Virus genome (UHGV): UHGV-1067530 | Reading direction: 5' to 3' (one strand) | Length of the DNA: 33,600 nt | From: a virus | Part shown: one piece after another, positions 1 through 33,600 of the stretch | How positions within the stretch are numbered: the first letter of the stretch is position 1 | How the letters are laid out: each line of letters begins with the position of its first letter | Translations under genes and position numbers: made by a program | Notes under the pieces: model-generated | Database searches by the model: none | What the model was told of the DNA's origin: nothing | What the model saw: the letters and a program-made list of their open reading frames with translations, nothing else

Positions 1-39
1 AACAAGTTGCTAACAAGTGCCTTAAAAGCATAACTATGT

Positions 40-860
40 AGGGTTTGTTAAGAAAGAAGAGTTGTCATGTTAATAGCTTGTTAAAAAGATTAAACACTTG
101 TTAGGAACTTGTTAATTATCTTAACAAAATAACTCTTTAAAATTAACTTGTTAGTCATCTGTTAAGCATCTGTAAAGCCTATTCAGCACTTGTTAGAAAA
201 CTGTTACAGCCTTGTTAGTTCTGTTAAGAAACTGTTAAGACCTTTAAAGAGTTGTTAAGAAGATGTGAGAACTGTTAAGAGATTGTTAAGGATATTTTAA
301 AATTCTGCAAAGGGGGTGTTAAGGGGCTGTTAAGGGCTACCAAGCAGATATACATCCTAATCAGATATTTTTCAGTTCCTTCAAAGACCCTAAAAAATGA
401 CTTGATAGTCCTATTTTATAAAAATTTTAAAATTCTGAATAATTACCTATACAGTCTTTTAAAAATACAGGTAGAAACAGGCTTATAAGATACCTTGTTA
501 GTACCGTGTTAGACCTTGTGAGATAAGGTCTGTAAAGATATCCCTGTTAAGTTTGTTAAAACAGTCTATATAGAAGCTTAGTAATACCTAGTGAACACCT
601 ATAGAGGGTATCATAGCTAACATAATGGGTTAAGAGGTGTATAGGAGCTTCTAAGAGGGTATAGAGAGGTGGTTAAGGTGATTGTATAGGTTGTTAAGAA
701 GGCTTGTTAGAAGAGTGTTTAGAAGGCTTGTTAGAGGGCTAGTTAGAAGGGTTATACAGAGGGCTATTAAGACCACTAGATAGTTACTAAGATACTATAT
801 AGTACTATATAACTATATAGAGAGTAAGATTAAGAAGGTTGTTAAGAAGGATAGATATTT
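40..860 (+). repeat. Array of ~40 short same-strand repeats (TGTTAR at 46-332 and 497-558; GTTAGAAGG-like at 620-770; ACTATATAG x3 near 790-820), spaced ~10-11 bp
   Basis: Direct reading: TGTTA at 191, 202, 213, 222, 233, 253, 273, 284, 317, 328 etc.; no ORF of 60 aa or more in the region. Confidence 0.7.
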
Positions 861-910
861 TGTTCACATATGATGGTGACCCAGAGGTTGGGACAACCGA
901 TAAAATTTTA

Positions 911-942
911 TAAAAATAAAAAGCCCCCAATTAAGGAGGCTC
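911..942 (-). terminator. Putative intrinsic terminator after the 953-1504 gene
   Basis: On the minus strand: stem GCCTCC/GGGGGC with loop ttaatt, followed by a T-rich run (TTTTTATTTTT). Confidence 0.45.
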
Positions 943-952
943 TTAAGATATT

Positions 953-1504
953 TTAAATCAGTGTTTCCAGAACTGTTTTTAATGATGACTTGGTTGTCTG
1001 ATAAAAATGAGTGAATCCATTGTTGTTATCAAATATCTGCATCATGATATCATCTCCCTTGATTGGGTACACTCGGATATCATAGTGAAACCCATTAAAG
1101 ACAGCAGAACCATTACAGAACACACTAAAATCATCCACTGAGATATACTCTTCATGACCTGTGATTTTTATACAGACACCTTTACTTGGTCTCTTAGGGT
1201 TGATATCTTCCATCACAGACATACTCTGTCCACCAAGAGATACCATCGTGACCACTTTACGGTTCTTCTGTTTAAAGTACATTTTAACTTTCTGTAAAGT
1301 GTCTTCATAGAACGGATAAGACTTTTCTACAAAGATTCCTTCAAGTGGCTCTTTACCATTTCTAACTTCTCTGATATGTCGTACTGAGAAAATAAGTTGC
1401 TCTAGTATGTCAAGACTTTCTTTGGAGAGTGCTTCTCGAACATCACTCCAATCAAGAACTAGGTAGTTACCTTCAACTTCTTTTACATCCATAAGCTCTT
1501 TCAT
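953..1504 (-). CDS. hypothetical protein (183 aa)
   Basis: Intact ORF in a co-directional, tightly packed block; no motif recognised. Confidence 0.5.
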   Translation of the reverse strand: MKELMDVKEVEGNYLVLDWSDVREALSKESLDILEQLIFSVRHIREVRNGKEPLEGIFVEKSYPFYEDTLQKVKMYFKQKNRKVVTMVSLGGQSMSVMEDINPKRPSKGVCIKITGHEEYISVDDFSVFCNGSAVFNGFHYDIRVYPIKGDDIMMQIFDNNNGFTHFYQTTKSSLKTVLETLI

Positions 1505-1558
1505 TCCGCTACCTTCTAAGTTTCTATAAAGGGGCTATCAAGTAACCCCCTCAAGTTA

Positions 1559-1783
1559 CTACTCAGACTTTTCAGTCTTCTTATCGGATTTCTTACTAGT
1601 CTTCTTCTCAGCTTTCTGCTCAGGTTCCTTCTCAGAAGTTGCCTTGATAACCATATCAAGAAGCTCTGATAAGTCACTCTTCAGCAAAGTAACAGGCTGC
1701 TCGTTGTAGAAGTTTTTGTCAAGATAGACTTTAAACTCTTCTATAGAAGGGAATCCAAAAATTGGTACAGGTGTCTTAATCAT
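1559..1783 (-). CDS. hypothetical protein (74 aa), Lys/Glu-rich C-terminus
   Basis: ORF in operon context; low-complexity KKTSKKSDKKTEKSE tail. Confidence 0.4.
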   Translation of the reverse strand: MIKTPVPIFGFPSIEEFKVYLDKNFYNEQPVTLLKSDLSELLDMVIKATSEKEPEQKAEKKTSKKSDKKTEKSE

Positions 1784-1859
1784 TACTTAGTCTCTCCATA
1801 GGCATCTTTTAAGATTGCCTTGTTAATCATTTCAGCTATTGCAAAACGAACACATACAG

Positions 1860-2393
1860 CTATAATTGTAGGTTGCATTCTTTACTTACCTCTTCAAGTT
1901 TAACCTCAGAGTCCTTAAGTCGTTTCTTATGAACTCTGAACCTCATTAGTGAGATGATGATACCAGCTAAAGGAACAGCATACAAGTACCAAATATCTTG
2001 TACCTTTGCGGTAATCTGTGTAATTGTCAAATCTTGAGCTGTGTAGCTGATTACTGATACTGCCAGTAACGTTGCTAAGAAGAATGCCAGTCCCATAACA
2101 ATACTTAGGCAGCCTCTGGCATGGTGTTCATGCTTAATGCACTTATTCTTTTCGTCAACAACTCTGTTGTAGTCATTTGCAAAGTCTCTGTAGAAAGCTT
2201 TCAGGTATTCTTGAGTGTAGCCTTCAAAGCAACCTGTGCCATACCAGTAATCACCACCAAAATGTGCGATGATACCAGTATCTCCATTTGGTTTCGTCAC
2301 TCTTAAAGAAGTGTGATGGCGAGTATCCTGAAAATCTATCTTGTATCTTTCTTCGTAAATCATTTTCCAACCCCTCTCAATCGTTTGTTCCAC
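1860..2393 (-). CDS. hypothetical membrane protein (177 aa)
   Basis: Two hydrophobic segments (LSIVMGLAFFLATLLAVSVI and YLYAVPLAGIIISL) read as TM helices; a holin-like role is speculative. Confidence 0.45.
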   Translation of the reverse strand: MEQTIERGWKMIYEERYKIDFQDTRHHTSLRVTKPNGDTGIIAHFGGDYWYGTGCFEGYTQEYLKAFYRDFANDYNRVVDEKNKCIKHEHHARGCLSIVMGLAFFLATLLAVSVISYTAQDLTITQITAKVQDIWYLYAVPLAGIIISLMRFRVHKKRLKDSEVKLEEVSKECNLQL

Positions 2394-2578
2394 TCAAGGT
2401 CAACAAGTCTTTGCAGAACTTTCCCTCTAGGTGTTACACCTTTTAAATCTGCATCATAGCAATGGTAAAAATCACCTTCAGCGTGCTTACCATAGCATTT
2501 TCTGATATTCTGGCTTCTGCGATACTGTTCTAACAGGGAAAGTTTGTAGTAGTCTTCAACTGTAGTTAGTTTTTTCAT
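2360..2578 (-). CDS. hypothetical protein (72 aa)
   Basis: ORF overlaps its neighbours by 34 nt and 4 nt; true start uncertain. Confidence 0.3.
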   Translation of the reverse strand: MKKLTTVEDYYKLSLLEQYRRSQNIRKCYGKHAEGDFYHCYDADLKGVTPRGKVLQRLVDLEWNKRLRGVGK

Positions 2579-3120
2579 TCTTTCACCATAGCGTTTCTGA
2601 ACTGGCGTTGTGTTTCTCTTGTAATTTCGTTTGGAGTAAACCCTGCTTTTAGCATATCTCTGAAAAGAACTTCTAAATGATTCCTCTCAATGATGTAAAT
2701 GGCATTCTGAATAGCTGTTTTACGCTCCTTCAGGTCACTACTAATCTCTTCACACTTACTGGTAAGTTCTGTATCAACTTTCTTAAAGACTGGCATAATA
2801 TGTGTATGACCGCCCTTAGCAGCATCCATGAAAAATTTAAAAGACTCTTCAGAGTCCTTTAGAGCAATCCCTATAAAGTTTTTGTAAGCACCTGTGAAAG
2901 ATAAGGACTCAATCTCAGCAGTTGAGTATACAGTCCCTGCACACAGTCTTGCAGAAGTACTGAATGTGTGGTTTGGTGTTGTGTCAAAGTCTAAGTTCTT
3001 CAGTGGTCGGAAATAAACTGTACCGTTGTGTGAGATATGTGTTACAACAGCCTCAACACTCTTTGAAGGATTCTGTTTAACATACAAAATAATTTTATCG
3101 TGTTCTTTCACTTTAGCCAT
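2575..3120 (-). CDS. hypothetical protein (181 aa)
   Basis: ORF with overlapping stop/start to the downstream gene. Confidence 0.5.
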   Translation of the reverse strand: MAKVKEHDKIILYVKQNPSKSVEAVVTHISHNGTVYFRPLKNLDFDTTPNHTFSTSARLCAGTVYSTAEIESLSFTGAYKNFIGIALKDSEESFKFFMDAAKGGHTHIMPVFKKVDTELTSKCEEISSDLKERKTAIQNAIYIIERNHLEVLFRDMLKAGFTPNEITRETQRQFRNAMVKE

Positions 3121-3192
3121 ATCTACTCTCCAGAAACTAAAAAGGGAACTACCTCTCGATAGCTCCCATCATAATCAGTTTTGTATAATTGG

Positions 3193-3774
3193 TCAAGAGT
3201 ATTTTTTAGGCAGTAATGCACTGCGCTTGTTACTCTCTTCACTCAATAGTGCAATGAAATCATCACTTTTACCTTTCCACGGGCTAAATGAAGGGATATG
3301 CTCACGGATAGCCTCAATCACTGTTTTAAGTGCTGTGTTCTTCATCCACCAATCAGAATCTGCTGATGCTACCACGTAGTAGCCACCATCATCAGTTAAA
3401 ATTGGCTCTGAAATACATGGTGAAATCAAAGTGGTAATAATTGAACCATTGTTCATGTAGTATGTACGCTTAATAACCTTTTCAAGAAGCTTGTGAAGGT
3501 CACCAAATAGTGTTACAAGTTCTTTGTGGTCAATATCTTTTTCGAGGTTTGCTCGATACTTCAATAGTGCAGCATCAACCTCTCTGTCATTGAACTTGAA
3601 ATATTGAACTTCATCAACAAGGCAAACACTGATGTTGTTAACATTCATAGTCAGCTTGCAAACTTTTGCAGGAGAGTTGATGCTTGGTTGAAAAAGTGCA
3701 ACACACCCTTCAATATTCCCAAAGTGTTGTACAAGTGTTACTTGTGGAATGATATCCTGTTGCTCTTCGGACAT
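3193..3774 (-). CDS. hypothetical protein (193 aa)
   Basis: ORF in early-block context. Confidence 0.5.
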   Translation of the reverse strand: MSEEQQDIIPQVTLVQHFGNIEGCVALFQPSINSPAKVCKLTMNVNNISVCLVDEVQYFKFNDREVDAALLKYRANLEKDIDHKELVTLFGDLHKLLEKVIKRTYYMNNGSIITTLISPCISEPILTDDGGYYVVASADSDWWMKNTALKTVIEAIREHIPSFSPWKGKSDDFIALLSEESNKRSALLPKKYS

Positions 3775-4118
3775 TACAGTTTCCTCATTAAATACTTTTT
3801 AAGTTGTGTGTTAGGTTTCTCAAAAACTTCTATAGAAGATATCTTGACAGATTCACCACGCATACCAGTATGTTTGAATATGTAATACTCTAGCATTCCT
3901 ATGTACTTTGCTGGTAAGTCGTATTTGACATACACCGTCACAGAATCTTCAAATTCAACGACCTTTGTACCATCTTTGTAGTTAAACTCTTTAGGATGGT
4001 TGTAGTTGTCTATGTCGTACATTAAAAAGAGTCTTTTACGTTGTAAGTCAAGCTTATTTGTTAAAGACTCTTTGATATCTGCGAAGTTTTTGTAAACTGT
4101 GACATGGAGCTTACTCAT
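3774..4118 (-). CDS. hypothetical protein (114 aa)
   Basis: ORF; start overlaps the upstream gene. Confidence 0.45.
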   Translation of the reverse strand: MSKLHVTVYKNFADIKESLTNKLDLQRKRLFLMYDIDNYNHPKEFNYKDGTKVVEFEDSVTVYVKYDLPAKYIGMLEYYIFKHTGMRGESVKISSIEVFEKPNTQLKKYLMRKL

Positions 4119-4404
4119 CGTTAAACTCTCTGACGAAGAAATAGTTGACTTTGTTATTGCCTACCATAAGGTCAAAGCAGGTATTCTCAAAAGGTTTGTT
4201 GTAGGCATCATAGGAAGTGTGTGTATCAGCTACTTGTTTAGTATTGAGCTTTTTACTTGATGGGTTTAAGAGGCCACCATACAGTTTCTTGATAGCCTCT
4301 TCTACAACAGACCAGATAATTTCGTCAGTAATTTCTTCGTACAGGTCAAGTTCACGCTCTAGTGAGAAGTCACAAATAGGGAAAACAACCTGTACTTTAC
4401 TCAT
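4111..4404 (-). CDS. hypothetical acidic protein (97 aa)
   Basis: ORF; Glu/Asp-rich. Confidence 0.45.
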   Translation of the reverse strand: MSKVQVVFPICDFSLERELDLYEEITDEIIWSVVEEAIKKLYGGLLNPSSKKLNTKQVADTHTSYDAYNKPFENTCFDLMVGNNKVNYFFVREFNDE

Positions 4405-4799
4405 TAACGAATAACCTGTGAGACTTGAATTGCTTCAGTTACTGACAAGTCACCTACTTTCTCTTCTTTGATAAAAGTGAAGGTGAGTTCAACAGGTTCT
4501 TGCTCTTCTTGCTCAACTGGAACACCATTAAGCTCATCAAAGATTGACTGAGTTGTCCAGTCTTCTCCACCATCTGGATAGTGGACTGCATAAAGAGGAA
4601 ACTCTAAATTATACCAAGCAAAAACAGGACAACCGTCGGCATCATCTCGGCATCTGTGGAGATATGTGTTTGTACCTTCAAAATGCAAATGAAGATTGCC
4701 ATTCTTCTCAAAGAGAAGAGCATCTTGCAGGTCTAGTTCCTCATTTTCGCTGTAACGACTGACATCAACTTTAACGTGGATATGACTGTTATTATTCAT
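4404..4799 (-). CDS. hypothetical acidic protein (131 aa)
   Basis: ORF; many E/D residues (EQEEQEPVE, DDADG). Confidence 0.5.
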   Translation of the reverse strand: MNNNSHIHVKVDVSRYSENEELDLQDALLFEKNGNLHLHFEGTNTYLHRCRDDADGCPVFAWYNLEFPLYAVHYPDGGEDWTTQSIFDELNGVPVEQEEQEPVELTFTFIKEEKVGDLSVTEAIQVSQVIR

Positions 4800-5190
4800 A
4801 AAAACCTCTCTCTGCTTGTTCGATTTTTGCTCTTAAAATTTCACAGCGTTCTATGTGATATCTGGCCTCATGCTCATGTGTTGCCAAAGTCCTTTCAAGG
4901 ACTGTTTTATAGTAACTCGCAAGCTGCCCTCTTGTCAAGGGGTGTTCTGAAATAATATCAAGGCCACTTTCACCTAGAGTATTAAACTGCCCGTGTTCAT
5001 TTACATGGTAAGTCTCAAACTTGAACAGGCCGTTGTTAGCAGACTCGATAGGTGAGAGTTCAGCCAACTCAACAGTGAACATTGTGTGTACCCTATCACC
5101 AACTGTAACAATGTTGCTCCCAATAATTCGTACCATAGAGCCATTACGAGTGTACTTAAAAGTTCCAACATCATCAGCCCAAAGTTTCAT
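4792..5190 (-). CDS. hypothetical protein (132 aa)
   Basis: ORF preceded on the minus strand by an AGGAG-type RBS. Confidence 0.5.
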   Translation of the reverse strand: MKLWADDVGTFKYTRNGSMVRIIGSNIVTVGDRVHTMFTVELAELSPIESANNGLFKFETYHVNEHGQFNTLGESGLDIISEHPLTRGQLASYYKTVLERTLATHEHEARYHIERCEILRAKIEQAERGFYE

Positions 5191-5200
5191 AGTTTTCTCC

Positions 5201-5228
5201 TTAGAAAATAAAAAAGGCTCCCGAAGGA
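5201..5228 (-). terminator. Putative intrinsic terminator after the lysozyme gene
   Basis: Stem GGCTCC/GGAGCC with loop cgaa; on the minus strand it is followed by TTTTTTATTTT. Confidence 0.5.
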
Positions 5229-5241
5229 GCCTATGAAGATA

Positions 5242-5706
5242 TTACTTTGGATATACACTGTCAAGATAAATGTCAGCTTCCATTCTACGTCTGTTTTTCA
5301 GGCCGTTTGAAGTGACTTTCTTACCTTTGACTGTAACCTTGTTCCACCACTGCATAGCTTCTGCACAACCTACCTTATTACCAGCGTTGTGGCGCTTGAT
5401 AAATGTAGAGTCCTGCATAGCTGTGATGCCAATGTTGTATGTTTCACTTACAAGTGCGTCAAACTCATTCTGGGAAGTTGGAACCTTGATGGATTTGTTC
5501 ACTGCTGCAACGAACTTTTCAACATCTGCGAGAAGATACTGTTCAGCTTGTTCAGCCGTAATTTTCATACCCATCTTAACAGGTTTTCCGTCAATACGGA
5601 TTGTACCATACCCGATTGTTGGGATTCCGGCAGAATCTTCGTAAGCCTCTAGCTTAAGACCTTCAAAGAACTTAATAGCTTCTAAACCTTTTCTTGAGAG
5701 TTGCAT
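5242..5706 (-). CDS. Lysozyme / endolysin, T4-lysozyme-like (glycoside hydrolase family 24)
   Basis: N-terminal FEGLKLEAYEDSAGIPTIGYG matches the T4 lysozyme catalytic motif (E...D...T, [21 protein letters not shown]). Confidence 0.8.
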   Translation of the reverse strand: MQLSRKGLEAIKFFEGLKLEAYEDSAGIPTIGYGTIRIDGKPVKMGMKITAEQAEQYLLADVEKFVAAVNKSIKVPTSQNEFDALVSETYNIGITAMQDSTFIKRHNAGNKVGCAEAMQWWNKVTVKGKKVTSNGLKNRRRMEADIYLDSVYPK

Positions 5707-6338
5707 TATGCCTCCCCTGCTGGGTTAACAGTAACTGTTGCCACATTAGATGTTACAGAGCCACCTGCGCCAGTAACTACACAGGTGTAGCTTCCTGAAT
5801 CAGCAGCGGTTGCACCTTCTTTGGTGTAAGTTGCAGTAGTTGCATCGAGGATATCTTCCTCACCTTTCTTCCACTGGTAACCTGTCGCACCTGTTGCCGC
5901 AACATTCAGCGTTAAGGTCTCACCTTCAGTGATTTCTTGATTGGTTGGCTGCTGAGTGATTGCTGGTGGCTTGATAGCATCCTTCAACTTAGCATTCAAC
6001 ATTGAGAACGGCTTAACCATTGCCAGCCATTCACAATAAATTGTATCAACGTCTTTACCATTGATAATTGCATATTGTAAGTCCATGAAGAAGTCAGAAG
6101 TTCTCATTTGAGCACCGATGCTGTAAAGCAACTCATCACTAAATGGGACTTTGTAGTCTGGTTTGTAGTCAAACTCCTCAACTTCTGCAATATCAGCTTC
6201 AGGCCAATACGAACTATAGGTAAGTGGTAAAATAGCCTCTTGATATGTTCTAAAATCATATCTCTTACCAGCTTTTACGTTTGCAATGAAGCCCTTCACA
6301 AACTCTTTGAAGTCTGGGTAAGTCTTTGCTTTAATCAT
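5706..6338 (-). CDS. hypothetical protein with C-terminal Ig-like domain (210 aa)
   Basis: C-terminus (ITQQPTNQEITEGETLTLNVAATGATGYQWKKG...SGSYTCVVTGAGGSVTSNVATVTV) reads as an Ig-like fold; N-terminal ~120 aa is paralogous to the 6335-6706 product. Confidence 0.55.
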   Translation of the reverse strand: MIKAKTYPDFKEFVKGFIANVKAGKRYDFRTYQEAILPLTYSSYWPEADIAEVEEFDYKPDYKVPFSDELLYSIGAQMRTSDFFMDLQYAIINGKDVDTIYCEWLAMVKPFSMLNAKLKDAIKPPAITQQPTNQEITEGETLTLNVAATGATGYQWKKGEEDILDATTATYTKEGATAADSGSYTCVVTGAGGSVTSNVATVTVNPAGEA

Positions 6339-6706
6339 TTCTTTTTAGCCTCTAAATGTGCGTTTAGTCTAAAATAACCTTTGTGATGCGGAGATACATC
6401 ACCAACAACAATACCTTTAACCTTATAGCCTTTACCAATTACATACTGGATATCCATAAGGAATCTTCCAAGACCAACAATATGGAACATTGGATATAAT
6501 AGATTCTCAGAATCTGGAATATTGATTTCAGGTTTGTAGGTGCGTTGTTCGCTTGTCGGTGTAATATCTTCTTCAGGCCATTTACTGAGTCTCCATGTCA
6601 AAGGTGTTGGGATAACATCATTAAGGTTGTACCTTTCACCATTTTGCACGGAATTGATATAGGATTGTAGGAAGCAATAAAAGTCTTTTGCACTCTTAGC
6701 TTTCAT
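6335..6706 (-). CDS. hypothetical protein (123 aa), paralog of the 5706-6338 N-terminal domain
   Basis: Shared motifs WPEEDI/WPEADI, YKP, MDIQYVI/MDLQYAI. Confidence 0.5.
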   Translation of the reverse strand: MKAKSAKDFYCFLQSYINSVQNGERYNLNDVIPTPLTWRLSKWPEEDITPTSEQRTYKPEINIPDSENLLYPMFHIVGLGRFLMDIQYVIGKGYKVKGIVVGDVSPHHKGYFRLNAHLEAKKK

Positions 6707-6753
6707 TAAATATCCTTATAAATAGTTAAAGGGGCATCAGCCCCTATTCACAC

Positions 6754-7344
6754 TTAAGCTTTGGTCTTAAGTAGGTTCTTAAGTTTTTTAAGATTCATGC
6801 TCTCATCAAACTTAAAACCAAATCCATTGACATAATCAATGAACTCGGATTTCTTACTGAGTGACAATGCGTAACTCATATCAAAGTTCTTACTTGTTTC
6901 TGCGTCTGGACTAGAGTTCACATCAAATGAAATTTCTGTAGGCTCTTGCTTACTTTTTCTCATATTATCAATTAACAAACATGTATAGTTTGCTGGATAG
7001 AAGTTTACACTACCATCAACGTAGCTGTACTTATTATTATGGATAAGGTTGGAAAATACCTTAAGGAATGTTTCTGAGTCGTGGCAAACAAGTTTGAATT
7101 GGCTGCTCTCTCCAAGCGCAACTAATGAGTACGGACTTTCACTATCAAAGTCATAGTTTGGATTTGATGCCGTCACTGTTACACGCATCAAGTTATTAGC
7201 AATAGTCTTCTGTTTAAAAGAATTTTGAACATAGTGAAGACCCCTCTCACACTGATTGACTAGCTCTTTAAGTAGGTCATTTGCATATGGTGAGTTAATT
7301 GATACAGAGCCGTCACTATTGTAATTAAAACTTACTGTTAACAT
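6754..7344 (-). CDS. hypothetical protein (196 aa)
   Basis: ORF in early-block context. Confidence 0.5.
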   Translation of the reverse strand: MLTVSFNYNSDGSVSINSPYANDLLKELVNQCERGLHYVQNSFKQKTIANNLMRVTVTASNPNYDFDSESPYSLVALGESSQFKLVCHDSETFLKVFSNLIHNNKYSYVDGSVNFYPANYTCLLIDNMRKSKQEPTEISFDVNSSPDAETSKNFDMSYALSLSKKSEFIDYVNGFGFKFDESMNLKKLKNLLKTKA

Positions 7345-7571
7345 TTTTCAGTTCTCCTGCGATTTATAATTTTGCTGCAATAGAGAAACGAAGTAAACTC
7401 ACTGGAAGAAACCACTAAGTGTTGTTCACTAGATTGAGCCATTGCCCTGAAATACATTCCAGTCAAAGCATCATAGTGACTATTCTTTCCAATTGAGGTT
7501 ATATAGCCATGACTCTTTGCAGTTTGATATAAATCTATAATATCTGCGATTTCTAATTGGGAACTACACAT
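7338..7571 (-). CDS. hypothetical protein (77 aa)
   Basis: ORF overlapping neighbours. Confidence 0.35.
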   Translation of the reverse strand: MCSSQLEIADIIDLYQTAKSHGYITSIGKNSHYDALTGMYFRAMAQSSEQHLVVSSSEFTSFLYCSKIINRRRTEKC

Positions 7572-7735
7572 AGATAATCCTCTTGTCTTCTGTAATTTTG
7601 AAAGAACAGGTACAGACCAATTTCAGAGGACGAATAGTAGATTAATTCTACCCTTTTTGATTCCTTACAGTGATTGGTATTCTTACCTTTCTTCGGTTTA
7701 TTTGATTTTCTCATTAAGTCTCCTTTGTAGAACAA
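7553..7735 (-). CDS. hypothetical basic protein (60 aa)
   Basis: Short ORF, first in the leftward block; weak support. Confidence 0.3.
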   Translation of the reverse strand: MFYKGDLMRKSNKPKKGKNTNHCKESKRVELIYYSSSEIGLYLFFQNYRRQEDYLCVVPN

Positions 7736-7814
7736 GGCAGACCTACAGCTTTAAGTAAGATGGTACAGTAATCCATACAACAAGTCAAGAACTATTGCAA
7801 GTTAAAAAAGTTGT

Positions 7815-7854
7815 TGACAAAGCACTTGACAAGGTATAGGCTTATAAATACTTA
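7815..7854 (+). promoter_or_regulatory. Putative sigma70-like promoter region (two TTGACA boxes)
   Basis: aaaaagttgTTGACA at 7815-7820 and TTGACA at 7826-7831; weak -10 candidates (TACTTA) 17 nt downstream. Confidence 0.3.
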
Positions 7855-7963
7855 GAAGATAACTTAAAAGGTTCCTCTAAAAAGGCTATTTAAACAGATA
7901 TCTTTCTGGATATCTATCTTTTATCTTAAAAGCCTTTTAAGAGGTCTTATAAGAGGCATACCA

Positions 7964-8335
7964 ATGAAAAACAGAACAAACAAAGGCCAGTTTAAAAAAG
8001 GCCAGTCTGGAAACCCATCTGGAAGACCAAAAGGCTCTCGTAACAAAAGCTCACTCGTAAAAGCTCAACTGACCATTGATAATTCTGCTGAGTTTGCTGC
8101 AAAGTTGTTTGAAGCGATTGTTACAAGGGACGCTGCTAAGCTTGCAGAGTTCGGGTTAAACACAGACGACGTAACCATCAAGAGCATGATTGAGGTCGGT
8201 AAAACTATCATGACCCACTCAGCAGGTGAGATGAAAGCAATTGCAGCAGATACTAAGAAGACTCCTGATAACAGTAGTCAGTCTCAGACAGAAAACAAAC
8301 CAACGTTCTCTGCTGTTGCAACTCTCAAAAAATAA
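7964..8335 (+). CDS. hypothetical basic protein with N-terminal GQSGNPSGRPKGS motif (DUF5681-like)
   Basis: KGQFKKGQSGNPSGRPKGSRNK motif recalled from phage DUF5681-type proteins; not verified by search. Confidence 0.5.
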   Translation: MKNRTNKGQFKKGQSGNPSGRPKGSRNKSSLVKAQLTIDNSAEFAAKLFEAIVTRDAAKLAEFGLNTDDVTIKSMIEVGKTIMTHSAGEMKAIAADTKKTPDNSSQSQTENKPTFSAVATLKK

Positions 8336-8347
8336 TTTTAAAAGATG

Positions 8348-8377
8348 TTGACAGGCTCTACAAAGTTACTCTAAAGT
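8348..8377 (+). promoter_or_regulatory. Putative promoter upstream of the vWA gene
   Basis: aaaagatgTTGACA, 18-nt spacer, TAAAGT. Confidence 0.35.
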
Positions 8378-8416
8378 CTGTCACATCAAACAACAAATGA
8401 GAGAAGAGAGTAAAAT

Positions 8417-9832
8417 ATGAGCGAATTATTTAAACATGCGCACCTTCATGCAGGTCGAACTGAAAATGGTGCTGTAAACCATACTTCATCAATGTCTGCT
8501 CTTGTAGACTTTTACAAAGCTGCTGGTTCAAGCCGTAGCAACGTAGAAATCTTACCAGACCTGTTCTACAAAGCTTTGCGTGAGGATGTTGATGTTGCAG
8601 TTCGTATTTTACTGCATATGCGAGATGTACGAGAAGGTATTGGTGAGCGTAAAGCCTTCAGAACTGTTTTGCTTCAAGCAATTGAAGATAAAGTTTTAGA
8701 GCCTACACAGGTTCTTCGCATTATGGATAAGATTGCAGAACTTGGTCGTTTTGATGACTTCAAAATCTTCGTAGGTACTCGTTTCGAGACAGATGCCTTC
8801 AAACATTTAGAAGCAGCATTACTAGACCCTGCAACAGCAGGTTTGGCAGCCAAGTGGCTACCACGAGTCAAACCACGTCATAAGCAGTTTGTAAAACGTT
8901 TCTGTAAGTTTGCCAACTTGAGTGAGAAAGAGTATCGCACACTGTTGTCTGCGCTCTCTGATACAGTTGAGCAAAAAATCTCTGCTAATGAGTTTGGCAA
9001 GATTGACTACAGTAAGATTCCTTCACTTGCTGCTGCACGTTACCAAAAACTGTTTAACCGCAAAGATGGAGAACGCTACAAAGCTTACATCGAGTCCTTA
9101 TCAAAGGGTGAGACTAAGATTAATGCTGGTGCTGTTTACCCATACGATGTGATTAAGTCTGTTAAGTATGGTAATGCAGATGTTGCTAATGAGCAGTGGA
9201 AAGCACTACCAAACTGGATGGCAGAGGGTGAAAACATTCTCTGTATGTCTGATGTTTCACGTTCAATGTCTTGGGTGAATTTTGGCTCCATTACTACTCT
9301 GGATATTGGTGTATCACTTGCATTGTATGTAGCAGAACGCAATACAGGTTGCTTTAAAAATGAGTTAATGGTTTACTCAACAAACCCTCACTTCATCGAA
9401 CTGAGTGGTGATTTACGAAACCGTCATCGTCAGGTGATGCGGCACGTTGAATATGGCTCAACTAACTTACAAGCAGCTTTTGACCGTATTCTTGAGACAG
9501 GTAAAAGAAATAACTTGACTCAGAAAGATATGCCAAGTAAGCTTATCATCTTCTCAGATATGGAGTTCAATCAGGTTGATGGAGCTAACGGTCGCACAAA
9601 CTTTGAAGCAATCCAGAGTAAGTACAAGAAAGCTGGATACGAAATGCCACAACTGGTATTCTGGTACTTAGCAAACCGTAATGGTACTTGCGAAGTATCT
9701 GTTAAGGATAACGGTGTAGCAATGGTATCTGGTTTCTCTCCAGCCACTTTAAAAGCTCTGCTTGGTGGTGAGAAGTTTGACCCTATCAGCGTAATGCTCA
9801 AAGCAGTAATGATTGACCGTTATATCTGGTAA
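8417..9832 (+). CDS. vWA-domain protein with N-terminal alpha-helical domain; possibly Ro60/TROVE-like (DUF2828-type)
   Basis: MIDAS motif in ILCMSDVSRSMS (DxSxS), downstream YGSTNL (T) and LIIFSDMEF (D) at vWA-typical spacing; N-terminal ~270 aa has no motif I recognise; the TROVE assignment is inference. Confidence 0.55.
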   Translation: MSELFKHAHLHAGRTENGAVNHTSSMSALVDFYKAAGSSRSNVEILPDLFYKALREDVDVAVRILLHMRDVREGIGERKAFRTVLLQAIEDKVLEPTQVLRIMDKIAELGRFDDFKIFVGTRFETDAFKHLEAALLDPATAGLAAKWLPRVKPRHKQFVKRFCKFANLSEKEYRTLLSALSDTVEQKISANEFGKIDYSKIPSLAAARYQKLFNRKDGERYKAYIESLSKGETKINAGAVYPYDVIKSVKYGNADVANEQWKALPNWMAEGENILCMSDVSRSMSWVNFGSITTLDIGVSLALYVAERNTGCFKNELMVYSTNPHFIELSGDLRNRHRQVMRHVEYGSTNLQAAFDRILETGKRNNLTQKDMPSKLIIFSDMEFNQVDGANGRTNFEAIQSKYKKAGYEMPQLVFWYLANRNGTCEVSVKDNGVAMVSGFSPATLKALLGGEKFDPISVMLKAVMIDRYIW

Positions 9833-9850
9833 AAAGTTTTAAAAAGGGTA

Positions 9851-9879
9851 TTGACAATGTGTTTGATACCCTTTAATAT
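9851..9879 (+). promoter_or_regulatory. Putative sigma70-like promoter heading the tRNA array
   Basis: TTGACA (9851-9856), 17-nt spacer, TAATAT (9874-9879); the -35 sits inside the inverted repeat GGGTAT...ATACCC. Confidence 0.45.
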
Positions 9880-9941
9880 GTTCTACATAGAAACGAAACG
9901 AGAGCTTTTCTAAGATACTGAAAAATATTTTAAAAAAGTTC

Positions 9942-9971
9942 TTGACAATCACTAAAAAATAATGTTAAAGT
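9942..9971 (+). promoter_or_regulatory. Putative second promoter upstream of tRNA-Pro
   Basis: aaaaaagttcTTGACA, 18-nt spacer, TAAAGT; same architecture as the 8348 promoter. Confidence 0.35.
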
Positions 9972-9997
9972 GGTTACATAGAGTTTGAAAAGTTTAT

Positions 9998-10074
9998 CTC
10001 TGTTTAGCTCAGCTTGGTAGAGCGTTCCGTTTGGGGCGGTAAGGCCGGAGGTTCAAGTCCTCCAACAGAGACCA
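9998..10074 (+). tRNA. tRNA-Pro (anticodon TGG)
   Basis: Acceptor CTCTGTT/AACAGAG, D-arm GCTC/GAGC, anticodon loop TTTGGGG, T-arm GGAGG-TTCAAGT-CCTCC, encoded CCA. Confidence 0.8.
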
Positions 10075-10081
10075 AATTAAT

Positions 10082-10159
10082 GTTCCAGTAGACAAAATGG
10101 TATAGTCACCACTCTTTCAAAGTGGATATTTGAGGGTTCAAATCCCTTCTGGAACGCCA
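10082..10159 (+). tRNA. tRNA-Glu (anticodon TTC)
   Basis: Acceptor GTTCCAG/CTGGAAC, anticodon stem CCACT/AGTGG, loop CTTTCAA, T-loop TTCAAAT, CCA. Confidence 0.8.
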
Positions 10160-10162
10160 GTT

Positions 10163-10239
10163 TTGACAGAAGACCAATTACAGCAAACTTAATCTTATTC
10201 ATCTGAAGGTAAATCGGACAAAGAAGAGATTTGGTCTGG
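10163..10239 (+). repeat. Inverted-repeat-bounded element, copy 1 (TTGACAGAAGACC-AA-TTACAGCAA ... TTGGTCTGG)
   Basis: 5' box CAGAAGACC + TTACAGCAA, 3' box GGTCTGG; termini AGACCAA/TTGGTCT are complementary. Confidence 0.6.
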
Positions 10240-10251
10240 TCATTAAGAATT

Positions 10252-10327
10252 GCGGGTATAGAGAAAGGGCGTCTCACATGTCTCATTAGCATGGTATCGG
10301 CAGGTTCGACTCCTGCACCCGCCTCCA
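10252..10327 (+). tRNA. tRNA-Met/Ile2-like (anticodon CAT), slightly irregular acceptor/T-stem register
   Basis: Acceptor GCGGGTA, D-arm GAGA/TCTC, anticodon stem CATGT/GCATG, loop CTCATTA, T-arm GCAGG-TTCGACT-CCTGC; 3' strand ACCCGCC pairs with a 1-nt offset. Confidence 0.5.
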
Positions 10328-10329
10328 AA

Positions 10330-10397
10330 TTTACAGAAGACCGTTTACAGCAATATTTATTAAATTTTTAGCGGAAAAATTGAAAGATGTGGTCTGG
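10330..10397 (+). repeat. Inverted-repeat-bounded element, copy 2 (TTTACAGAAGACCGTTTACAGCAA ... GGTCTGG)
   Basis: 5' 27 nt identical to copy 4; internal AT-rich hairpin AATTTTT/AAAAATT. Confidence 0.6.
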
Positions 10398-10410
10398 TAA
10401 TACTAAACAT

Positions 10411-10487
10411 GGTTAGGAAGCACATAAGGTATGTGCGGTCGCCTGTTAAGCGAATGGCACAGGGTTCGAATCCCTGACTAACCGCCA
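10411..10487 (+). tRNA. tRNA-Asn (anticodon GTT)
   Basis: Acceptor GGTTAGG/ACTAACC, D-arm GCAC/GTGC, anticodon loop CTGTTAA, T-arm CAGGG-TTCGAAT-CCCTG, discriminator G, CCA. Confidence 0.75.
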
Positions 10488-10556
10488 AATTTAGGAGAGA
10501 AGCGATTGCTCACCGATTTGTAAGGTGCAAGTCCTTAGCCTGAATAGAAATTAAAT

Positions 10557-10644
10557 GTGTCGTTATCCCGTAGATGGTAGCGGTGGGGACTGTAAATCCC
10601 TTGTCATTGAGACTCGGTAGGTTCGACTCCTACACGGCACACCA
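10557..10644 (+). tRNA. tRNA-Tyr (anticodon GTA), long variable arm
   Basis: Acceptor GTGTCGT/ACGGCAC, anticodon loop CTGTAAA, ~15-nt variable arm, T-arm GTAGG-TTCGACT-CCTAC, CCA. Confidence 0.7.
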
Positions 10645-10649
10645 ACAAA

Positions 10650-10727
10650 GGTTATGTAGTTTAATTTGGTTAAAATACTCCCCTGTCACGGGAGATGATG
10701 AGGGTTCAAATCCCTTCGTAACCGCCA
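10650..10727 (+). tRNA. tRNA-Asp (anticodon GTC)
   Basis: Acceptor GGTTATG/CGTAACC, anticodon stem CTCCC/GGGAG, loop CTGTCAC, T-loop TTCAAAT, CCA. Confidence 0.75.
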
Positions 10728-10788
10728 ATTTTGAGAGGGCTATTTAGCCCCTCCCTTAAAGAGTTCTTACGAGTATTCTTTAAAGGAG

Positions 10789-10862
10789 CAGAAGACCAAA
10801 TACAGCAAGTTACTTAAAATTTCAAGCCAATTTAATTTTGAAAAATTTAAAACTTGGTCTGG
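10789..10862 (+). repeat. Inverted-repeat-bounded element, copy 3 (CAGAAGACC-AAA-TACAGCAA ... TTGGTCTGG)
   Basis: Same terminal boxes; interior is a long AT-rich imperfect hairpin (CAAGTTACTTAAAATTTCAA / TTGAAAAATTTAAAACTTG). Confidence 0.6.
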
Positions 10863-10871
10863 CTCAACAAA

Positions 10872-11006
10872 TTTACAGAAGACCGTTTACAGCAAAACTT
10901 AAACAATCTATTTCTCGGTAAAGAAAAGGAGAAGGTTCGATTCCTTCACTCGGCAGGTGTCGAGTTGGTGTAATGGTAGCACTTAAGATGATAAACAACG
11001 GTCTGG
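10872..11006 (+). repeat. Inverted-repeat-bounded element, copy 4 (TTTACAGAAGACCGTT ... AACGGTCTGG), containing tRNA-like fragments
   Basis: 8-bp terminal complementarity AGACCGTT/AACGGTCT; interior holds a T-arm (GAAGG-TTCGATT-CCTTC) followed by a D-arm-like segment. Confidence 0.6.
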
Positions 11007-11007
11007 T

Positions 11008-11151
11008 AATTATCTTTGTAGATAAGTTATTAAGCTTACCTGTGAGTATGCGACCACAAAGGGTGAAAGGGTAAATTCTAGATTTAAACCCAAAAAGGCA
11101 CATCGCTACAGACCTTAAGCAAGTCTGGGTAGCTTATCTACAAAGATAATT
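11008..11151 (+). repeat. 19-bp perfect inverted repeat (AATTATCTTTGTAGATAAG / CTTATCTACAAAGATAATT) flanking 106 nt
   Basis: Read directly: 11008-11026 is the exact reverse complement of 11133-11151; the interior contains CAGACC...GTCTGG. Confidence 0.7.
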
Positions 11152-11155
11152 TAAT

Positions 11156-11231
11156 GGAAGTGTAGCAGAATGGTGATGCGGCAGACTTTTAATCTGACAG
11201 GCGATGGGTTCGAATCCCTCCACTTCTACCA
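11156..11231 (+). tRNA. tRNA-Lys (anticodon TTT)
   Basis: Acceptor GGAAGTG/CACTTCT (G1-U72 wobble), anticodon loop CTTTTAA, T-loop TTCGAAT, discriminator A, CCA. Confidence 0.7.
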
Positions 11232-11235
11232 ATAT

Positions 11236-11312
11236 GGTTCAGTCGCAGATAAGGTAATGCAAGGGTCTCATAAGCCCTATGAATGTGGGTTCGATTCCCA
11301 TCTGAACCTCCA
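11236..11312 (+). tRNA. tRNA-Met or Ile2 (anticodon CAT)
   Basis: Acceptor GGTTCAG/CTGAACC, anticodon stem AGGGT/GCCCT, loop CTCATAA, T-arm TGGG-TTCGATT-CCCA, CCA. Confidence 0.75.
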
Positions 11313-11314
11313 AT

Positions 11315-11389
11315 TGTGGGTTAGCATAAATGGTAATGCAAACGGCTGATAACCGTTAGAAGAGGGTTCGATACCCTCACCTACAACCA
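11315..11389 (+). tRNA. tRNA-Ile (anticodon GAT)
   Basis: Acceptor TGTGGGT/ACCTACA, D-arm GCA/TGC, anticodon stem AACGG/CCGTT, loop CTGATAA, T-arm GAGGG-TTCGATA-CCCTC, CCA. Confidence 0.75.
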
Positions 11390-11404
11390 ATTTCAATAAA
11401 GTTG

Positions 11405-11433
11405 TTGACATTGAGATGTGACTACTTTATAGT
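11405..11433 (+). promoter_or_regulatory. Putative sigma70-like promoter inside the tRNA array
   Basis: aaagttgTTGACA (11405-11410), 17-nt spacer, TATAGT (11428-11433). Confidence 0.45.
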
Positions 11434-11439
11434 AACTAA

Positions 11440-11726
11440 AATACTTCAGAATATGTATAATTCAAACACCAATACATGAGCGTTAGACGTAACACAATGT
11501 GGGGAAATTTGTTGTACATATTCTGAATAGTTTTCGTTGCGTAGCGTCTATTTTGCAAATTTAAAATAAATGCAAACGACAATGTTTTTCTGGCAGTAGC
11601 TTGATAGGCTAAACACCAGTGAGGTCTTCCAATCCCTCATCAAAGAATTTGGCGTACTAGCCCACGGTATGATTAATAAGGTGGGCATCTTTAAGGGCTT
11701 TCTAAGAGAGTCTTTAAAGATAATTA
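11440..11726 (+). ncRNA. Candidate structured non-coding RNA region (ORF-free, multiple hairpins)
   Basis: No ORF of 60 aa or more; 13-bp perfect inverted repeat TTCAGAATATGTA (11445-11457) / TACATATTCTGAA (11515-11527); hairpins GCCCAC...GTGGGC, TGAGG...CCTCA, TTTGCA...TGCAAA; sits downstream of the 11405 promoter. Confidence 0.35.
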
Positions 11727-11808
11727 CGGGGCGTATCTCAGCGGTCTTCTAAACCGCCGTTAACCGAGTAAGTGGAGTATGCGGGTTCGAGTCCTGCCGC
11801 CTCGACCA
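11727..11808 (+). tRNA. tRNA-like, Arg(TCT)-type anticodon arm, atypical (no canonical D-arm, 23-nt segment before the T-arm)
   Basis: Acceptor CGGGGCG/CGCCTCG, anticodon stem GCGGT/ACCGC with loop CTTCTAA, T-arm GCGGG-TTCGAGT-CCTGC, discriminator A, CCA; the D-arm 3' strand is not identifiable. Confidence 0.45.
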
Positions 11809-11950
11809 ATTAGTTAGCAGATTACTTAGACGACCTAAGCGGGTCTTCCTGTAGGGAGGTGGTCTGTATCTCATGTTTTCCAGAACATGTAAATAATCTG
11901 AGAAGGGGCTTTACAGTGTTGAGATAATACGGTAAGCTTCGAATTATAGT

Positions 11951-12033
11951 ATGGGACGATGTTAAGACTCTAAGGCATGAGCAACGGCTTCCAACACCGT
12001 TTCAAAGGGGTTCAACTCCTCCGTCCCATGCCA
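11951..12033 (+). tRNA. tRNA-like, Trp(CCA)-type anticodon loop, atypical (7 extra nt in the D region)
   Basis: Acceptor ATGGGAC/GTCCCAT perfect, hairpin ACGGC-TTCCAAC-ACCGT, T-arm AGGGG-TTCAACT-CCTCC, discriminator G, CCA; D region is 26 nt. Confidence 0.4.
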
Positions 12034-12046
12034 AAGTCTTATTAGG

Positions 12047-12134
12047 GGTAGGTAGCGGCTAATGGTAGCCAAACTGTCTTGAAAACAGTTGCCACTGTAG
12101 AGATACGGTGAGGGTTCGACTCCTTTACTTACCG
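12047..12134 (+). tRNA. tRNA-Ser (anticodon TGA), long variable arm; CCA not encoded
   Basis: Acceptor GGTAGGT/ACTTACC, anticodon stem ACTGT/ACAGT, loop CTTGAAA, ~20-nt variable arm, T-arm GAGGG-TTCGACT-CCTTT, discriminator G. Confidence 0.7.
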
Positions 12135-12137
12135 CCT

Positions 12138-12391
12138 AATAAGATTTAAAGCCAAGCTTCATTCGGATGTCGCTTTGGTATCCCGCGTGTATTGTCGTAC
12201 ACACTGATAAAACACCTAGTAGGTGTCACGGAGAAGAGATAATATCAAGCTCTCCAAAGGTTCTAGTCACCGGATTAAACAAGACTATGCAAAGACCTTT
12301 TTAGGTCTTTTTAGAGGGCTTCTAAGGTTATTACAGCTTGTTGTGGAACCTTGTTGCTTAGGTTCTTAGAAGTTCTCTAAAAAGATTTAAT
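12138..12391 (+). ncRNA. Candidate structured non-coding region (hairpins, terminator-like stem, long CTTCTAAG/CTTAGAAG hairpin)
   Basis: ORF-free; hairpins GTGTA...TACAC, ACACCTA...TAGGTGT, GGAGA...TCTCC; AAAGACC-TTTTT-AGGTCTTT followed by a T-run (about 12288-12312); inverted repeat CTTCTAAG (12320) / CTTAGAAG (12365). Confidence 0.3.
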
Positions 12392-12469
12392 GGGAGATTG
12401 ACGGTAATTGGTAAACCTACCATCCTTAGAAGTTGGTGTTTGAGGGTTCGAATCCCTTGTCTCCTACCA
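12392..12469 (+). tRNA. tRNA with Leu-type anticodon TAG but short (5-nt) variable loop
   Basis: Acceptor GGGAGAT/GTCTCCT, anticodon stem CCATC/GTTGG (one U-U), loop CTTAGAA, T-arm GAGGG-TTCGAAT-CCCTT, discriminator A, CCA. Confidence 0.55.
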
Positions 12470-12476
12470 AATTAAT

Positions 12477-12552
12477 GCAGGTGTAGCAAAATGGTTATGC
12501 GGCTGACTCTTAATCAGTAAGACGATGGGTTCAATTCCCTCCACCTGTACCA
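12477..12552 (+). tRNA. tRNA-Lys (anticodon CTT)
   Basis: Acceptor GCAGGTG/CACCTGT, anticodon stem GCTGA/TCAGT, loop CTCTTAA, T-loop TTCAATT, discriminator A, CCA; close paralog of the 11156 tRNA. Confidence 0.7.
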
Positions 12553-12558
12553 GACATT

Positions 12559-12634
12559 TGGGTCATAGTTTATATGGTTAAAATTCGAGTTTTGCAAACT
12601 TGGGAACTGAGTTCAATTCTCAGTGACTCCACCA
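12559..12634 (+). tRNA. tRNA-Ala (anticodon TGC)
   Basis: G3-U70 wobble present in the acceptor (TGGGTCA/TGACTCC), anticodon stem CGAGT/ACTTG, loop TTTGCAA, T-arm CTGAG-TTCAATT-CTCAG, discriminator A, CCA; 1-72 is unpaired (T/C). Confidence 0.7.
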
Positions 12635-12640
12635 ATTAGT

Positions 12641-12715
12641 GCATCCATAGTTTAAACGGGAAAATTACAGTCTTCCAAACTGAGGTTGAGGGTTCGATTC
12701 CCTCTGGATGCTCCA
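12641..12715 (+). tRNA. tRNA-Gly (anticodon TCC)
   Basis: Acceptor GCATCCA/TGGATGC perfect, anticodon loop CTTCCAA, T-arm GAGGG-TTCGATT-CCCTC, CCA. Confidence 0.75.
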
Positions 12716-12721
12716 AACAAT

Positions 12722-12798
12722 GCTGCTTTCGTATAATTGGCTATTACACATCCCTTGTAAGGATGGAAATGCAGGTTCGAGTCCTGTGAGCAGCACCA
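12722..12798 (+). tRNA. tRNA-Thr (anticodon TGT)
   Basis: Acceptor GCTGCTT/GAGCAGC, anticodon stem CATCC/GGATG, loop CTTGTAA, T-arm GCAGG-TTCGAGT-CCTGT, discriminator A, CCA. Confidence 0.8.
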
Positions 12799-12799
12799 A

Positions 12800-12893
12800 T
12801 TCAGAGGTCAAGTGAAAGACCGCTGGTGTCAACTGAAGACCGTAACAAATTCCACGGAGTTGAGTTAGCGGCACAACTTCAGACCTCTTTCAC
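12800..12893 (+). repeat. Repeat/palindrome-rich spacer related to the CAGAAGACC element family
   Basis: CTGAAGACCGTAACA (12836-) resembles the 5' box; AGAGGTC...GACCTCT and CTGAAG...CTTCAG inverted repeats. Confidence 0.4.
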
Positions 12894-12968
12894 ACTCGCT
12901 TAGTTTATATGGTAAAACATCACCCTTACAAGATGAAGAAAAAGGTTCAAGTCCTTTAGTGAGTACCA
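12894..12968 (+). tRNA. tRNA-Val (anticodon TAC)
   Basis: Acceptor ACTCGCT/AGTGAGT, D-stem GTTT, anticodon loop CTTACAA, T-arm AAAGG-TTCAAGT-CCTTT, discriminator A, CCA. Confidence 0.65.
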
Positions 12969-12969
12969 T

Positions 12970-13047
12970 GTTCCAGTATCCCAATTGGCAGAGGATGCAA
13001 GCTCAAACCTTGTATTAGTGACGGTTCGAATCCGTCTTGGAACACCA
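12970..13047 (+). tRNA. tRNA with Leu-type anticodon CAA but short (6-nt) variable loop
   Basis: Acceptor GTTCCAG/TTGGAAC, D-loop AATTGGCAGAG, anticodon stem TGCAAG/CTTGTA with loop CTCAAAC, T-arm GACGG-TTCGAAT-CCGTC, discriminator A, CCA. Confidence 0.55.
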
Positions 13048-13065
13048 ATTTAAAGAGGCTATTTA

Positions 13066-13623
13066 ATGAGATATTTGAAGTATGCTTCATGGATTTTCTT
13101 AGCTTTACTAGACCCAATTGCAGCAATCCTAGCAGTTATCTTAGCACCTTTCGTAGTTCCATTCTACAGTGAGAAGAAAGGACATCTACCTTTTGGATTC
13201 AGATGGATGGAGACCTATGACAACCCGATTGATGGTGACGAAGGTCACGTTAAAAGATGGGCTAAGATTAGAAAGATTGGTAAGCTGGGTGTCTACATGC
13301 AGAGAGTTGGGTGGCTCTGGAGAAACAAAGCTTATAACTTCTCTTACCATGTATTAGGAAGAGATGTAAAAGATGTTACTAAGTGGAGAGGTAATATCAA
13401 CGTAAGTTCTGACCCTGAAGATAATCAGACTGGTTATCTCCTAATGTGGAACAACAATGCTTGGGGATTATTCGCTTTTATTCCGTCAATTAAAGTCTTT
13501 GGTAAACAGTTTTACTGGAGAATTTATGTTGGATGGAAACTAAAAAGTGTTGTCCCAGAAGAAAGAGCATTCTCAAGGGAAAGAGTTATGTTGGCATTCT
13601 TTATTCATCCACTGAGAAAGTAA
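13066..13623 (+). CDS. hypothetical membrane protein (185 aa) embedded in the tRNA array
   Basis: ORF with RBS aaagagg upstream; N-terminal hydrophobic helix WIFLALLDPIAAILAVILAPFVVPF; Trp/Arg-rich remainder. Confidence 0.6.
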   Translation: MRYLKYASWIFLALLDPIAAILAVILAPFVVPFYSEKKGHLPFGFRWMETYDNPIDGDEGHVKRWAKIRKIGKLGVYMQRVGWLWRNKAYNFSYHVLGRDVKDVTKWRGNINVSSDPEDNQTGYLLMWNNNAWGLFAFIPSIKVFGKQFYWRIYVGWKLKSVVPEERAFSRERVMLAFFIHPLRK

Positions 13624-13631
13624 AGATTTAA

Positions 13632-13707
13632 AGGGGATTAGTTTACAAGGTTAAAACCTCGGTCTTTGAAATCGAAGAAGTTGGTTCAATTCCAACATCC
13701 CCCGCCA
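13632..13707 (+). tRNA. tRNA-Gln (anticodon TTG)
   Basis: Acceptor AGGGGAT/ATCCCCC with unpaired 1-72, discriminator G, anticodon stem TCGGT/ATCGA, loop CTTTGAA, T-arm GTTGG-TTCAATT-CCAAC, CCA. Confidence 0.7.
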
Positions 13708-13709
13708 AT

Positions 13710-13788
13710 GCTCCATTACTCCAATTGGCAGAGAGGCCAGACTTAAAATCTGTGTTATGTATCGGTTCGAATCCGATATGGAGTACCA
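13710..13788 (+). tRNA. tRNA with Leu-type anticodon TAA but short (7-nt) variable loop
   Basis: Acceptor GCTCCAT/ATGGAGT, D-loop AATTGGCAGAG, anticodon stem CCAGA/TCTGT, loop CTTAAAA, T-arm ATCGG-TTCGAAT-CCGAT, discriminator A, CCA. Confidence 0.55.
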
Positions 13789-13793
13789 ATTTT

Positions 13794-13869
13794 AGCGGTA
13801 TAGCATAACTGGCAATGCAGCAGTCTCTGAAGCTGTCCTATTAAGGTTCAAATCCTTATGCCGCTGCCA
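13794..13869 (+). tRNA. tRNA-Gln (anticodon CTG)
   Basis: Acceptor AGCGGTA/TGCCGCT, D-arm GCAT/ATGC, anticodon loop CTCTGAA, T-arm TAAGG-TTCAAAT-CCTTA, discriminator G, CCA. Confidence 0.7.
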
Positions 13870-13900
13870 CTTCTAAGGGTTCTTACGAGAGTCCTTAAAT

Positions 13901-13976
13901 GTGGCCTTATCATAAACGGTAATGACCCATGCTGTGAACATGGTCTATACGGGTTCAAATCCCGTAGGTCACCCCA
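13901..13976 (+). tRNA. tRNA-His (anticodon GTG)
   Basis: Acceptor GTGGCCT/AGGTCAC, D-arm TCAT/ATGA, anticodon stem CCATG/CATGG, loop CTGTGAA, T-arm ACGGG-TTCAAAT-CCCGT, discriminator C, CCA; position -1 is T, not G. Confidence 0.8.
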
Positions 13977-13981
13977 ATTTA

Positions 13982-14058
13982 TAGTCCAAGTAGCTTATAT
14001 GGTTAAAGCGCGTGTCTGAAAAACATGAGAAGAGGGTTCAAATCCCACTGGACTACCA
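13982..14058 (+). tRNA. tRNA-Phe (anticodon GAA), acceptor register slightly irregular
   Basis: D-arm GCTT/AAGC, anticodon stem CGTGT/ACATG, loop CTGAAAA, T-loop TTCAAAT; acceptor TAGTCCA/TGGACTA pairs perfectly but leaves a 4-nt linker before the D-stem. Confidence 0.6.
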
Positions 14059-14074
14059 ATTTCAAAGGTGCTTA

Positions 14075-14809
14075 ATGAAAGAGATGACAGGACAAGGTAA
14101 GGAGATTTTTAATCTCTTAAAAACCGGTAAAGGGTTTTCTAACCCACTTATTACTGGTGCAGCAGTTCTCGGTGGAACCGTAGCTGCCTCTACATCACTT
14201 GTAAGCTCTATTAGCTCTGTAACAGACCCGACAATGAATGAGAAACTTGTTGCTGCTGGACTTACAACAGTCCTTCTAAACAGCTTTACAACAAGCCTGA
14301 CAAGCACTACAGCAACTACTAAGACCCTAACAGACTATGGTCAAAAGTCTATTGATGAGTTTTCATCACGTATGCAGGTAGCAAAGGGGTATTCCAATGT
14401 TATGGGTGCAGCAGGAGAACAAGTTGGTTGTACACCATTCAGTGGTATTATGGGTGTTGCTACAGAGTATGGTCAAAAAGCTATTGACATGATTAACAGC
14501 ACACTAGACAGTGTTAACGGTGTGTTAAGTGACTTACAAGACGCTATTGATAAGGGTCTTGATACTGTTTCTGATTTAGCTAATCAAGCTGTTAGCAAGA
14601 TTAATGAAGGTATCTCAAAGATTACAGCTTATGCAGATGAAGTTGTGCAGATGATTGAAGAAGAAGCTGCCCTTATTGCAGAGTACCTTAAAACGAATAT
14701 CAATGGGTTCTTAGCAGGTATCTTACCAGACTGGTTTGATGATGCTCGCAAAACTGGTGTAATCGACACTATTGCAACACCAGAAATGAAGAACGCATTA
14801 CAGAAATAA
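14075..14809 (+). CDS. hypothetical Ser/Thr-rich protein (244 aa)
   Basis: The ORF track starts at 14012 inside tRNA-Phe; first ATG with an upstream aaagg RBS is 14075 (MKEMTGQ...); S/T-rich N-half, helical C-half. Confidence 0.55.
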   Translation: MKEMTGQGKEIFNLLKTGKGFSNPLITGAAVLGGTVAASTSLVSSISSVTDPTMNEKLVAAGLTTVLLNSFTTSLTSTTATTKTLTDYGQKSIDEFSSRMQVAKGYSNVMGAAGEQVGCTPFSGIMGVATEYGQKAIDMINSTLDSVNGVLSDLQDAIDKGLDTVSDLANQAVSKINEGISKITAYADEVVQMIEEEAALIAEYLKTNINGFLAGILPDWFDDARKTGVIDTIATPEMKNALQK

Positions 14810-14810
14810 T

Positions 14811-14903
14811 GGAAGATTAACCCTAAAAGGTAAGGGAGCAGTTTGCTAAACTGCCAGTAGCTGAGAAATCGGTGTACCAGTTCAAGTCTGGTATCTTCCT
14901 CCA
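14811..14903 (+). tRNA. tRNA-Ser (anticodon GCT), long variable arm
   Basis: Acceptor GGAAGAT/ATCTTCC perfect, D-stem CCC/GGG, anticodon stem GCAGT/ACTGC, loop TTGCTAA, ~20-nt variable arm, T-arm ACCAG-TTCAAGT-CTGGT, CCA. Confidence 0.8.
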
Positions 14904-14907
14904 ATCT

Positions 14908-14983
14908 GAATCCGTGACAGAAATGGATATGTGCCTGTCTGCAAAACAGGTTTATAAGGGTTCAAGTCCCTTCGGATTCTCCA
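14908..14983 (+). tRNA. tRNA-Cys (anticodon GCA)
   Basis: Acceptor GAATCCG/CGGATTC perfect, anticodon stem CCTGT/ACAGG, loop CTGCAAA, T-arm AAGGG-TTCAAGT-CCCTT, discriminator T, CCA. Confidence 0.8.
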
Positions 14984-15020
14984 AGTTATTTTACTCTCTC
15001 TCAATTAAAATAATAATAAT

Positions 15021-15080
15021 GCCCTGCTATAAGTATTCTTCCTTTCGCTACCGAAGAGTATTTTTAGACAGGGCTTTTTT
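15021..15080 (+). terminator. Putative intrinsic terminator closing the tRNA array
   Basis: Outer stem GCCCTG (15021-15026) / CAGGGC (15069-15074) enclosing an inner hairpin, followed by TTTTTT. Confidence 0.45.
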
Positions 15081-15145
15081 ACAGAGTTATACTTTATAGG
15101 AAGACTTATACAGTATGTCTCTGACGTACATTGTGGTTTCTCCTT

Positions 15146-15169
15146 GACGGTCTCTGTGCCGTCTTTTTT
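15146..15169 (+). terminator. Putative intrinsic terminator or attenuator upstream of the packaging operon
   Basis: Stem GACGG/CCGTC with loop tctctgtg, followed by TTTTTT. Confidence 0.45.
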
Positions 15170-15205
15170 AAGGGGAAACAAGATTTATTATTTGGAGAAA
15201 ACATA

Positions 15206-15406
15206 ATGAGCGAGAACGTTTATAAAGAACTTTATGAAGCTAACAAGAAGTTAGAGTTTATGCAGAATACTATCATGGCAATTGCAGACAGATTATCTGT
15301 AGCAACAGGCATTGATATTAAAGAAGCATCTATGGATGCACTTCTTGATGCTGTTGATGCAAAGTTCGAAGTTAAGAAAGAAGAGACTGCGACAGACTCT
15401 GAATAA
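15206..15406 (+). CDS. hypothetical small protein (66 aa) immediately upstream of terminase; small terminase subunit not established
   Basis: ATG at 15206 preceded by RBS ggagaaaa; the ORF track's upstream extension from 15131 overlaps the terminator. Confidence 0.45.
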   Translation: MSENVYKELYEANKKLEFMQNTIMAIADRLSVATGIDIKEASMDALLDAVDAKFEVKKEETATDSE

Positions 15407-15427
15407 TTCTATTTGCGGAGGCGCTTA

Positions 15428-17029
15428 ATGGACTTAAATGCTGTTAAGCAGAAGCGAGTGGAAGATGTTAGGAAAGTCCTAGCTGGAGAGTTGGGGCTTT
15501 CTGATGAAGTAAAAGAAATTATCAAATCATTCGGTAAAGACCCCTCTAAATTCCTTCCAACTCAAATTCTGACTTTATTAAGATACACACCAGACCAAGT
15601 TCGCCTTATCTTTAAATTGATGACTGATAAGAACTATGTAGCCCCTCAGCCGGGTTCTCAAGAGGTCTTTTTAAACACTAATGCTGACTTGGTTCTCTAT
15701 GGTGGTGCTGCTGGTGCTGGTAAGACTGCTGCATTGTTAATGGACTCTTTAAGATTTATTGAAGACCCTAACTATAATGCTGTGTATTTCCGTCGAAACA
15801 CAACACAGTTACAAGGTGGTTTATGGCCTGCTGCAAAGAAACTATTTGGTAAGTTTGGTGGGATTCCTCACGAGCAGAAAATGACTATCACATTCCCTTC
15901 TGGGGCGACTATCAAGTTTACCTATCTAGAACTTGAAAAGCACGCTGAAGGTCATCAGGGTATTGAATACTCAGCTATTTACTTTGACGAAGGTACACAC
16001 TTCTCTGCTTCACAGATTTCATACCTACAAACCCGTCTACGTTCTGGTGCTGAAGGTGATTCATACATGAAGATTTCCATGAACCCAGACAGAGACCACT
16101 TTATTTATGATTGGGTAGAGCCATTCTTAGATGAAGGAGGTTATCCAGACCCTGAAAAGTGTGGTCGTATTCGTTGGTATGTAATGAATGATGGTGTGAT
16201 GGTTTCTGATTGGGAGAGAGACAAGATTCTTGAAATGTTCCCTCTTGAGATTCCTCAAACATACACCTTTATCTCTGGTACGATTGATGATAACCCAATC
16301 CTTGACTTCTTAGAACCAAAGTATCGCGGTAAGCTTGAAAACAACACTCCTGTGAACGTTGCAAGACTTCGTTTCGGTAACTGGAAGGCTCGTGCAGAAG
16401 GTTCAAACTATTGGCAAAGACAATGGTGTGAAATTGTTGATTCACTCCCAGAAGATGTATTTGATGTTAGAGCATGGGACTTAGCAGCAACTTTACCATC
16501 TGAGATTAACCCTAATCCAGACTGGACAGCAGGTGTTAAGATGGGTAAATCTAAAAAAGACGGTTGCTATTATATCATTGATGTAGTAAGATTTAGAGAT
16601 AGACCCTCTGGAGTCGAAACACAAATTAATTTGACTGCTGAAAGTGACGGTAAGCGAACTGGTATTTTTATCCCTCAAGACCCAGGCGCTGCTGGTAAAT
16701 CCTACGCGACATCCCTCATCAGGAAACTTGCCGAGAAAGGCTATCGTGCAAGAGCTAAACCAACAAATAAAGATAAAGTTACCCGCTTTGCGGGATTTTC
16801 TGCTGCTTCTGAAGCTGGACTTGTAAAAGTTTTGAGAGGTAGTTGGAACGAAGCTTATTTCCAAGAGCTTGAAGGCTTTTGTGGTGATGGCAAAACTAAA
16901 GATGACCAAGTGGATGCTACCAGTGATGCTTTCAACAGTCTTAACGAAGTTAAATTATTCAAGCCACCATCAATGGGTGCTCACACAGACTTAGTGAGAG
17001 GAAACCCATATGAGGGGCTTAGACGTTGA
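15428..17029 (+). CDS. Terminase large subunit
   Basis: Walker A LYGGAAGAGKT, Walker B-like AIYFDEGTH, C-terminal nuclease-like region; ATG at 15428 with RBS gcggagg (the ORF track start at 15413 is a TTG). Confidence 0.85.
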   Translation: MDLNAVKQKRVEDVRKVLAGELGLSDEVKEIIKSFGKDPSKFLPTQILTLLRYTPDQVRLIFKLMTDKNYVAPQPGSQEVFLNTNADLVLYGGAAGAGKTAALLMDSLRFIEDPNYNAVYFRRNTTQLQGGLWPAAKKLFGKFGGIPHEQKMTITFPSGATIKFTYLELEKHAEGHQGIEYSAIYFDEGTHFSASQISYLQTRLRSGAEGDSYMKISMNPDRDHFIYDWVEPFLDEGGYPDPEKCGRIRWYVMNDGVMVSDWERDKILEMFPLEIPQTYTFISGTIDDNPILDFLEPKYRGKLENNTPVNVARLRFGNWKARAEGSNYWQRQWCEIVDSLPEDVFDVRAWDLAATLPSEINPNPDWTAGVKMGKSKKDGCYYIIDVVRFRDRPSGVETQINLTAESDGKRTGIFIPQDPGAAGKSYATSLIRKLAEKGYRARAKPTNKDKVTRFAGFSAASEAGLVKVLRGSWNEAYFQELEGFCGDGKTKDDQVDATSDAFNSLNEVKLFKPPSMGAHTDLVRGNPYEGLRR

Positions 17030-17045
17030 TAGCTAGGTGAGAAGA

Positions 17046-18512
17046 ATGGCAGATATTACAGAAACACAAGAAAGCTTACCACCATTTAGAATGGGTGAAG
17101 TAGGTTCTTTGGGTCTGAAGGTTAAGAATGGAAGAATCTATGAAGAACCTCGTCAGGCACTAAGGTTCCCTGAAAGTATTAAAACTTTCCAATTAATGAT
17201 GCGTGACCCTGCTGTAGCAGCATCTGTAAATATTATTAAGATGTTTGTCAGAAAAGTCAACTGGAGATTTGTACCTCCAAAGGGAAAAGAGCAAGACCCT
17301 AAAATGCTTGAAAGAGCAGACTTCTTTAATTCTTTAATGGATGACATGGAGCATGATTGGGCAGATTTTATTAACTCTGTAATGTCATTCTGCACTTATG
17401 GGTTCTGTGTTAACGAGAAAGTTTATAAGAAGCGTCAGGGTAAGAAAGGAAAGTACCAGTCAAAATTTGATGATGGTCTAATTGGATGGGCTAAATTACC
17501 AATCAGAAACCAGTCAACACTTGATAAGTGGTATTTTGACGAAGACTTTAGAAAAGTTACTGGTGTTAGGCAGAATCTGAGAAATGTTTCACATATTGCT
17601 GGAGCAATTAATCTCGGAGAAAGGCCACTAACAAGAAAACTCCCACGAGCTAAATTCATGCTGTTTAAGTATGATGATGAATATGGAAACCCAGAAGGTC
17701 GTTCACCATTACTTAATGCCTATGTACCGTGGAAGTATAAAGTTCAGATTGAAGAGTACGAAGCCGTTGGTGTTTCAAGAGACTTGGTAGGTATGCCAAA
17801 GATTGGTTTACCACCAGATTATCTGGATGAAAATGCAGAACCTGAAAAGAAAGCTTTCGTACAATACTGCAAAACTGTTGTTAACGATATGATTGCTAAT
17901 GATAGAGCAGGTTTAATCTGGCCTAGATATATCGACCCAGATACTAAAGAGGATATTTTTGAGTTCTCATTAGTTTCTAGACAGGGTGCTAAAGCATACG
18001 ATACAGGTTCTATTATCGACAGATATTCCAAGCAGATTATGATGGCATTTATGTCAGATGTTCTTGCTATGGGTCAGTCAAAATACGGTTCATTCTCTCT
18101 TGCAGATTCTAAGACAAGCTTATTAGCGATGTCAGTAGATATCCTGCTGAAGCAAATTAAGAACGTAATTAACCGTGATTTAGTTGCACAGACTTACGCT
18201 CTTAATATGTGGGATGATGAAGAACATGTGCAAATCACATATGATGATATCGAAACTCCAGACCTTGAAGCAATTGGTTCTTATATTCAGAAGACTGTTG
18301 CAGTAGGTGCTTTGGAAGTTGACAAAGAGCTATCTAACAAGCTTAGAGAGCATATTGGTCTTCCTCCTGCTGATGAGTCTCAACCAGTATCTGAAAAGCT
18401 TTCTCCAAATAGCCAAAGCCGTTCAGGAGATGGCTATAAGACTGCTGGAGAAGGTACTGCAAAGACACCTTCAGCAAAAGACCCAAGCACAGCAAATAAG
18501 GCAAATAAATAA
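17046..18512 (+). CDS. Portal protein
   Basis: ~490-aa protein directly after terminase; ATG at 17046 with RBS AGGTGA; acidic/Lys-rich C-tail. Confidence 0.65.
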   Translation: MADITETQESLPPFRMGEVGSLGLKVKNGRIYEEPRQALRFPESIKTFQLMMRDPAVAASVNIIKMFVRKVNWRFVPPKGKEQDPKMLERADFFNSLMDDMEHDWADFINSVMSFCTYGFCVNEKVYKKRQGKKGKYQSKFDDGLIGWAKLPIRNQSTLDKWYFDEDFRKVTGVRQNLRNVSHIAGAINLGERPLTRKLPRAKFMLFKYDDEYGNPEGRSPLLNAYVPWKYKVQIEEYEAVGVSRDLVGMPKIGLPPDYLDENAEPEKKAFVQYCKTVVNDMIANDRAGLIWPRYIDPDTKEDIFEFSLVSRQGAKAYDTGSIIDRYSKQIMMAFMSDVLAMGQSKYGSFSLADSKTSLLAMSVDILLKQIKNVINRDLVAQTYALNMWDDEEHVQITYDDIETPDLEAIGSYIQKTVAVGALEVDKELSNKLREHIGLPPADESQPVSEKLSPNSQSRSGDGYKTAGEGTAKTPSAKDPSTANKANK

Positions 18513-19012
18513 TGGCTGAAGTTATCTCTATTTCAAATGCTACACGGGTGCATTCGTATAGAGGTGTTCTTATCATTACTGACAAGTTATCTGTAGAGGC
18601 TGGCTCAAGGGTCAGCCTTTCAGGTTATGTAAGCGATGGTGGAGCCTCTGACGTTTTCACTATTTGCAGGTTACTTGATGCACCAATGAGTGGAAAACCG
18701 TTTATTTCAGGAAATTGTAGTGAAATTGTTAAAATTCCATTTGACAGTTCATGCCTTTTGGGTGTAAAGTTATATAACTGCGAGAATAAACGTATCAATG
18801 TTAATAGCATTGAAGCCGCTTTCATTACCCTCGACACTGCATTTCAATCTCCAATGACAGTTAATAAAGAAACAAACAGACTTGAATACATTTTTTCACA
18901 AAATGATTACAAAGTACTTGTCAAAGGCAAAGTATATGATATGATTGTAAATGTGGTAGATGAATCTGGTAACCATTCAACAGTCCTTAAACAAAAAGTA
19001 AGGTTTAATTAA
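18512..19012 (+). CDS. hypothetical head-module protein (166 aa)
   Basis: ORF with start overlapping the portal stop. Confidence 0.5.
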   Translation: MAEVISISNATRVHSYRGVLIITDKLSVEAGSRVSLSGYVSDGGASDVFTICRLLDAPMSGKPFISGNCSEIVKIPFDSSCLLGVKLYNCENKRINVNSIEAAFITLDTAFQSPMTVNKETNRLEYIFSQNDYKVLVKGKVYDMIVNVVDESGNHSTVLKQKVRFN

Positions 19013-19344
19013 TGGGAACATTAACTATTGATGGTAAGAACAAAATCCTCGCCACGCTAACCCCAACGACTATTATTTTACACAATGTAGACCCAACGGC
19101 AGACCCTACAGCAAATAAGGTTACTCAGCCAGTGGCTATTTATTTTTCTGAACCGGATAATGGCTTAATTGCCTCAGAAGACACAGTTAACATTACTGTT
19201 CCAGCTTCTGCAACGGTCTCACACTATAGCTTGTGGGATGCTAACGATAAATGCGTGGCAACTGGTGCTCTTAGCAAACCTCAATTCTTTGCTGAAGAAG
19301 GTATTTATGTTATCTCTTCAGTCTCTGTAGATTTAAACAAATAG
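19012..19344 (+). CDS. hypothetical head-module protein (110 aa)
   Basis: ORF, translationally coupled. Confidence 0.5.
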   Translation: MGTLTIDGKNKILATLTPTTIILHNVDPTADPTANKVTQPVAIYFSEPDNGLIASEDTVNITVPASATVSHYSLWDANDKCVATGALSKPQFFAEEGIYVISSVSVDLNK

Positions 19345-19355
19345 GGTGAGTAAAA

Positions 19356-20702
19356 ATGAGTTCGAATATCTTCAGACTTGCTGATAGATTATTCAACCAA
19401 CCTTTACTAGCCACTGAATCATTAGCTCACTCAGCAGCAACTTATGTGAATAACAGATTGCTGGGTGATGTCCAAGCAGCAGTAAACTTTGATAAACCCA
19501 AAGGTGAAGCAAGAAGTCTTTTAAAAGTAAAAGATGACATTGCCATTATCCCTATTATGGGTGGTTTAACCCATCGTATGACATTCATTGATGCAATGTG
19601 TACAGGTGGATTAAGCTCTTATGAGGGTTTACGTAGAGGCTTTGACGAAGCTTTAGCAGATGAGTCAATTAAGACTATTGTTCTGCACATCGATTCTGGT
19701 GGTGGTGAAGCTTCAGGTTGCTTTGAATTAGCACGTCACATTATGGCTTCAAGAGGCCAAAAGAAAATTATTGCTTATGTAGATGAGTTCGCTTGTTCCG
19801 CTGCATACGCTCTTGCATCTTCTGCTGAAGAAATTATTGCATCACCAGATGCAGATGTTGGTTCTATTGGTGTCATTATGGTTCATCAGGAATTAACTAA
19901 AGCATTTGAAAAGAATGGCGTGACAATTAACGTCATCAAAGCTGGTGAGTTTAAAGGTATGGGTTCACCATTCCAAGCACTTTCAGAAGAAAGCAAAGAA
20001 AGACTTCAAAAGAGAATTAATGATACCTACGCAACCTTTACAGGTTTTGTAGCTGAATCTCGTAATCTCTCTGAAGAAGCTGTAAAGAATACTGAGGCGA
20101 ATGTTTATTCTGCTCAGGAAGCTCTTGAACTTGGTTTAATTAACTCAATCATGTCTCAAGATGATTTCTTAAATTACTTACAAGGTTCTGAAGAGGCTCC
20201 TGTAAGTTTAAACGTTAACAATTCAGGTGAAGAAATGACTGAACAAGAAAAGCAAGAACTAGAAGCTTTGCGTCTTCAGGTTGCTCAAATGAAAGCTAAA
20301 GAACAGGAAGCTGCTTTGTCAGATTTGACTAATAAGATTTCTGCTTCTGCTGAAGCTTTTGGATTTGATGCAAAAGAAGCTGCAACGACTATTTTAGGTG
20401 CTGGTCTTGATAACCCTCTGAGTGTTCTGTTTATGAATGCTATGGAAGGTGCTAACCAGAAACTTAATGAAACTATCGCGTCCCATGCTTCTGCAATGGA
20501 AGAAAAAGAATCAGAAATTACCAAGCTGAAAGAAACTGCTGGTGCTGTTCTTGAACATTCCAATGCTATGGAAGAAGTGGGTAATGACGGCGAAGCTGAT
20601 TTGGTTGAAGAAGAAAAAGAACCAGCTAAGAATGCTTCCGAAGACACCGCTGAACAACGCAAACTGGCTCTCCAGAATGCTCTAAAATCTCTTATCAAAT
20701 AA
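19356..20702 (+). CDS. Prohead protease (S49/SppA-like) fused to a scaffold-like coiled-coil C-terminal domain
   Basis: S49-like core (IVLHIDSGGGEASG, FACSAAYALASSAEE); C-terminal ~150 aa rich in E/A/K/Q. Confidence 0.7.
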   Translation: MSSNIFRLADRLFNQPLLATESLAHSAATYVNNRLLGDVQAAVNFDKPKGEARSLLKVKDDIAIIPIMGGLTHRMTFIDAMCTGGLSSYEGLRRGFDEALADESIKTIVLHIDSGGGEASGCFELARHIMASRGQKKIIAYVDEFACSAAYALASSAEEIIASPDADVGSIGVIMVHQELTKAFEKNGVTINVIKAGEFKGMGSPFQALSEESKERLQKRINDTYATFTGFVAESRNLSEEAVKNTEANVYSAQEALELGLINSIMSQDDFLNYLQGSEEAPVSLNVNNSGEEMTEQEKQELEALRLQVAQMKAKEQEAALSDLTNKISASAEAFGFDAKEAATTILGAGLDNPLSVLFMNAMEGANQKLNETIASHASAMEEKESEITKLKETAGAVLEHSNAMEEVGNDGEADLVEEEKEPAKNASEDTAEQRKLALQNALKSLIK

Positions 20703-20713
20703 GGAACACAATA

Positions 20714-21091
20714 ATGGCATATCAAGGTTTTACTAAGTTAGGTAACAGAGAACCTCTGAATGATATCATTCTTTGGGAACAGGTTACCCCAACAGGTCAC
20801 TCTCGCAAAGAGTACACTCCGGTTGCTTCAACAGAATACCGTGTAGGTGAAGTTCTGAAAGCAGATGGTACTAAGGTTACAGCAGGGCAAGAAGCTCAGG
20901 CTGATTCAGTATGTATCGTTAACTTTTATGCAGACCTGCAACTGTCTTATCATGGTCAGTTGAAAGTTGTTGGTATCCACCGTGATGCAGAACTGAAAGA
21001 CATGCTGACTCTTGAAGCAAGCGTTGACGCTGCCGCAGTCAAGAAAGCTCTGGCTGCCAAAGGTATTGATTTCGTACCAACTGGCCTGTAA
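20714..21091 (+). CDS. Head decoration protein (lambda gpD-like)
   Basis: 125-aa protein between protease and major capsid, the gpD position. Confidence 0.55.
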   Translation: MAYQGFTKLGNREPLNDIILWEQVTPTGHSRKEYTPVASTEYRVGEVLKADGTKVTAGQEAQADSVCIVNFYADLQLSYHGQLKVVGIHRDAELKDMLTLEASVDAAAVKKALAAKGIDFVPTGL

Positions 21092-21124
21092 TAACAATAA
21101 TAAGACATTCTGGAGAATTTTACA

Positions 21125-22231
21125 ATGTTGACTAATTCTGAAAAAAGCAGATTTTTCCTTGCTGACCTGACTGGTGAAGTCCAGTCTATCCCAAATACTT
21201 ATGGGTATATTTCCAACTTAGGTCTGTTCCGTTCAGCACCAATCACCCAAACTACTTTCCTGATGGACTTGACTGATTGGGATGTTAGCTTGCTTGATGC
21301 GGTAGACCGTGATAGCCGTAAAGCAGAGACTAGCGCACCTGAGCGTGTTCGTCAAATCAGCTTCCCAATGATGTACTTCAAAGAAGTTGAAAGCATTACT
21401 CCTGATGAGATTCAGGGTGTACGTCAGCCAGGCACTGCAAATGAACTGACTACTGAAGCTGTAGTACGTGCTAAGAAGCTGATGAAGATTCGTACCAAGT
21501 TCGATATTACTCGTGAGTTCCTGTTTATGCAAGCTCTGAAGGGTAAAGTTGTTGATGCTCGTGGTACTCTGTATGCTGACCTGTACAAGCAGTTCGACGT
21601 TGAGAAGAAGACTATTTACTTCGACCTTGACAACCCTAATGCTGACATCGACGCTTCTATTGAAGAACTGCGTATGCACATGGAAGACGAAGCTAAGACT
21701 GGCACTGTAATCAACGGTGAAGAAATCCACGTAGTTGTTGACCGTGTATTCTTCAGCAAACTGGTTAAGCATCCTAAGATTCGTGACGCTTATCTTGCAC
21801 AGCAGACTCCACTGGCTTGGCAACAGATTACTGGTTCTCTGAGAACTGGTGGTGCTGACGGCGTTCAGGCTCATATGAACACTTTCTACTACGGTGGTGT
21901 TAAGTTTGTCCAGTACAACGGTAAGTTCAAAGACAAGCGCGGTAAGGTTCACACTCTGGTGAGTATTGACAGCGTAGCAGACACTGTTGGTGTTGGTCAT
22001 GCCTTCCCTAACGTATCTATGCTGGGTGAAGCTAACAACATCTTCGAAGTGGCATATGGTCCATGTCCTAAGATGGGTTACGCAAATACACTTGGTCAGG
22101 AACTGTACGTATTTGAATACGAAAAAGACCGTGACGAAGGTATTGACTTCGAAGCTCACTCTTACATGCTGCCATACTGTACTCGTCCTCAGTTGCTGGT
22201 AGATGTTCGCGCTGACGCTCAAGGTGGCTAA
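21125..22231 (+). CDS. Major capsid protein (lambda gpE-like family)
   Basis: 368 aa, position after protease/decoration; C-terminal region resembles lambda E; codon usage suggests high expression. Confidence 0.7.
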   Translation: MLTNSEKSRFFLADLTGEVQSIPNTYGYISNLGLFRSAPITQTTFLMDLTDWDVSLLDAVDRDSRKAETSAPERVRQISFPMMYFKEVESITPDEIQGVRQPGTANELTTEAVVRAKKLMKIRTKFDITREFLFMQALKGKVVDARGTLYADLYKQFDVEKKTIYFDLDNPNADIDASIEELRMHMEDEAKTGTVINGEEIHVVVDRVFFSKLVKHPKIRDAYLAQQTPLAWQQITGSLRTGGADGVQAHMNTFYYGGVKFVQYNGKFKDKRGKVHTLVSIDSVADTVGVGHAFPNVSMLGEANNIFEVAYGPCPKMGYANTLGQELYVFEYEKDRDEGIDFEAHSYMLPYCTRPQLLVDVRADAQGG

Positions 22232-22251
22232 TAAACTTAGGAGGGTTATGA

Positions 22252-22701
22252 ATGTGCTATACAGGCGACCCAGCCAATAACCCTCTTGATAGAGTAAGAA
22301 TCCTCTGCACAGACACTAATAATGATGAAATTCTTATTGAGCAGTCTGTGCTAGAGTGGTTCTATCTAGAATCTGGAAAGGATGAAAAGAAAGCAGCCAT
22401 CAAAGCTCTTAAATATTTACTCTTTCAAGTAGCCAAGATGGGAGATGAGAAGGTTGGTGGTGTTTATTTACGTAACTCTTCCAGATTCAAGTCTCTGAAA
22501 GCTGTTTATGATGACCTTGTTAAAAGCTCTGTTTCAGGACTACCCTATGCAGGTGGTATTAATCAGTGTGATATTGACATGCGTCGTCAGAATCCTTGCT
22601 CTGTCAAGAAATACACAGAATATGGTGATGCTGCCAGATATGAAGGCAGAGATTACTGCAACCGTGTTAATGGCGTATTTATTATCGAGCGAGATGAATA
22701 A
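22252..22701 (+). CDS. hypothetical head-tail joining protein (149 aa)
   Basis: Position after the capsid gene. Confidence 0.45.
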   Translation: MCYTGDPANNPLDRVRILCTDTNNDEILIEQSVLEWFYLESGKDEKKAAIKALKYLLFQVAKMGDEKVGGVYLRNSSRFKSLKAVYDDLVKSSVSGLPYAGGINQCDIDMRRQNPCSVKKYTEYGDAARYEGRDYCNRVNGVFIIERDE

Positions 22702-23183
22702 TGGTTAAAAGGGTTATTCACCCCGCTAGAGCAAAATTAGTCGGGGCTATGAAGAACTTGCAAACGGCTAATGCTCAAGTTGGGTATTTTCAAGAACAAG
22801 GTCAACATAGCTCTGGTTTTTCTTATCCTGCTTTAATGTATTTACAAGAAGTTATTGGGGTTCCCTCAGCTTCTGGTAAAGTATATCGTAGGTTGTTTGA
22901 AATCACTATGATGCTAAACAAACAGACCTTGTTAGAGCAGACTAAGAAGAATCTATATAAGCAACTTAGCAGTCTCAACACAGACCCTTCAAATACCTTA
23001 GAAGCATTTGCAAAGAATGCTCAAAAGGCAATTAAAAGAGGTTTTGGTAACTCTGCTATACTCCCTCCTAACGCACCTTCCACAGTCAAGAAAAAAGGCT
23101 TTAACGCACCTCTTGTTGAGACAGGTGACTTAAGAGATAACCTTGCTTATAAAATTTCTACTAAGAAGGGTATTAAGAAATGA
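22701..23183 (+). CDS. hypothetical neck protein (160 aa)
   Basis: ORF, coupled. Confidence 0.45.
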   Translation: MVKRVIHPARAKLVGAMKNLQTANAQVGYFQEQGQHSSGFSYPALMYLQEVIGVPSASGKVYRRLFEITMMLNKQTLLEQTKKNLYKQLSSLNTDPSNTLEAFAKNAQKAIKRGFGNSAILPPNAPSTVKKKGFNAPLVETGDLRDNLAYKISTKKGIKK

Positions 23184-23581
23184 GACTCTTAAACAGACAC
23201 AGCTTTGTAGTAAAGCGTAAAGTCTCTGAAGACGGTTATTATAATGATGATGGTGATTGGGTAGCTTCACAAGATATTGTAGAGGTTAACTGTAAAGGTA
23301 ATATCCAGCCATATATCAAAGGTTCTGTAAAGAATGGTACACAGATTGCTTTACCGGAAGGTATCAGACTTACCGATACAAGAATCCTGTATACTACATA
23401 TAAACTTAGAACTTCAGATGATGTAGAGTGGAATGAGTCTGATATTGTTATGATTGATGGTCATGAGTATGAAGTATTTATGACTATGGATTGGTCACAG
23501 CAATTAGCCCATACGTCCCATTATGAATATATCATTATTAGAAGGGATAAAATGAATGCAGTTAGAAACAGCAGAACTTGA
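23180..23581 (+). CDS. hypothetical neck/tail-completion protein (133 aa)
   Basis: ORF, coupled. Confidence 0.45.
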   Translation: MRLLNRHSFVVKRKVSEDGYYNDDGDWVASQDIVEVNCKGNIQPYIKGSVKNGTQIALPEGIRLTDTRILYTTYKLRTSDDVEWNESDIVMIDGHEYEVFMTMDWSQQLAHTSHYEYIIIRRDKMNAVRNSRT

Positions 23582-24155
23582 AAAAGGTCTAGTTAGAACC
23601 TTAGTGGATGTTATTGGTCACAGATTAGCTCGTGATAAAAATAATAGGCCAAACGTAATTAGAGCTTACCCTTCTGATAACTCAAATGACAAAGGTTTAA
23701 AACCTGACCAGCCATTTATCACTGTATATTGTCAAGATGCTGCAACACCTTATGGTTGGGTTCTTGATAAGTTTGTTGAGGATGATGTAGTTTGCTACAG
23801 AATTGCTTTTCAGATTCCAGTATTAATTACGGTGAATGGTAAAGGTGCTCACAGTATTATGCTTGAGCTTAAACAACGATTAGAGATGAGTTCAGTCAGA
23901 GATTTAATCCTTGAAGAGACAGGAGCTACAGTACTAGACACTGGAGCTATCCCGAATGACTATACTTATCTCAATACAGATTTCGAAAATTCTGCGCCTC
24001 TTGTTGTAACTCTTGTAAAAAACTCAGTCCTGAAGGATGAACGTGGAAGTATTATTGAGCGTGTCATTGTTGATGGTGAGTTGGTTTATGAAGAAGGACA
24101 AGAGCCACCAGAATATACTATCCATCTAGATGTAGACTCCAAAGGGGTAAAATAA
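23556..24155 (+). CDS. hypothetical structural protein (199 aa)
   Basis: ORF overlapping the previous by 26 nt. Confidence 0.45.
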   Translation: MQLETAELEKGLVRTLVDVIGHRLARDKNNRPNVIRAYPSDNSNDKGLKPDQPFITVYCQDAATPYGWVLDKFVEDDVVCYRIAFQIPVLITVNGKGAHSIMLELKQRLEMSSVRDLILEETGATVLDTGAIPNDYTYLNTDFENSAPLVVTLVKNSVLKDERGSIIERVIVDGELVYEEGQEPPEYTIHLDVDSKGVK

Positions 24156-25508
24156 ATGTGGAATCCAATTGTTAATGTAGATATTACATTGAACACCGCA
24201 GGAACTACAAGAGAAGGTTTTGGTTTGCCACTATTCTTAGCTTCAACAGATAACTTTGAAGAAAGAGTGCGTGGTTACACTTCCTTAACTGAAGTTGCTG
24301 AAGATTTCGATGAGAATACTGCTGCATATAAGGCTGCTAAACAACTTTGGAGTCAGACTCCTAAAGTAACTCAGCTTTATATCGGTAGACGCGCTATGCA
24401 GTACACTGTATCAATTCCTGATGCCGTTACCGAAAGTACAGACTACTCAATTACTGTAGCTGCTGGCGGTGGAATTTCTCAACCATACCAGTACACAGCA
24501 CAAAGTTCAGACACTGCTGAGAACGTGTTACAACAGTTTAAAACACAGATTGAAGCTGACCCAACAATCAAAGATAAGGTTTCTGTGAATGTAACTGGTA
24601 GTAATGGCTCTGTCACAATGATTATTGCCAAAGCTGGTGATAATGACTTTGTGAAAGTAACAACCACAGCACAGACTGTATATATTGCAAGTACAACTGC
24701 TGATACAGCATCAACTGCTCTGGCAGCTATCGAAGCTTACTCTACCGACTGGTATTTCATTGCAGCAGAAGACAGAACTCAACAGTTTGTCTTAGCAATG
24801 GCTTCTGAGATTCAGGCTCGCAAGAAAATCTTCTTTACAGCTAACTCCGATGTAACAGCCCTGCAAGGTACAGAATTAGCCAGTGCAAATGATGTTCCAG
24901 CACAGCTTGCTAAGAATATGTACACTCGTACAGTTTGCTTGTGGCATCACGCAGCAGCAGAAGATTACCCAGAGATGGCATACATTGCTTATGGTGCTCC
25001 ATATGATGCAGGTTCAATTGCTTGGGGTAATGCTCAGCTAACTGGTGTAGCAGCTTCTCTACAACCATCTAATCAGAGACCTCTGACAAGTATTCAGAAG
25101 TCTGCTTTAGATGTACGTCACTGTAACTTTATTGACCTTGATGGTGGTGTTCCAGTGGTTCGTAGAGGGATTACTTCTGGTGGGGAATGGATTGATATCG
25201 TCCGTGGTGTTGACTGGTTAGAATCAGACCTGAAAACTTCTCTGAGAGACTTGCTAATTAACCAGAAGGGTGGTAAGATTACTTATGATGATACTGGTAT
25301 TACCCGTATTCGTCAAGTCATTGAAACCTCTCTGCAAAGAGCAGTCAACAGAAACTTCCTGTCATCTTACACAGTTAATGTTCCTAAAGCCTCTCAAGTT
25401 GCTTTAGCAGACAAGAAAGCTCGTATCCTGAAAGATGTTACCTTCGCAGGTATCTTAGCAGGGGCTATCTTGGATGTTGACTTGAAAGGTACAGTGGCTT
25501 ACGAATAA
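24156..25508 (+). CDS. Putative tail sheath protein (DUF3383-like)
   Basis: 450 aa, directly upstream of a small tube-like gene and a strong terminator; family assignment from memory. Confidence 0.45.
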   Translation: MWNPIVNVDITLNTAGTTREGFGLPLFLASTDNFEERVRGYTSLTEVAEDFDENTAAYKAAKQLWSQTPKVTQLYIGRRAMQYTVSIPDAVTESTDYSITVAAGGGISQPYQYTAQSSDTAENVLQQFKTQIEADPTIKDKVSVNVTGSNGSVTMIIAKAGDNDFVKVTTTAQTVYIASTTADTASTALAAIEAYSTDWYFIAAEDRTQQFVLAMASEIQARKKIFFTANSDVTALQGTELASANDVPAQLAKNMYTRTVCLWHHAAAEDYPEMAYIAYGAPYDAGSIAWGNAQLTGVAASLQPSNQRPLTSIQKSALDVRHCNFIDLDGGVPVVRRGITSGGEWIDIVRGVDWLESDLKTSLRDLLINQKGGKITYDDTGITRIRQVIETSLQRAVNRNFLSSYTVNVPKASQVALADKKARILKDVTFAGILAGAILDVDLKGTVAYE

Positions 25509-25523
25509 TAGAGGTAAATTGGA

Positions 25524-25970
25524 ATGGCTATGTATCAGCAATATTCCCCTAAAGACGTTGTATGTAGCTGGAATGGTATTGCCATTGAAGGCTTTGCCCC
25601 AGACTCATTCTTGCGTCTACAGAGAACATCACCACTTGTGACACCAGTTGTTGGTGCAGGTGGTCAGGTTGCTCTGACAAGAAATGCAGACAAGACAGGT
25701 ACTATTGAGATTGAGCTAATGCAGACTTCTCTCTCTAACCAGATGCTTTCTGCAATTCAAGCTAAACAAGACAATATGGAACTTGAAGTAGATATCTCTT
25801 CTAACTTCGTAATCTACGACCCATCAGGCTCTGTTCTGGCAACTGGTATTAATGCTTGGTTGCAGGAGTTGCCACAGATTGAACTTGGTCGTGACCAGAA
25901 CTCTAAAACTTGGATTTTTGGTTGTGAGAAGCTAGACTATACTTCTACAATTCCAGCGTCAAGTGTTTAA
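25524..25970 (+). CDS. Putative tail tube protein
   Basis: 148 aa following the sheath candidate and followed by a terminator. Confidence 0.45.
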   Translation: MAMYQQYSPKDVVCSWNGIAIEGFAPDSFLRLQRTSPLVTPVVGAGGQVALTRNADKTGTIEIELMQTSLSNQMLSAIQAKQDNMELEVDISSNFVIYDPSGSVLATGINAWLQELPQIELGRDQNSKTWIFGCEKLDYTSTIPASSV

Positions 25971-25982
25971 TAAATCCTATAA

Positions 25983-26014
25983 GGGGGAGACTTTAAAAGG
26001 TCTTCCCCTTTTTT
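25983..26014 (+). terminator. Intrinsic terminator after the tube gene
   Basis: Stem GGGGGAGAC / GTCTTCCCC with loop tttaaaag, followed by TTTTTT. Confidence 0.55.
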
Positions 26015-26043
26015 GTTTCTTTTAAAAGTATTAAGGAATCACA

Positions 26044-26442
26044 ATGAAAACAGAATTTAGAGTAATTAATGGTAAGAAAGTAAATATCGTTCTGCTTGGG
26101 GCAAGAGATGGTATTAAGATGTCTATGAAGTTGGGTAAAATTGTTGTTCCAACCTTTGCACAGATGCTATCAAGTCTGACTGACAAGGATAAGAAGGAAG
26201 CTCCAATGGTTCCATTTAAAGAACTTGTTGAAGCTTGTTTTGACAGAATTGAAGAGATTAACCTTGAAGAAATGGCAACTCTGTTATTTCAAGGGGCAAC
26301 TGTTGATGACTTCCCACTTAATATTGATACGTACTTCCAAGCAAACTATGGTGAGTTCATTGATTACTTAGCATTTGCGCTGGAGGCAAACTTCGGAAGT
26401 TTTTTCGAAGCAAGCATTTTCAAAAGCCTAACTTCTCAGTAA
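26044..26442 (+). CDS. Putative tail assembly chaperone (132 aa)
   Basis: Position immediately upstream of the tape measure gene. Confidence 0.4.
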   Translation: MKTEFRVINGKKVNIVLLGARDGIKMSMKLGKIVVPTFAQMLSSLTDKDKKEAPMVPFKELVEACFDRIEEINLEEMATLLFQGATVDDFPLNIDTYFQANYGEFIDYLAFALEANFGSFFEASIFKSLTSQ

Positions 26443-26444
26443 AC

Positions 26445-26683
26445 ATGGGCAACACTCTACAGACACCACTAACTGATGCTGCTGTAGAGGCAACCTATGA
26501 AGAAGCAGACGAGATGAAATTTGTGCTTGCTATTTATGGTATGGAAGGGTGTAAAGAAACACTTGACCAACTCTTTGCTATGACATTCTCTGATTTATTA
26601 TCATTGAGACAATTTCTTGAAATTCAGAGGTCGTATAAAGAGGAAATTGCTTACAACGAACTTAGAAGAGCAGGAAAAATGTA

Positions 26684-26684
<1 letters not shown>
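26445..26684 (+). CDS. Putative tail assembly chaperone, second small ORF (79 aa)
   Basis: Position; stop overlaps the tape measure start (TAATG). Confidence 0.4.
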
Positions 26685-32068
<5,384 letters not shown>

Positions 32069-32069
<1 letters not shown>

Positions 32070-33538
32070 TGGCAGGATTAACTACAACAGGATTACAAAC
32101 TCTAAGATATCAGGAAATTTTTGATAATATCAAATCAAGACTTCTTAGAGATATTTCACCAAACCTTGACGTTTCCGAGGATAGCCAGCTAGGTCTCTTT
32201 CTAGCTTCAATTGCAAGGTCTTTAGCAGACACCCATGAAATTCTGTCAGAAATCTATGATGGTGGAACGATTGACAAAGCTGAAGGTTTTAATCTCGATG
32301 ATATTACAGCTTTAAACGCTGTATATAGGTATGTGGCTCAGGCTACAAGAGGCCAAGTAGAGTTTACTGGAACAACTGGTGCAACAATTCCGTCTACAAC
32401 CAGATTAAGAAGCACTGCTGGTAATATCTTCTATCCAGTTTCAAACATTACATTAACGCCTTCATATTGTGTTGAAGCTATTCTTGAAGTTAACTCTTTA
32501 CGAACTGATGCAAACTATGTTATTATTATTGATAACGTTATTTTCTCTTATCAGCCAAAACCTTCAGATTCAATCACAGTACTATTAACTGAGCTTGCTA
32601 ATGCAATCAACGGCGGTATCGTAGCGAAAGCAGAAGTTGTCAATGATGGTTCAGCATTAAGGGTTTATAAAGATGAAGGTGACATTATTGCAAGAACCAA
32701 CCCTATGGTTGTAACTGCTACAACGTTCCTTACATTCACAAAAATTACAACAATCCACGACGTTGTTGCTGAGGAATTTGGTGCAATCCCTGCATTAGCT
32801 GGAACACTTATCGAGATTGAAACAACTGTAGATGGTCTTGACAGTGTATACAACCGCTATGACCTGACAACAGGTAGAAACGAAGAAACTGATACAGAAC
32901 TTCGTCAGAGATATTTAGAATCCCTGTCAGTTACTGGTGTAGGAACTCTTGATGCAATCGTAGCTGCTGTTAAGAGGGTTCAGGGTGTATCAGATGCTTC
33001 AGGTGTTGAAAATGATACTGAAGAGACAAGCTCAGAAGGACTTCCACCAAAATCTTTCAAGATTGTTGTAGTTGGTGGTCAAAATGATAATGTTGCTCAA
33101 GCAATCTGGGACACTAAACCCGCTGGTATCAGGGCTTATGGAGCTATCTTTGGGACAGCTTATGACTTAGGTAATTTAGCTCATAATGTCTATTTTAGCA
33201 GACCAACACCCAAGTATGCTTTTGTCAAAGTATCTTATTCTTTATATGATGAAGAGAGCTTGACAATCCCAGAAGAGGATATCAGAGATAGTATTGTTCA
33301 AGGTATTAACGCTTACGGCAGAACTCTGAAAGTTGGTAATGATGTTATTCCTAACAGAATCTATGGATACATTTATGATGTCATTAAAGGTGTTGAGATT
33401 AATGAAATCAAAGTAGCTCTTTCAAATAACCAGTCAGTACCTCCTAGTGATGGACAGTATACTACAGCAAGAATTACTGTTGATGGTGACCAATATACTG
33501 TATGGGAAAGTAGCCAGTACACCATTACTAAGGAGTAA
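32069..33538 (+). CDS. Putative baseplate J-like protein (Mu gp47 family)
   Basis: 489 aa, position and size. Confidence 0.5.
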
Positions 33539-33540
33539 TA

Positions 33541-33600
33541 ATGTTTCAGAAAATTGATAATGTTTATTATAAAACTCTTGATGAAAGAACTGTTACACAG
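33541..33600 (+). CDS. 5' end of next tail gene (partial)
   Basis: ATG at 33541 right after the previous stop; reading frame continues to the window end. Confidence 0.3.
   Translation, partial: MFQKIDNVYYKTLDERTVTQ

What the first reader, a model, noticed from the sequence alone, without database searches (positions are those of the whole stretch)
11008..11151. 19-bp perfect inverted repeat enclosing 106 nt
AATTATCTTTGTAGATAAG (11008-11026) is the exact reverse complement of 11133-11151. The enclosed sequence has no ORF and contains CAGACC...GTCTGG. A repeat this long and perfect suggests a recently active element (a MITE-like insertion or recombination site) or a long-stem RNA.
Basis: seen in the sequence. 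Interest (0 to 1): 0.45.

Follow-up and report, generated by a model that had tools for sequence, protein, structure and literature searches.

The report
Conserved long-stem RNA before phage tRNA-Lys
The perfect inverted repeat is not a mobile element. It is the closing stem of a conserved, unannotated, roughly 145-nt structured RNA that sits just upstream of tRNA-Lys(UUU) in Felix O1-like phages, beside four Y-RNA-like genes and a Ro60-like protein gene.

Summary
Positions 11008-11026 and 11133-11151 are exact reverse complements, and as RNA the helix runs to 24 bp (11008-11031 / 11128-11151).

The window is Salmonella phage Mushroom (Felixounavirus). The repeat lies inside the tRNA array, between a YrlA-like RNA with a permuted tRNA-like domain (10877-11007) and tRNA-Lys(UUU) (11156).

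The element is single-copy and syntenic in every relative inspected that has it. It was absent from 5,426 E. coli genomes.

Its stem survives compensatory changes, a coordinated 1-bp indel, and G·U pairs that work only on the + strand. More distant relatives (including Yersinia phage P778) have 22-30 bp stems of quite different sequence, always ending 0-9 nt before tRNA-Lys(UUU).

The most conserved part is an inner hairpin (11109-11127) with the loop CYUWWGCAA. It shares an AGCAA core with an "ACAGCAA" motif RNA family that I found tightly linked to DUF2828 (Ro60-fold) genes in many phages.

Kolesnikvirus phage Panisse lacks the Ro60-like gene, the motif RNAs and this element together.

The MITE and recombination-site reading is refuted. 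The long-stem RNA reading is supported. The most likely role is a Y-RNA-like partner or processing module of the phage Ro60-like system, and that role is unproven.

The parts
11008..11031 (+). P1, 5' strand of the closing helix.
   Evidence: Exact 19-nt inverted repeat. 24-bp RNA helix in the MFE fold. On 19 distinct sequences, 97.7% of cells are paired, with 3 doubly changed pairs and a coordinated 1-bp indel.
11032..11108 (+). Variable multi-hairpin interior. It includes a conserved hairpin with a CUA loop (about 11069-11091). The 5' part differs completely between 'type A' (this phage) and 'type B' relatives.
   Evidence: Alignments A1, A7 and the RNAalifold folds. Type B has three pairs with AU<->GC or UA<->CG compensatory changes in this part. 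Type A shows A->G changes that give G.U pairs in the CUA hairpin.
11109..11127 (+). H3 hairpin: CAGAC / loop CUUAAGCAA / GUCUG. It stacks directly on the P1 3' strand and is the most conserved feature of the family (loop consensus CYUWWGCAA).
   Evidence: The helix covaries across lineages: CAGAC/GUCUG, CAAACC/GGUUUG, CAGUC/GACUG, AAAGUC/GACUUU, AGAGAC/GUCUCU, CUGUUC/GAACGG. The loop is kept.
11128..11151 (+). P1, 3' strand of the closing helix.
11152..11155 (+). 4-nt linker (UAAU) between P1 and the 5' end of tRNA-Lys.
   Evidence: Sequence. tRNA-Lys starts at 11156. In relatives the distance is 0-9 nt.
11156..11231 (+). tRNA-Lys(UUU), the invariant downstream neighbour of the element.
   Evidence: ARAGORN and Rfam. 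The neighbour is the same in L098-L101.
10877..11007 (+). U4, the upstream neighbour (context). It is an ACAGCAA-motif RNA with a circularly permuted tRNA-like insert: V stem, T arm, 7-bp acceptor stem-loop and D arm. The architecture is YrlA-like.
   Evidence: Cloverleaf-like MFE fold. The acceptor stem covaries, ACUCGGC/GUCGAGU against ACCCUUC/GAAGGGU in Mordin. Hit by motif model R2 at E 0.003. The architecture is as described for YrlA in PMC4201824.
10168..10240 (+). U1, ACAGCAA-motif RNA between tRNA-Glu and tRNA-Met (context).
   Evidence: R2 best hit in the window, E 9e-5. Strict pattern match.
10335..10398 (+). U2, ACAGCAA-motif RNA between tRNA-Met and tRNA-Asn (context).
   Evidence: R2 hit, E 7e-4. 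Strict pattern match.
10790..10863 (+). U3, ACAGCAA-motif RNA (context).
   Evidence: R2 hit, E 1.5e-3. Strict pattern match.
8417..9832 (+). Gene for a 471-aa DUF2828/DUF7788 protein with a Ro60 (TROVE + vWA) fold. It is the presumed protein partner (context).
   Evidence: Pfam. AlphaFold2 model with pLDDT 87. The top 12 Foldseek PDB hits are all Ro60, E 3e-8 to 4e-6. It is 31.5-34% identical over its full length to mycobacteriophage proteins annotated 'Ro-like RNA binding protein'.

Best explanation
The inverted repeat is the terminal helix (P1, about 24 bp) of a conserved non-coding RNA of about 145 nt. I call this RNA U5.

Proposed pathway:
- U5 is transcribed on the + strand as part of the polycistronic tRNA / Y-like-RNA array, downstream of the phage's Ro60-like gene.
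- RNase P cleavage at the 5' end of tRNA-Lys(UUU) would create its 3' end, 4 nt beyond P1.
- P1 locks both ends together, as in Y RNAs, and is long enough to be a host RNase III site.
- The invariant H3 loop (CYUWWGCAA) sits 4 nt from its helix, like the AGCAA core of the neighbouring ACAGCAA-motif RNAs. I propose it is the docking site for the Ro60-like protein.
- The variable interior would then be a lineage-specific module.

Shown:
- It is a real, + strand, evolutionarily maintained RNA structure.
- It is single-copy and always next to tRNA-Lys(UUU).
- It co-occurs with the Ro60-like gene and the motif RNAs.

Inferred:
- Transcription and processing.
- Binding to the Ro60-like protein.
- Any downstream function, such as tRNA quality control or counter-defence.
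For: Structure:
- P1 and H3 are kept through compensatory changes, G.U pairs and a paired indel in 19 distinct Felixouna-, Moogle- and Suspvirus sequences. 98.3% of cells are paired, against 25-48% when partners are slid.
- A covariance model of type B finds the window's type A at 57 bits, E 2e-13.
- The same model finds one copy in each of four more distant contigs (Ro60-like protein 52-63% identical). Each copy ends 0-9 nt before tRNA-Lys(UUU).
- Those four fold on their own into 24-30 bp terminal stems of different sequence. In two of them, and in all three closer sequences folded, the H3 hairpin abuts the stem in the MFE fold. In L099 and L101, H3 is seen only in the model alignment.

Strand:
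- The G.U pairs would be A.C mismatches on the minus strand.

Context:
- The element lies 1.2 kb downstream of, and on the same strand as, a gene whose product has a Ro60 fold.
- The four best hits in the whole window to a model built only from distant phages' ACAGCAA-motif RNAs lie next to it.
- That motif gives 40 strict hits on the + strand and 0 on the - strand in 75 distant DUF2828 loci, against about 0.25 in shuffles. All hits are intergenic, and 35 lie within 1 kb of the gene.
- AGCAA is enriched in the loops of those RNAs: 22 observed against 5.7 +/- 2.4 expected.

Phyletic pattern:
- Erwinia phage Panisse (Kolesnikvirus, same subfamily, syntenic tRNA array) has no Ro60-like gene (tblastn best E 0.55), no motif RNAs and no U5. 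Its tRNA-Lys(UUU) follows tRNA-Phe by 6 nt.

Literature:
- In Bas63, a Felixounavirus, gp130 is described as structurally Ro60-like and lies directly upstream of the tRNA genes, the position the window's DUF2828 gene occupies; I did not compare the two sequences. It counters the ppl defence. The authors guessed that some of the 'tRNAs' are Y RNAs but identified none (PMC11482910).
Against: - U5 is not a canonical member of the motif family. Model R2 does not hit H3 even at E <= 10. H3 has a 5-6 bp helix rather than 7 bp, lacks the 'AC' before AGCAA, and in one lineage reads UGCAA.
- U5 has no GNCGAA/CGAA Ro60-binding motif and no tRNA-like domain, which are the features of described bacterial and phage Y RNAs (sequence).
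- U5 was not found in 75 more distant DUF2828-encoding phage loci, so the protein does not generally need it.
- The co-absence in Kolesnikvirus is a single evolutionary event.
- Two other long hairpins sit in the same array, at 11432-11540 and 12301-12390, the latter directly before tRNA-Leu(UAG). Long stems may therefore be a general processing device here.
- There are no expression or binding data.
Confidence: 0.45

Rival explanations
1. U5 is purely a processing or insulating hairpin. P1 is a double-stranded RNase III site, or a folding insulator, that separates the Y-like RNA block from the tRNA-Lys-Met-Ile block of the polycistronic precursor. The interior has no function of its own.
For: P1 is 22-30 bp in every lineage, at or above the two helical turns that E. 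coli RNase III is known to need (established knowledge), and it is A/U-rich. It abuts a tRNA 5' end by 0-9 nt. Two further long hairpins stand in the same array. One of them, directly before tRNA-Leu(UAG), has a similar 3' end (AAAGAU..UUUAAUG) and is conserved with compensatory changes in Mordin.
Against: The H3 loop sequence and the CUA-loop hairpin are conserved across lineages whose P1 sequences have diverged. A mere spacer stem does not explain that. Kolesnikvirus matures the same kind of tRNA array, including tRNA-Lys(UUU), without the element. Deletion variants ESCO56 and ESCO45 have lost the neighbouring RNAs, and ESCO56 also neighbouring tRNAs, yet both keep U5 (ESCO56 over its full length, ESCO45 at 99.4% identity).
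Confidence: 0.25
2. U5 is a structured leader specific to tRNA-Lys(UUU). It would control maturation of this tRNA or protect it. Host anticodon nucleases often target tRNA-Lys(UUU), for example PrrC, and PARIS as I recall it. H3 could act as a decoy or recruitment site.
For: The only invariant neighbour in all lineages is tRNA-Lys(UUU), while the upstream neighbours vary. The H3 stem (CAGAC...GUCUG) resembles the anticodon stem of the adjacent tRNA-Lys (CAGA/UCUG) (resemblance seen by eye only).
Against: The H3 loop is 9 nt, not 7, and carries no UUU. Kolesnikvirus keeps tRNA-Lys(UUU) without the element. Nothing was tested on nucleases. The resemblance to the anticodon arm is weak.
Confidence: 0.12
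3. The repeat marks a mobile element (MITE-like) or a DNA-level recombination, origin or cruciform site.
For: In this phage the 19 bp are perfect. The interior exists in two very different versions (types A and B) between conserved arms. An old exchange of the interior by recombination could explain this.
Against: The element is single-copy in nearly all of the phage records listed and has no other copy in the window. It is absent from E. coli genomes. It has no target-site duplication, and no empty site was seen among the relatives that carry the Ro60-like gene. The arms in relatives carry G.U pairs, one tolerated mismatch and compensatory changes. That pattern fits selection on an RNA helix, not on DNA termini.
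Confidence: 0.03

Closest known systems
Bacterial and phage Y RNAs (YrlA/YrlB; Thermus phage phiLo Yrl1/Yrl2) bound by Ro60 (PMC4201824, PMC12135203)
   Same: U5 is encoded close to, and on the same strand as, a Ro60-fold protein gene. It is a small RNA whose 5' and 3' ends pair into a long stem around a large, structured interior. Several such RNAs lie in tandem, and one neighbour (U4) has the YrlA-type permuted tRNA-like domain.
   Different: U5 has no GNCGAA/CGAA motif and no T or D arms. Its conserved element is a hairpin loop, CYUWWGCAA. The protein belongs to DUF2828/DUF7788 and is not annotated as TROVE; its likeness to Ro60 was seen only by fold. Binding is untested.
ACAGCAA-motif RNAs associated with DUF2828 genes (family delineated here; no match in Rfam 15 and none found in the papers searched)
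   Same: Same operon. Both have an AGCAA core placed 4 nt after the 5' strand of a helix, followed on the 3' side by G. Both share the AGACC/GGUCU helix with U1-U4 of this phage.
   Different: The canonical units have a 7-bp helix AG-N5/N5-CU formed by the ends of the RNA, the full ACAGCAA, and an insert of 9-230 nt. U5 carries only a 5-6 bp internal hairpin with a 9-nt loop and is not detected by the motif model.
RNase III processing hairpins of phage polycistronic transcripts, such as the T7 early sites (from general knowledge; not tested here)
   Same: A helix of at least 22 bp placed between functional units of a polycistronic transcript.
   Different: U5 has a conserved, covarying, multi-hairpin interior and a sequence-conserved loop. 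Cleavage has not been shown.
Small stable RNAs in the phage T4 tRNA gene cluster (species 1 and 2 RNAs, rnaC/rnaD; from memory, not tested here)
   Same: Non-tRNA stable RNAs of about 120-140 nt, co-transcribed with and processed from a phage tRNA cluster. Their function has long been unknown.
   Different: No sequence or structure comparison was made, and homology is not claimed.
MITEs and other elements bounded by terminal inverted repeats
   Same: A short non-coding segment bounded by a perfect inverted repeat.
   Different: Single copy, no target-site duplication, no empty sites, and arms that evolve like an RNA helix.

Membership tests
MITE / TIR-bounded mobile element | Multiple dispersed copies in the genome or in related or host genomes | tested here: not met
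   Only the two arms are found in the window. There is 1 place per record in nearly all of the phage records listed. No match in 5,426 E. coli genomes.
MITE / TIR-bounded mobile element | Target-site duplication flanking the inverted repeats | tested here: not met
   The flanks CTGGT | ... | TAATG share no direct repeat.
MITE / TIR-bounded mobile element | Presence/absence polymorphism (empty sites) among close relatives | tested here: not met
   The element is present at the same place in all 22 Felixouna-, Moogle- and Suspvirus loci inspected, including the deletion variant ESCO56. The only absence is in a genus that also lacks the Ro60-like gene. Not all 243 matching records were inspected.
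Y RNA / YrlA (Ro60 partner) | Encoded within a few kb of a Ro60-type gene on the same strand | tested here: met
   The gene at 8417-9832 (+) has a Ro60 fold. U5 lies 1.2 kb downstream on the + strand.
Y RNA / YrlA (Ro60 partner) | Long stem formed by the 5' and 3' ends around a large internal region | tested here: met
   P1 is 22-30 bp in all lineages. The actual RNA ends are unknown.
Y RNA / YrlA (Ro60 partner) | Conserved Ro60-binding motif (GGUCCGA in animals; GNCGAAN0-1G / CGAA in bacteria and phages) | tested here: not met
   Neither type A nor type B contains CGAA or GNCGAA. The motifs are as described in PMC4201824 and PMC12135203.
Y RNA / YrlA (Ro60 partner) | tRNA-like domain (T arm, D arm, acceptor-like stem-loop) | tested here: not met
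   Absent from U5. Present in the adjacent U4.
Y RNA / YrlA (Ro60 partner) | Physical association with the Ro60-type protein | not testable with these tools
   Needs RIP/CLIP or EMSA.
ACAGCAA-motif RNAs of DUF2828 loci (defined here) | 7-bp helix AG-N5/N5-CU closed by the RNA ends, a 0-4 nt spacer (2 nt in this window's units), ACAGCAA, and G after the 3' strand | tested here: not met
   Model R2 hits U1-U4 (E 9e-5 to 3e-3) but not U5 at E <= 10. H3 shares only the AGCAA core, the 4-nt spacing and the 3' G. The model penalises short loops, so a distant relationship is not excluded.
RNase III processing site | About 20 bp or more of mostly regular double-stranded RNA | tested here: met
   24 bp here and 22-30 bp in relatives.
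RNase III processing site | RNase III-dependent cleavage in vivo or in vitro | not testable with these tools
   Needs end mapping in wild-type versus rnc hosts.
Intrinsic terminator | G+C-rich hairpin followed by a U run | tested here: not met
   The scan reports no terminator-like site at 11008-11160. The stem is A/U-rich and is followed by UAAUGG.
Any Rfam 15 family | A match at or near a family's gathering score | tested here: not met
   No hit over U5 at gathering score. None up to E 10 for type A. For type B, only a 14-bit match to a Tetrahymena snoRNA model (gathering score 85, E 2.4), which is noise.

The most novel reading that the evidence does not exclude
U5 and the four ACAGCAA-motif RNAs may be the RNA subunits of a previously undescribed phage Ro60-like ribonucleoprotein with an AGCAA recognition signature, distinct from the CGAA-type Y RNAs. 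On this reading U5 physically couples that particle to the precursor of tRNA-Lys(UUU). The phage could then guard, repair or quality-control the tRNA that host anticodon nucleases most often attack. That could also explain how gp130-type proteins counter defence systems such as ppl.
Probability: 0.2. Interest if true: 0.8.

Novelty: new variant of a known kind. Interest (0 to 1): 0.6.

Why it matters
The Felix O1-like phages are widely used typing and therapy phages, yet this region is annotated only as tRNAs plus spurious 'hypothetical proteins'.

The analysis turns an odd palindrome into a defined RNA gene family. The family has a testable structure: P1, H3 and the loop CYUWWGCAA.

The analysis also identifies the likely RNA partners of a phage Ro60-like protein. 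A 2024 preprint shows that this protein in Bas63 counters an anti-phage system, but its RNAs were only guessed at.

The wider ACAGCAA motif includes copies in the 5' UTR of the protein's own gene. DUF2828 homologues occur in 710 phage records. That opens Ro60/Y-RNA biology in phages to direct experiment.

Tried and rejected
- Rfam at gathering and at permissive thresholds found no family for U5, for U1-U4, or for the units in distant loci.
- A sequence search of the Ro60-like protein against PDB found nothing. Only the fold search did.
- The MITE or mobility reading was rejected.
- The minus-strand ORF 10873-11103 as a real gene was rejected, because it is not conserved in Mordin.
- U5 homologues were sought in 75 distant DUF2828 loci. 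The covariance model found none. A pattern scan for H3-like hairpins gave two hits; the one I followed up (L054) lies in sequence that read as protein-coding by eye, and the L031 hit was not followed up beyond a tRNA scan.
- H3 as a canonical ACAGCAA unit was not supported by model R2.
- A trans-acting seed in the H3 loop was tested. Complements are not enriched in the window: 15 found against 12.8 expected.
- The apparent 317-bp 'insertion' in VpaE1 and JK55 is an artefact of BLAST joining repeated units. The Asp-Lys gap there is the normal 431 nt.
- A resemblance between the type-B interior (GGAGCUAAU..UCGUCC) and a hairpin in the long motif RNA of L017 was judged not convincing.
- The loop-loop complementarity between H3 and the hairpin before tRNA-Leu is 7 nt here but, counted by eye, only 5 nt in Mordin, and it is not seen in L098. 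I left it as an observation.
- The register-based count of doubly changed P1 pairs between lineages is inflated by bulge shifts. I use it only qualitatively.

Full report
**1. Observation.**
The window is Salmonella phage Mushroom (Felixounavirus, 100% identity to KP143762). The 19-nt sequence AATTATCTTTGTAGATAAG occurs at 11008-11026, and its exact reverse complement occurs at 11133-11151. No other match with up to 3 mismatches exists in 33.6 kb, against 0.03 expected from shuffles.

The repeat finder extends the arms to 22 nt at 95%. Folded as RNA, the + strand forms a 24-bp helix (11008-31 / 11128-51, three G.U pairs) around a multi-hairpin interior. The MFE is -48.3 kcal/mol, z = -5.3.

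**2. Setting.**
The repeat lies inside an array of 24 tRNA genes (9998-14983), in the 428-nt gap between tRNA-Asp (10650-10727) and tRNA-Lys(UUU) (11156-11231). About 170 nt upstream of the array is a 471-aa gene (8417-9832) of families DUF2828/DUF7788.

Its AlphaFold2 model (pLDDT 87, pTM 0.87) matches Ro60 structures over its full length. The 12 best Foldseek hits in the PDB are all Ro60, including Xenopus Ro60, D. radiodurans Rsr and Thermus phage phiLo Ro60 (E 3e-8 to 4e-6, TM 0.44-0.64). A sequence-only search of the PDB found nothing.

By tblastn the protein is 31.5-34% identical over its whole length to mycobacteriophage proteins annotated 'Ro-like RNA binding protein', and homologues occur in 710 phage records. 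A preprint reports that a protein of the Felixounavirus Bas63 (gp130), encoded directly upstream of its tRNA genes as this gene is here, is structurally Ro60-like and counters the 'ppl' defence system. I did not compare the two sequences. [quoted passage not shown]

**3. Neighbours of the repeat.**
The gaps of the array hold four copies of a unit of this form: 5'-A-[AG-N5]-NU-ACAGCAA ... insert ... [N5-CU]-G-3'. They are U1 10168-10240, U2 10335-10398, U3 10790-10863 and U4 10877-11007.

U4, which abuts the repeat, carries a circularly permuted tRNA-like insert. It has a V stem, a T arm (GAAGG-UUCGAUU-CCUUC), a 7-bp acceptor-like stem closed by a 4-nt loop, and a D arm. The MFE fold is a permuted cloverleaf. 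The acceptor stem covaries between Mushroom (ACUCGGC/GUCGAGU) and Mordin (ACCCUUC/GAAGGGU). This is the architecture described for YrlA, the tRNA-mimicking Y RNA of bacteria and mycobacteriophages (PMC4201824).

The same motif is tightly linked to DUF2828 genes far beyond this phage group:
- In 75 IMG/VR loci whose proteins are 38-47% identical, a strict pattern gives 40 hits on the gene's strand and none on the other. Shuffles give about 0.25.
- All 40 hits are intergenic, and 35 lie within 1 kb of the gene.
- Eight sit in its 5' UTR just before the ribosome-binding site.
- A covariance model built only from those distant loci (R2) returns U1-U4 as the four best hits in the whole window (E 9e-5 to 3e-3).
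- Rfam has no matching family, and I found no description in the papers searched.

**4. The repeat is an RNA helix, not a DNA element.**
- The element (U5, 11007-11155) occurs once per genome, at the same place, in Felixounavirus, Mooglevirus and Suspvirus (243 records match).
- It is absent from 5,426 complete E. coli genomes and has no target-site duplication.
- Two versions exist. 'Type A' is this phage and about 190 records at 95% identity or more. 'Type B' is found in all three genera. They share P1, a CUA-loop hairpin and H3, but are unalignable in the 5' interior.
- On 19 distinct sequences, 98.3% of cells in P1, the CUA hairpin and H3 are paired, against 25-48% when partners are slid by 1-3 columns.
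- Four pairs change on both sides (5/149 and 13/141 CG<->UA, 20/134 CG<->GC, H3 110/126 GC<->AU). One A-U pair is present or absent on both strands together.
- One-sided changes give G.U. G.U pairs would be A.C on the minus strand, so the RNA is read on the tRNA strand.
- Within type B, three interior pairs show AU<->GC or UA<->CG compensation.
- Caveat: most of these changes separate types A and B, so the number of independent events is small.

**5. Wider family.**
A covariance model of type B (R1) finds the window's type A at 57 bits (E 2e-13) and nothing in the 75 distant loci. It does find one copy in each of four intermediate contigs (Ro60-like protein 52-63% identical):
- Yersinia phage vB_YenM_P778, L100 7494-7660 (E 6e-10)
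- L098 6278-6426
- L101 7016-7160
- L099 7248-7400

Each ends 0-9 nt before tRNA-Lys(UUU), whereas the upstream neighbours differ.

Folded on their own, all four give terminal stems of 24-30 bp with 3-4 G.U pairs and very different sequences. An example is AGUUUUAUUUGAAGUGAGUCUUGUG / CGCAAGGCGCACUUCAAAUAGAAUU.

H3 is placed directly against the 3' strand of P1. Its helix covaries (CAGAC, CAAACC, CAGUC, AAAGUC, AGAGAC, CUGUUC with their partners), while its 9-nt loop stays CYUWWGCAA. In L099 and L101, H3 is seen in the model alignment but not in the MFE fold. H3 is therefore the functional core, and P1 is a structural requirement.

**6. Link to the Ro60-like system.**
H3 carries AGCAA four nucleotides after the 5' strand of its helix. 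The canonical units have the same spacing (helix-NUAC-AGCAA), and both have a G after the 3' strand. AGCAA is also enriched as a second element inside the inserts of the distant units: 22 occurrences against 5.7 +/- 2.4 expected, with a maximum of 15 in 1000 shuffles.

Against membership, model R2 does not detect H3. [quoted passage not shown]

There is a natural experiment in the same subfamily. Kolesnikvirus phages (Erwinia phage Panisse, Hafnia phage SPARTY) have the syntenic DUF5681 gene followed directly by the tRNA array.
- Panisse has no Ro60-like gene anywhere in its genome (tblastn best E 0.55).
- Neither RNA model gives a credible hit in it. R1's only low-E matches (E 0.001-0.045) overlie tRNA-Met on both strands.
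- Its tRNA-Lys(UUU) lies 6 nt after tRNA-Phe.

So U5 travels with the Ro60-like gene and not with tRNA-Lys as such. This rests on one loss or gain event.

**7. How it probably works.**
Promoter-like sites on the + strand lie before the array (9851, 9942), and the next good one lies after tRNA-Ile (11405). There is no terminator-like site in between. This is a consensus scan only, but it fits U1-U5 and the tRNAs from Pro to Ile being one transcript.

The following steps are inferred, not shown:
- RNase P cutting at tRNA-Lys +1 would leave U5 with a 3' end 4 nt beyond P1.
- P1 would protect both ends and, being 22 bp or longer, could also be cut by host RNase III.
- The H3 loop would be bound by the Ro60-like protein.

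I rate this reading at about 0.45. The reading as a pure processing or insulating stem is about 0.25. It gains from two further long hairpins in the array (11432-11540, and 12301-12390 just before tRNA-Leu(UAG)), the latter conserved with compensatory changes in Mordin. The reading as a leader dedicated to tRNA-Lys(UUU) is about 0.12. A mobile or DNA-level element is about 0.03.

**8. Novelty and verdict.**

U5 is an unannotated structured RNA with no Rfam family. Public records place spurious ORFs or nothing over it. It is best seen as a new variant within the known kind 'Ro60-associated / tRNA-cluster small RNAs'.

The more notable by-product is the ACAGCAA-motif RNA family, with YrlA-like and 5'-UTR members, linked to DUF2828 Ro60-like genes in many phages. 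That makes the RNA partners of an anti-defence protein directly testable.

Noticed in passing
window 10168-10240, 10335-10398, 10790-10863, 10877-11007: Four copies of an unannotated RNA motif: a 7-bp helix AG-N5/N5-CU, then NU-ACAGCAA, a variable insert, and a 3' G. They are the four best hits in the window to a covariance model built only from distant phages (E 9e-5 to 3e-3).
   Followed up: yes
window 10877-11007: U4 contains a circularly permuted tRNA-like domain: V stem, T arm, 7-bp acceptor stem closed by a 4-nt loop, and D arm. The acceptor covaries in Mordin. This is the YrlA architecture. The 7-bp acceptor stem could make it an RNase P substrate, as reported for M. smegmatis YrlA.
   Followed up: partly
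L015 4954-4987, L018 4946-4987, L020 1764-1796, L027 2859-2891, L062 4907-4944, L081 4908-4967, L082 4887-4943, L086 4851-4941: In distant phages a minimal copy of the ACAGCAA motif sits in the 5' UTR of the DUF2828 (Ro60-like) gene itself, 11-60 nt before the start codon. This suggests the protein autoregulates its own mRNA. The Felix O1-like phages have no such copy before 8417.
   Followed up: partly
L017 6465-6730, and equivalents in L021, L022, L024, L026, L028, L030, L032, L035, L019, L076: A large RNA of about 250 nt is closed by the ACAGCAA-motif helix. It has long conserved blocks (for example GUCAUACCACCCCAAUAGGUG and GGGUUAUUCUGCCGAGAAGAAAAUCACGAAC) immediately downstream of DUF2828 genes in many metagenomic phages. 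It has no Rfam match.
   Followed up: no
window 12301-12390: A second long hairpin: an outer stem of about 24-29 bp with two G.U pairs, z = -6. It ends 1 nt before tRNA-Leu(UAG) and has a 3' end (AAAGAUUUAAUG) like that of U5. It is conserved with compensatory changes in Mordin. Its apical loop UGUUGCUU is complementary to 7 nt of the U5 H3 loop here (UAAGCAA/UUGCUUA) but, counted by eye, to only 5 nt in Mordin.
   Followed up: partly
window 11432-11540: A third long hairpin (27-nt arms, 81% complementary, z = -6) lies right after the best sigma-70-like promoter match of the region (TTGACA-17-TATAGT, 11405-11433). Its minus strand gives a weak hit to the motif model (E 0.1, ACAACAA instead of ACAGCAA).
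   Followed up: no
window 10728-10790: Two adjacent hairpins (GAGGGCUAUUUAGCCCCUC, and CCUUAAAGAGUUCUUACGAGUAUUCUUUAAAGG) lie between tRNA-Asp and U3. They are almost invariant across Felixouna- and Mooglevirus. Their function is unknown and no U run follows.
   Followed up: no
window 11727-11805: A tRNA-like sequence is found by Rfam (31.7 bits) but not by ARAGORN. Relatives annotate a tRNA-Arg about 250 nt after tRNA-Ile, but I did not check that it is this position. Its leader (UCUUUAAAGAUAAUUAC) repeats the 3' arm of U5 at 13 of 15 positions.
   Followed up: no
L008 (Escherichia phage ESCO56) 1480-1700; also ESCO45: These are natural deletion variants of the array. ESCO56 has lost tRNA-Asp, U3, most of U4, the 3' part of tRNA-Lys, tRNA-Met and tRNA-Ile, yet keeps U5 over its full length. 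ESCO45 has lost most of U3-U4 but keeps U5 at 99.4% identity.
   Followed up: partly
L102/L103 (Erwinia phage Panisse, Hafnia phage SPARTY), 1256-3330: Kolesnikvirus phages keep the DUF5681 gene and a 29-30-tRNA array. They lack the Ro60-like gene, all ACAGCAA units and U5. Panisse encodes a ProQ-like RNA chaperone, a PseT-like kinase/phosphatase and a CCA-adding enzyme elsewhere.
   Followed up: partly
window 11030-11104 versus L003 1455-1530: The 5' interior of U5 exists in two unalignable versions (types A and B) between conserved arms. Type B is shared by three genera, so type A looks derived. This may reflect an old replacement of the interior.
   Followed up: partly
window 14811-14903 (tRNA-Ser GCU): The conserved AGCAA core is complementary to the anticodon loop UUGCU of tRNA-Ser(GCU): codon AGC plus A, as in a T-box specifier. 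This may be coincidence and was not examined.
   Followed up: no

Follow-up and report, generated by a model that had tools for sequence, protein, structure and literature searches.

Positions 11440 to 11726 of the window (the whole stretch of DNA analysed here, 33,600 nucleotides of the UHGV virus genome UHGV-1067530) lie in the tRNA cluster of a Felix O1-like phage, and the question that they raise is what kind of gene, if any, is carried by a structured segment described as containing neither an ORF nor a tRNA. The preliminary description, made from the letters alone, had thought of a phage small RNA and, should a vWA protein encoded upstream be Ro60-like, of a Y-RNA-like partner for this protein.

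A promoter-driven and structured RNA gene

The absence of genes of the usual kinds was correctly noted: the ORFs on both strands reach only 25-48 amino acids, and neither ARAGORN nor Rfam places a tRNA inside 11440-11726. The same is true of the strong folding, since the fold energy of 11434-11810 is -113.6 kcal/mol, against -87.2 +/- 5.4 for shuffled sequences (z = -4.9; 0/100 shuffles as stable), and of the 13-bp perfect inverted repeat, in which 11445-11457 (TTCAGAATATGTA) is fully complementary to 11515-11527 (TACATATTCTGAA), and which turns out to be part of a longer outer stem (Table 1). The promoter already noticed is the top sigma-70-like site within 9800-15200, and transcription would be expected, from its position, to start near 11440. 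The scan for such sites was overall without enrichment (12 found versus 11.1 expected), so that the support for this promoter comes from elsewhere, namely from the presence of near-consensus promoters (TTGACA-16/17-TAnnnT) at the equivalent position before homologues of the RNA in unrelated phages, immediately 5' of those of Sf13, Panisse, BUCT610, swi2 and pIS4-A.

We conclude that the segment from about 11440 to 11726 is one non-coding RNA gene on the + strand, promoter-driven, structured and conserved, in agreement with the idea of a phage small RNA. The strand is indicated by the many G-U pairs in stem 1 of the last pseudoknot. In our proposal, a strong host-type promoter would drive transcription. 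No terminator-like site is found in 11440-11830, the transcript is predicted to continue into the next tRNA-like gene, and its 3' end would probably be made by RNase P cutting before that element. An Hfq-type base-pairing sRNA was considered and rejected: the 5' seed-like motif is conserved, but there is no Rho-independent terminator in 11440-11830. A literature search for expression of the RNA found no reports.

Table 1. Features of the RNA gene and of its immediate surroundings (window coordinates)
Feature	Position	Strand	Description and basis
Sigma-70-type promoter, TTGACA-17-TATAGT	11405-11433	+	11/12 matches; predicted function
5' hairpin domain	11445-11527	+	17-bp outer stem (11445-11461 with 11511-11527), internal loops, mid stem, apical stem (11480-11495, GACG loop); fold and RNAalifold
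Single-stranded conserved motif UAGUUUUCGU	11528-11537	+	Counterpart of the D-loop in the tmRNA tRNA-like domain
Region in the place of pseudoknot 1	11538-11571	+	A/U hairpin (11544-11554 with 11563-11573, inverted repeat); resume context AAUAAAU (U-5 at 11567, A-4 at 11568)
Tag frame GCA AAC GAC AAT GTT TTT CTG GCA GTA GCT TGA	11572-11604	+	ANDNVFLAVA and stop; second in-frame stop, TAG, at 11605-11607
Hairpin like tmRNA helix 5	11590-11619	+	Stop codon in loop; outer stem CTGG/CCAG (11590-11593 with 11616-11619), inner stem TAGC/GCTA; covariation and folds
H-type pseudoknot PK2	11620-11652	+	Two covarying stems: stem 1 TGAGG/CCTCA (11620-11624 with 11635-11639), stem 2 CCAA/TTGG (11629-11632 with 11649-11652)
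H-type pseudoknot PK3	11653-11686	+	Stem 1 CGTACT/GGTATG (11653-11658 with 11666-11671), by covariation; stem 2 GCCCAC/GTGGGC (11660-11665 with 11681-11686), by alignments and inverted repeat
3' hairpin, variable "long-stem module"	11687-11721	+	Inverted repeat
D-arm-less tRNA-like RNA	11727-11808	+	CUUCUAA loop (UCU), G3:U70, ACCA end

Homology of the core to the coding piece of a two-piece tmRNA

The Rfam scan, one of the checks named at the outset, was negative for Y_RNA and YrlA and positive for tmRNA, in the latter case below threshold only. Every family member tested gives sub-threshold matches to the tmRNA models RF00023, RF04321, RF01849 and RF01850 over the tag region, and to nothing else; in the window these models align on the tag frame itself. 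Unlike true tmRNAs, the phage RNAs stay at 11-26 bits in the face of gathering thresholds of 47-84 bits (RF00023, 11-15 bits against 47; RF04321, 18-26 against 47; RF01850, 15-17 against 84). The search in the opposite direction points to the same molecules: when the family HMM was run against 1.35 Mb, the top two non-family matches were tag regions of tmRNAs, the first (E = 0.004) in the true two-piece tmRNA of a phage, the second (E = 0.27) in E. coli ssrA. ARAGORN makes no tmRNA call on 11440-11726 at default settings and, with a lowered threshold (-ps80), calls the tag and the "resume consensus" with a T-arm borrowed from tRNA-Ile. By blastn against E. coli genomes, the chromosomal ssrA is unmatched and matches are restricted to prophages and phage-plasmids. 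A literature search for the tag peptides and for phage tmRNA fragments gave no matches.

The most informative comparison is with a jumbo-phage contig (L110) that contains a true beta-type two-piece tmRNA (RF01850, 139.5 bits). The D-loop region of this tmRNA is GGUUUUCGAUUGCG, as compared with UAGUUUUCGUUGCG in the phage RNA, and the position equivalent to our 5' motif reads GGGGAUGACCAGGUUUUCGAUUGCGCGA. Since the D-loop of a genuine two-piece tmRNA bears the same motif, the family can be understood as the coding piece of such a molecule without acceptor strand and T-arm. Also common to the phage RNA and to two-piece coding pieces (RF01850/RF04321) are the resume context (AUAAAU followed by GCN AAY GAU GA), a tag some 10 codons long whose last residues are hydrophobic plus Ala, a hairpin with the stop codon in its loop, and one or more downstream pseudoknots. 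Unlike them, the phage RNA lacks the 5' GGGG acceptor strand and has no acceptor piece upstream (with T-arm, 3' strand and CCA), and the region of pseudoknot 1 is reduced in length or missing. The one-piece tmRNA of enterobacteria (SsrA, RF00023) resembles the phage RNA in the first 8 nucleotides of the frame, which are identical (GCAAACGA), in U-5/A-4, in tag length and in the ANDxxxxxxA pattern; it differs in having a tRNA-like domain, four pseudoknots rather than two, and a tag ending in ALAA instead of LAVA, LMAA or LAAA.

The core, 11528-11686, consists of a D-loop-like 5' motif, a resume-codon context, a 10-codon tag frame, a hairpin for the stop codon and a pair of pseudoknots, and is thus a homologue of the coding piece in two-piece tmRNAs of the beta-proteobacterial type. 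We consider it very probable that the RNA gene represents the message-carrying half of tmRNA, without the tRNA-like half.

Conservation of structure in related phages, the other computational check named at the outset, is strong in both the core and the 5' hairpin domain. In the core, 92.8% of cells are paired, versus 78.9% in shuffles (0/500 shuffles equal) and 32-44% in slid controls, and 13 of 19 pairs, distributed over four helices, show compensatory changes; these values come from a stacked-helix search, all-against-all column covariation being too noisy. The outer helix of the helix-5-like hairpin is compensatory in all four of its pairs (96.9% of cells paired), and per-sequence folds put the stop codon within or adjoining the loop in most of 25 representatives. 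The two helices of PK2 are paired in 96.7% and 90.3% of cells, with 6/9 pairs changed on both sides, and stem 1 of PK3 in 88.7%, with 3 compensatory pairs. Stem 2 of PK3 was deduced from alignments, as indels preclude column scoring; the loop GAUUAAUAA of this pseudoknot is conserved. A closing helix between 5' GUGCG and 3' CGCAC was rejected, because CGCAC instead pairs with GUGUG in stem 1 of PK3. No helix set common to the lineages was found in the pseudoknot-1 region, where several candidates shift register, and in Ounavirinae pseudoknot 1 is apparently replaced by a small hairpin.

The two flanks are more variable. RNAalifold on the Felixounavirus and Chaseviridae copies gives 29 pairs in the 5' hairpin domain, 8 of them with compensatory changes, and its internal loops are conserved. 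It is an optional module, since many Felixounaviruses, Sf13 and the siphophages lack it. At the other end, a different and longer hairpin replaces the 3' hairpin in Felix O1 itself, with a loop identical to that of the module of an E. coli prophage; the neighbouring long-stem modules match neither YrlA nor any other family in Rfam.

The tag reading frame is probably decoded

The tag frame has neither a start codon nor a Shine-Dalgarno sequence, begins with an Ala codon and ends with hydrophobic residues and Ala. It has 10 codons in all 31 distinct nucleotide versions, its most variable codon position is the third, and its pN/pS is 0.61, versus 1.44 and 1.09 off frame. One tag, ANDDVVLMAA, exists in 7 synonymous spellings, and the replacements that distinguish the variants are conservative, D for E or among hydrophobic residues at the C-terminus. 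The frame is preceded nearly always by xAUAAAU (positions -7 to -1), thus including U-5 and A-4, which reportedly play a role before the resume codon of E. coli tmRNA. The constant length, the in-frame pN/pS, the synonymous versions and U-5/A-4 together suggest that the frame is probably decoded, although the overlapping hairpin may contribute part of the codon-position signal. An alternative frame initiated at AUG (AUG CAA ACG...) was discarded, having a pN/pS above 1 and variable stop positions.

The tRNA-like half is missing

The acceptor strand 5' of the D-loop-like motif is absent, and so is the T-arm; the RNA therefore has no tRNA-like domain of its own. In every lineage, a promoter or an unrelated sequence or hairpin directly abuts the motif, which leaves no room for a 5' acceptor strand. 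One may ask whether the RNA could still function as one half, the coding one, of an active two-piece tmRNA whose acceptor half comes from elsewhere, be it from an odd tRNA-like element in the vicinity, from a different phage locus or from the host. Its homology to two-piece coding pieces would fit such an arrangement, as would the T-arms or odd, oversized tRNA-like elements located just upstream in some lineages (SP076, Marshall and Panisse); in the N4-like phage SP076 there is a vestigial T-arm together with a possible helix 2a, GCUUA/UAAGC, paired as in the Rfam permuted model. We nevertheless regard this as improbable, because a coding piece requires precisely the 5' acceptor strand that is missing everywhere; the arrangement with an upstream acceptor piece and a coding piece bearing this strand is found in L110, and neither here nor in the homologues. 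Moreover, the complete genome of BUCT610 contains no candidate, that is, no tRNA, no tmRNA, no element combining a T-arm and CCA, and no complement of the 5' domain. The upstream elements of the other lineages mean that the absence of any tRNA-like domain is proven for BUCT610 only.

In the window, the obvious candidate for a missing half would be the tRNA-like RNA directly downstream, with its G3:U70 pair and ACCA end. Rfam recognises it as a tRNA with the D-arm deleted (31.7 bits), and ARAGORN is silent. It belongs to a separate family, present in 263 phage records, with 100% of cells paired, 13/20 pairs compensatory and a conserved UCU anticodon loop, of which examples occur beside ordinary tRNAs in 121Q and phi92. 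This independence led us to reject it as the missing domain, all the more since its 3:70 pair is G-U in only 4/7 members and since Sf13 and other close relatives have a normal tRNA-Arg(UCU) in its slot.

A family present in unrelated enterobacterial phages

The RNA family defined by 11528-11686 comprises at least 100 loci, in Ounavirinae, Kuttervirus, N4-like phages, Chaseviridae, siphophages, SSU5-like phage-plasmids and lambdoid prophages, and its carriers, more than 600 phage records and 286 E. coli genomes, span unrelated virus families, which suggests that its function is conserved among them. A pattern scan of genome contigs returned mostly AT-rich chance matches and six true members, all from Enterobacterales. 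Horizontal transfer has carried the family widely through enterobacterial phages, both virulent and temperate, and through phage-plasmids.

This distribution bears on whether the RNA might be a decaying remnant of a phage tmRNA, or else a spacer or processing sequence of the tRNA operon devoid of function. The loss of the tRNA-like domain and the highly variable flanks are what one would expect from such a remnant, and the curators of tmRNA databases reject truncated forms of this sort. However, at least six unrelated phage groups have maintained this truncated architecture, four helices show compensatory changes, the frame is intact in 31 variants and many lineages have their own near-consensus promoter. 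We find decay or lack of function scarcely credible.

The Ro60-like protein and the Y-RNA hypothesis

The vWA protein on which the earlier suggestion depended does have a Ro60/TROVE plus vWA fold. This protein of 471 amino acids (8417-9832, 1.6 kb upstream) corresponds to Pfam DUF2828 and DUF7788 and to a PHROG "RNA-binding protein", and its 12 best fold matches in the PDB are all Ro60, Rsr or phage Ro60, over the full length (E about 1e-7, TM 0.5-0.65); the likeness comes from fold comparison only, a sequence-profile search against the PDB having returned nothing. Y-like RNAs have been described close to the genes of phage Ro60 homologues (PMC4201824, PMC12135203), and mycobacteriophages and Bacillus phage G have been reported to carry Ro60 and also tmRNAs. 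The RNA adjoins the Ro60-like gene in Felix O1-like phages, is structured and has a size of roughly 100-300 nucleotides, and its 5' hairpin domain forms a long stem interrupted by internal loops. That the RNA, or this domain, would be the Y-RNA-like partner is nonetheless highly improbable in our opinion, and the earlier suggestion finds no support. Besides the negative Rfam result, the overall architecture is different from that of Y RNA and YrlA: by folding and covariation the RNA is made up of local modules arranged one after another, there is no Ro-binding stem joining its 5' and 3' ends, and its recognisable parts are those of a tmRNA. Outside Ounavirinae no co-occurrence with Ro60-like genes was seen in the genomes and regions compared. 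The core is present where the Ro60-like gene is absent (the whole BUCT610 genome, lambdoid prophage regions), and a Chaseviridae locus (L174) has the hairpin domain and no Ro60-like ORF in 13.5 kb; the Ro60-like gene itself is found in 710 phage records from widely differing groups. If there is any tRNA-mimicking Y-like partner here, the tRNA-like element at 11727-11808 is a better candidate.

Possible modes of action

With a probability of about 0.5, the best explanation overall is that this homologue of a tmRNA coding piece acts through host trans-translation. Since it could not be charged with alanine, it would have to use the machinery of the host, probably by hijacking the rescue system or by blocking it. 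The clue to how this might be done is the 5' motif, whose family-wide form is GUUUUCGU. It was found in all members retrieved without the motif as a search term (the SKA49 variant being GUUUUCU), with GTTTTCG invariant across alignment A1. In 25/25 representatives it can form 9-12 contiguous base pairs with nucleotides 95/97-106 of E. coli ssrA, the only ssrA against which pairing was computed; the tag sequence of Salmonella ssrA is presumably identical. Conservation of the pairing does not extend past about 10 bp. As the motif was inherited from the tmRNA D-loop, the match of UUCG with the CGAA of GAC-GAA is partly built in, and its fit to the host tag codons could be a coincidence. A scan of RNAduplex energies between the phage RNA and ssrA was dominated by GC-rich chance duplexes and had no discrimination. 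Pairing of the motif with the tag codons of the RNA itself was rejected, as it involves 4-7 bp only and is not conserved.

We tentatively propose, as a possible though doubtful mechanism, that the phage RNA is a trans-acting tag template docked on codons 3-6 of the host tag frame. The single-stranded UAGUUUUCGU(UG) would anneal to these codons; alternatively, or in addition, the motif may bind SmpB by mimicking the D-loop. The host template would then be occluded and the phage template tethered alongside, so that ribosomes rescued by host Ala-tmRNA-SmpB would resume on the phage frame and add the tag AANDNVFLAVA in place of AANDENYALAA, the tags chosen by the phages ending in LAVA or LMAA. To our knowledge, there is no known case of a tmRNA message domain acting in trans, and a 10-bp duplex is normally melted by the elongating ribosome.

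The RNA could also be an undecoded inhibitor or decoy of host trans-translation, which would block the tag frame as an antisense RNA and/or titrate SmpB, ribosomal protein S1 or RNase R through its mimicry of the tmRNA D-loop, message region and pseudoknots, the benefit being that truncated phage proteins would be spared ssrA-directed proteolysis. The D-loop is the main SmpB contact in solved structures of the tRNA-like domain with SmpB, and the conserved 5' motif, single-stranded and complementary to the ssrA tag codons, equals a D-loop; the lack of a tRNA-like domain, which prevents charging, would also suit an inhibitor. There is a precedent in an inhibitory truncated phage tmRNA, the form of DS6A reduced to the tRNA-like domain (PMC4131195). 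But a pure decoy leaves unexplained the fixed 10 codons, the variability of third positions, the value of 0.61 for pN/pS in this frame only, and the conservative D/E and hydrophobic C-terminal replacements, and blocking ribosome rescue would cost the phage translation capacity. We thus take pure inhibition to be unlikely, if with a real chance of being true.

Relation to known systems and implications

By definition, a tmRNA unites the functions of tRNA and mRNA in a single particle. The exceptions known so far, in mycobacteriophage DS6A and, as CDS-less tmRNAs, in mitochondria and plastids, are, like the phage RNA, truncated derivatives in mobile or reduced genomes. They keep the tRNA-like half, whereas the phage RNA keeps the opposite half, with a peptide frame apparently under selection. 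DS6A-like molecules inhibit the host tmRNA (PMC4131195, PMC11915505), and the forms that the 2025 tmRNA database paper lists do not include one consisting of the CDS only. Other phages (cluster C mycobacteriophages, Bacillus phage G, jumbo phages) carry full-length tmRNAs, similarly located in or near tRNA clusters; unlike the RNA described here, these are complete and chargeable.

If the frame is decoded, message delivery in trans-translation would be possible in trans, and phages could set the fate of the proteins of stalled ribosomes. With a true tag template, a virus would for the first time be seen to re-programme trans-translation, and a tmRNA message domain to function without a covalently linked tRNA-like domain; an inhibitor would represent a new anti-rescue strategy. 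In any case, the identity of the RNA accounts for conflicting genome announcements ("Felix O1 and Moogle encode ssrA, Mushroom does not"). This class of RNA genes is missed or mis-called by current tmRNA, tRNA and Rfam pipelines, and its members are sometimes annotated as hypothetical proteins.

A tmRNA coding piece without its tRNA-like domain

That the RNA at 11528-11686 is the coding piece of a tmRNA, lacking the tRNA-like domain (TLD), and a genuine, conserved RNA gene, is well supported. The matches of a permissive Rfam scan, over 11449-11725, were to tmRNA-family models alone, all below threshold, and ARAGORN at a lowered threshold reported the tag ANDNVFLAVA (ANDENYALAA in E. coli tmRNA) together with a "resume consensus", building a TLD only by borrowing the T-arm of the preceding tRNA-Ile. 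The GCA codon of the tag frame is preceded by the context xAUAAAU, whose U at -5 and A at -4 match U85/A86 of E. coli tmRNA, nucleotides whose role is described in the literature.

The preliminary description of the ORF-free stretch at 11440-11726 as a possible phage small RNA is confirmed in its observations. No tRNA is called there and the ORFs are short only, a perfect inverted repeat of 13 bp is indeed present (11445-11457 / 11515-11527), and the region 11434-11810 folds with z = -4.9 relative to shuffles. The putative promoter TTGACA-17-TATAGT (11405-11433; 11/12 matches) is the top promoter-like site of a region not enriched in such sites (12 found, 11.1 expected). The source is a Felix O1-like myophage, in which the RNA is enclosed by a cluster of 24 tRNA genes (9998-14983); all features discussed in the window are on the + strand.

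Features discussed in the text (window coordinates unless a locus is named)
Feature	Position	Strand	Remarks
Ro60-like protein	8417-9832	+	471 aa; Pfam DUF2828 + DUF7788; PHROG "RNA-binding protein"
Tag frame	11572-11604	+	GCA AAC GAC AAU GUU UUU CUG GCA GUA GCU UGA = ANDNVFLAVA + stop; in aligned part of Rfam tmRNA matches
D-arm-less tRNA-like RNA	11727-11808	+	82 nt; 7-bp acceptor stem, G3:U70, A73, CCA (ACCA end)
Second odd tRNA-like element	11953-12030	+	GGGACG...CGTCCCATGCCA; T-arm; apparent 9-nt anticodon-type loop CTTCCAACA
Marshall (Kuttervirus) tRNA-like	L001 ~1181-1325		acceptor UGCGGUG...CACCGCA, 140-nt body; by eye
Marshall downstream element	L001 1664-1733		D-arm-less, GAAA-capped stem, G3-A70 mismatch; by eye
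Erwinia phage Panisse tRNA-like	L004 492-664		GGGUGAU...AUCACUC-G-CCA, ~100-nt insert; by eye
Long-stem modules	L002 1620-1950; L006 825-1000; L010 825-920; L012/L013 540-640 and 820-1000
Long-stem modules, Felix O1 and window	L003 2798-2858; window 11687-11721
Two-piece tmRNA gene, jumbo phage	L110 336-707	minus	complete, beta-proteobacterial-type; tag AANDDAYLMAA

Distribution and previous annotation

By blastn, the segment from the tag onward is common to many unrelated phages, among them the Kuttervirus Marshall, N4-like SP076, the SSU5-like phage Cyrano and the siphophages BUCT610, swi2, Aeromonas pIS4-A and Sashavirus; the Chaseviridae phage SKA49 is a further carrier. Of 5426 E. coli genomes, 286 also carry the RNA, both in lambdoid prophages, where it lies between the genes for the Q antiterminator and the holin, and on ~108-kb plasmids; the same search did not match the chromosomal ssrA gene. 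Pattern scans further recovered ~100 viral contigs, as well as prophages of Rosenbergiella, Pantoea, Erwinia, Rouxiella and Pseudocitrobacter.

Earlier notice of this RNA is limited to an inconsistent ARAGORN call: genome announcements report that Felix O1 and Moogle have an "ssrA" whereas Mushroom has none (PMC4392139, PMC4319497). Default ARAGORN on locus L104 (1824-2572, minus) gives a 749-nt 'tmRNA*' with the tag ANDNVFLAVA, in which distant tRNA halves are stitched around the real tag frame. Such calls account for the published statements of presence and absence, and the ssrA gene reported for Felix O1 and Moogle is the tmRNA-like RNA with a spurious TLD. Mushroom carries it too, since region 11390-12046 is 100% identical to this phage (as to VSe11 and other Salmonella phages). 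Several GenBank records annotate two to four 'hypothetical proteins' over the RNA, and text searches of the literature for the tag peptides found nothing. In the tmRNA database papers the phage forms listed are complete or TLD-only, truncated ones having been rejected (PMC4131195, PMC11915505).

Structure and origin

The anatomy of the family was drawn from an alignment of 25 representatives. It begins with a 5' motif, (U)AGUUUUCGU, whose GUUUUCG is invariant in the alignment and present in every member recovered by searches that did not use the motif (in SKA49 it reads GUUUUCU). A variable region occupies the position of pseudoknot 1, a hairpin resembling tmRNA helix 5 carries the stop codon in or beside its loop, and two H-type pseudoknots stand in tandem at the 3' part. 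Column scoring was possible for four helices, in which 92.8% of the cells are paired, versus 78.9% in shuffles (0/500 equal) and 32-44% in slid controls, and 13 of 19 pairs show compensatory changes, so that structure is indeed conserved among relatives. The strand was assigned from the frequency of G-U pairs. The 5' hairpin bearing the inverted repeat is an optional extra domain, absent from many Felixounaviruses and conserved between Felixounavirus and Chaseviridae with eight compensatory pairs.

A clue to the origin of this architecture is found in a 322-kb jumbo-phage contig (L110, IMGVR_UViG_3300037882_003354), which encodes a true tmRNA of the two-piece type (RF01850, 139.5 bits, E = 3e-43). 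The coding piece of this tmRNA starts with GGGGAUGACCAGGUUUUCGAUUGCGCGA, and the 5' motif of the family is therefore the analogue of a D-loop; the core RNA corresponds to such a coding piece minus its acceptor strand. When the family HMM was run against 1.35 Mb, the best match outside the family was the tag region of this tmRNA (E = 0.004), followed by that of E. coli ssrA (E = 0.27).

There is no space for a conserved acceptor strand, because the 5' motif is closely preceded by a near-consensus promoter ending 5-10 nt upstream (siphophages, Sf13, Panisse) or directly adjoined by a hairpin, a terminator-like stem or an unrelated module (other lineages). The complete 46.8-kb BUCT610 genome contains no tRNA, tmRNA, T-arm+CCA element or complement to the 5' domain. 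In SP076 (FSL SP-076; L007 ~537-669), a T-arm, TTAGGTTCAACTCCTAA, lies ~30 nt upstream of the motif, and the Rfam permuted-tmRNA model (25.7 bits) pairs GCUUA with UAAGC after the motif, a possible helix 2a. No acceptor stem could be drawn around them, and they may be the vestige of an acceptor piece.

Possible mode of action

The tag frame is exactly 10 codons long in all 31 distinct nucleotide versions and varies most at the third codon position; pN/pS is 0.61, whereas the two remaining frames give 1.44 and 1.09, and the tag ANDDVVLMAA occurs in seven synonymous spellings. In a lineage that has no TLD, selection appears to act on the peptide that the frame encodes, and the frame is for this reason probably decoded. 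We infer that decoding needs the host Ala-tmRNA-SmpB. Furthermore, in 25/25 representatives 9-12 contiguous pairs could form between the single-stranded 5' motif and nt 95/97-106 of ssrA (codons GAC GAA AAC UA). We therefore favour, with a probability of about one in three, a model of tag replacement: the phage RNA would pair with the host tag template, which would be occluded while the phage template is tethered alongside, and rescued ribosomes would then write the phage tag. The complementarity is partly built in, because the motif is inherited from the D-loop, and pairing past ~10 bp is not conserved; the motif may be an SmpB site instead. To our knowledge, a message domain of tmRNA acting in trans has no precedent. 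The main rival, in which the RNA would inhibit trans-translation or serve as a decoy for it, we consider somewhat less probable. The mechanism is directly testable.

The Ro60-like protein and neighbouring elements

The preliminary description suggested a Y-RNA-like partner if the vWA protein were Ro60-like. The protein is Ro60-like by predicted fold: sequence-profile searches of the 471-aa protein against PDB gave no match, but the 12 best PDB fold matches of its model (pLDDT 88) are all Ro60, Rsr or phage (phiLo) Ro60 over the full length, making it a Ro60/TROVE+vWA homologue on this basis. The RNA itself is not Y-like. Members of its family are known from the genome of BUCT610, from lambdoid prophages and from a Chaseviridae locus of 13.5 kb, all of them without a Ro60-like gene, and that gene (710 phage records, many host phyla) is distributed quite unlike the RNA; we regard the Y-RNA reading as very improbable.

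A possible tRNA-mimicking partner for the Ro60-like protein is the element at 11727-11808. This element has a conserved linker, UAUCUCA, whose CUC pairs with GAG in a 23-nt conserved region (CGC/GCG in a Streptomyces phage homologue), an anticodon-type arm whose loop, CUUCUAA (UCU), is invariant, and a normal T-arm. Homologues (263 phage records, 81-90% identity) occur, among others, in 121Q, where the annotation is tRNA-Leu, phi92, Sugarland, Mydo, Kamaji and Streptomyces BoomerJR. Pairing extends to 100% of cells in the family, with 20/20 pairs kept and 13/20 compensatory. We rejected it as the missing tRNA-like half: it is a separate family with its own conserved loop, only 4/7 members have G-U at 3:70, and in close relatives its place is taken by a normal tRNA-Arg(UCU). 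ARAGORN called neither this element nor that at 11953-12030, whose sole Rfam match is a weak tRNA-Sec (16.9 bits).

In Felix O1 (L003 2955-3311) and several relatives an HNH homing-endonuclease ORF is inserted directly after the D-arm-less element; the window lacks it (11809-11815), and Sugarland and Kamaji likewise have HNH genes 3' of the element. Oversized or atypical tRNA-like elements, read by eye, flank the tmRNA-like RNA in Marshall and Panisse. Finally, repeated 'long-stem modules', for which Rfam gave no matches, lie 3' and sometimes 5' of the core. Conserved arms (…ACAGGTAAGAGCATT … AGTGCTCTTTCCGTTGTGG) enclose variable interiors; that of the swi2 and prophage copy contains a T-arm, GGCGGTTCGACTCCGC, and Felix O1 shares the loop CCCTTATGGGGCTTGGCTTAAATGCA, without any difference, with an E. 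coli O157-type prophage.

What the first reader, a model, noticed from the sequence alone, without database searches (positions are those of the whole stretch)
11727..11808. tRNA-like gene with Arg(TCT)-type anticodon arm but no canonical D-arm
Acceptor (CGGGGCG/CGCCTCG), T-arm, discriminator and CCA are all good, and the anticodon hairpin GCGGT-CTTCTAA-ACCGC is textbook. The anticodon stem begins only 5 nt after position 9, so a D-stem 3' strand is missing, and 23 nt lie between the anticodon stem and the T-stem. It may be a rearranged tRNA, a decoy, or a pseudogene.
Basis: seen in the sequence. Interest (0 to 1): 0.5.

Follow-up and report, generated by a model that had tools for sequence, protein, structure and literature searches.

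The report
Rearranged arginine tRNA in phages
This phage gene is a conserved arginine tRNA whose D-arm has been cut and re-joined around the anticodon arm, a non-cloverleaf layout not previously described for tRNAs used in bacterial cells and missed or mislabelled by standard tRNA finders.

Summary
Window 11727-11808 (+) has a good acceptor stem, anticodon arm (loop CUUCUAA, anticodon UCU), T-arm, A73 and CCA, but no local D hairpin.

It is not a pseudogene. It belongs to a family of at least 140 distinct sequences in unrelated tailed phages and metagenomes. All stems covary.

A D-stem does exist, but it is long-range. Nt 11737-11739 (CUC) pair with 11766-11768 (GAG), 3' of the anticodon arm. 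This pairing holds in 140/140 members with 12 base-pair combinations. After it comes AANYGGA, a D-loop look-alike (A14 R15 N16 Y17 G18 G19 A20). So the D/anticodon domain is circularly permuted.

Anticodons are UCU (128), CCU, ACG, UCG and one ACU: always C35 plus U/G36, the ArgRS determinants.

In the sister genus Mooglevirus, a canonical tRNA-Arg(UCU) sits in the same slot between homologous flanks. AGA is 51.5% of this phage's Arg codons, and the 24-tRNA array has no other Arg tRNA.

Best reading: a functional, topologically permuted tRNA-Arg. Charging and decoding are inferred, not shown.

Nearby are a tmRNA-like tag module and a second odd tRNA (Trp, CCA).

The parts
11727..11733 (+). Acceptor stem, 5' strand (CGGGGCG)
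   Evidence: Pairs with 11798-11804. All 7 pairs change on both sides across 50 members, 99.1% paired.
11734..11736 (+). U8 A9 U10 connector
   Evidence: U8 A9 are present in 140/140 members in a scan that did not constrain them. U10 faces invariant U43 (U.U in 133, C.U in 7).
11737..11739 (+). D-stem strand CUC, in the place of canonical positions 23-25 just before the anticodon stem
   Evidence: Pairs with 11766-11768. Paired in 140/140 with 12 combinations; shuffles give 61.6 +/- 4.5. RNAalifold recovers the helix without guidance.
11740..11740 (+). Single spacer nucleotide (A), equivalent to position 26
   Evidence: A, C or U across the family. It can sometimes pair with column 39 (C-G 7, U.G 5, A-U 15). 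The equivalence to position 26 is inferred.
11741..11757 (+). Anticodon arm GCGGU-CUUCUAA-ACCGC; anticodon UCU at 11748-11750
   Evidence: All 5 stem pairs covary. The loop is CUUCUAA in 112 of 140 members. Family anticodons: UCU 128, CCU 5, ACG 4, UCG 2, ACU 1.
11758..11765 (+). 8-nt linker CGUUAACC (consensus C-R-U-U-A-A-N-N) joining the anticodon stem to the relocated D-stem strand
   Evidence: C, UUAA conserved; second position G (109), A (29) or U (2); last two positions vary freely. Its structural role is unknown.
11766..11769 (+). Relocated D-stem strand GAG plus U, equivalent to canonical positions 10-13
   Evidence: Covaries with 11737-11739. Of 57 members with a non-majority D-stem, 57 pair here and only 4 with the alternative GAG at 11775-11777.
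11770..11776 (+). D-loop-like AAGUGGA (consensus AANYGGA = A14 R15 N16 Y17 G18 G19 A20/21)
   Evidence: Where unconstrained, A44 is invariant and A45 is present in 54/55. Only the two positions matching 16/17 vary. It resembles the D-loop AACUGGACA / AAACGGAUA of the canonical phage tRNA-Arg in the same slot. The assignment is inferred.
11777..11780 (+). GUAU, variable-loop-like connector into the T-stem (last U equivalent to U48)
   Evidence: GUAU in 54/55 unconstrained members. The one GUAG also has G at the R15-like position. Inferred.
11781..11797 (+). T-arm GCGGG-UUCGAGU-CCUGC
   Evidence: 4 of 5 stem pairs change on both sides, 98.8% paired. The T-loop is UUCRANY-type.
11798..11808 (+). 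Acceptor 3' strand CGCCUCG, discriminator A73, CCA
   Evidence: Position 73 is G (82), A (50), U (6) or C (2). CCA is encoded in 103/140.
11405..11433 (+). Sigma-70-like promoter TTGACA-17-TATAGT (11/12 match), probably driving the transcript that contains the tag module and this tRNA
   Evidence: No terminator-like site was found between it and tRNA-Ser at 12047. This is a consensus match only.

Best explanation
The element is a functional phage tRNA-Arg(UCU) with a non-cloverleaf secondary structure. The acceptor, anticodon and T arms are standard. The D-stem forms between three nucleotides just 5' of the anticodon stem (CUC, standing in for 23-25, followed by a one-nucleotide '26') and three nucleotides 8 nt 3' of the anticodon stem (GAG, standing in for 10-12). 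The anticodon arm is therefore nested inside the D-stem. The D-loop equivalent (AANYGGA, with G18 G19 and an A in the place of A20) follows the relocated strand, and GUAU leads into the T-stem. Relative to a normal tRNA, the segment 10-21 has moved from before position 22 to after position 43. That is a circular permutation of the D/anticodon domain. It can in principle keep the coaxial D/anticodon stack, the U8-A14 contact, the G18G19/T-loop elbow and the L-shape. The inferred mechanism: the gene is transcribed with the neighbouring tRNAs and trimmed by RNase P and 3' processing. Host ArgRS then charges it using A20-like, C35, U36 and A/G73. It decodes AGA (and AGG by wobble), this phage's main arginine codon and a rare one in its hosts. 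Shown here: the conservation, the four helices, the Arg-only anticodons, the positional equivalence to a canonical tRNA-Arg(UCU), and the codon demand. Inferred: the tertiary fold, processing, arginylation and ribosomal use.
For: (1) Four helices covary: 98.5% of cells paired, 18/20 pairs changed on both sides, 0/500 shuffles as high. (2) The long-range D-stem is paired in 140/140 distinct members with 12 combinations, against 61.6 +/- 4.5 (max 77) in 2000 shuffles. All 57 non-majority variants pair with columns 40-42, but only 4 with the other GAG. These columns were not constrained by the search patterns. RNAalifold recovers the helix unaided. (3) Anticodons are UCU 128, CCU 5, ACG 4, UCG 2, ACU 1. 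Position 34 varies, C35 is invariant and position 36 is U or G, which is exactly the bacterial ArgRS anticodon determinants. Position 73 is A or G in 132/140 (identity set from PMC9976931). (4) Cassette replacement: Mooglevirus phages Mordin and Sf13, and pEC-M719, carry a canonical 74-77-nt tRNA-Arg(TCT) between the same flanks. Its anticodon arm, ACGGT-CTTCTAA-ACCGT, is identical to that of several permuted members. Erwinia phage SunLIRen likewise has a canonical Arg(tct) and no permuted copy. (5) Demand: AGA is 51.5% of Arg codons (22.9 per 1000) in 36 ORFs of the window. The 24 ARAGORN tRNAs include no Arg tRNA. In 29 related loci only one (L027) also has a canonical Arg(tct). (6) Universal core nucleotides are kept: U8 A9 in 140/140, and AANYGGA with variation only at the 16/17 equivalents. 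(7) The common form was found in only 2 of 185,579 species genomes, both MAG contigs, so it is essentially phage-borne.
Against: No expression, processing, charging or decoding data exist for any member. For the window's own sequence the nearest-neighbour model does not favour the 3-bp D-stem: -22.5 kcal/mol with it, -23.7 without it, and -25.3 for the MFE fold. The single sequence folds no better than shuffles. The tertiary mapping (A14, G18G19, A20, U48 equivalents) rests on invariant nucleotides, so covariation cannot test it. The 10:43 position is an invariant U.U or C.U mismatch. One member has anticodon ACU, a serine codon reader. One locus carries both a canonical Arg(tct) and a permuted copy (L027), so the two are not strictly exclusive. 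Why the unusual topology is maintained is unexplained.
Confidence: 0.75

Rival explanations
1. It is a non-decoding tRNA mimic. In this reading it acts as a decoy or sponge that protects tRNA-Arg(UCU) from a host anticodon nuclease or other tRNA-directed defence, or titrates a tRNA-binding factor, without serving as an adaptor on the ribosome.
For: The altered core could be what makes it a poor substrate or a good trap. The anticodon loop CUUCUAA is strictly conserved in most members. One locus has both a canonical Arg(tct) and a permuted copy (L027). Phage tRNAs countering tRNA-targeting defences is an established theme (own knowledge, not tested here).
Against: A decoy would not need the full acceptor/T-arm/CCA/discriminator set, U8, G18G19 and an A20-like base. 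Anticodon variation is confined to NCU/NCG, with position 34 free, and this follows ArgRS identity rather than one nuclease target. It replaces the only AGA-reading tRNA in the same genomic slot. It is also the sole Arg tRNA in an array that otherwise covers 18 amino acids.
Confidence: 0.12
2. It is the tRNA-like domain of a phage tmRNA-like system. It would be charged with alanine through G3.U70 and A73, and would work with the tmRNA-like tag module about 130 nt upstream.
For: Rfam's tmRNA model aligns the acceptor, T-arm and ACCA (22.1 bits). The window copy has G3.U70 and A73. A tmRNA-like resume sequence and the tag ANDNVFLAVA** lie at 11563-11607 on the same probable transcript.
Against: G3.U70 occurs in only 8/140 family members. 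The element has a complete covarying anticodon arm with Arg anticodons, which tmRNA tRNA-like domains lack. 22.1 bits is far below the tmRNA gathering score of 47. The two modules occur independently: the tRNA occurs without the tag in 121Q, PHB05, Roth39, POP12 and KNP2. The tag occurs without this tRNA in HK620-like prophages, Cba120, May, S5 and SunLIRen. In Mooglevirus an ordinary tRNA-Arg sits after the same tag module.
Confidence: 0.04
3. The gene is a precursor that RNA processing rearranges or edits into a canonical cloverleaf tRNA, so the odd order exists only at the DNA level.
For: Gene-level permuted tRNAs processed through circular intermediates exist in a red alga (PMC3728597, listed). 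The segment order here is a clean permutation.
Against: The two acceptor strands are in normal order, so circularisation would not restore the canonical order. No bacterial machinery for such internal rearrangement is known (own knowledge). The covarying long-range helix shows that selection acts on the fold of the RNA as encoded.
Confidence: 0.03
4. It is a decaying tRNA pseudogene or a chance tRNA-like sequence.
For: ARAGORN ignores it. Some records label it pseudo or OTHER. The single-sequence fold z-score is 0.04.
Against: There are at least 140 distinct sequences with compensatory changes in four helices and near-invariant core segments, spread across unrelated phage groups and environments.
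Confidence: 0.01

Closest known systems
Canonical phage tRNA-Arg(UCU), e.g. the 77-nt gene of Citrobacter phage Mordin / Shigella phage Sf13 (Mooglevirus)
   Same: It occupies the same genomic slot between homologous flanks. The anticodon loop CUUCUAA is the same, and the anticodon arm is identical to that of some permuted members. The T-arm is near-identical (ACAGG/GCAGG-UUCGAAU-CCUGU). It has G/A73 and CCA, and its D-loop sequence AAACGGAUA resembles AANYGGA.
   Different: The canonical gene has a local D hairpin (GUUC...GAGC) and a 5-nt variable loop. In the window element the D-stem 5' strand and D-loop sit after the anticodon arm, the D-stem is 3 bp plus a U.U, and an 8-nt linker is added.
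D-arm-lacking mitochondrial tRNAs (e.g. mammalian mt tRNA-Ser(AGY)) and the engineered E. coli 'mini HisT' (PMC11551756)
   Same: There is no local D hairpin between the acceptor and anticodon stems, and only a short 5' connector.
   Different: Those tRNAs truly lack a D-stem and the D-loop/T-loop contact and adopt a Y-like shape. This element keeps a covarying D-stem and a G18G19-containing D-loop mimic, relocated. It is 82 nt, not shortened. Natural armless tRNAs are described as exclusively mitochondrial.
Circularly permuted tRNA genes of Cyanidioschyzon merolae (PMC3728597, PMC3978253)
   Same: The order of tRNA segments is permuted relative to the cloverleaf.
   Different: There the whole gene is permuted (3' half before 5' half) and the mature tRNA is canonical after circularisation and cleavage. 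Here the acceptor strands are in normal order and only the internal D/anticodon domain is permuted, apparently in the mature RNA.
allo-tRNAs with 8/4 or 9/3 acceptor/T branches (PMC5389517)
   Same: They are non-standard tRNA architectures found by mining genomes and metagenomes, partly in phages.
   Different: Those keep the cloverleaf order and change helix lengths. This element changes connectivity.
tmRNA tRNA-like domain, including the TLD-only gene of mycobacteriophage DS6A (PMC4131195)
   Same: There is an acceptor stem, T-arm and CCA without a canonical D hairpin. The window copy has G3.U70 and A73, and there is a weak Rfam tmRNA hit.
   Different: This element has a full anticodon arm with Arg anticodons. 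G3.U70 is not conserved in the family (8/140). No mRNA-like domain is inserted, and it occurs independently of the nearby tag module.

Membership tests
tRNA (Rfam RF00005, canonical cloverleaf) | 7-bp acceptor stem followed by discriminator and CCA (encoded or added) | tested here: met
   11727-11733 / 11798-11804, A73, CCA. 99.1% paired with all 7 pairs covarying. CCA is encoded in 103/140.
tRNA (Rfam RF00005, canonical cloverleaf) | 5-bp anticodon stem with a 7-nt loop, U33 and purine 37 | tested here: met
   GCGGU-CUUCUAA-ACCGC. All 5 pairs covary.
tRNA (Rfam RF00005, canonical cloverleaf) | 5-bp T-stem with a UUCRANY loop | tested here: met
   GCGGG-UUCGAGU-CCUGC, 98.8% paired.
tRNA (Rfam RF00005, canonical cloverleaf) | D-arm as a local hairpin between positions 9 and 26 | tested here: not met
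   Only 5 nt separate A9 from the anticodon stem. Rfam's alignment deletes the D-arm. The D-stem partner lies 3' of the anticodon arm.
tRNA (Rfam RF00005, canonical cloverleaf) | Core nucleotides U8, A14, R15, G18 G19, A21, Y48 able to build the L-shape | tested here: inconclusive
   All are present (U8 in 140/140; AANYGGA; GUAU) but in permuted order. Their tertiary roles are inferred and are not testable by covariation.
tRNA (Rfam RF00005, canonical cloverleaf) | Score at or above the Rfam gathering threshold | tested here: met
   31.7 bits against 29. ARAGORN is negative.
tRNA (Rfam RF00005, canonical cloverleaf) | Aminoacylated and used on the ribosome | not testable with these tools
   No expression or charging data were available.
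Bacterial tRNA-Arg (ArgRS substrates; identity set A20, C35, U/G36, A/G73, PMC9976931) | C35 and U36 or G36 | tested here: met
   140/140 members: UCU, CCU, ACG, UCG, ACU.
Bacterial tRNA-Arg (ArgRS substrates; identity set A20, C35, U/G36, A/G73, PMC9976931) | A or G at position 73 | tested here: met
   A73 in the window; G 82, A 50, U 6, C 2 in the family.
Bacterial tRNA-Arg (ArgRS substrates; identity set A20, C35, U/G36, A/G73, PMC9976931) | A20 in the D-loop (main determinant) | tested here: inconclusive
   An A immediately 3' of GG (11776) was present in every member recovered, but 'GGA' was part of the search patterns. Its equivalence to A20 is inferred.
tmRNA tRNA-like domain | G3.U70 alanine identity pair conserved | tested here: not met
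   It is present in the window copy but in only 8/140 family members.
tmRNA tRNA-like domain | No anticodon arm; helix P2 leading to an mRNA-like domain in its place | tested here: not met
   A complete covarying anticodon arm is present. The tag module is a separate upstream unit with an independent distribution.
tmRNA tRNA-like domain | Rfam tmRNA gathering score | tested here: not met
   22.1 bits against 47.
Class II tRNA (long variable arm) | Extra arm is a covarying hairpin between the anticodon and T arms | tested here: not met
   The candidate mini-helix (columns 38-40 / 47-49) shows only one-sided wobble changes. It is broken where those positions are A. The segment instead supplies the D-stem strand.
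Armless (D-arm-lacking) tRNAs | Absence of the D-stem and of the D-loop/T-loop contact | tested here: not met
   A D-stem exists (140/140 paired) and a GG-containing D-loop mimic is conserved.
Permuted tRNA genes (C. merolae type) | 3' half encoded upstream of the 5' half, with the acceptor strands swapped | tested here: not met
   The acceptor 5' and 3' strands are in normal order.

The most novel reading that the evidence does not exclude
A naturally occurring, circularly permuted tRNA fold is a fully competent adaptor in bacterial cytosolic translation. It has spread among unrelated phages because the rewired D/anticodon core lets this tRNA-Arg escape a host (or phage-induced) tRNA-directed nuclease or decay pathway that acts on canonical tRNA-Arg, while still satisfying ArgRS, EF-Tu and the ribosome.
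Probability: 0.2. Interest if true: 0.92.

Novelty: new variant of a known kind. Interest (0 to 1): 0.8.

Why it matters
tRNA connectivity is regarded as invariant outside mitochondria. [quoted passage not shown] Here a natural family changes the connectivity of the cloverleaf while apparently keeping every element needed for the L-shape and for ArgRS recognition. It has at least 140 distinct sequences, is embedded in ordinary phage tRNA arrays, and is positionally interchangeable with a normal tRNA-Arg(UCU).

If it is charged and decodes, several things follow:
- The bacterial translation apparatus accepts a permuted tRNA without adaptation.
- It gives a natural test case for which tRNA features are topological requirements and which are only spatial ones.
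- It offers a new scaffold for orthogonal tRNA engineering.
- Phage tRNA censuses systematically miss an arginine (and here a tryptophan) tRNA. ARAGORN misses it, and records call it 'tRNA-OTHER', 'pseudo' or 'tRNA-Leu(taa)'. This distorts codon-usage and tRNA-complement analyses.

Tried and rejected
(1) tmRNA tRNA-like-domain idea. It was prompted by the Rfam tmRNA hit, G3.U70/A73 and the upstream tag. I rejected it because G3.U70 is present in only 8/140 members, the anticodon arm is real, and the modules are distributed independently.

(2) Class II-type variable arm, i.e. a mini-helix at columns 38-40 / 47-49 as in the MFE fold. It has only wobble-type one-sided changes and is broken in variants with A at those positions.

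(3) RNAalifold's 2-bp helix 32-40 / 33-39 from the first 31-sequence alignment. It is broken by the CAUUAA variants.

(4) UCUC pairing with the second GAGU (11775-11778). Only 4 of 57 non-majority variants could pair there.

(5) ARAGORN with relaxed thresholds. It gave no sensible tRNA call for the element, and its tmRNA calls borrowed pieces of tRNA-Ile.

(6) The published remarks that Felix O1 and Moogle encode ssrA while Mushroom does not (PMC4392139, PMC4319497). The ARAGORN version here calls no tmRNA in Felix O1 23000-31000 either. The Felix O1 and Mushroom loci share the same tag and the same tRNA.

(7) Searching for a tRNA-like domain belonging to the tag module in lambdoid, ViI-like, N4-like and T5-like copies. 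No convincing one was found. The closing helix UGUGGUG...CACCACA in lambdoid copies lacks a T-loop and a conserved CCA.

(8) Literature searches for any description of the permuted tRNA or of the tag peptides. Nothing was found, but the library lacks most subscription journals.

(9) A pattern scan for relatives of the second (Trp-like) element outside Ounavirinae. It returned only chance matches that do not fold.

Full report
**Context.** The window is a Felix O1-like myovirus. Window 11400-12400 is 100% identical to Salmonella phage Mushroom. Bases 9998-14983 hold an array of 24 tRNA genes called by ARAGORN, 23 of which Rfam also finds. These cover 18 amino acids; arginine and tryptophan are missing.

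**The observation.**
- Acceptor CGGGGCG/CGCCTCG, with a G3.U70 wobble.
- Connector UAUCUCA.
- Anticodon arm GCGGU-CUUCUAA-ACCGC.
- 23 nt, CGUUAACCGAGUAAGUGGAGUAU.
- T-arm GCGGG-UUCGAGU-CCUGC, then A73 and CCA.

ARAGORN does not call it, even at relaxed thresholds. Rfam's tRNA model reaches 31.7 bits (threshold 29), but only by deleting the D-arm and inserting 20 nt in the variable region. As a lone sequence it folds no better than shuffles (z = 0.04). The case therefore had to be made by comparison.

**A first lead that turned out to be a neighbour.** In E-value mode the best Rfam hit was tmRNA (acceptor, T-arm and ACCA). An upstream stretch aligned to tmRNA tag regions. G3.U70 plus A73 suggested alanine identity. 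Homologues showed that two independent modules sit side by side.
- The tag module (11563-11687) recurs in HK620-like prophages, ViI-like, N4-like, T5-like and Erwinia phages and in phage-plasmid-like replicons.
- The tRNA-like element recurs in 121Q, PHB05, Roth39, POP12 and KNP2 without the tag.
- G3.U70 is present in only 8 of 140 family members.

I therefore dropped the tmRNA-domain reading for the element itself.

**The family.** The acceptor, anticodon and T stems change freely by compensatory substitution. In 50 aligned members:
- 98.5% of cells are paired, against 66.9% in shuffles and 34-48% in slid registers.
- 18 of 20 pairs show two-sided changes.
- No shuffle out of 500 reaches the observed values (earlier 31-sequence version).

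A scan of one genome per 185,579 bacterial and archaeal species with the commonest form of the motif found two MAG contigs only. The family is essentially phage-borne. Hosts and environments are diverse, from enterobacterial phages of 85-350 kb to freshwater, marine, soil and gut metagenomes.

**The D-stem.** Two small helices suggested by folding programs inside the 23-nt segment did not survive the variants. The answer came from a scan that left positions 10-13 and the segment after CRUUAA unconstrained. Positions 11-13 covary perfectly with columns 40-42:

| Positions 11-13 | Columns 40-42 |
|---|---|
| CUC | GAG |
| CAC | GUG |
| CGC | GCG |
| CAG | CUG |
| CUU | AAG |
| CGG | CCG |
| CAU | AUG |
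| CGU | ACG or GCG |
| CCC | GGG |
| CUG | CAG |
| CCG | CGG |

- The helix is paired in 140 of 140 distinct sequences. Shuffling partners gives 61.6 +/- 4.5, with a maximum of 77 in 2000 trials.
- All 57 members with a non-majority stem pair here. Only 4 of them could pair with the other GAG at columns 49-51.
- RNAalifold on the 140 sequences recovers the helix without guidance. It also stacks U8-A44 and A9-U43 on it.

In window coordinates, CUC 11737-11739 pairs with GAG 11766-11768, and the anticodon arm is nested inside this helix.

**Reading the core (inference).**
- The strand before the anticodon stem (U10 C11 U12 C13, then one nucleotide) occupies the place of canonical 22-25 and 26.
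- The relocated GAGU corresponds to canonical 10-13.
- It is followed by AANYGGA, which matches the D-loop consensus A14 R15 N16 Y17 G18 G19 A20/21. The only two variable positions are those that vary in ordinary D-loops.
- GUAU then leads into the T-stem, its last U standing for U48. The single member with G at the R15-like position also has G there.
- U8 and A9 are invariant although unconstrained.

So every universally conserved core nucleotide is present, and segment 10-21 has simply been moved behind the anticodon arm. This is a circular permutation of the D/anticodon domain. Because an A-form helix is pseudo-symmetric, the D/anticodon coaxial stack, U8-A14 and the G18G19/T-loop elbow could all be retained. 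These tertiary assignments rest on invariant bases and cannot be tested by covariation. For the single window sequence the 3-bp helix is thermodynamically neutral (-22.5 against -23.7 kcal/mol).

**Identity and function.** Across the 140 members the anticodons are UCU (128), CCU (5), ACG (4), UCG (2) and ACU (1). Position 34 varies, C35 never does, and position 36 is U or G. Position 73 is A or G in 132. This matches the bacterial arginine identity set (A20, C35, U/G36, A/G73; PMC9976931). It is hard to explain unless ArgRS recognition is under selection. An A follows G18G19 in every member recovered, although that triplet was part of the search patterns.

Synteny gives independent support. 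In the sister genus Mooglevirus (Mordin, Sf13) and in phage pEC-M719, the same upstream hairpin and the same downstream sequence flank a canonical 74-77-nt tRNA-Arg(TCT). Its anticodon arm, ACGGT-CTTCTAA-ACCGT, is identical to that of several permuted members, and its T-arm is nearly so. Erwinia phage SunLIRen also has a canonical Arg(tct) and no permuted gene. Among 29 related loci only one has both.

In the window, AGA makes up 51.5% of arginine codons (22.9 per 1000 over 36 ORFs), and no other arginine tRNA is present. AGA is rare in enterobacterial hosts (own knowledge).

A near-consensus sigma-70 promoter at 11405-11433, with no terminator-like site before tRNA-Ser, suggests co-transcription with the neighbours.

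The best-supported explanation is therefore a working tRNA-Arg(UCU) with a permuted core. Transcription, processing, arginylation and decoding remain inferred.

**Rivals.**
- Decoy for a tRNA-directed nuclease. This cannot be excluded, and it could even coexist with decoding as the reason the odd topology is kept. However, it does not predict the ArgRS-shaped anticodon spectrum or the retention of the full aminoacyl-acceptor apparatus.
- tmRNA-domain reading. It fails three defining features.
- Rearrangement at the RNA level. It has no mechanism, and it is contradicted by selection on the encoded fold.
- Pseudogene or chance. Refuted by covariation.

**Comparison with what is known.** The element works like, and by most criteria is, a tRNA-Arg, but it fails the defining local D hairpin of the cloverleaf.
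- It differs from armless mitochondrial tRNAs and the engineered mini HisT, which truly lack the D-arm.
- It differs from C. merolae permuted genes, where the whole gene is permuted and the mature tRNA is canonical.
- It differs from allo-tRNAs, where helix lengths change but connectivity does not.

A 2024 paper states that all known bacterial tRNAs are canonical cloverleaves and that natural armless tRNAs are exclusively mitochondrial (PMC11551756). Seven full-text searches found no description of this topology. The library omits most subscription journals, so prior description cannot be ruled out. Database records label members 'tRNA-OTHER' (Roth39), 'tRNA-Leu(taa)' (121Q) or nothing. 'pseudo'/'tRNA-OTHER' features also lie in this 1-kb region of other Felixounavirus records (Si3, ST11).

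**Side findings.**
1. The tag module upstream (about 11449-11690) carries several tmRNA-like features.
   - A tmRNA-like resume region, AAAAUAAAU|GCA.
   - A ten-codon frame, ANDNVFLAVA, followed by two stops (11572-11607).
   - A hairpin that presents the stops in its loop.
   - A pseudoknot whose second stem covaries: CCAA/UUGG against CCAG/CUGG.

   Across 18 distinct copies, 8 of 12 variable columns are third codon positions. Synonymous differences number 164 in the tag frame, against 5 and 48 in the other frames. The stop is fixed in position but is TGA, TAA or TAG. No start codon and no tRNA-like domain could be assigned. How the tag would be translated is unexplained.
2. A second uncalled gene at 11951-12033 is a tRNA-Trp(CCA) variant with a 10-nt connector in place of U8-N9, a covarying 3-bp D-stem and a C31.A39 mismatch. 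With the permuted tRNA-Arg it completes the set of 20 amino acids.

**Verdict.** The element is a member of a widespread, previously unrecognised (as far as I could search) class of arginine tRNAs with a circularly permuted D/anticodon domain. It is a new variant of a known kind, of high interest to tRNA biology, and directly testable.

Noticed in passing
window 11449-11690 (tag frame 11572-11601, stops 11602-11607; pseudoknot 11619-11652; hairpin 11660-11686): A tmRNA-like module without a recognisable tRNA-like domain. It has a resume region, AAAAUAAAU|GCA; the tag ANDNVFLAVA**; a hairpin UAGC/GCUA with the stops in its loop; and a pseudoknot that covaries (CCAA/UUGG against CCAG/CUGG). The same module, with tags of the form AN[D/E]xx[F/Y]LAVA, occurs in HK620-like prophages (between Q and the holin), ViI-like, N4-like, T5-like and Erwinia phages, and in 534 mostly non-mobilizable plasmids of about 104-110 kb. 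The tag frame shows coding-type selection: 8 of 12 variable columns at third positions, and 164 synonymous differences against 5 and 48 in the other frames. How it would be translated is unexplained. No literature on these tags was found.
   Followed up: partly
window 11951-12033 (+): A second tRNA gene missed by ARAGORN and Rfam: tRNA-Trp(CCA)-like, with the anticodon at 11991-11993. Acceptor ATGGGAC/GTCCCAT, G73, CCA. A 10-nt connector, GAUGUUAAGA, replaces the usual 2 nt. The 3-bp D-stem CUC/GAG covaries to CAC/GUG. The anticodon stem covaries (ACGG/CCGU, UAAG/CUUA, UAGG/CCUA) and has a C31.A39 mismatch. It was found only in Felix/Moogle-like phages, always with CCA. With the permuted tRNA-Arg it supplies the two amino acids missing from the array.
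   Followed up: partly
L002 (Felix O1) 26003-26395; L006 (Roth39) 798-1307; rows for phage mio and CRP22: HNH or endonuclease VII-type homing endonuclease genes are inserted immediately downstream of the permuted tRNA in several phages but not in this window. This hints at how tRNA cassettes such as this one move between unrelated phages.
   Followed up: no
L119 (Mordin) about 124-248 and L122 (pEC-M719), between tRNA-Arg and the Trp-like gene: A tRNA-like RNA of about 125 nt (acceptor GGTCAAG...CTTGACT, G, CCA; T-arm GTAGG-TTCGACT-CCTAC) with about 90 nt in place of the D/anticodon region. It contains the motifs CGUUAA and GAGUAA, which also occur in the permuted tRNA-Arg core. It is absent from this window.
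   Followed up: no
L114 (Cba120) and L118 (May), about 250-330 nt downstream of their tag modules: A conserved tRNA-like RNA of about 135 nt, GCCGUUAUAUCUGAC...UUGGGUUCGACUCCCUAAAACGGCUCCA, with a T-arm, an acceptor-like closing helix and CCA. It is not called by ARAGORN.
   Followed up: no
metagenome member CCACCCGTATCTCAACCGCCTACTAAGCGG...: One permuted family member carries anticodon ACU, which reads the serine codon AGU, while keeping the ArgRS determinants C35 and U36. It could be a sequencing error, a dead copy or a natural mistranslating tRNA.
   Followed up: no
L008 263-337, L010 2598-2672, L012 262-337, L040 5383-5457: ARAGORN reports 'tRNA-???' genes with a two-base anticodon (ga) in Mydovirus-like arrays that also carry the permuted tRNA-Arg. 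These may be further non-standard tRNAs.
   Followed up: no
L001, L070, L074, L113 (lambdoid prophage-like contigs), from the tR'-like terminator to about 400 nt past the tag: The lambdoid versions of the tag module sit in a structured region of about 600-700 nt. It has repeated helices GGUAAGAGCAUU...AGUGCUCUUUCC on both sides of the tag and a closing helix UGUGGUG...CACCACA. None of it is annotated.
   Followed up: partly
window 11690-11726 compared with L002 25880-25950: The spacer between the tag module and the tRNA is a long hairpin whose sequence differs completely between Mushroom-type and Felix O1-type genomes (ATCTTTAAGGG...CTTTAAAGAT against AACATTCTAAAGGGTA...TACCCTTTAAAATGTT). The structure is kept but the sequence is replaced.
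   Followed up: no

Follow-up and report, generated by a model that had tools for sequence, protein, structure and literature searches.

The tRNA array of Salmonella phage Mushroom (Felixounavirus) contains a probable non-canonical tRNA-Trp(CCA) gene of 83 nt (11951-12033, plus strand, encoded 3′ CCA included), which raises the question of whether so irregular a cloverleaf could supply tryptophan to phage translation or whether its tRNA-like form has another role. The window, that is the whole stretch of DNA analysed, comprises 33,600 nt. An earlier note, made from the sequence alone, had described a perfect acceptor stem (ATGGGAC/GTCCCAT), the presence of a T arm and CCA, a gap of 26 nt between the acceptor and the anticodon stem, and a total length of 83 nt with a short variable loop. 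Direct reading of the sequence bears out this description, with seven acceptor pairs, the T arm at 12006-12022, an encoded CCA at 12031-12033 and a variable region of 5 nt (Table 1). The probable 8/4 geometry, the invariance of an insert, the taxonomic spread of the element and the Ro60-like gene located upstream go beyond it.

In the acceptor, anticodon and T arms the element agrees with a canonical tRNA. The acceptor consists of 7 bp, a discriminator base and a CCA end; the anticodon arm has a loop of the form YUCCAAM with U33 and a purine at position 37, position 31:39 being occupied by a conserved C.A mismatch; and the T arm, GGGG-UUCAACU-CCUC, has the expected UUCRANY loop. Drawn in the 7/5 form, the T arm becomes (A)GGGG-TTCAACT-CCTC(C), with an A.C mismatch at the stem base and one G.U pair. 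The D region is not canonical. The spacing from acceptor to anticodon stem is 19 nt in E. coli tRNA-Trp (sequence checked), so the element carries an excess of ~7 nt, and 9-10 nt stand before the covarying 3-bp D helix in place of the canonical 2-nt connector. The D-loop GG, equivalent to G18 and G19, is present and invariant in 17 sequences; equivalents of U8 and A14 are not obvious in the element sequence. The minimum-free-energy fold of the element is this same cloverleaf. A protein-coding explanation was rejected, the ORFs crossing the element being just 22 and 36 aa in length, with none longer.

Table 1. Positions of the parts of the element and of neighbouring features in the window.
Feature	Position	Strand	Remarks
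Ro60/TROVE-vWA-like RNA-binding protein, 471 aa	8417-9832	+	Counterpart of Bas63 gp130; possible partner by context
Sigma-70-like promoter TTGACA-17-TATAGT	11405-11433	+	11/12 matches; consensus scan only
Weaker promoter-like site	11919-11947	+	Consensus scan only
Acceptor stem, 5′ strand ATGGGAC	11951-11957	+	Seven perfect pairs with GTCCCAT 12023-12029
Junction/insert GAUGUUAAG region	11958-11967	+	Between acceptor stem and covarying D helix
D hairpin	11968-11981	+	Stem CTC 11968-11970 / GAG 11979-11981; loop TAAGGCAT 11971-11978
Extended anticodon arm	11983-12001	+	Watson-Crick 26:44 = A11983:T12001; stem ACGG/CCGT; loop TTCCAAC 11989-11995
Anticodon arm ACGGC-TTCCAAC-ACCGT	11984-12000	+	Read from sequence
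C31.A39 mismatch closing anticodon stem	11988/11996	+	Conserved
Anticodon CCA (Trp, reads UGG)	11991-11993	+	Invariant in 17/17 sequences; major TrpRS identity element (PMC12135181)
Short variable region TCAAA, 5 nt	12002-12006	+	Invariant in 17-sequence alignment
T arm	12007-12021	+	Stem GGGG/CCTC (4 bp, one G.U); T loop TTCAACT
C65	12022	+	Mismatched with A49 (7/5) or Watson-Crick with G8 (8/4, preferred)
Acceptor 3′ strand GTCCCAT and 3′ end	12023-12033	+	G73 12030; encoded CCA 12031-12033, then A

Detection of the element depended on the search model. ARAGORN in standard mode made no Trp call on it, even with thresholds lowered to 60-80%, nor did the intron mode, the lowered-threshold and intron runs yielding only spurious overlapping calls. 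The mitochondrial (-mt) mode calls the native sequence Trp(cca), a result which, together with the covariation in all four helices presented below, supports the earlier assignment to a Trp(CCA)-type tRNA-like gene. Deletion in silico of any 6 nt at positions 9-19 results in a standard ARAGORN tRNA-Trp(cca) call, in keeping with the D-region expansion of about 7 nt that had also been proposed. RF00005 was not listed for the element in Rfam scans at the gathering score or at E ≤ 10, and the best match within the tRNA clan, the tRNA-Sec model RF01852, reached 16.9 bits compared with a gathering score of 47. Low covariance-model scores were one half of what the earlier note had held would speak against a tRNA, and this half was indeed observed; the comparative evidence carries more weight, as does the finding that the element corresponds to the sole amino acid for which the array has a gap. 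The covariance model of the family itself (R1) scores 110 bits on the element, finds one copy per genome and aligns ordinary tRNAs end to end, canonical Trp tRNAs lying near the top at ~35 bits. Combined, the deletion result and the R1 alignment suggest that the element is a canonical tRNA plus an insertion. Rejection by covariance models and the conserved C.A in the anticodon stem count against the tRNA-Trp assignment. The element is a concrete blind spot of ARAGORN and Rfam and probably of tRNAscan-SE as well.

The same deletions bear on the idea that the extra 6-8 nt are excised after transcription, in the manner of a tiny intron, leaving a canonical 77-nt tRNA-Trp. Standard software accepts the product of removing any 6 nt from this stretch, the insert shows the invariance that a recognition site might have, and in related or analogous phages RNA-repair enzymes are found by annotated product name alone, PNK in phiEa21-4 and, close to Ro60-like genes elsewhere, RtcB and Rnl2. 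The segment is, however, far too small for a group I intron, the sequence has no bulge-helix-bulge motif, and a ligase or endonuclease gene was not identified in the window. We know of no bacterial or phage mechanism for cutting a 6-nt segment out of a D arm, which further counts against excision, and we regard it as extremely unlikely.

The element is a real RNA under selection, far beyond chance. It is found in 236 Ounavirinae records, once in each genome, a tRNA being annotated there in 0/236, and is distributed among Felixounavirus, Mooglevirus, Suspvirus and Pectobacterium/Yersinia phages as well as metagenomes. BLAST with the divergent Pectobacterium version returned the same 236 records and nothing further, a 3′-half-only pattern in viral contigs returned only loci already found, and the cellular genomes searched for homologues gave 0 matches. 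Several metagenome matches proved to be ordinary genes for tRNA-Trp or tRNA-Gly whose leader contained GATGTTAAG by chance, and were discarded. Pair counting over 17 distinct sequences indicated that 98.5% of cells are paired and that 9/19 pairs have changed on both sides (controls: both-side changes ≤1 in all slid controls; 0/500 shuffles), and RNAalifold independently recovers the same cloverleaf from the 17 homologues. Compensatory double changes are observed in all four helices and in at least five lineages. In divergent lineages both partners of acceptor pairs 1:72 (AU to GC) and 2:71 (UA to CG) are replaced, the D stem exists in the compensated variants CTC/GAG, CAC/GTG, CAT/GTG and CGT/ACG, four of the five anticodon-stem pairs have changed on both sides, and T-stem pair 50:64 goes from G-C to U-A in Mooglevirus. 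The 26:44 pair is AU in 9 sequences, GC in 6 and GU in 2. While all four stems vary, alignment columns 4-16, and with them the insert GAUGUUAAG, are invariant in 17/17 sequences, and so are the anticodon CCA, G73, the CCA end, the variable region and the UUC.A core of the T loop. Sequences sharing the invariant insert, anticodon, G73 and CCA differ elsewhere by up to ~25%. With one mismatch allowed, GATGTTAAGA occurs 9 times in the window compared with 3.5 expected; the copies outside the element are all inexact and lie dispersed over coding regions, and the motif was rejected as a repeated binding site.

A dead tRNA-Trp pseudogene, bearing a D-region insertion and carried passively in the array, would account for the failures in ARAGORN standard mode and Rfam and for the three conserved A.C/C.A mismatches of the 7/5 drawing. 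It would also account for the defects seen in some lineages, namely a bulged U in the acceptor stem of the Pectobacterium/Yersinia phages, two acceptor-stem mismatches in metagenomic L060 and T-stem mismatches in contigs L034 and L041; pseudo-tRNAs have been described in phage arrays (PMC3185647). The covariation strongly disfavours a pseudogene, however; pairing would be lost from a gene in decay. The spread of the compensatory changes over helices and lineages, the invariance of insert, anticodon, G73 and CCA against a background of ~25% divergence, the retention of a single copy in 236 genomes and the lack of a functional Trp gene beside the element argue in the same direction, making passive carriage exceedingly improbable. 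The imperfect acceptor stems of two divergent lineages count against a role as tRNA-Trp, as charging could suffer there even though the remainder of the molecule is conserved; the T-stem mismatches of the two contigs count against it as well.

The extra nucleotides are probably accommodated in an 8/4 cloverleaf with a 6-nt bulge in the D stem, which appears to be the likeliest and most parsimonious geometry. In this preferred drawing, an 8-bp acceptor stem, in which G8 (G11958) would pair with C65 (C12022), is combined with a 4-bp T stem. AT would form a 2-nt connector, the D stem would consist of G11961:C11982, the bulge UUAAGA and then three pairs, and no spacer would precede an anticodon stem of six layers (26:44, four Watson-Crick pairs and C31.A39), followed by the 5-nt variable region. 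G8, A49 and C65 are invariant in 17/17 sequences, so that G8:C65 is Watson-Crick throughout whereas the 7/5 form would need a conserved A49.C65 mismatch, and RNAalifold picks G8:C65. As the eighth pair never varies, covariation within the element does not prove the 8/4 form; in the adjacent downstream tRNA-Ser(UGA), 8:65 covaries from A-U to G-C while 49:65 becomes A.C. The bulge of this drawing, TTAAGA with 6 nt in the window, would comprise 8 nt in the phages of Pectobacterium/Yersinia. The outer D helix that ARAGORN draws after the deletions, TGTT/AGCA, was rejected because its pair 13:33 is broken in 6/17 sequences, exactly where the inner helix CTC/GAG shows compensated changes. From these patterns we infer the 8/4 and bulge geometry and, with it, a rearranged tertiary core which the invariant insert and the invariant variable region together would build. 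A characterised functional precedent for a 9-nt junction between acceptor and D helix was not found in the literature; 8/4 tRNAs as such are known in phages (PMC5389517).

With respect to amino acid identity, the TrpRS elements established in E. coli are the anticodon CCA and G73, with A1:U72 and G5:C68 as minor elements, and the contacts described for the enzyme involve the anticodon and acceptor arm only (PMC12135181), so that charging should not be hindered by the expanded hinge. The window element has every published TrpRS identity element of E. coli. Among the 17 sequences G5:C68 is constant, while 1:72 is A:U in 11, as in the window, G.U in 4 and G:C in 2. In arrays with 25-26 standard tRNAs, Trp is the sole amino acid missing among standard calls, and a canonical Trp call is found in 0/56 element-bearing loci. 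The 3′ end, GCCA-A, is like that of the array in general, where 23/24 ARAGORN-called tRNAs encode CCA, mostly followed by A. The outgroup Erwinia phage phiEa21-4 (Kolesnikvirus) has a canonical 76-nt tRNA-Trp and lacks the element; the two genes have in common a 15-nt anticodon-arm core, CGGCCUCCAAAACCG, C31.A39 included.

We consider it probable that the element is a functional non-canonical tRNA-Trp(CCA) gene. We infer that it would be transcribed with the phage tRNA array and that its ends would be processed like those of its neighbours, the CCA being encoded. Host TrpRS, whose recognition is confined to the anticodon CCA and the acceptor end (G73, A1:U72, G5:C68), would charge it with tryptophan, and on the ribosome the charged molecule would decode UGG, giving the phage a tRNA for all 20 amino acids. 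In PhageMaP the annotated Bas63 tRNAs are mostly non-essential (PMC11482910), so any benefit of the element would be conditional. The stronger promoter-like site in Table 1 could drive a unit formed by an Arg-like gene, the element and tRNA-Ser, which is suggestive only, as the total number of such sites is no higher than in shuffles.

A functional tRNA-Trp with a remodelled hinge might in addition read UGA, as a natural analogue of the Hirsh suppressor. That suppressor is an E. coli tRNA-Trp altered at position 24 or 9 in such a way that UGA is read, and suppressor mutations of tRNA-Trp map to the acceptor/D hinge, where the expansion of the element (positions 8-13) sits, a coincidence that counts for UGA reading. 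Against it, TGA is an ordinary stop in 7/43 window genes, in-frame extensions past TGA amount to just 0-12 codons, no gene pair is joined through TGA, and there is no positive evidence; we judge UGA decoding very unlikely. Programmed UGA readthrough was likewise rejected, neither stop-codon usage nor extensions past TGA giving a signal in the 43 window genes.

The main rival to a tRNA-Trp stems from the Ro60-like gene upstream, the counterpart of Bas63 gp130. The gene ends 2.1 kb before the element on the same strand and directly upstream of the tRNA array. Its 471-aa product contains DUF2828 and DUF7788 and falls in PHROG 850 ('RNA-binding protein'). Its AF2 model has a pLDDT of 89.9 and the top 12 PDB fold matches are all Ro60; a PDB sequence search with the protein found nothing, the Ro60 likeness being seen through fold comparison only. 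Bas63 gp130 counters Ppl (PMC11482910). The element could thus be a tRNA mimic operating outside translation, a Y-RNA-like ligand of the Ro60-like protein or a decoy for it, although we think this unlikely. A terminal 5′-3′ stem together with the invariant unpaired C-G-A-U-G-U-U-A-A-G would dock with the Ro60 ring, and the body resembling a tRNA would, in the manner of Y RNAs, either recruit a host factor or block one, contributing to the anti-Ppl role of Bas63 gp130.

Several observations are consistent with such a mimic in addition to the fold of the upstream product. Bacterial and phage Y RNAs adjoin Ro60 genes and mimic tRNA (PMC4201824; PMC12135203), and in the PhageMaP study it is speculated that gp130 has Y RNAs among the Bas63 'tRNAs' (PMC11482910). 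The insert is invariant while all stems drift, acceptor-stem defects are tolerated in divergent lineages, and neither the Ro60-like gene nor the element is present in phiEa21-4. The Ro60-like family, however, occurs in 710 phage records, most without the element, and the co-occurrence of gene and element amounts to a single phylogenetic contrast. The insert starts GACGAUG at the inner end of the 5′-3′ stem, one mismatch from the YrlA motif GNCGAAN0-1G, but the CGAA is inexact, a one-mismatch match is expected by chance, and exact matches to the motif in the array region lie inside ORFs only. No Rfam Y RNA family matches the region at E ≤ 5, and none was found near the Ro60-like gene here or near five other phage Ro60-like genes. 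YrlA-type RNAs have a closed 'acceptor' and ends located in the Ro-binding stem (PMC4201824), whereas the element is a cloverleaf without permutation, open at its ends, whose anticodon arm is complete and covaries. Nor would a mimic need a CCA anticodon, G73, A1:U72, G5:C68, a CCA end or correspondence to the sole amino acid that the array lacks. A protein-binding role would also fit the strict invariance of the insert and the co-occurrence with the Ro60-like gene, which to that extent count against a role as tRNA-Trp.

The two roles might be combined, a chargeable tRNA-Trp carrying its invariant extra loop (CGAU-GUUAAG), located where the terminal stem ends on its inner side, as a docking handle for the Ro60-like protein, a bifunctional element that we regard as rather improbable. 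If it were so, the element would be the long-sought Y-RNA-like partner of gp130, tying an irregular tRNA to anti-Ppl counter-defence and, more broadly, to the repeated association of Ro60-like genes and tRNA clusters across hundreds of phages. In Bas63 the element sits at about 83846-83928 of record MZ501086, in an unannotated gap between bas63_0143 and bas63_0144, and in the genome-wide knockout screen of this phage guides were designed per annotated gene (PMC11482910), so the element was very probably missed. Together with the adjacent odd Arg-like gene at 11727-11808, it provides the first candidates for an RNA partner of the Ro60-like anti-Ppl factor gp130.

Should the element be a Trp tRNA, Felix O1-like phages would own a complete 20-amino-acid tRNA set. 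This bears on the idea that phage arrays free translation from a host tRNA pool that may be destroyed by the phage or by tRNA-cleaving defences of the host, in a group of phages, Felix O1 and its relatives, that serve as classic typing, biocontrol and BASEL-collection models. As a working tRNA, its invariant hinge insertion of 6-8 nt, probably within an 8/4 frame, would widen the known range of cloverleaves and could offer a natural scaffold for engineered or orthogonal tRNAs.

Among known systems, the element resembles E. coli trpT in the CCA anticodon, G73, A1:U72, G5:C68, a 7-nt anticodon loop, the D-loop GG, the T-loop UUCRA, a short variable region and the CCA end, and the anticodon loop of most relatives, CUCCAAA, is that of E. 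coli tRNA-Trp. Compared with canonical tRNA-Trp, it has a D stem in which only 3 pairs covary, Watson-Crick pairing at 26:44 and an acceptor branch that is probably 8/4 rather than 7/5, and it fails RF00005 and standard ARAGORN. The window lineage has U32/C38 where canonical tRNA-Trp has C32/A38, which removes the A36-A37-A38 context used by MiaA. Deviant mitochondrial tRNAs, the target class of ARAGORN -mt, are like the element found only under relaxed D-arm rules; the element differs from them in deviating by expansion and not by loss, in its fully canonical T arm and elbow nucleotides, and in belonging to a phage of enterobacteria. YrlA-type Y RNAs resemble it in being encoded close to a Ro60-like gene, in having D and T arms like those of a tRNA, and in a terminal stem made by the 5′ and 3′ ends with a conserved unpaired segment after it, while the Y-RNA-like units of mycobacteriophages look quite different. 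The (8/4) tRNAs of Mukai et al. 2017 (tRNA-Ser, tRNA-His, selC* tRNA-Cys and allo-tRNAs; PMC5389517) have a 12-bp acceptor branch, like that of the element, which can be divided as 8 + 4, and a lengthened anticodon stem abutting the D arm, and they occur in phage tRNA clusters beside other irregular tRNAs. The text of that paper contains no Trp member (0 occurrences of 'Trp'), and the allo-tRNAs described in it have a long variable arm and a long D stem with a tetraloop, compared with 5 nt and with 3 bp and an 8-nt loop in the element. The invariant 6-8-nt bulge or extended connector is an extra feature with respect to (8/4) tRNAs, for which the 'E-loop' (8/4) tRNA mentioned there (PMC5389517) could be a precedent, and the tRNA-Ser(UGA) directly downstream of the element is itself 8/4.

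Direct reading of the element (11951-12033) upheld the anatomy described in the earlier note. The element is an 83-nt gene with a fully paired acceptor stem (ATGGGAC/GTCCCAT), CCA in the anticodon loop TTCCAAC, a T arm (AGGGG-TTCAACT-CCTCC), G73 and CCA both encoded, a short variable region (UCAAA) and 26 nt between the acceptor and anticodon stems. The same interval is 19 nt in E. coli tRNA-Trp, so the claimed D-region expansion of ∼7 nt is also borne out; across 5,426 genomes this reference is matched at 100% identity by a gene annotated as tRNA-Trp, which is single-copy (a median of one place in each genome). The minimum-free-energy fold is the cloverleaf formed by these stems, with a weak 3-bp D helix, and only ORFs of 22 and 36 aa overlap the element. 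The covariance-model scoring previously proposed as a check was negative: the Rfam general tRNA model lists nothing even at E<=10, and the best Rfam score is 16.9 bits, obtained with the tRNA-Sec model (gathering score 47). The element is called neither by ARAGORN in standard mode nor by Rfam at gathering score, carries no depositor annotation in any phage record examined and escapes all standard tools. ARAGORN in mitochondrial mode calls it Trp(cca), and its standard mode calls tRNA-Trp once any 6 nt within positions 9-19 are removed in silico. That the insert is excised after transcription is considered extremely improbable, as to our knowledge no mechanism for removing such an insert has been described.

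Salmonella phage Mushroom (KP143762), a Felixounavirus of the Ounavirinae, matches a 1-kb stretch around the element at 100% identity. The element belongs to a tRNA array in which ARAGORN counts 24 tRNAs and Rfam, at gathering score, 23. In favour of a working tRNA, the element ends in GCCA followed by A, as its array neighbours do, and a strong promoter-like site of matching orientation is found upstream, a consensus-scan result that is suggestive only. The tRNA-Met(CAT) and tRNA-Tyr(GTA) genes are ARAGORN calls below the Rfam tRNA gathering score, and for the latter, which the Mushroom record marks as pseudo, the tRNA-Sec model gives the better alignment (29.6 bits); thus several tRNAs of the array are irregular, not one. 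The Arg(UCU)-loop gene has ∼4 nt in place of the D arm and a variable region of ∼20 nt, scores 31.7 bits, just over the Rfam tRNA threshold, and shows a weak alignment with the tmRNA model; ARAGORN does not call it. Conservation is 95-100% within a Felixounavirus subset, and the Mushroom array has no other Arg candidate; in other lineages the slot holds a tRNA-Arg(TCT) of normal form that looks unrelated. The hairpin near tRNA-Leu(TAG) came to light through a spurious match to a plant microRNA precursor (MIR473, 32.7 bits, E 5e-5); it may serve in processing or termination, or be a further small RNA.

Positions of the element, its neighbours and related features in other phages
Feature	Position	Strand	Description
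Element, 5' half	from 11951	+	ATGGGAC-GATGTTAAGA-CTC-TAAGGCAT-GAG-C-A-ACGGC-TTCCAAC-ACCGT (direct reading)
Element, 3' half	to 12033	+	TTCAA-AGGGG-TTCAACT-CCTCC-GTCCCAT-G-CCA (direct reading)
Ro60-like gene	8417-9832	+	471 aa, directly upstream of array; DUF2828+DUF7788; PHROG 'RNA-binding protein'
tRNA array	9998-14983	+	dense
tRNA-Met(CAT)	10251-10327	+	
tRNA-Tyr(GTA)	10557-10644	+	
Arg(UCU)-loop tRNA-like gene	11727-11808	+	7-bp acceptor stem, T arm, encoded CCA
tRNA-Ser(UGA)	12047-12136	+	directly downstream of element
Hairpin	12297-12396	+	long, near-perfect, directly upstream of tRNA-Leu(TAG)
Irregular tRNA-like sequence, phage phiEa21-4	L069:23959-24044		unannotated
Y-RNA-like units, Mycobacterium phage Rumpelstiltskin	L074:5440-5720		three, in tandem
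ROOL RNA match, Listeria phage LMSP-25	L075:2428-2979		near-threshold

Homologues of the element occur in 236 phage records, exclusively Ounavirinae, and the cellular genomes searched gave no matches. Copies in Felixounavirus, Mooglevirus and Suspvirus range in identity from 100% down to about 86%, whereas those of Pectobacterium/Yersinia phages are at about 76%. Pattern scans of viral and metagenomic contigs yielded further copies, including divergent versions on three metagenomic contigs (L040, L047, L060), each occupying the same position, flanked by tRNA-Arg(TCT) and tRNA-Ser(TGA). When 17 distinct sequences were aligned with MAFFT and scored on an explicit cloverleaf, standard pairs filled 98.5% of pair cells and two-sided changes were observed at 9 of the 19 pairs, a count that is slightly conservative because MAFFT mis-registers one D-stem pair of L060. 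Slid structures gave at most one two-sided change, and none of 500 shuffles reached the observed values. The D helix appears as CTC/GAG, CAC/GTG, CAT/GTG or CGT/ACG and the anticodon stem as ACGG/CCGT, TAAG/CTTA, TAGG/CCTA or CTTG/CAAG; T-stem pair 50:64 changes from G-C to U-A, acceptor pairs 1:72 and 2:71 from AU,UA to GC,CG, and 26:44 is Watson-Crick and covarying (AU 9, GC 6, GU 2). RNAalifold returned the same fold when no structure was supplied. Irregularities also occur: in the Pectobacterium/Yersinia version a U bulges from the 3' side of the acceptor stem, L060 has two acceptor mismatches, and two contigs (L034, L041) have T-stem mismatches. A covariance model of the family finds one match per genome at 88-113 bits, its other matches being ordinary tRNAs, aligned end-to-end at <=38 bits, with canonical Trp tRNAs near the top (∼35 bits). 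Judged from these alignments, the element belongs to the tRNA superfamily and is a structured RNA under selection; it does not match by chance. Decay to a pseudogene is contradicted by the helix covariation and is regarded as highly improbable.

The interpretation in the earlier note, a tRNA-like gene with a Trp(CCA)-type loop, is upheld as well. The most fitting description of the element is a non-canonical tRNA-Trp(CCA) that had so far escaped annotation. It is conserved in four Ounavirinae lineages, and we consider it likely to be functional as such. Trp alone among the amino acids lacks a call in the fullest arrays (25-26 standard tRNAs), and a canonical Trp gene is present at none of 56 element-bearing loci; Felix O1 is listed with 22 tRNAs, Trp being unmentioned (PMC3185647). 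Major identity elements for E. coli TrpRS are the anticodon and G73, with A1:U72 and G5:C68 as minor ones, and contacts in the TrpRS-tRNA structure are described for the anticodon and acceptor arm only (PMC12135181); the window element carries all four identity elements. It would be transcribed, processed, charged and used in decoding, completing the tRNA set of well-studied phages. In the window lineage the anticodon loop (11989-11995) is UUCCAAC (U32, C38), most relatives and E. coli having CUCCAAA, and intermediate loops with U32/A38 are present among relatives. C38 abolishes the A36-A37-A38 context required for MiaA modification of A37, and such anticodon-loop changes have been proposed to let phage tRNAs evade anticodon nucleases. 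A Hirsh-like tRNA-Trp variant reading UGA is very unlikely, as stop codon usage in the window (TAA 33, TGA 7, TAG 3) lends it no support and in-frame extensions past TGA span only 0-12 codons.

The element also adjoins a Ro60-like counter-defence gene. The encoded protein has a MIDAS D-x-S-x-S motif (D279/S281/S283), and the best 12 PDB matches of a model built from 49 aligned homologues (pLDDT 89.9, pTM 0.89) are all Ro60/TROVE proteins, aligned over the full length; the model thus predicts a Ro60/TROVE-vWA-like protein. Homologues occur in 710 phage records, those of mycobacteriophages being annotated 'Ro-like RNA binding protein', and in unrelated phages the gene is often found beside tRNA clusters and RNA ligases. 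The ROOL match of phage LMSP-25 (88.5 bits, gathering 99.1, E 1.6e-16) is flanked by a tRNA cluster and by the DUF2828 (Ro60-like) gene of that phage, and an RtcB ligase follows further downstream. In Bas63 (JohannRWettstein, MZ501086, Felixounavirus) the element region matches the window at 100% identity. The Ro60-like gene has its counterpart there in gp130, shown by experiment to counter the Ppl defence system; its authors speculated that some Bas63 'tRNAs' are Y RNAs (PMC11482910). There the element occupies an unannotated gap between bas63_0143 and bas63_0144 and, since the guides of the Bas63 knockout screen were designed per annotated gene, was very probably not targeted.

Y RNAs are tRNA-mimicking Ro60 partners encoded beside Ro60 genes and are recognised via their terminal 5'-3' stem, which carries a CGAA-type motif (PMC4201824, PMC12135203). 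A non-decoding, Y-RNA-like mimic, the main alternative to a tRNA-Trp, would fit the Ro60-like gene directly upstream of the array, the invariant junction GACGAUG, one mismatch from GNCGAAN0-1G, and Erwinia phage phiEa21-4, which is without both gene and element. However, this co-occurrence is one phylogenetic contrast. The cloverleaf of the element is open-ended and not permuted, its anticodon arm is complete and covaries, and every TrpRS identity element is in place. Rfam Y RNA families have no match near the window Ro60-like gene or five other phage ones, no non-coding part of the array contains the motif in exact form, and the Y-RNA-like units of phage Rumpelstiltskin look unlike the element. 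Such a mimic is therefore unlikely, and a dual-function tRNA combining decoding with a Y-RNA-like role is distinctly so. The Rumpelstiltskin units, just downstream of a Ro-like gene, have terminal GUGGAC...GUCCAG stems and a common CUAACAGCAA segment, the middle one with a permuted tRNA-like module; Rfam detected none of the three at E<=0.01.

Alignment columns 4-16 (GGACGATGTTAAG) are invariant while every helix varies, as are the variable region UCAAA, D-loop GG, T-loop UUC.A, CCA anticodon, G73 and CCA end. An alternative D helix via the insert (TGTT/AGCA) was rejected, being broken in 6 of 17 sequences, exactly where the inner helix is compensated. Drawn with a 7-bp acceptor and 5-bp T stem, the element has three conserved mismatches (A10.C25, C31.A39, A49.C65), two of which would be removed by G8:C65, giving 8-bp acceptor and 4-bp T stems (8/4), and by G11961:C11982, which would open the D stem ahead of a 6-nt bulge (UUAAGA). 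All 17 sequences have Watson-Crick bases at both pairs, and RNAalifold selects G8:C65; as neither pair ever varies, proof does not come from the element itself. In 13 variants of the downstream tRNA-Ser(UGA), 8:65 changes on both sides from A-U to G-C while 49:65 goes from G.U to A.C, and this gene scores 39 bits on the tRNA-Sec model vs 33 on the tRNA model; it is therefore an 8/4 tRNA. Its D stem is 5 bp long and capped by a tetraloop, its anticodon stem is 6 bp long, and alone among the array tRNAs it lacks an encoded CCA. The paper on the 8/4 class lists Ser, His, Cys and Sec members, phage ones included, but none for Trp (PMC5389517). Membership of the neighbouring tRNA-Ser(UGA) supports the same geometry indirectly, and the element is probably an 8/4 tRNA whose acceptor/D hinge carries an invariant expansion of 6-8 nt.

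Function as a tRNA-Trp is also favoured by phage phiEa21-4, of the outgroup genus Kolesnikvirus, which has no copy of the element and carries a canonical 76-nt tRNA-Trp between Gly and Thr. The irregular tRNA-like sequence of this phage, in a 418-nt gap between tRNA-Arg and tRNA-Leu, has acceptor-like AGTGATT/AATCACT and T arm GAGAGGTTCGAATCCTT, and matches the family model weakly (21 bits). In the window, tRNA-Gly(TCC) and tRNA-Thr(TGT) are adjacent with a 6-nt gap (12715-12722), which suggests loss of Trp from this site in lineages with the expanded element elsewhere. The canonical tRNA-Trp of phiEa21-4 and the element have in common the anticodon-arm core CGGCCUCCAAAACCG, including the unusual C31.A39.

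Follow-up and report, generated by a model that had tools for sequence, protein, structure and literature searches.

A conserved, structured spacer between two tRNA genes of Felix O1-like bacteriophages is a candidate non-coding RNA gene

The window analysed, a stretch of 33,600 nucleotides, corresponds to Salmonella phage Mushroom (KP143762 / NC_041923, Felixounavirus), to which a 1.8-kb query was 100% identical on the reverse strand of the record. It contains an array of 24 tRNA genes, all on the + strand, at positions 9998-14983. Two odd tRNA-like RNAs lie at 11727-11805 and 11942-12026. The element studied here is the spacer at 12137-12391 (255 bases), which fills the entire gap from tRNA-Ser(tga) to tRNA-Leu(tag), so that its placement between tRNA-Ser and the next tRNA by a preliminary description made from the sequence was correct. 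The upstream flank, tRNA-Ser(tga) (12047-12136, + strand), was identified by ARAGORN, by an Rfam tRNA match and by its sequence; its 3' end is GCC-T, the last A of CCA not being encoded. The downstream flank, tRNA-Leu(tag) (12392-12469, + strand), was identified by ARAGORN. Directly 5' of the array, a gene at 8417-9832 (+ strand) encodes a 471-aa protein in which Pfam recognises DUF2828 and DUF7788 and to which AlphaFold and Foldseek assign a Ro60-like fold (TROVE ring plus vWA). The spacer element lies 2.3 kb downstream of this gene on the same strand, with ten or more tRNA genes between them. Strong sigma-70-like promoters were identified by scanning at 9851, 9942 and 11405. The last of them (TTGACA-17-TATAGT, 11405-11433, + strand) is the nearest strong one upstream of the spacer, equals promoter P45 of the Felix O1 paper and is likely to be the source of the spacer transcript.

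The array is subject to rearrangement. At the position of tRNA-Leu(tag) some relatives carry a different allele, and in others an HNH endonuclease gene has been inserted after the duplicated first 11 nt of tRNA-Leu. Neighbouring tRNAs swap alleles, their identity being either 100% or about 54%. Moreover, HNH endonuclease genes occupy several sites of the array, including the one directly 3' of the spacer in phages Michonne and EcSzw-2, where a 453-nt HNH gene parts the spacer element from tRNA-Leu and the element is still kept. Frequent recombination in the array, as evidenced by the tRNA allele swaps, could lead to the conservation of the element being overstated.

Folding of the + strand of the spacer gave -71.3 kcal/mol, as against -56.2 ± 4.7 kcal/mol for 200 dinucleotide shuffles (z = -3.2), and none of the 200 was as good. 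The - strand gave an equal z and, as a consequence, the strand is not given by folding energy alone. Alignments of relatives, with verified coordinates, placed seven hairpins, P1 to P7, in the spacer. The several consecutive hairpins noticed previously are therefore present, and the fold is beyond chance, as indicated by the z-score above, by those of the P1 and P7 variants and by compensatory changes in P5 and P7 (see below).

Read along the + strand, the spacer begins with an A/U-rich, almost invariant single-stranded tail, TAATAAGATTTAAA (12137-12150), which contains the motif AAGATTTAA. It is followed by P1 (12151-12179), a hairpin which the folds of its variants, their z-scores and the alignment define as structure-only. 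The conserved core starts with P2 (12187-12202; GTGTAT-TGTC-GTACAC), after which there is a hypervariable linker (12203-12211) with indels of 1, 2, 3 and 5 nt. P3 (12212-12226; ACACCT-AGT-AGGTGT) is invariant except for its closing pair, which is A-U or G-U. P4 (12230-12255) is a two-tier hairpin, GGAGA..GAT-AAT-ATC..TCTCC, and P5 (12260-12290) has TAGTC/GACTA as its inner stem and a 14-nt loop, ACCGGATTAAACAA, that hardly varies. P6 (12291-12310) is the terminator-like hairpin AAAGACC-TTTTTA-GGTCTTT of the preliminary description, which had also noticed the T run, here five T at 12308-12312. The long hairpin mentioned there is P7 (12308-12383); the segments CTTCTAAG (12319-12326) and CTTAGAAG (12365-12372) lie within its lower helix of 20 pairs (12308-12327 with 12364-12383), above which the top is variable. 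The first three T of P7 also close P6. Finally, a leader of 8 nt, GATTTAAT (12384-12391), precedes tRNA-Leu.

Searches with blastn found the spacer in 254 phage records, all of them Ounavirinae-type genomes of about 85-90 kb, in the genera Felixounavirus, Mooglevirus and Suspvirus. The sample used for alignment consisted of 14 annotated and 28 IMG/VR loci, representing 36 distinct spacers. Three further loci came from public read-set assemblies, reached via homologues of the Ro-like protein; among them, L044 and L048 represent a lineage that is far more distant. A covariance model (R1) detected the element in every locus of Felixounavirus, Mooglevirus and Suspvirus as well as in L044, L048 and L051. 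The same model had no match in Erwinia phage SunLIRen (Kolesnikvirus), also when run unfiltered, or in four Yersinia-phage-P778-like loci (L045, L046, L049 and L050). In L045 and L046 a tRNA scan located the next tRNA 13 nt 3' of tRNA-Ser(tga). Since neither Kolesnikvirus nor the P778-like lineage has the element, it is an accessory gene of one clade and not a general need of a tRNA array. Of 78 loci picked up by a 17-mer scan of metagenome contigs, 22 were real, and none of these was more divergent than the known copies. In addition, a collection of 5,426 E. coli genomes contained nothing similar to the core and P7 by blastn, which gives no hint of host mimicry or of a prophage origin.

Comparison of these loci revealed that P1 and P7 keep their pairing while their sequence is free. 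P1 has at least six unrelated stem sequences among relatives, all hairpin-forming. Each of its 19-20 distinct versions folds as a hairpin, with energies from -7.3 to -15 kcal/mol, and the z-scores of 19 distinct sequences averaged -2.15, with 14 of the 19 below -1.64. For P7, pairs were counted outward from fixed anchors, a procedure that is free of any alignment. All eight variants (8/8) showed 16-20 consecutive pairs in the lower helix, in which positions 4, 9, 10, 11, 14, 16 and 17 are occupied by two or three standard pair types. The sequence of P7 is wholly changed in L044 and L048 with pairing retained; the two strands of L044, TTTGTAGATGGCTAC / GTAGCCATCTACAAA, pair perfectly and have almost nothing in common with P7 of the window. 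The mean z-score of P7 was -5.0 (12 distinct sequences). P7 offers a near-perfect duplex of about two turns, as expected of an RNase III site (20 pairs in the window and 16-20 in all variants), which makes this hairpin a candidate RNase III site or a putative stem protecting a 3' end. Like the RNase III stems of T7 early transcripts and of rRNA operon spacers, it has some 20 pairs interrupted by an internal loop, sits between functional RNAs of a polycistronic precursor and is kept by covariation; the likeness is of shape only, and cleavage of P7 is a prediction.

Unlike P1 and P7, the core of about 125 nt formed by P2-P6 (about 12187-12310) hardly changes between phages. Compared with the window, L044 and L048 are 90-91% identical in the core, 96% in tRNA-Ser, 67% in the Ro-like gene (at nucleotide level) and 80% in TerL. 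In Moogle- and Susp-type phages, with a background identity to the window of 81-86%, core differences are limited to the linker after P2, the apical loop of P4, a few positions of the P5 loop and the P6 loop. Pairing was analysed in 33 distinct core sequences, in which standard pairs made up 99.8% of the pair cells, a figure biased towards the model because the alignment was fitted to the covariance model. Variable columns were more frequent among unpaired than among paired positions (25/62 vs 13/68; Fisher p = 0.012). The sole changes in the P2 stem are A-U to G-U and U-A to U-G, substitutions in P4 are confined to its apical loop (AAT, AGT, AGC, GAT), and the P6 stem is kept with wobble changes only, its loop varying in sequence and in length (4-6 nt). 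In L044 and L048, one U-A pair of P5 is replaced on both sides by C-G, a compensatory change. As the core hardly varies, it is almost without double-sided covariation, this being its one compensatory pair, and the predicted helices P2-P4 and P6 rest on conservation together with wobble changes. One-sided changes in core stems are of the types A-U/G-U, C-G/U-G, G-C/G-U or U-A/U-G, and those in the P7 stem are also wobble types fitting the + strand. Because such wobbles would be A-C mismatches on the - strand, the constraint acts on the + strand RNA, that is, the strand of the tRNAs.

The comparisons thus establish the conservation of the element, its secondary structure, its + strand orientation, its non-coding nature (see below) and its phylogenetic distribution. 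With regard to expression, RT-PCR of predicted ORFs in the Felix O1 paper found ORFs 45 and 46 to be maximal at 5 min. Since ORF46 covers P1-P6, the spacer region is transcribed early, with the limits that the RT-PCR was perhaps not strand-specific and that a plain precursor would also score positive. On these grounds we propose, with a probability of about 55%, that the spacer is the gene for a structured non-coding RNA which would be co-transcribed with the tRNAs and released by the tRNA-processing nucleases. The transcript would start at promoter 11405 or at the promoters upstream of the array. RNase P would then free the 5' end of tRNA-Leu by a cut at 12391/12392, and the A/U-rich tails would be trimmed by RNase E or exonucleases, 12137-12150 being the candidate zone for RNase E cleavage or 3' trimming; RNase III may also cut the 20-pair helix of P7. 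The expected product is an RNA of roughly 130-250 nt with a sequence-specific core, which would be processed, stable as a discrete species and perhaps active in trans.

The functional part of this RNA would be the P2-P6 core (about 12187-12310). Nucleotide-level conservation extends to the loops and junctions of the core, which makes a specific tertiary fold, or recognition by a protein or a second RNA, probable. P1 and P7 would be needed as helices only, most likely for insulating the core from the tRNAs and for protecting or defining its ends. This contrast between structure-only P1 and P7 and a sequence-specific core is the main argument for the element being more than a processing spacer. 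The earlier suggestion that the stretch encodes a small RNA therefore gained indirect support from comparison (conserved core, covariation, + strand wobbles and no conserved ORF).

The possible alternatives to a non-coding RNA gene were considered. It is rather unlikely that the spacer is a purely cis-acting processing or insulating element for the maturation of tRNA-Ser and tRNA-Leu, whose hairpins would direct or hinder attack by RNase E, RNase III, RNase P and exonucleases and whose excised piece would be degraded without any function. Such a role would suit P1 and P7, which act as structure-only helices, the latter being long enough for RNase III. It would also suit the A/U-rich tails, which bear AAGATTTAA. 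This motif has exactly three copies in the window, all in the array; those at 12382 and 13623 stand directly before tRNAs, the second adjoining tRNA-Gln, and a similar hairpin-plus-AAAGATAATTAC leader lies 5' of the tRNA-like gene at 11727. However, a processing spacer needs shape alone, yet about 100 nt of the core, with the 14-nt loop and the junctions, are nearly invariant and stay so while neighbour genes diverge to 67-80%. Furthermore, related phages have tRNA-Ser(tga) 13 nt from the next tRNA without such a spacer, and Michonne and EcSzw-2 keep the element though the HNH gene now precedes tRNA-Leu. We consider it very unlikely that the conservation acts at DNA level, the spacer being a recognition or co-conversion region of a homing endonuclease, or another DNA site, kept by gene conversion. 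The HNH genes at several array sites, one of them directly after the spacer in those two phages, and the allele swapping of the adjacent tRNAs would agree with it. However, the conserved block is equally sharp-edged in every lineage, with divergent P1 and P7 sequences within 10-30 nt, and the element is conserved with or without an adjacent HNH gene. In addition, its substitutions respect RNA pairing, with wobbles fitting one strand, which a DNA site would not need.

A small protein encoded by the spacer, such as ORF46 of Felix O1, has hardly any probability left. The preliminary description called the stretch ORF-free, and this is true only in the sense that no ORF is conserved, as the window has two mechanical ORFs, of 45 and 48 aa, that overlap it. 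ORF46 of the Felix O1 RefSeq record (26690-26887) runs from the last 29 nt of tRNA-Ser to the 5' half of P6, and several GenBank records put a CDS ("hypothetical protein") on the spacer. Against coding, the ORF46-like frames start with ATG, TTG, GTG or nothing of the kind and end differently between phages; the frame opened by GTG terminates 26 to 52 codons downstream depending on the phage, and some variants have no ORF of at least 25 aa in the ORF46 frame. The invariant GTG is without a properly spaced ribosome-binding site, the linker after P2 has indels of 1, 2, 3 and 5 nt, and in both open frames the rare substitutions of the core alter the encoded residue. CDS annotations of the ORF46 type over the spacer ought to be removed.

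It was also considered whether P6 and the T run form an intrinsic terminator or attenuator within the array, with the core as a riboswitch-like sensor, which appears improbable to us. The order of stem, loop, stem and TTTTT (12291-12312) is that of Rho-independent terminators, and a conserved multi-helix core directly 5' of a terminator-like hairpin is the arrangement of many riboswitches. P6 has a stem of seven pairs, three of them G-C, and resembles a small bidirectional terminator. Its energy is -9.3 kcal/mol with the A-U pairs, near the -9.9 kcal/mol that the same program gave for the annotated Felix O1 terminator t116, and -5.3 kcal/mol for the GACC/GGTC part. However, a consensus terminator scan of the window did not call P6, and none of the 17 published terminators of Felix O1 (TransTerm-based) lies in the spacer region (PMC3185647). 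In contrast to Rho-independent terminators, the stem of P6 is A/U-rich, with three G-C pairs only, and its T run is common to two helices and not conserved. The P6 stem takes up three of the five T, and the whole run pairs with the A residues at 12379-12383 at the base of P7; in L044 and L048 the run is TTTG and the partner run CAAA, a compensated change. A transcription-unit boundary at this point is unlikely, since the T run forms the 5' side of P7 and changes in concert with the opposite strand.

Moreover, the promoter scan gave no sigma-70-like promoter between the spacer, from 12312 on, and the next seven tRNAs, and none was found within P7 or the leader either by scan or by eye. Those seven tRNAs consequently need read-through, and efficient termination at P6 would silence them, plus the HNH gene in Michonne and EcSzw-2. 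No riboswitch family of Rfam matched the core. An anti-terminator pairing, AAAGGT/ACCTTT, obtained in a single-sequence fold, was rejected since its partner falls in the variable P6 loop and is not conserved. The proposal that the stretch divides the array into transcription units is therefore not supported, given a P6 that has three G-C pairs and is absent from terminator lists, a T run that belongs to P7 and the lack of a following promoter. P6 is better regarded as a structural hairpin of the RNA, which could at most act as a leaky pause or terminator giving the core a 3' end.

The Rfam scan advised in the preliminary description was carried out. At the gathering thresholds of Rfam 15, tRNAs alone passed in the window and no family was found in the spacer. 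At a permissive level (E <= 10), the matches of the spacer were plant microRNA hairpin models on P7, MIR473 among them, none above threshold (the best had 32.7 bits against a threshold of 52); they were read as generic matches to a long hairpin and rejected. The literature searched contained neither transcriptome nor small-RNA work on Felix O1-like phages, and as an RNA the element was listed neither in Rfam 15 nor in that literature nor in the records examined. Within the window, paralogy with the other structured spacer (11520-11726) was rejected, as the local alignment score was matched by 40 of 500 shuffles; the two share just TTTA(G)AGGGCTT(T)CTAAG. A search for antisense complementarity of 11 to 13 nt between the spacer and the rest of the window gave 15 matches at 11 nt, several of them overlapping (the rough chance estimate being about 4), and none at 13 nt, and the test was judged uninformative.

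The closest known analogues are rnaC and rnaD of bacteriophage T4 (species 1 and species 2), annotated as small stable RNAs that abut tRNA-Arg in the tRNA cluster, beside segB. Like the proposed spacer RNA, they are non-coding, structured and in the class of 120-140 nt. They lie inside a phage tRNA cluster, on the tRNA strand and abutting a tRNA, and a homing endonuclease gene (segB in T4) is found in the same cluster. The spacer shows this T4-type layout, that of a non-coding gene in the tRNA cluster, on the tRNA strand and with no promoter of its own. T4 species 1 RNA is a substrate of RNase III in vitro, which may find a parallel in the long helix of P7. However, no homology of sequence or structure with the spacer RNA was found and the folds differ: the tRNA-like T-arm and the acceptor-like closing helix of rnaC have no counterpart in the spacer element. 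In the T4 tRNA locus the covariance model R1 gave 9.8 bits at most, with a match outside rnaC and rnaD. A further difference is that the T4 RNAs are annotated as stable, whereas the stability of the Felix-type RNA is a prediction. The element is a putative non-tRNA RNA gene embedded in a phage tRNA cluster and unrelated to the T4 examples.

The Ro60-like protein encoded at 8417-9832 deserves consideration as a partner. Its AlphaFold model had a pLDDT of 88 and a pTM of 0.87, and the 12 best PDB matches in Foldseek were all Ro60/TROVE proteins aligned over the full length, including Ro60 of Thermus phage phiLo, Xenopus Ro60 and Deinococcus Rsr (E from 5e-8 to 6e-6, TM of at most 0.64). Homologues are annotated as "Ro-like RNA binding protein", so this identity is not new. 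Ro60 works with Y RNAs, usually encoded nearby, and Y-like RNAs are known to be encoded close to phage homologues of Ro60 (PMC4201824, PMC12135203). In mycobacteriophage Lolly9, right after the homologous Ro-like gene, we found a sub-threshold match to YrlA (37.7 bits, E = 1e-5). The spacer element resembles YrlA and other Y RNAs in its multi-helix, non-coding nature; a Ro60-fold gene lies on the same strand, though 2.3 kb away and beyond ten or more tRNA genes. The core might then be an RNA partner or regulator of the Ro60-like protein, an analogue of Y RNA with a new architecture within a tRNA operon, but we give this a low probability. YrlA (RF02553) had no match in 12137-12391 even at E = 10, with the 37.7 bits of Lolly9 as control. 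As to the Ro-binding motif GNCGAA(N)G / CGAA, there is no CGAA in the spacer, the nearest sequences being GTCGTA / GGCGTA in P2. In contrast to Y RNAs, the element is without a supported 5'/3' closing stem, the six A-U and G-U pairs predicted there being invariant, and without a module like a T-arm or D-arm. Furthermore, four relatives, L045, L046, L049 and L050, lack it although they have retained the Ro-like gene. Were the association true, the Ro60-like RNP would serve in tRNA quality control during infection or in the recruitment of host exonucleases, for example PNPase, and it would possibly counter tRNA-targeting host defences.

Felix O1-like phages are classic Salmonella typing phages and are widely used for biocontrol. 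In their records the element is unannotated or mislabelled as a "hypothetical protein". As a well-supported RNA family absent from Rfam 15, it joins the few non-tRNA RNAs known in phage tRNA clusters. We know of no function assigned to the T4 cluster RNAs in fifty years, and a second, unrelated family in phages infecting E. coli K-12 offers a tractable way to probe the role of such RNAs. Possible links to examine are the Ro60-like protein and the role of phage tRNAs in counter-defence, which is of current interest. Among the blastn matches to the spacer are JohannRWettstein/Bas63, from the BASEL collection, and further isolates propagated on K-12 MG1655.

A second structured, ORF-poor block was found on the plus strand at 11528-11726 (z = -3.6), upstream of the spacer element (12137-12391) that separates tRNA-Ser(tga) from tRNA-Leu(tag). 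Its segment 11528-11687 was 95% identical to the Susp-type loci, against a background of 83–86%, and 11528-11656 retained 80% identity with the corresponding region of Erwinia phage SunLIRen (L043:5487-5615). Because the similarity reaches SunLIRen, this block is conserved more deeply than the spacer element. At its 3' end it carries a hairpin followed by the leader AAAGATAATTAC, an arrangement resembling P7, the long hairpin in the 3' part of the spacer, and the leader of P7. Immediately downstream lies a weak tRNA (11727-11805, plus strand), which scored 31.7 bits with Rfam and was not called by ARAGORN; its anticodon loop reads TCT, it carries an additional insertion, and relatives show a normal tRNA-Arg(tct) at this position. 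Sub-threshold matches to the tmRNA model were obtained at 11536-11725 and 11727-11808.

Another tRNA-like sequence was located on the plus strand at 11942-12026. Its features are an acceptor (ATGGGAC/GTCCCAT) with GCCA after it, a 9-nt loop (CTTCCAACA) closed by the 5-pair stem AACGG/CCGTT, and GGGGTTCAACTCCTC, which resembles a T-arm. Neither ARAGORN nor Rfam gave a call for it. This sequence is kept directly 5' of tRNA-Ser(tga), also in the distant P778-like loci L045, L046, L049, and L050. This may be an atypical tRNA or a molecule that mimics one, and it is also a candidate for a module like that of YrlA, the bacterial Y RNA that partners Ro60 proteins. In SunLIRen (L043:5276-5445), an insert of about 130 nt is bounded by tRNA-like ends, which consist of an acceptor-like pairing and the T-arm GGTTCGAATCC and then GCCA; this stretch, which is unannotated and had no ARAGORN call, is reminiscent of T4 rnaC.

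On its downstream side, the same spacer is joined in different phages to one or the other of two tRNA-Leu(tag) alleles that are unrelated to each other (about 54% identity; 12392-12469 and relatives L001, L003, L005, and L011). The tRNA-Ala and tRNA-Thr genes likewise alternate, with alleles that are either about 70–75% or 96–100% identical, and the exchange boundaries appear to coincide with the edges of the tRNA genes. In Michonne (L002:798-1263) and EcSzw-2 (L004:809-1274) an inserted HNH endonuclease gene separates the spacer from tRNA-Leu; the initial 11 nt of this tRNA (GGGAGATTGAC) are duplicated at the insertion, and the annotated ribosome-binding site lies inside the duplicated copy. 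The 95 nt that separate tRNA-Thr from tRNA-Val (12799-12893, plus strand) were 91–95% identical across Moogle- and Susp-type phages (background, 81–86%).

In the first part of the array, a repeat about 60 nt long, CAAATTTACAGAAGACCGTTTACAGCAA...GGTCTGG, occurs four times in the spacers on the plus strand (10159-10239, 10326-10397, 10789-10862, and 10868-10914), and two of these copies gave weak hairpin-type Rfam matches. The motif GGAGGTGGTCTGTATCTC is common to the arrays of Mushroom (11856-11873) and SunLIRen (L043:5817-5834), with ATG and a six-codon ORF coming after it in Mushroom.

A tandem pair of strong promoter-like sites was identified on the plus strand at 9831-9971, immediately 5' of the first tRNA, each with an upstream A/T-rich stretch (repeat AAAAAGTTTTAAAAAGGGTATTGACAAT). 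The first overlaps a 12-pair hairpin that is listed as the bidirectional terminators t42/t43 for Felix O1 (PMC3185647). The gene heading the array (8417-9832, plus strand; Pfam DUF2828 and DUF7788) encodes a product with a predicted Ro60/TROVE+vWA fold. The gene order DUF5681 gene, Ro-like gene, tRNA array, DUF7217 gene, and TerL is kept in the distant relatives (L044-L051).

Follow-up and report, generated by a model that had tools for sequence, protein, structure and literature searches.

The window analysed here, a 33,600-nt stretch of the viral genome UHGV-1067530, carries an array of tRNA genes, three of which have leucine anticodons (UAG, CAA and UAA) and only a short variable region (Table 1). 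This region matches Salmonella phage Mushroom (Felixounavirus, Felix O1 group) at 100% identity and is conserved across 258 phage records, so that the short Leu tRNAs are no chance match. ARAGORN and Rfam both recovered the three genes where the initial annotation had placed them, with the anticodon loops that it had given (CTTAGAA, CTCAAAC and CTTAAAA, in the order UAG, CAA, UAA) and with A73, which together with the encoded CCA gives an ACCA 3′ end in all three. The stems are not entirely regular: a G1.U72 wobble opens the acceptor stem in two of the three, and in tRNA-Leu(UAG) the D arm is irregular, with a U inserted ahead of A14 and a C.C mismatch, while the anticodon stem contains a U.U mismatch.

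Table 1. Positions and parts of the three short tRNA-Leu genes and of neighbouring features in the window (lengths of the Leu genes include the encoded CCA).
Feature	Position	Strand	Length (nt)	Anticodon	Variable region	D region	A73	Basis
tRNA-Tyr(GUA), comparator	10557..10644	+	88		15 nt			ARAGORN structure
tRNA-like relic	11727-11808
tRNA-like relic	11953-12028
tRNA-Ser(UGA), comparator	12047..12136	+	90		long arm			ARAGORN structure
tRNA-Leu(UAG)	12392..12469	+	78	12427-12429	TGTTT, 12437-12441	TGACGGTAATTGGTAAACCTA, 12399-12419	12466	ARAGORN; Rfam RF00005, 40.0 bits
tRNA-Leu(CAA)	12970..13047	+	78	13004-13006	ATTAGT, 13014-13019	TATCCCAATTGGCAGAGGAT, 12977-12996	13044	ARAGORN; Rfam RF00005, 44.0 bits
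tRNA-Leu(UAA)	13710..13788	+	79	13744-13746	GTTATGT, 13754-13760	TACTCCAATTGGCAGAGAGG, 13717-13736	13785	ARAGORN; Rfam RF00005, 47.5 bits
tRNA-Ser(GCU), comparator	14811..14903	+	93		long arm			ARAGORN structure

All three genes show the features by which RF00005 defines a tRNA, namely a 7-bp acceptor stem and D, anticodon and T arms, and all three score above the gathering score of 29, although they are the lowest scorers among the nine tRNAs of their stretch. If the anticodon stem is taken as 5 bp, the variable regions measure 5 nt (UAG), 6 nt (CAA) and 7 nt (UAA), as originally reported. None of the three forms the variable stem-loop, longer than 10 nt, that marks bacterial class II tRNA-Leu; rather, each combines a canonically placed Leu anticodon with a short variable loop, the type I arrangement of Streptomyces and mitochondria (loop of about 5 nt). 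The Tyr tRNA and the two Ser tRNAs of the array do have long arms, which in the Ser tRNAs correspond to variable regions of 18-21 nt. Two tRNA-like relics lie close by. The D region of tRNA-Leu(CAA), with AAUUGGCAG as its loop, has a 3-bp stem and a mismatch, C13.A22, an architecture repeated in tRNA-Leu(UAA); that of tRNA-Leu(UAG) belongs to the E. coli-like U8-G9 type but contains an additional U.

It had been considered that an alternative fold might move the anticodon and thereby undo the leucine assignment. Minimum free energy folding of the single sequences gave a cloverleaf for the CAA tRNA only, with weak z-scores of -0.3 to -1.8; such folding is uninformative for AT-rich unmodified tRNAs, and comparative folding was therefore used instead. 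RNAalifold on two sets of relatives returned the canonical cloverleaf with the anticodon in place, and compensatory changes were found at 17 of 20 pairs in the UAG-type set and at 18 of 21 pairs in the CAA/UAA-type set. Furthermore, among 180 non-redundant viral short Leu tRNAs, 97% of the stem positions were paired, versus 59.8% with shuffled partners, and three to six pair types occurred at almost every stem position.

The elements by which E. coli LeuRS recognizes its tRNAs (A73, A14, A15:U48, G18G19 and A20a; set taken from PMC9976931 and PMC6614811) are complete in all three short Leu tRNAs and in none of the 21 other tRNAs of the window. The Leu-type D arm and core, defined by a 3-bp D stem, a 13.22 mismatch, A14, A15:U48, G18G19, A20a and four bases between position 14 and G18, fit the CAA and UAA tRNAs exactly, and the UAG tRNA save for the inserted U and the C.C mismatch. 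In a viral sample picked regardless of leucine, A73, A14A15 and U48 were present in 19/19 short Leu tRNAs, whereas only 6/429 non-Leu class I tRNAs had the full set. Moreover, the D-arm motif shared by the CAA and UAA tRNAs, CCAATTGGCAGAG, occurred with a Leu anticodon in 118 of 123 viral tRNAs; all six Leu anticodons were represented, and all 123 tRNAs measured 74-79 nt. Likewise, the U8-G9 type of D arm went with a Leu anticodon in 46 of 48 tRNAs. Alanine, serine and tyrosine identities, for which the synthetases do not depend on the anticodon bases of Leu tRNAs, were rejected: the 3:70 pairs are G-C, U-A and U-A, that is, not G3:U70; a long arm and G73, expected for Ser, are missing (N73 is A); and so are the long arm and U35 expected for Tyr (position 35 is A).

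Isotype models gave a divided answer. In the published tRNAscan-SE 2.0 scores of phage Sf14, Leu comes out on top for both the CAA tRNA (49.1; next isotype 36.1) and the UAA tRNA (60.2; next 54.2), and the window genes are identical to these counterparts from a different genus at 78/78 and 78/79 positions, respectively. The Leu(UAG) of Sf14, the sequence of which differs from that of the window's UAG tRNA, scores 67.4 for Leu, 65.7 for Ile2 and 63.4 for Lys. Our own anticodon-masked covariance models did not set Leu cleanly apart. One, built on arm-trimmed bodies of class II tRNA-Leu, ranked the three short Leu tRNAs 2nd to 4th of 24, with tRNA-Cys first, and the other, built from the short Leu tRNAs of an independent viral sample, ranked them 1st, 3rd and 5th, with tRNA-Glu second; both are too blunt to serve as isotype tests. 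An attempt to read the meaning of the Leu codons from solved homologues was also abandoned, as the endolysin match was a near-identical Felix O1-type enzyme and the terminase had no PDB match. The initial annotation had left the choice between class I-like Leu tRNAs and tRNAs that accept another amino acid. The canonical fold, the published isotype ranks of the CAA and UAA counterparts and the complete LeuRS identity set favour the former, and, judging from these sequence features, the three tRNAs are most probably true type I leucine acceptors.

The suggestion that such tRNAs might be peculiar to this phage was too narrow. Comparison with other phages revealed short Leu tRNAs in Sf14 and in Moogle-, Kolesnik-, T5-like and Seunavirus phages, the UAG tRNA grouping with those of the T5-like phages and Seunavirus. 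The CAA/UAA D-arm motif combined with short spacing was found at at least 120 viral and at least 120 bacterial loci, nearly all with Leu anticodons, and a GTDB scan showed that the same combination is common among Actinomycetota, where it occurs as an ordinary chromosomal gene. The short Leu tRNAs are a large, little-noticed family in phages and actinobacteria, of which the trio in the window are further members. In the leucine-blind sample 19 of 52 viral Leu tRNAs were short, which suggests that short forms make up about one third of the tRNA-Leu genes carried by viruses. In 28 viral tRNA arrays, short Leu tRNAs are mixed with long ones, and in 25 of these their anticodons do not overlap. In T5 and BF23, the locus between tRNA-Ala and tRNA-Ser is occupied by a Leu(UAG) that is either class II and 85 nt long or short and 77 nt long; 54 T5-like records have the T5 (long) type and 164 the BF23 (short) type. 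GenBank notes describe both versions as convertible to amber suppressors in E. coli, the inserted amino acid being unstated for BF23. A literature search for an earlier description of arm-less phage tRNA-Leu found none, although older papers on T5 and BF23 tRNAs may hold prior notice; the Felix O1, Sf14, BF23 and T5 tRNA papers list these tRNAs and never mention the variable arm.

We consider it quite probable that the three genes encode functional elongator tRNAs of type I that are leucylated by the host (Salmonella/E. coli-type) LeuRS and read UUA/UUG and CUN codons. No LeuRS homologue was found when one was sought in Felix O1-like phages, so that a phage-encoded charging enzyme was rejected and charging must fall to the host enzyme. 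Leucylation is supported indirectly by this lack of a phage enzyme, the identity elements, the published isotype scores and the suppressor notes for BF23 and T5. In these tRNAs a loop of 5-7 nt takes the place of the long variable arm, and the parts recognized by enterobacterial LeuRS are retained (A73, U8:A14, the A15:U48 Levitt pair, G18G19 and A20a within a Leu-type D loop, and a T loop of standard form). The host LeuRS would then charge the three tRNAs with leucine, and these would be used in translation to decode UUA/UUG and CUN, codons that the AT-rich phage uses far more than its host; in the phage genes UUA accounts for 30%, CUU for 27% and CUG for only 13% of Leu codons. The arm would be dispensable in tRNA-Leu because LeuRS reads neither the anticodon nor the arm, and not dispensable in tRNA-Ser because SerRS needs it; bacterial tRNA-Tyr, like tRNA-Ser, cannot lose its arm either. 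The phage genes suggest that short-arm tRNA-Leu can work in E. coli and Salmonella cells. An engineered E. coli tRNA-Leu without the variable arm is still leucylated (review PMC9976931).

The same absence of the hallmark arm could alternatively mean that the tRNAs are charged ambiguously or by an enzyme other than LeuRS, and insert an amino acid other than leucine at UUR and CUN codons as missense or recoding tRNAs. E. coli LeuRS has been described as charging type II only and did not charge a natural type I tRNA-Leu, that of Streptomyces (CAA), in vitro (PMC6614811), a result that also counts against the preferred reading; that tRNA has C48, and hence no A15:U48 pair. The Ile2 and Lys scores close to Leu for the UAG tRNA of Sf14, which differs in sequence from that of the window, and the Cys and Glu tRNAs that ranked as high as the Leu tRNAs in our masked models, also point this way. 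However, most other synthetases require their own anticodon bases, which are missing here, and the determinants of AlaRS (G3:U70) and SerRS (long arm and G73) are absent as well. The association of the Leu-type D arm with all six Leu anticodons in two codon boxes would be hard to explain without a leucine identity, and short and long Leu tRNAs have complementary anticodons within arrays. Moreover, the affected codons represent about 53% of the Leu codons in the phage genes, so that miscoding would harm the proteome, and mass spectrometry of Felix O1 identified its virion proteins on the basis of standard translation (PMC3185647). Miscoding is regarded as very improbable. It is harder still to believe that the genes are decaying, non-functional relics which gene finders continue to pick up, as their low Rfam scores, the mismatches in the UAG tRNA and the presence of two tRNA-like relics nearby might suggest. 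Against this stand the 95-100% identity kept across hundreds of phages, the CAA tRNA that is identical in another genus, the maintenance of all four stems by compensatory changes across the family, and the intact invariant tertiary positions and encoded CCA.

A different kind of alternative accepts the leucine identity and takes the short form as an adaptation, not a neutral loss: without the arm, the tRNAs would escape some host or rival-phage factor recognizing class II tRNAs, such as a nuclease, a toxin, or a pathway of tRNA modification or decay, and leucine codons could still be decoded during infection. The frequency of short Leu tRNAs among viruses and their excess over the long type in T5-like phages would be in keeping with such a selection, and changes in the anticodon loop are known to let phage tRNAs evade anticodon nucleases (PMC10264068); the loop of the UAG tRNA differs from that of the host at three positions, including A37 for G37. 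Yet there is no known factor that targets tRNA-Leu via its arm, many Actinomycetota carry the short type as a normal chromosomal gene, for which no phage conflict is needed, and in many phages the long form persists, alone or beside the short one. We regard this explanation as unlikely, and retain host leucylation of functional type I tRNAs as the preferred reading.

A more far-reaching reading would be that arm-less tRNA-Leu is a common, selected phage design which enterobacterial LeuRS charges efficiently, and that loss of the arm is advantageous, for example by escaping host factors directed at class II tRNAs. This remains speculative and is unlikely as a whole; if true, it would contradict the description of E. 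coli LeuRS as an enzyme for type II alone. Reviews place a long arm on tRNA-Leu everywhere except in animal mitochondria (PMC9976931), and the only bacterial exception studied, that of Streptomyces, has been presented as rare (PMC6614811). The phage genes offer a simple natural test of the real tRNA requirements of LeuRS, and they bear on annotation, since isotype calls of phage tRNAs are often flagged as odd. In addition, short Leu tRNAs could act as compact orthogonal or suppressor scaffolds.

Among known systems, the class II tRNA-Leu of E. coli (leuW, leuX, leuZ, leuQPV and leuU) and T4 share with the phage tRNAs A73, U8, A14, A15:U48, a 3-bp D stem, the 13.22 mismatch, a D loop AAUUGG(U/C)AG that includes A20a, a T loop of standard form and identical anticodons. 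They differ by a variable arm of 12-17 nt, with genes of 85-87 nt in E. coli and 87 nt in T4; besides the loop differences of the UAG tRNA described above, the phage CAA and UAA tRNAs have A9 and C13 where the host has G9 and G/A13. The UAG tRNA resembles tRNAL1 (Leu, UAG) of BF23 and most T5-like phages, which is 77 nt long, has a short variable loop and 83-85% identity with the window gene, and shares with it the U.U mismatch in the anticodon stem and the loop CUUAGAA. According to its annotation, tRNAL1 can be turned into an efficient amber suppressor in E. coli. The BF23 D arm is regular (AUG/CAU stem, G13.A22), in contrast to the extra U and C.C mismatch of the window gene, and the class II tRNA-Leu of T5 at that locus is unrelated.

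The tRNA-Leu(CAA) of Streptomyces coelicolor (Fan et al. 2019, PMC6614811) likewise combines a Leu anticodon with a 5-nt variable loop and A73, and there a single LeuRS leucylates both type I and class II tRNA-Leu. In addition to its C48 and its failure with the E. coli enzyme, it differs in that its own LeuRS ignores A73, whereas the window tRNAs have the A15:U48 pair, two of them have loops of 6-7 nt, and their enterobacterial host has class II tRNA-Leu only. Animal mitochondrial tRNA-Leu is degenerate and has a mitochondrial LeuRS of its own. The phage tRNAs, in contrast, have full canonical D and T loops and would be served by a bacterial cytoplasmic LeuRS. Finally, the engineered arm-less E. 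coli tRNA-Leu (PMC9976931) shows that LeuRS requires A73 and the tertiary core formed by the D and T loops, not the arm, which is the reasoning adopted for the phage tRNAs. Those tRNAs are laboratory constructs, whereas the tRNAs of the window are natural genes under selection.

The stretch 12000-14100 matches Salmonella phage Mushroom (KP143762, genus Felixounavirus), whose - strand corresponds to the + strand of the window, at 100% identity and Felix O1 at 98.8%; 258 phage records match this region. Between 9998 and 14983, ARAGORN identified 24 tRNA genes, all on the + strand, including tRNA-Leu(UAG), tRNA-Leu(CAA) and tRNA-Leu(UAA), named hereafter the UAG, CAA and UAA tRNAs. All three have 7-bp acceptor stems, TTCGAAT T loops, A73, an encoded CCA and 7-nt anticodon loops, and their variable regions, counted with a 5-bp anticodon stem, are only 5-7 nt long, whereas the Tyr tRNA (88 nt) and the two Ser tRNAs (90 and 93 nt) of the same array keep long arms, as do the class II tRNA-Leu genes of E. 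coli (85-87 nt) and T4 (87 nt). On all these points the initial annotation is correct. The three tRNAs score 40.0-47.5 bits with the Rfam tRNA model against a gathering score of 29, being the lowest scorers of the nine tRNAs in their stretch, and are real genes.

Positions of the three Leu tRNAs and of other elements of the tRNA array discussed in the text
Element	Position	Strand	Anticodon loop	Variable region	Caller
tRNA-Glu(UUC)	10082-10159	+			ARAGORN
tRNA-like element with UCU stem-loop	11727-11808	+		23 nt	
Weak tRNA-like element	11953-12028	+			
Imperfect hairpin	12303-12390	+			
tRNA-Leu(UAG)	12392-12469	+	CTTAGAA	TGTTT (5 nt)	ARAGORN
tRNA-Leu(CAA)	12970-13047	+	CTCAAAC	ATTAGT (6 nt)	ARAGORN
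'Holin' ORF	13066-13623	+			
tRNA-Leu(UAA)	13710-13788	+	CTTAAAA	GTTATGT (7 nt)	ARAGORN
tRNA-Ser(GCU)	14811-14903	+			ARAGORN
CPT_Mushroom85 CDS	14872-15099				

Thermodynamic folding of the single sequences was not decisive, giving a cloverleaf for the CAA tRNA only (z-scores -0.3, -1.8 and -1.6). RNAalifold was applied to two sets of relatives, 13 for the UAG tRNA and 16 for the CAA and UAA tRNAs. Both sets folded into the standard cloverleaf, the anticodon lying in its usual place, and compensatory changes were seen at 17 of 20 pairs in the first set and at 18 of 21 in the second. This comparative evidence is decisive for the predicted cloverleaf, and speaks against an alternative fold displacing the anticodon, which the initial annotation had considered. 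Furthermore, in 180 non-redundant viral short Leu tRNAs, collected by a program that itself requires pairing, 97% of stem positions are paired, compared to 59.8% when the 3' partners are shuffled, and nearly all stem positions show 3-6 pair types.

It had been left undecided whether these are class I-like Leu tRNAs or tRNAs accepting another amino acid. The identity set of E. coli LeuRS comprises A73, A14 (with U8), the A15:U48 Levitt pair, G18G19 with U55/C56, U54:A58 and A20a, and the enzyme requires neither the long arm nor the anticodon (PMC9976931; PMC6614811). The D arm of the CAA and UAA tRNAs has the exact architecture of E. coli tRNA-Leu (3-bp stem, 13.22 mismatch, loop AAUUGGCAG), and U48 and A73 are also present; that of the UAG tRNA is of the U8-G9/G13.A22 type seen in E. 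coli, plus one extra U and a C.C mismatch. None of the 21 other tRNAs of the window has the full set, the nearest being Thr(UGU), which differs at 20a. In an independent viral sample, anchored on a T-arm sequence absent from all window Leu tRNAs, the full set (A73, A14A15, U48) occurs in 19 of 19 short Leu tRNAs but in only 6 of 429 non-Leu class I tRNAs. Moreover, searching IMG/VR for CCAATTGGCAGAG with GGTTCGA lying 20-50 nt further on matched at least 120 loci. Of the 123 tRNAs bearing the motif, all 74-79 nt long, 118 carry a Leu anticodon, and each of the six is represented. The UAG tRNA fits the E. coli-like U8-G9 D-arm pattern, which was found in 48 of 1872 unique tRNAs, 46 of them with Leu anticodons (32 long-armed and 14 short). 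Such a link between D arm and the anticodons of two codon boxes is best explained by leucine identity.

Isotype models, suggested initially as a check, gave a partial answer. In the tRNAscan-SE 2.0 isotype scores printed in 2025 for Shigella phage Sf14 (Mooglevirus), the Leu model comes top for both Leu(CAA) (49.1 versus 36.1 for the next isotype) and Leu(UAA) (60.2 versus 54.2; PMC12482277), which are identical to the window tRNAs at 78/78 and 78/79 positions. Sf14 Leu(UAG), also short, is another tRNA, identical at 45 of 79 aligned positions, and the published scores therefore do not extend to the UAG tRNA of the window. With the anticodon masked, the models built for this analysis proved too blunt for isotype tests: the one for the class II Leu body placed the three Leu tRNAs second to fourth of 24, behind Cys, and a short-Leu model built on 18 independent viral tRNAs ranked them first, third and fifth of 24, with Glu second. 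This intermixing is what non-Leu acceptors would have in their favour; the identity set, the Sf14 scores and the tie of D arm to anticodon argue that the three are very probably functional type I leucine tRNAs.

Short Leu tRNAs are not confined to this phage. They also occur in Erwinia phage phiEa104 (Kolesnikvirus; CAA, AAG and UAA, 77-78 nt), Sf14 (UAG, CAA and UAA, 77-79 nt), Seunavirus 4MG and EspYZU15 (UAA, 78 nt; UAG, 77 nt), and BF23 and other T5-like phages (UAG, 77 nt). The BF23-type tRNA is 83-85% identical to the UAG tRNA, whereas the same tRNA-Ala/tRNA-Ser interval of T5 holds an unrelated, 85-nt class II Leu(UAG); among phage-collection records from the same hosts, 164 are of BF23 type and 54 of T5 type. 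According to GenBank notes, a CUA anticodon turns both into amber suppressors, that of BF23 being termed 'effective', which shows use in translation in E. coli and leaves the inserted amino acid unspecified. In the independent viral sample, 19 of 52 Leu-anticodon tRNAs measure at most 80 nt, whereas 33 of 34 Ser and 16 of 17 Tyr tRNAs keep long arms. Short and long Leu tRNAs are mixed in 28 viral arrays, with non-overlapping anticodons in 25, and one array reaches all six Leu anticodons with five long tRNAs plus a short one. A 2023 review describes the long arm of tRNA-Leu as universal save in animal mitochondria (PMC9976931). Our literature search, with the older T5/BF23 tRNA papers lying outside it, found no published remark on the missing arm of phage tRNA-Leu; short tRNA-Leu is more widespread in phages than the literature suggests.

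In 55 coding sequences of this part of the genome, the Leu codons are UUA (30%), CUU (27%), CUG (13%), CUA (11.5%), UUG (11%) and CUC (6.6%); in enterobacterial hosts about one Leu codon in two is CUG. The authors of the Felix O1 genome paper already counted Leu(UUA) as one of the tRNAs that probably aid translation (PMC3185647). That in the viral sample nearly all Ser and Tyr tRNAs retain the arm and some Leu tRNAs lack it matches the use of the arm by SerRS and TyrRS and its non-use by LeuRS. Bacterial TyrRS binds the variable arm. For SerRS the arm is the main identity element (PMC7609411), and E. coli-type LeuRS does not use it (PMC9976931).

A tblastn search of 50,697 phage records with E. 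coli LeuRS gave 61 matching records, just four of them from Salmonella or Escherichia phages; no Felix O1-like or T5-like phage was among the full-length matches listed, and nearly all of the 258 Felix O1-like records had no match, so that the host LeuRS would have to be the enzyme charging the three Leu tRNAs. E. coli LeuRS failed in vitro on a Streptomyces type I tRNA-Leu (PMC6614811). That tRNA, however, has C48 and no A15:U48 pair, whereas the phage Leu tRNAs have the pair, a plausible reason why they could differ from it in charging.

Several further features of the array were observed. A G1.U72 wobble opens the UAG and UAA tRNAs; in viral contigs its frequency is 42% in short Leu, 25% in long Leu and 11% in non-Leu tRNAs. 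The 5' acceptor strand GTTCCAG is common to tRNA-Glu(UUC) and the CAA tRNA, one of which may be a duplication of the other. The discriminator of tRNA-Ser(GCU) is U73, whereas the other Ser tRNA has G73, the residue read by SerRS. KP143762 annotates 22 tRNA genes, on the opposite strand, versus the 24 of ARAGORN, calls Tyr and His 'tRNA-Pseudo', and places a 75-aa CDS (CPT_Mushroom85) over tRNA-Ser(GCU) and tRNA-Cys, both unannotated there. The tRNA-like element with the UCU stem-loop, uncalled by ARAGORN, combines a 7-bp acceptor stem with a normal T arm and A73-CCA, and 7 nt stand where a D arm would be; its anticodon stem-loop is nearly that of Sf14 tRNA-Arg(UCU), at the syntenic position. 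Our tRNA-Leu models give this element 23-26 bits, and the tRNA-like part of the tmRNA model gives it 22 bits. A degenerate Arg tRNA and an unusual tRNA-like RNA are two possible readings. The weak element (17-20 bits) is probably a relic; besides acceptor and T arms it has a 9-nt 'anticodon' loop. The imperfect hairpin of ~24 bp (AGGTCTTTTTAGAGGGCTTCTAAG ... CTTAGAAGTTCTCTAAAAAGATTT) ends two bases 5' of the UAG tRNA and may serve as a signal for processing or termination; a microRNA match to it was spurious. Between Leu(CAA) and Gln(UUG) lies a 185-aa ORF annotated 'holin'; in a distant-mode DNA search, a 210-260-bp part wholly inside it showed ~67-72% identity to 'hypothetical protein' genes of many T4-like Escherichia, Klebsiella, Enterobacter and Cronobacter phages.

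In bacteria, the same CCAATTGGCAGAG motif with short spacing was found at no fewer than 120 loci, mostly lone genes of Actinomycetota, and 110 of 120 motif tRNAs from these have Leu anticodons. Lone chromosomal short tRNA-Leu genes (74-78 nt, mostly UAA) occur at GTDB loci of many Actinomycetota (Nocardia, Gordonia, Mycobacterium, Rhodococcus, Arthrobacter and others) and likewise in some Planctomycetota and Cyanobacteria. These finds agree with the type I tRNA-Leu(CAA) known from biochemical work on Streptomyces coelicolor (PMC6614811), and extend the range of bacterial short tRNA-Leu far beyond the single Streptomyces case studied.

Follow-up and report, generated by a model that had tools for sequence, protein, structure and literature searches.

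The 185-codon open reading frame (ORF) at positions 13066..13623 of the virus genome UHGV-1067530 (hereafter the window, i.e., the whole stretch of DNA analysed, 33,600 nt) is a genuine gene that looks expressed and encodes a DUF7338 protein. This protein is predicted with good support to be a bitopic inner-membrane protein, with a short cytoplasmic N-terminus, one transmembrane (TM) helix in N-in/C-out orientation, and about 150 amino acids forming a basic, Trp-rich alpha/beta domain of novel fold that would face the periplasm. At slightly less than even confidence, we favour for it a role as an accessory, periplasm-facing, inner-membrane-anchored factor acting on the host envelope around the time of lysis. 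Family membership is clear-cut: the Pfam profile DUF7338 (PF24027) is matched at E 1.4e-62 (211 bits vs. a curated gathering cut-off of 27), with residues 1-184 aligned to profile positions 1-176 of 180, and PHROG 2143 at E 1e-81. A full-length match at that E-value, together with the 890 clusters of the family described below, rules out a chance ORF. The features of the region are the following:

11405..11433, plus strand: sigma-70-like promoter match (TTGACA-17-TATAGT, 11/12), the nearest strong one, a consensus match only
12970..13047, plus strand: tRNA-Leu(CAA), upstream flank of the ORF (ARAGORN and Rfam)
13052..13058, plus strand: Shine-Dalgarno AAAGAGG, 7 nt before the ATG (read from the sequence)
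13066..13623, plus strand: CDS of 185 aa plus stop, ATG start, full-length DUF7338 (PF24027) / PHROG 2143 match
13090..13164, plus strand: single TM helix, codons 9-33 (SWIFLALLDPIAAILAVILAPFVVPF; hydropathy, AlphaFold and alignments)
13165..13620, plus strand: basic Trp-rich alpha/beta domain, codons 34-185, predicted periplasmic (AlphaFold)
13213..13239, plus strand: loop motif T50-Y-D52-N53-P-I-D-G57-D58 (family pattern W.xT.DN..DGD)
13312..13326, plus strand: motif W83-L-W85-R86-N87 (alignments A1 and A2)
13632..13707, plus strand: tRNA-Gln(UUG), downstream flank of the ORF (ARAGORN and Rfam)
14075-14809, between tRNA-Phe and tRNA-Ser: second CDS in the array, DUF7217 (E 3e-84)
15146..15163, plus strand: intrinsic-terminator-like hairpin after the last tRNA (pattern match only)

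The ORF is tightly enclosed by tRNA genes, its Shine-Dalgarno sequence beginning 4 nt past the 3' end of tRNA-Leu(CAA) and its stop codon lying 8 nt before the start of tRNA-Gln(UUG). ARAGORN detected 24 tRNA genes, all on the plus strand between 9998 and 14983, of which Rfam confirmed 22 while adding a weak tRNA-like match at 11727-11805. The original prediction placed the ORF as the sole protein gene between tRNAs 19 and 20; it is indeed the only ORF of substance in this 584-nt inter-tRNA gap, but the flanking tRNAs are the 17th and 18th of the ARAGORN set (18th and 19th if the weak Rfam match is counted), and it is not the only protein gene of the array, which also holds the DUF7217 CDS.

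Over the 3.2 kb around the ORF, the window matches Salmonella phage Mushroom (Felixounavirus) with 100% identity and some 200 other Felix O1-like phages with 94-99%, whereas its left 12 kb are closer to VSe11 and ST11 than to Mushroom. By sequence identity, the window is assigned to a Felix O1-like Salmonella phage, a very close relative of Mushroom. The protein is identical to Mushroom gp128 (FDH40_gp128, YP_009600453.1), which is annotated “holin” and is the only CDS of that name in the examined parts of the Mushroom record. The gene is thus already catalogued, its product being the same, residue for residue, as an annotated RefSeq protein of a curated DUF family, and its sighting here adds nothing new in itself since RefSeq and Pfam both hold it; the suggestion that it had gone unrecognised does not stand, given the size of the curated family and the “holin” labels already present in several GenBank records.

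The name itself deserves scrutiny. The Mushroom genome announcement states that the phage encodes a class III holin with one TM domain, N-in and C-out (PMC4392139), and the “holin” of the Mushroom record is a topology-based guess. The Felix O1 paper named five other holin candidates and found no holin-lysin cassette (PMC3185647), and a later paper still considered the holin unidentified (PMC4837284). Most other records of homologs read “hypothetical”, the “putative holin” of the SUSP1 record is a different gene (agp028), and the “holin” label is now spreading in Felixounavirus annotations (Mushroom, the GEC_vB phages, ESCO49, HP1 and JLBYU32). Literature searches for DUF7338, PF24027, phrog_2143, Felix01p097 and the RefSeq accession returned no publication, and papers on a “class III holin” in UE-M6 and LPSEYT concern proteins unrelated to DUF7338. 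Describing the gene as uncharacterised was therefore right insofar as the family has no established function, but it overlooks the RefSeq “holin” label, the Pfam family and a knockdown phenotype in SUSP1 (see below).

Homologs of the protein were found by tblastn in 552 phage records, with identities of 85-100% in Felix O1-like phages, 56-61% in T4-like phages (Slopekvirus, Gelderlandvirus, and relatives of RB16, JS10/JS98 and GAP161) and 31-41% in jumbo phages. A second search from a distant member added phages of Pseudomonas, Vibrio and Aeromonas as well as one cyanophage, and all phage hosts listed in both searches are Gram-negative (diderm). At the scale of 1.84 billion representative proteins, a profile search (E <= 1e-3) recovered 890 clusters at 50% identity; among the 150 clusters listed, members are nearly all 160-215 aa long and single-domain. 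The ORF protein is a typical representative in its length, its single TM helix followed by a domain, and its conserved motifs. Only seven loci were recovered from 185,579 bacterial genomes, namely one phage-sized contig, loci of which the two inspected (L014 and L016) have prophage-like contexts, and short or other contigs of metagenome-assembled genomes, with no cellular family among them. Across phage lineages, DUF7338 is patchy and accessory in its spread, and the ~60% identity between copies from unrelated phage families implies horizontal transfer. The accessory nature proposed originally fits the absence of the gene from Erwinia phage phiEa21-4, a member of the same subfamily, and its presence in only some T4-like genera. 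As for a common, conserved housekeeping phage protein, the identification that would have spoken against the original view, homology searches did reveal a protein that is common and conserved, but its family has no established function and hence cannot be called housekeeping. Across Pfam, PHROGs, NCBIfam and PADLOC, only DUF7338 and PHROG 2143 were matched and no known lysis or exclusion family; NCBIfam and PADLOC gave no match at E <= 1, hence no defence or anti-defence family for this protein.

The composition of the protein (W 5.4%, R 7.0%, K 8.1%, no Cys, pI about 10) and the strongly hydrophobic, not SAR-like, segment at residues 9-27 (Kyte-Doolittle 2.47) agree with the original description of a 185-aa ORF with its own ribosome-binding site, an N-terminal TM helix and a Trp/Arg/Lys-rich body. 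The AlphaFold2 model, built on a 32-sequence alignment (pLDDT 94.5, pTM 0.85), likewise comprises a helix at residues 2-33 and then a compact alpha/beta domain with helices at 43-48, 59-64, 66-69, 73-86 and 90-96, and strands at 106-109, 123-128, 133-144, 147-157 and 176-184. Within the TM helix, P28 never varies across the family and W9 hardly does. Flank charges favour the predicted N-in/C-out orientation, positive charge being higher on the N-terminal than on the C-terminal side of this helix in 83% of 170 members; the median pI of the C-terminal domain over these 170 members is 9.4, and distant members have an acidic C-terminal flank.

Conservation in the domain is concentrated on a few positions. 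W83, W85, R86, N87 and G123 are invariant in alignments A1 and A2 (L84 nearly so), and T50, D52 and G57 do not vary in A1 and keep at least 90% conservation in A2; in a motif listing of 183 members, the pattern W.xT.DN..DGD occurs in most and WLWRN in about two thirds. Together with R152 and G156-W157-K158, conserved among close relatives, these positions include a conserved polar constellation made of T50, D52, N53, D58, R86, N87, R152 and K158. Foldseek comparison of the model with the PDB retrieved nothing at E <= 0.001 (best TM-score <0.2), a profile search of PDB sequences returned chance matches only (E >= 0.4), hhalign gave 0.13% probability for the family profile against the T holin of Klebsiella phage Matisse, and Foldseek against the viral BFVD library yielded family members only, all of them uncharacterised. 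Given this lack of matches, the modelled fold differs from those of all solved proteins, T4 holin included, and the family is one with no solved structure. One of the BFVD matches bears the automatic name “Envelope protein”, which we take as spurious.

To place the gene in its genomic setting, we considered 80 IMG/VR loci together with further loci of the family, with proteins clustered at 70% identity into 31 contexts, each comprising three neighbours on either side of the DUF7338 gene as called by a crude ORF caller. Among 30 such contexts, made non-redundant at 70% identity, 8 have a peptidoglycan hydrolase at most three genes away where roughly 2 would be expected, a rough enrichment with an approximate binomial p of about 1e-3 to 8e-3, and in six resolved loci the DUF7338 gene abuts the lysis cassette. 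Its downstream neighbours encode GH108 with PG_binding_3 (four loci), Hydrolase_2, Peptidase_M15 and Amidase_2 (one each), Rz (two), GTA_holin_3TM (two) and Phage_holin_4_1 (one), and its upstream neighbours carry tail-fibre or baseplate domains (Gp10_C, Gp53-like_C, GpJ, Collar, Mtd) and in one instance Phage_lysozyme. Adjoining genes are separated from it by 0-4 nt or overlap it, so that the DUF7338 gene forms part of the late operon and is no self-contained piece of cargo. Unrelated cargo genes, too, classically occupy the place behind the tail-fibre genes. Lysis cassettes are linked to DUF7338 through guilt by association, in about a quarter to a third of the contexts.

The tRNA setting of the window is a minority arrangement, with tRNA genes found within 3 kb of the DUF7338 gene in 6 of 31 contexts and the other 25 being nowhere near tRNAs. 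The six comprise the Felix-like phages, two T4-like groups, a 192-kb contig (L039), a 183-kb phage, and the prophage-like bacterial locus L016, the one case outside large phages; in the Felix-like phages and in the 192-kb contig, the gene has tRNAs on either side of it. For large phages, this linkage (entered as 5/9) yields a rough binomial p of about 4e-5. Cargo and homing endonucleases are known to accumulate in the tRNA regions of large phages, and the simplest reading of the linkage, by inference, is that these regions are recombination hotspots which exchange cargo. In keeping with this reading, the Felix-like and T4-like copies share ~60% identity, and the SUSP1 tRNA array contains an HNH endonuclease gene.

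The existing annotation would make the protein a T4-style class III holin, which builds up in the inner membrane and makes it permeable to a soluble lysozyme. We consider this rather improbable, although several observations speak for it: gp128 bears the name, the class III holin statement comes from a group expert in lysis (PMC4392139), the predicted one-TM N-in/C-out topology agrees, and several small phages have DUF7338 at the head of the lysis cassette. Felix O1-like phages moreover have no recognised canonical holin family (PMC3185647, PMC4837284). The resemblance to T4 holin T (PF11031) extends to size (185 aa vs. about 218 aa for T), to a single TM helix with predicted N-in/C-out orientation and a large periplasmic domain, and to a gene located away from that of the endolysin. 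However, the cytoplasmic N-terminus of the DUF7338 protein is only about 7 residues long, and neither sequence nor fold resembles T: Phage_holin_T (PF11031) is not matched in Pfam, the hhalign probability is that given above, and there is no fold match to solved T structures. Relatives 58-61% identical to the ORF protein also occur in T4-like phages with a genuine T holin of their own. Klebsiella phage Matisse thus encodes both a T holin (PF11031, E 1.5e-52), whose gene adjoins gene 38, and a DUF7338 protein (E 2.6e-65) that is 58% identical to the ORF protein and was left as “hypothetical” by annotators from the same group as for Mushroom. The same holds beyond T4-like phages, since all five resolved lysis-cassette contexts (5/5) contain another, canonical or classical, holin candidate: L020 (holin PF16080, lysozyme, DUF2570, LysC, DUF7338, terminase), L056 (DUF7338, Phage_holin_4_1, M15 peptidase), L024 (DUF7338, GTA_holin_3TM, GH108), L030 (DUF7338, then a phrog_3427 holin) and L006 (DUF7338, a 96-aa protein with TM and coiled coil, GH108, a 75-aa protein, Rz/Rz1), where the candidate is the 75-aa classical 2-TM protein. 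In L006 and L014 the order is tail fibre, assembly protein, DUF7338, then endolysin and Rz. The invariant polar motifs of the periplasmic domain are, furthermore, more typical of a binding or catalytic site.

Comparative and knockdown data point in both directions on the holin question. Erwinia phage phiEa21-4 lacks DUF7338 over its whole genome (tblastn and HMM; the positive control in the window gave E 8.7e-42) yet keeps a 26-tRNA array and the DUF7217 gene; beside its endolysin it has small “holin” genes for which no homolog was found in Mushroom. The pattern of DUF7338 vs. phiEa21-4 holin genes is complementary, as seen in a single comparison, and would fit a holin role, whereas the absence of DUF7338 as such counts against one. 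In the CRISPRi-ART screens, the SUSP1 ortholog agp134 was Semi-Fit (fitness 1.24, KS p 0.087, 3 guides; PMC11879866 supplement), the same class as T4 holin t, and endolysins were Not Fit; the T5 holin was Fit (PMC11879866). However, agp137, an ORF that merely overlaps two tRNA genes, was also Semi-Fit in SUSP1 (PMC11879866), and guides directed at the tRNA precursor may therefore act through the tRNAs and not the protein, so that the agp134 result may be a side effect of this kind. Other small membrane proteins of Felix-like genomes are equally good holin candidates, including a conserved 65-aa phrog_402 protein encoded after the tail fibres (truncated to 33 aa in the Mushroom annotation), whose SUSP1 ortholog agp027 was Fit (2.27, p 7e-4; PMC11879866), and a 68-aa protein with two TM helices, while the SUSP1 record names agp028 instead. 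The database label is thus weak and unverified, and it conflicts with the comparative evidence. It derives from topology, and the true holin of Felix O1, a widely used typing and biocontrol phage, may therefore be another protein.

Superinfection exclusion or another envelope modification unrelated to lysis, in which the protein would keep DNA from entering, or change a component of the surface or periplasm, and so shield the infected cell from productive attack by other phages or by the progeny of its own phage, is unlikely but to be taken seriously. The bitopic, periplasm-facing build resembles in outline that of T4 Sp/Imm-type exclusion proteins, the gene often sits right after tail-fibre genes, a known site of receptor-related cargo, or in the hypervariable tRNA regions of large phages, its patchy, accessory distribution with ~60% identity across unrelated phage families implies horizontal transfer, and the sigma-70-like promoters ahead of the tRNA blocks would permit early expression. 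Against this, no known exclusion or defence family was matched, translational coupling ties the gene to late and lysis genes instead of leaving it free with its own signals, and phages that use very different receptors share this protein; nor would a knockdown phenotype be expected for a pure exclusion gene when a single phage infects in the laboratory. A function linked to the surrounding tRNAs, i.e., their processing, modification or protection, is very improbable. Beyond the large-phage linkage, what speaks for it is that the ends of the mRNA would coincide with tRNA ends, but a TM-anchored and probably periplasmic protein could not reach tRNAs, most contexts are far from any tRNA, the large array of phiEa21-4 does without DUF7338, and the tRNA regions of large phages hold cargo and homing endonucleases anyway. 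The membrane and periplasm prediction, the tRNA-free contexts and phiEa21-4 led us to set this candidate aside.

An accessory role at the envelope around lysis is favoured because of the position in lysis operons, the many unrelated holin and endolysin partners, and hosts that, among those seen, all have a double membrane. The predicted protein would act alongside the canonical holin, endolysin and spanin, and not in their place. In phages of small or temperate type, its gene is translationally coupled into the late operon, either between tail-fibre and holin/endolysin genes or right after the spanins; the recombination-prone tRNA region is its place in Felix O1-like and T4-like phages, which have their lysis genes scattered. 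Since so many unrelated holin and endolysin families accompany DUF7338, its partner is less likely to be one particular phage lysis protein than a conserved component of the host envelope, be it peptidoglycan, lipid-linked precursors, LPS or anionic membrane; spanins likewise have a host-envelope target.

Two known types of lysis protein offer partial parallels to such an accessory factor. As with Rz-type i-spanins, the DUF7338 protein is predicted to be bitopic and N-in/C-out with a periplasmic body, and is encoded in or beside the lysis cassettes of Gram-negative phages whatever the holin or endolysin family. Unlike them, its model is a globular alpha/beta domain and not a coiled coil, and it comes without a partnered lipoprotein gene; canonical spanins are also present in the same genomes (gp091/gp092 in Mushroom), and are hence not replaced by DUF7338. 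T4 RI antiholin and Sp are membrane-tethered periplasmic regulators of lysis or superinfection, and DUF7338 is like them in being small, accessory and patchy, with an N-terminal membrane anchor and a periplasmic domain. In contrast, Pfam detected no homology to them, the hydropathy of the DUF7338 TM segment (2.47) is not that of a SAR domain, and the many unrelated holin families found beside DUF7338 argue against specific binding to a holin.

It is thus tempting to speculate, if only as a possibility we hold with some doubt, that DUF7338 represents a new functional class, a periplasmic binder or enzyme tethered to the inner membrane, with peptidoglycan, lipid-linked precursors or LPS as its target, and a widespread accessory in the lysis of Gram-negative phages. 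We are similarly hesitant about the fuller version of that idea, according to which a protein of new fold works next to holin, endolysin and spanin and owes its “holin” name in Felix O1-like genomes to mislabelling. In any case, this large, confidently folded family of novel fold is a tractable candidate for a new accessory lysis or envelope step, because of its repeated placement in lysis cassettes and its measurable fitness effect.

As regards expression, a scan of the interval between tRNA-Leu(CAA) and the ORF revealed no promoter-like site, and literature searches returned no transcriptome study of a Felixounavirus. Besides the match at 11405, further good sigma-70-like matches precede the tRNA blocks at 9851 and 9942, the total of promoter-like sites in the region being not above shuffle expectation. 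These patterns are suggestive of a transcript carrying both tRNAs and ORF, with a candidate start at 11405 and a possible end at 15146. Because tRNAs abut both ends of the ORF, its mRNA is probably made from the tRNA precursor transcript and, if these patterns hold, would be excised from that precursor.

The DUF7338 gene (13066-13623, plus strand, 185 aa) is bordered on both sides by tRNAs, with the following gaps:

13048-13065, upstream gap, 4 nt from the tRNA-Leu 3' end to the Shine-Dalgarno
13624-13631, downstream gap, 8 nt from the stop codon to tRNA-Gln

Since tRNAs punctuate the ORF in this layout, which recurs in the related phage SUSP1, the ends of its mRNA may be set by tRNA processing enzymes. 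As for the array itself (9998-14983), the tRNA genes of Salmonella phage Mushroom (NC_041923.1) and Klebsiella phage Matisse (NC_028750.1) were placed by both ARAGORN and Rfam on the other strand than in the RefSeq records of these phages. In both phages, the actual direction of the tRNAs is that of the flanking CDSs, and the recorded strand looks like an error. Three elements of the array were called by one tool but not fully by the other:

11727-11805, plus strand, extra tRNA-like element, weak Rfam match (31.7 bits), without an ARAGORN call
10251-10327, tRNA-Met, ARAGORN call, below the Rfam gathering score
10557-10644, tRNA-Tyr, ARAGORN call, below the Rfam gathering score, pseudo-tRNA in the Mushroom record

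This arrangement bears on how the CRISPRi-ART knockdown screen of SUSP1 is read, through one further locus:

NC_028808.2 85762-85935 (comparison locus L106), SUSP1 agp137, overlapping tRNA-Lys and tRNA-Ile

Although agp137 is probably not a genuine gene, it was classed as Semi-Fit; a loss of fitness via the tRNAs is therefore possible for guides that bind their precursor. This possibility weakens the Semi-Fit call of the DUF7338 ortholog agp134. The array holds a second protein gene:

14075-14809, plus strand, CDS of 244 aa, Pfam DUF7217 (E 3.2e-84)

Its product has one weak hydrophobic segment and is named "membrane protein" in other records; the gene is conserved directly 3' of the tRNA array in phiEa21-4 (gp43), and the SUSP1 ortholog, agp133, was Not Fit.

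As for holin or lysis functions, rival candidates are found in a gene pair that comes after the tail-fibre genes in each of the three genomes of Ounavirinae compared (Mushroom, SUSP1 and phiEa21-4):

Mushroom NC_041923.1 36487-37060 (comparison locus L104), SUSP1 agp027/agp028, phiEa21-4 gp73/gp74, conserved gene pair

The first of the two, whose product is a 65-aa membrane protein (phrog_402), was Fit in the SUSP1 screen; the Mushroom annotation cuts it to 33 aa. The second encodes a ~123-aa protein with a TM segment and a coiled coil (phrog_4038), and is a "putative holin" in the SUSP1 record but Not Fit in the screen. A protein of architecture similar to this 123-aa product (gp056 in Mushroom) lies next after DUF7338 in a Mu-like contig (comparison locus L006):

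L006 2877-3167, 96-aa protein, one TM helix and a coiled coil

It weakly matches an Rz-like spanin PHROG (E 6e-4), and a functional pairing with DUF7338 is possible. Further holin genes are annotated in phiEa21-4, two to three genes past endolysin gp37:

Comparison locus L107 17913-19300, phiEa21-4 gp34 (holin) and gp35 (putative holin)

Our hydrophobicity scan of gp34 and gp35 found a hydrophobic segment in gp35 (53 aa) only, where a note in the record gives two TM domains. Given that phiEa21-4 has no DUF7338, and that neither gp34 nor gp35 has a homolog in Mushroom, lysis gene sets differ within a single subfamily.

Regarding the origin of the window, identity to Mushroom does not extend through all of it: positions 1-12000 have their best matches in the Salmonella phages VSe11/VSe102, at 99.4% identity with 95% query coverage, and ST11, at 97.7%. 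Near the lysozyme gene, the ORF layout differs from that of the Mushroom record. Downstream of the lysozyme gene block lies an ORF that is identical in Mushroom:

1860-2393, minus strand, 177-aa ORF, two TM helices predicted at residues 97-115 and 134-152

Its product is another uncharacterised predicted membrane protein.
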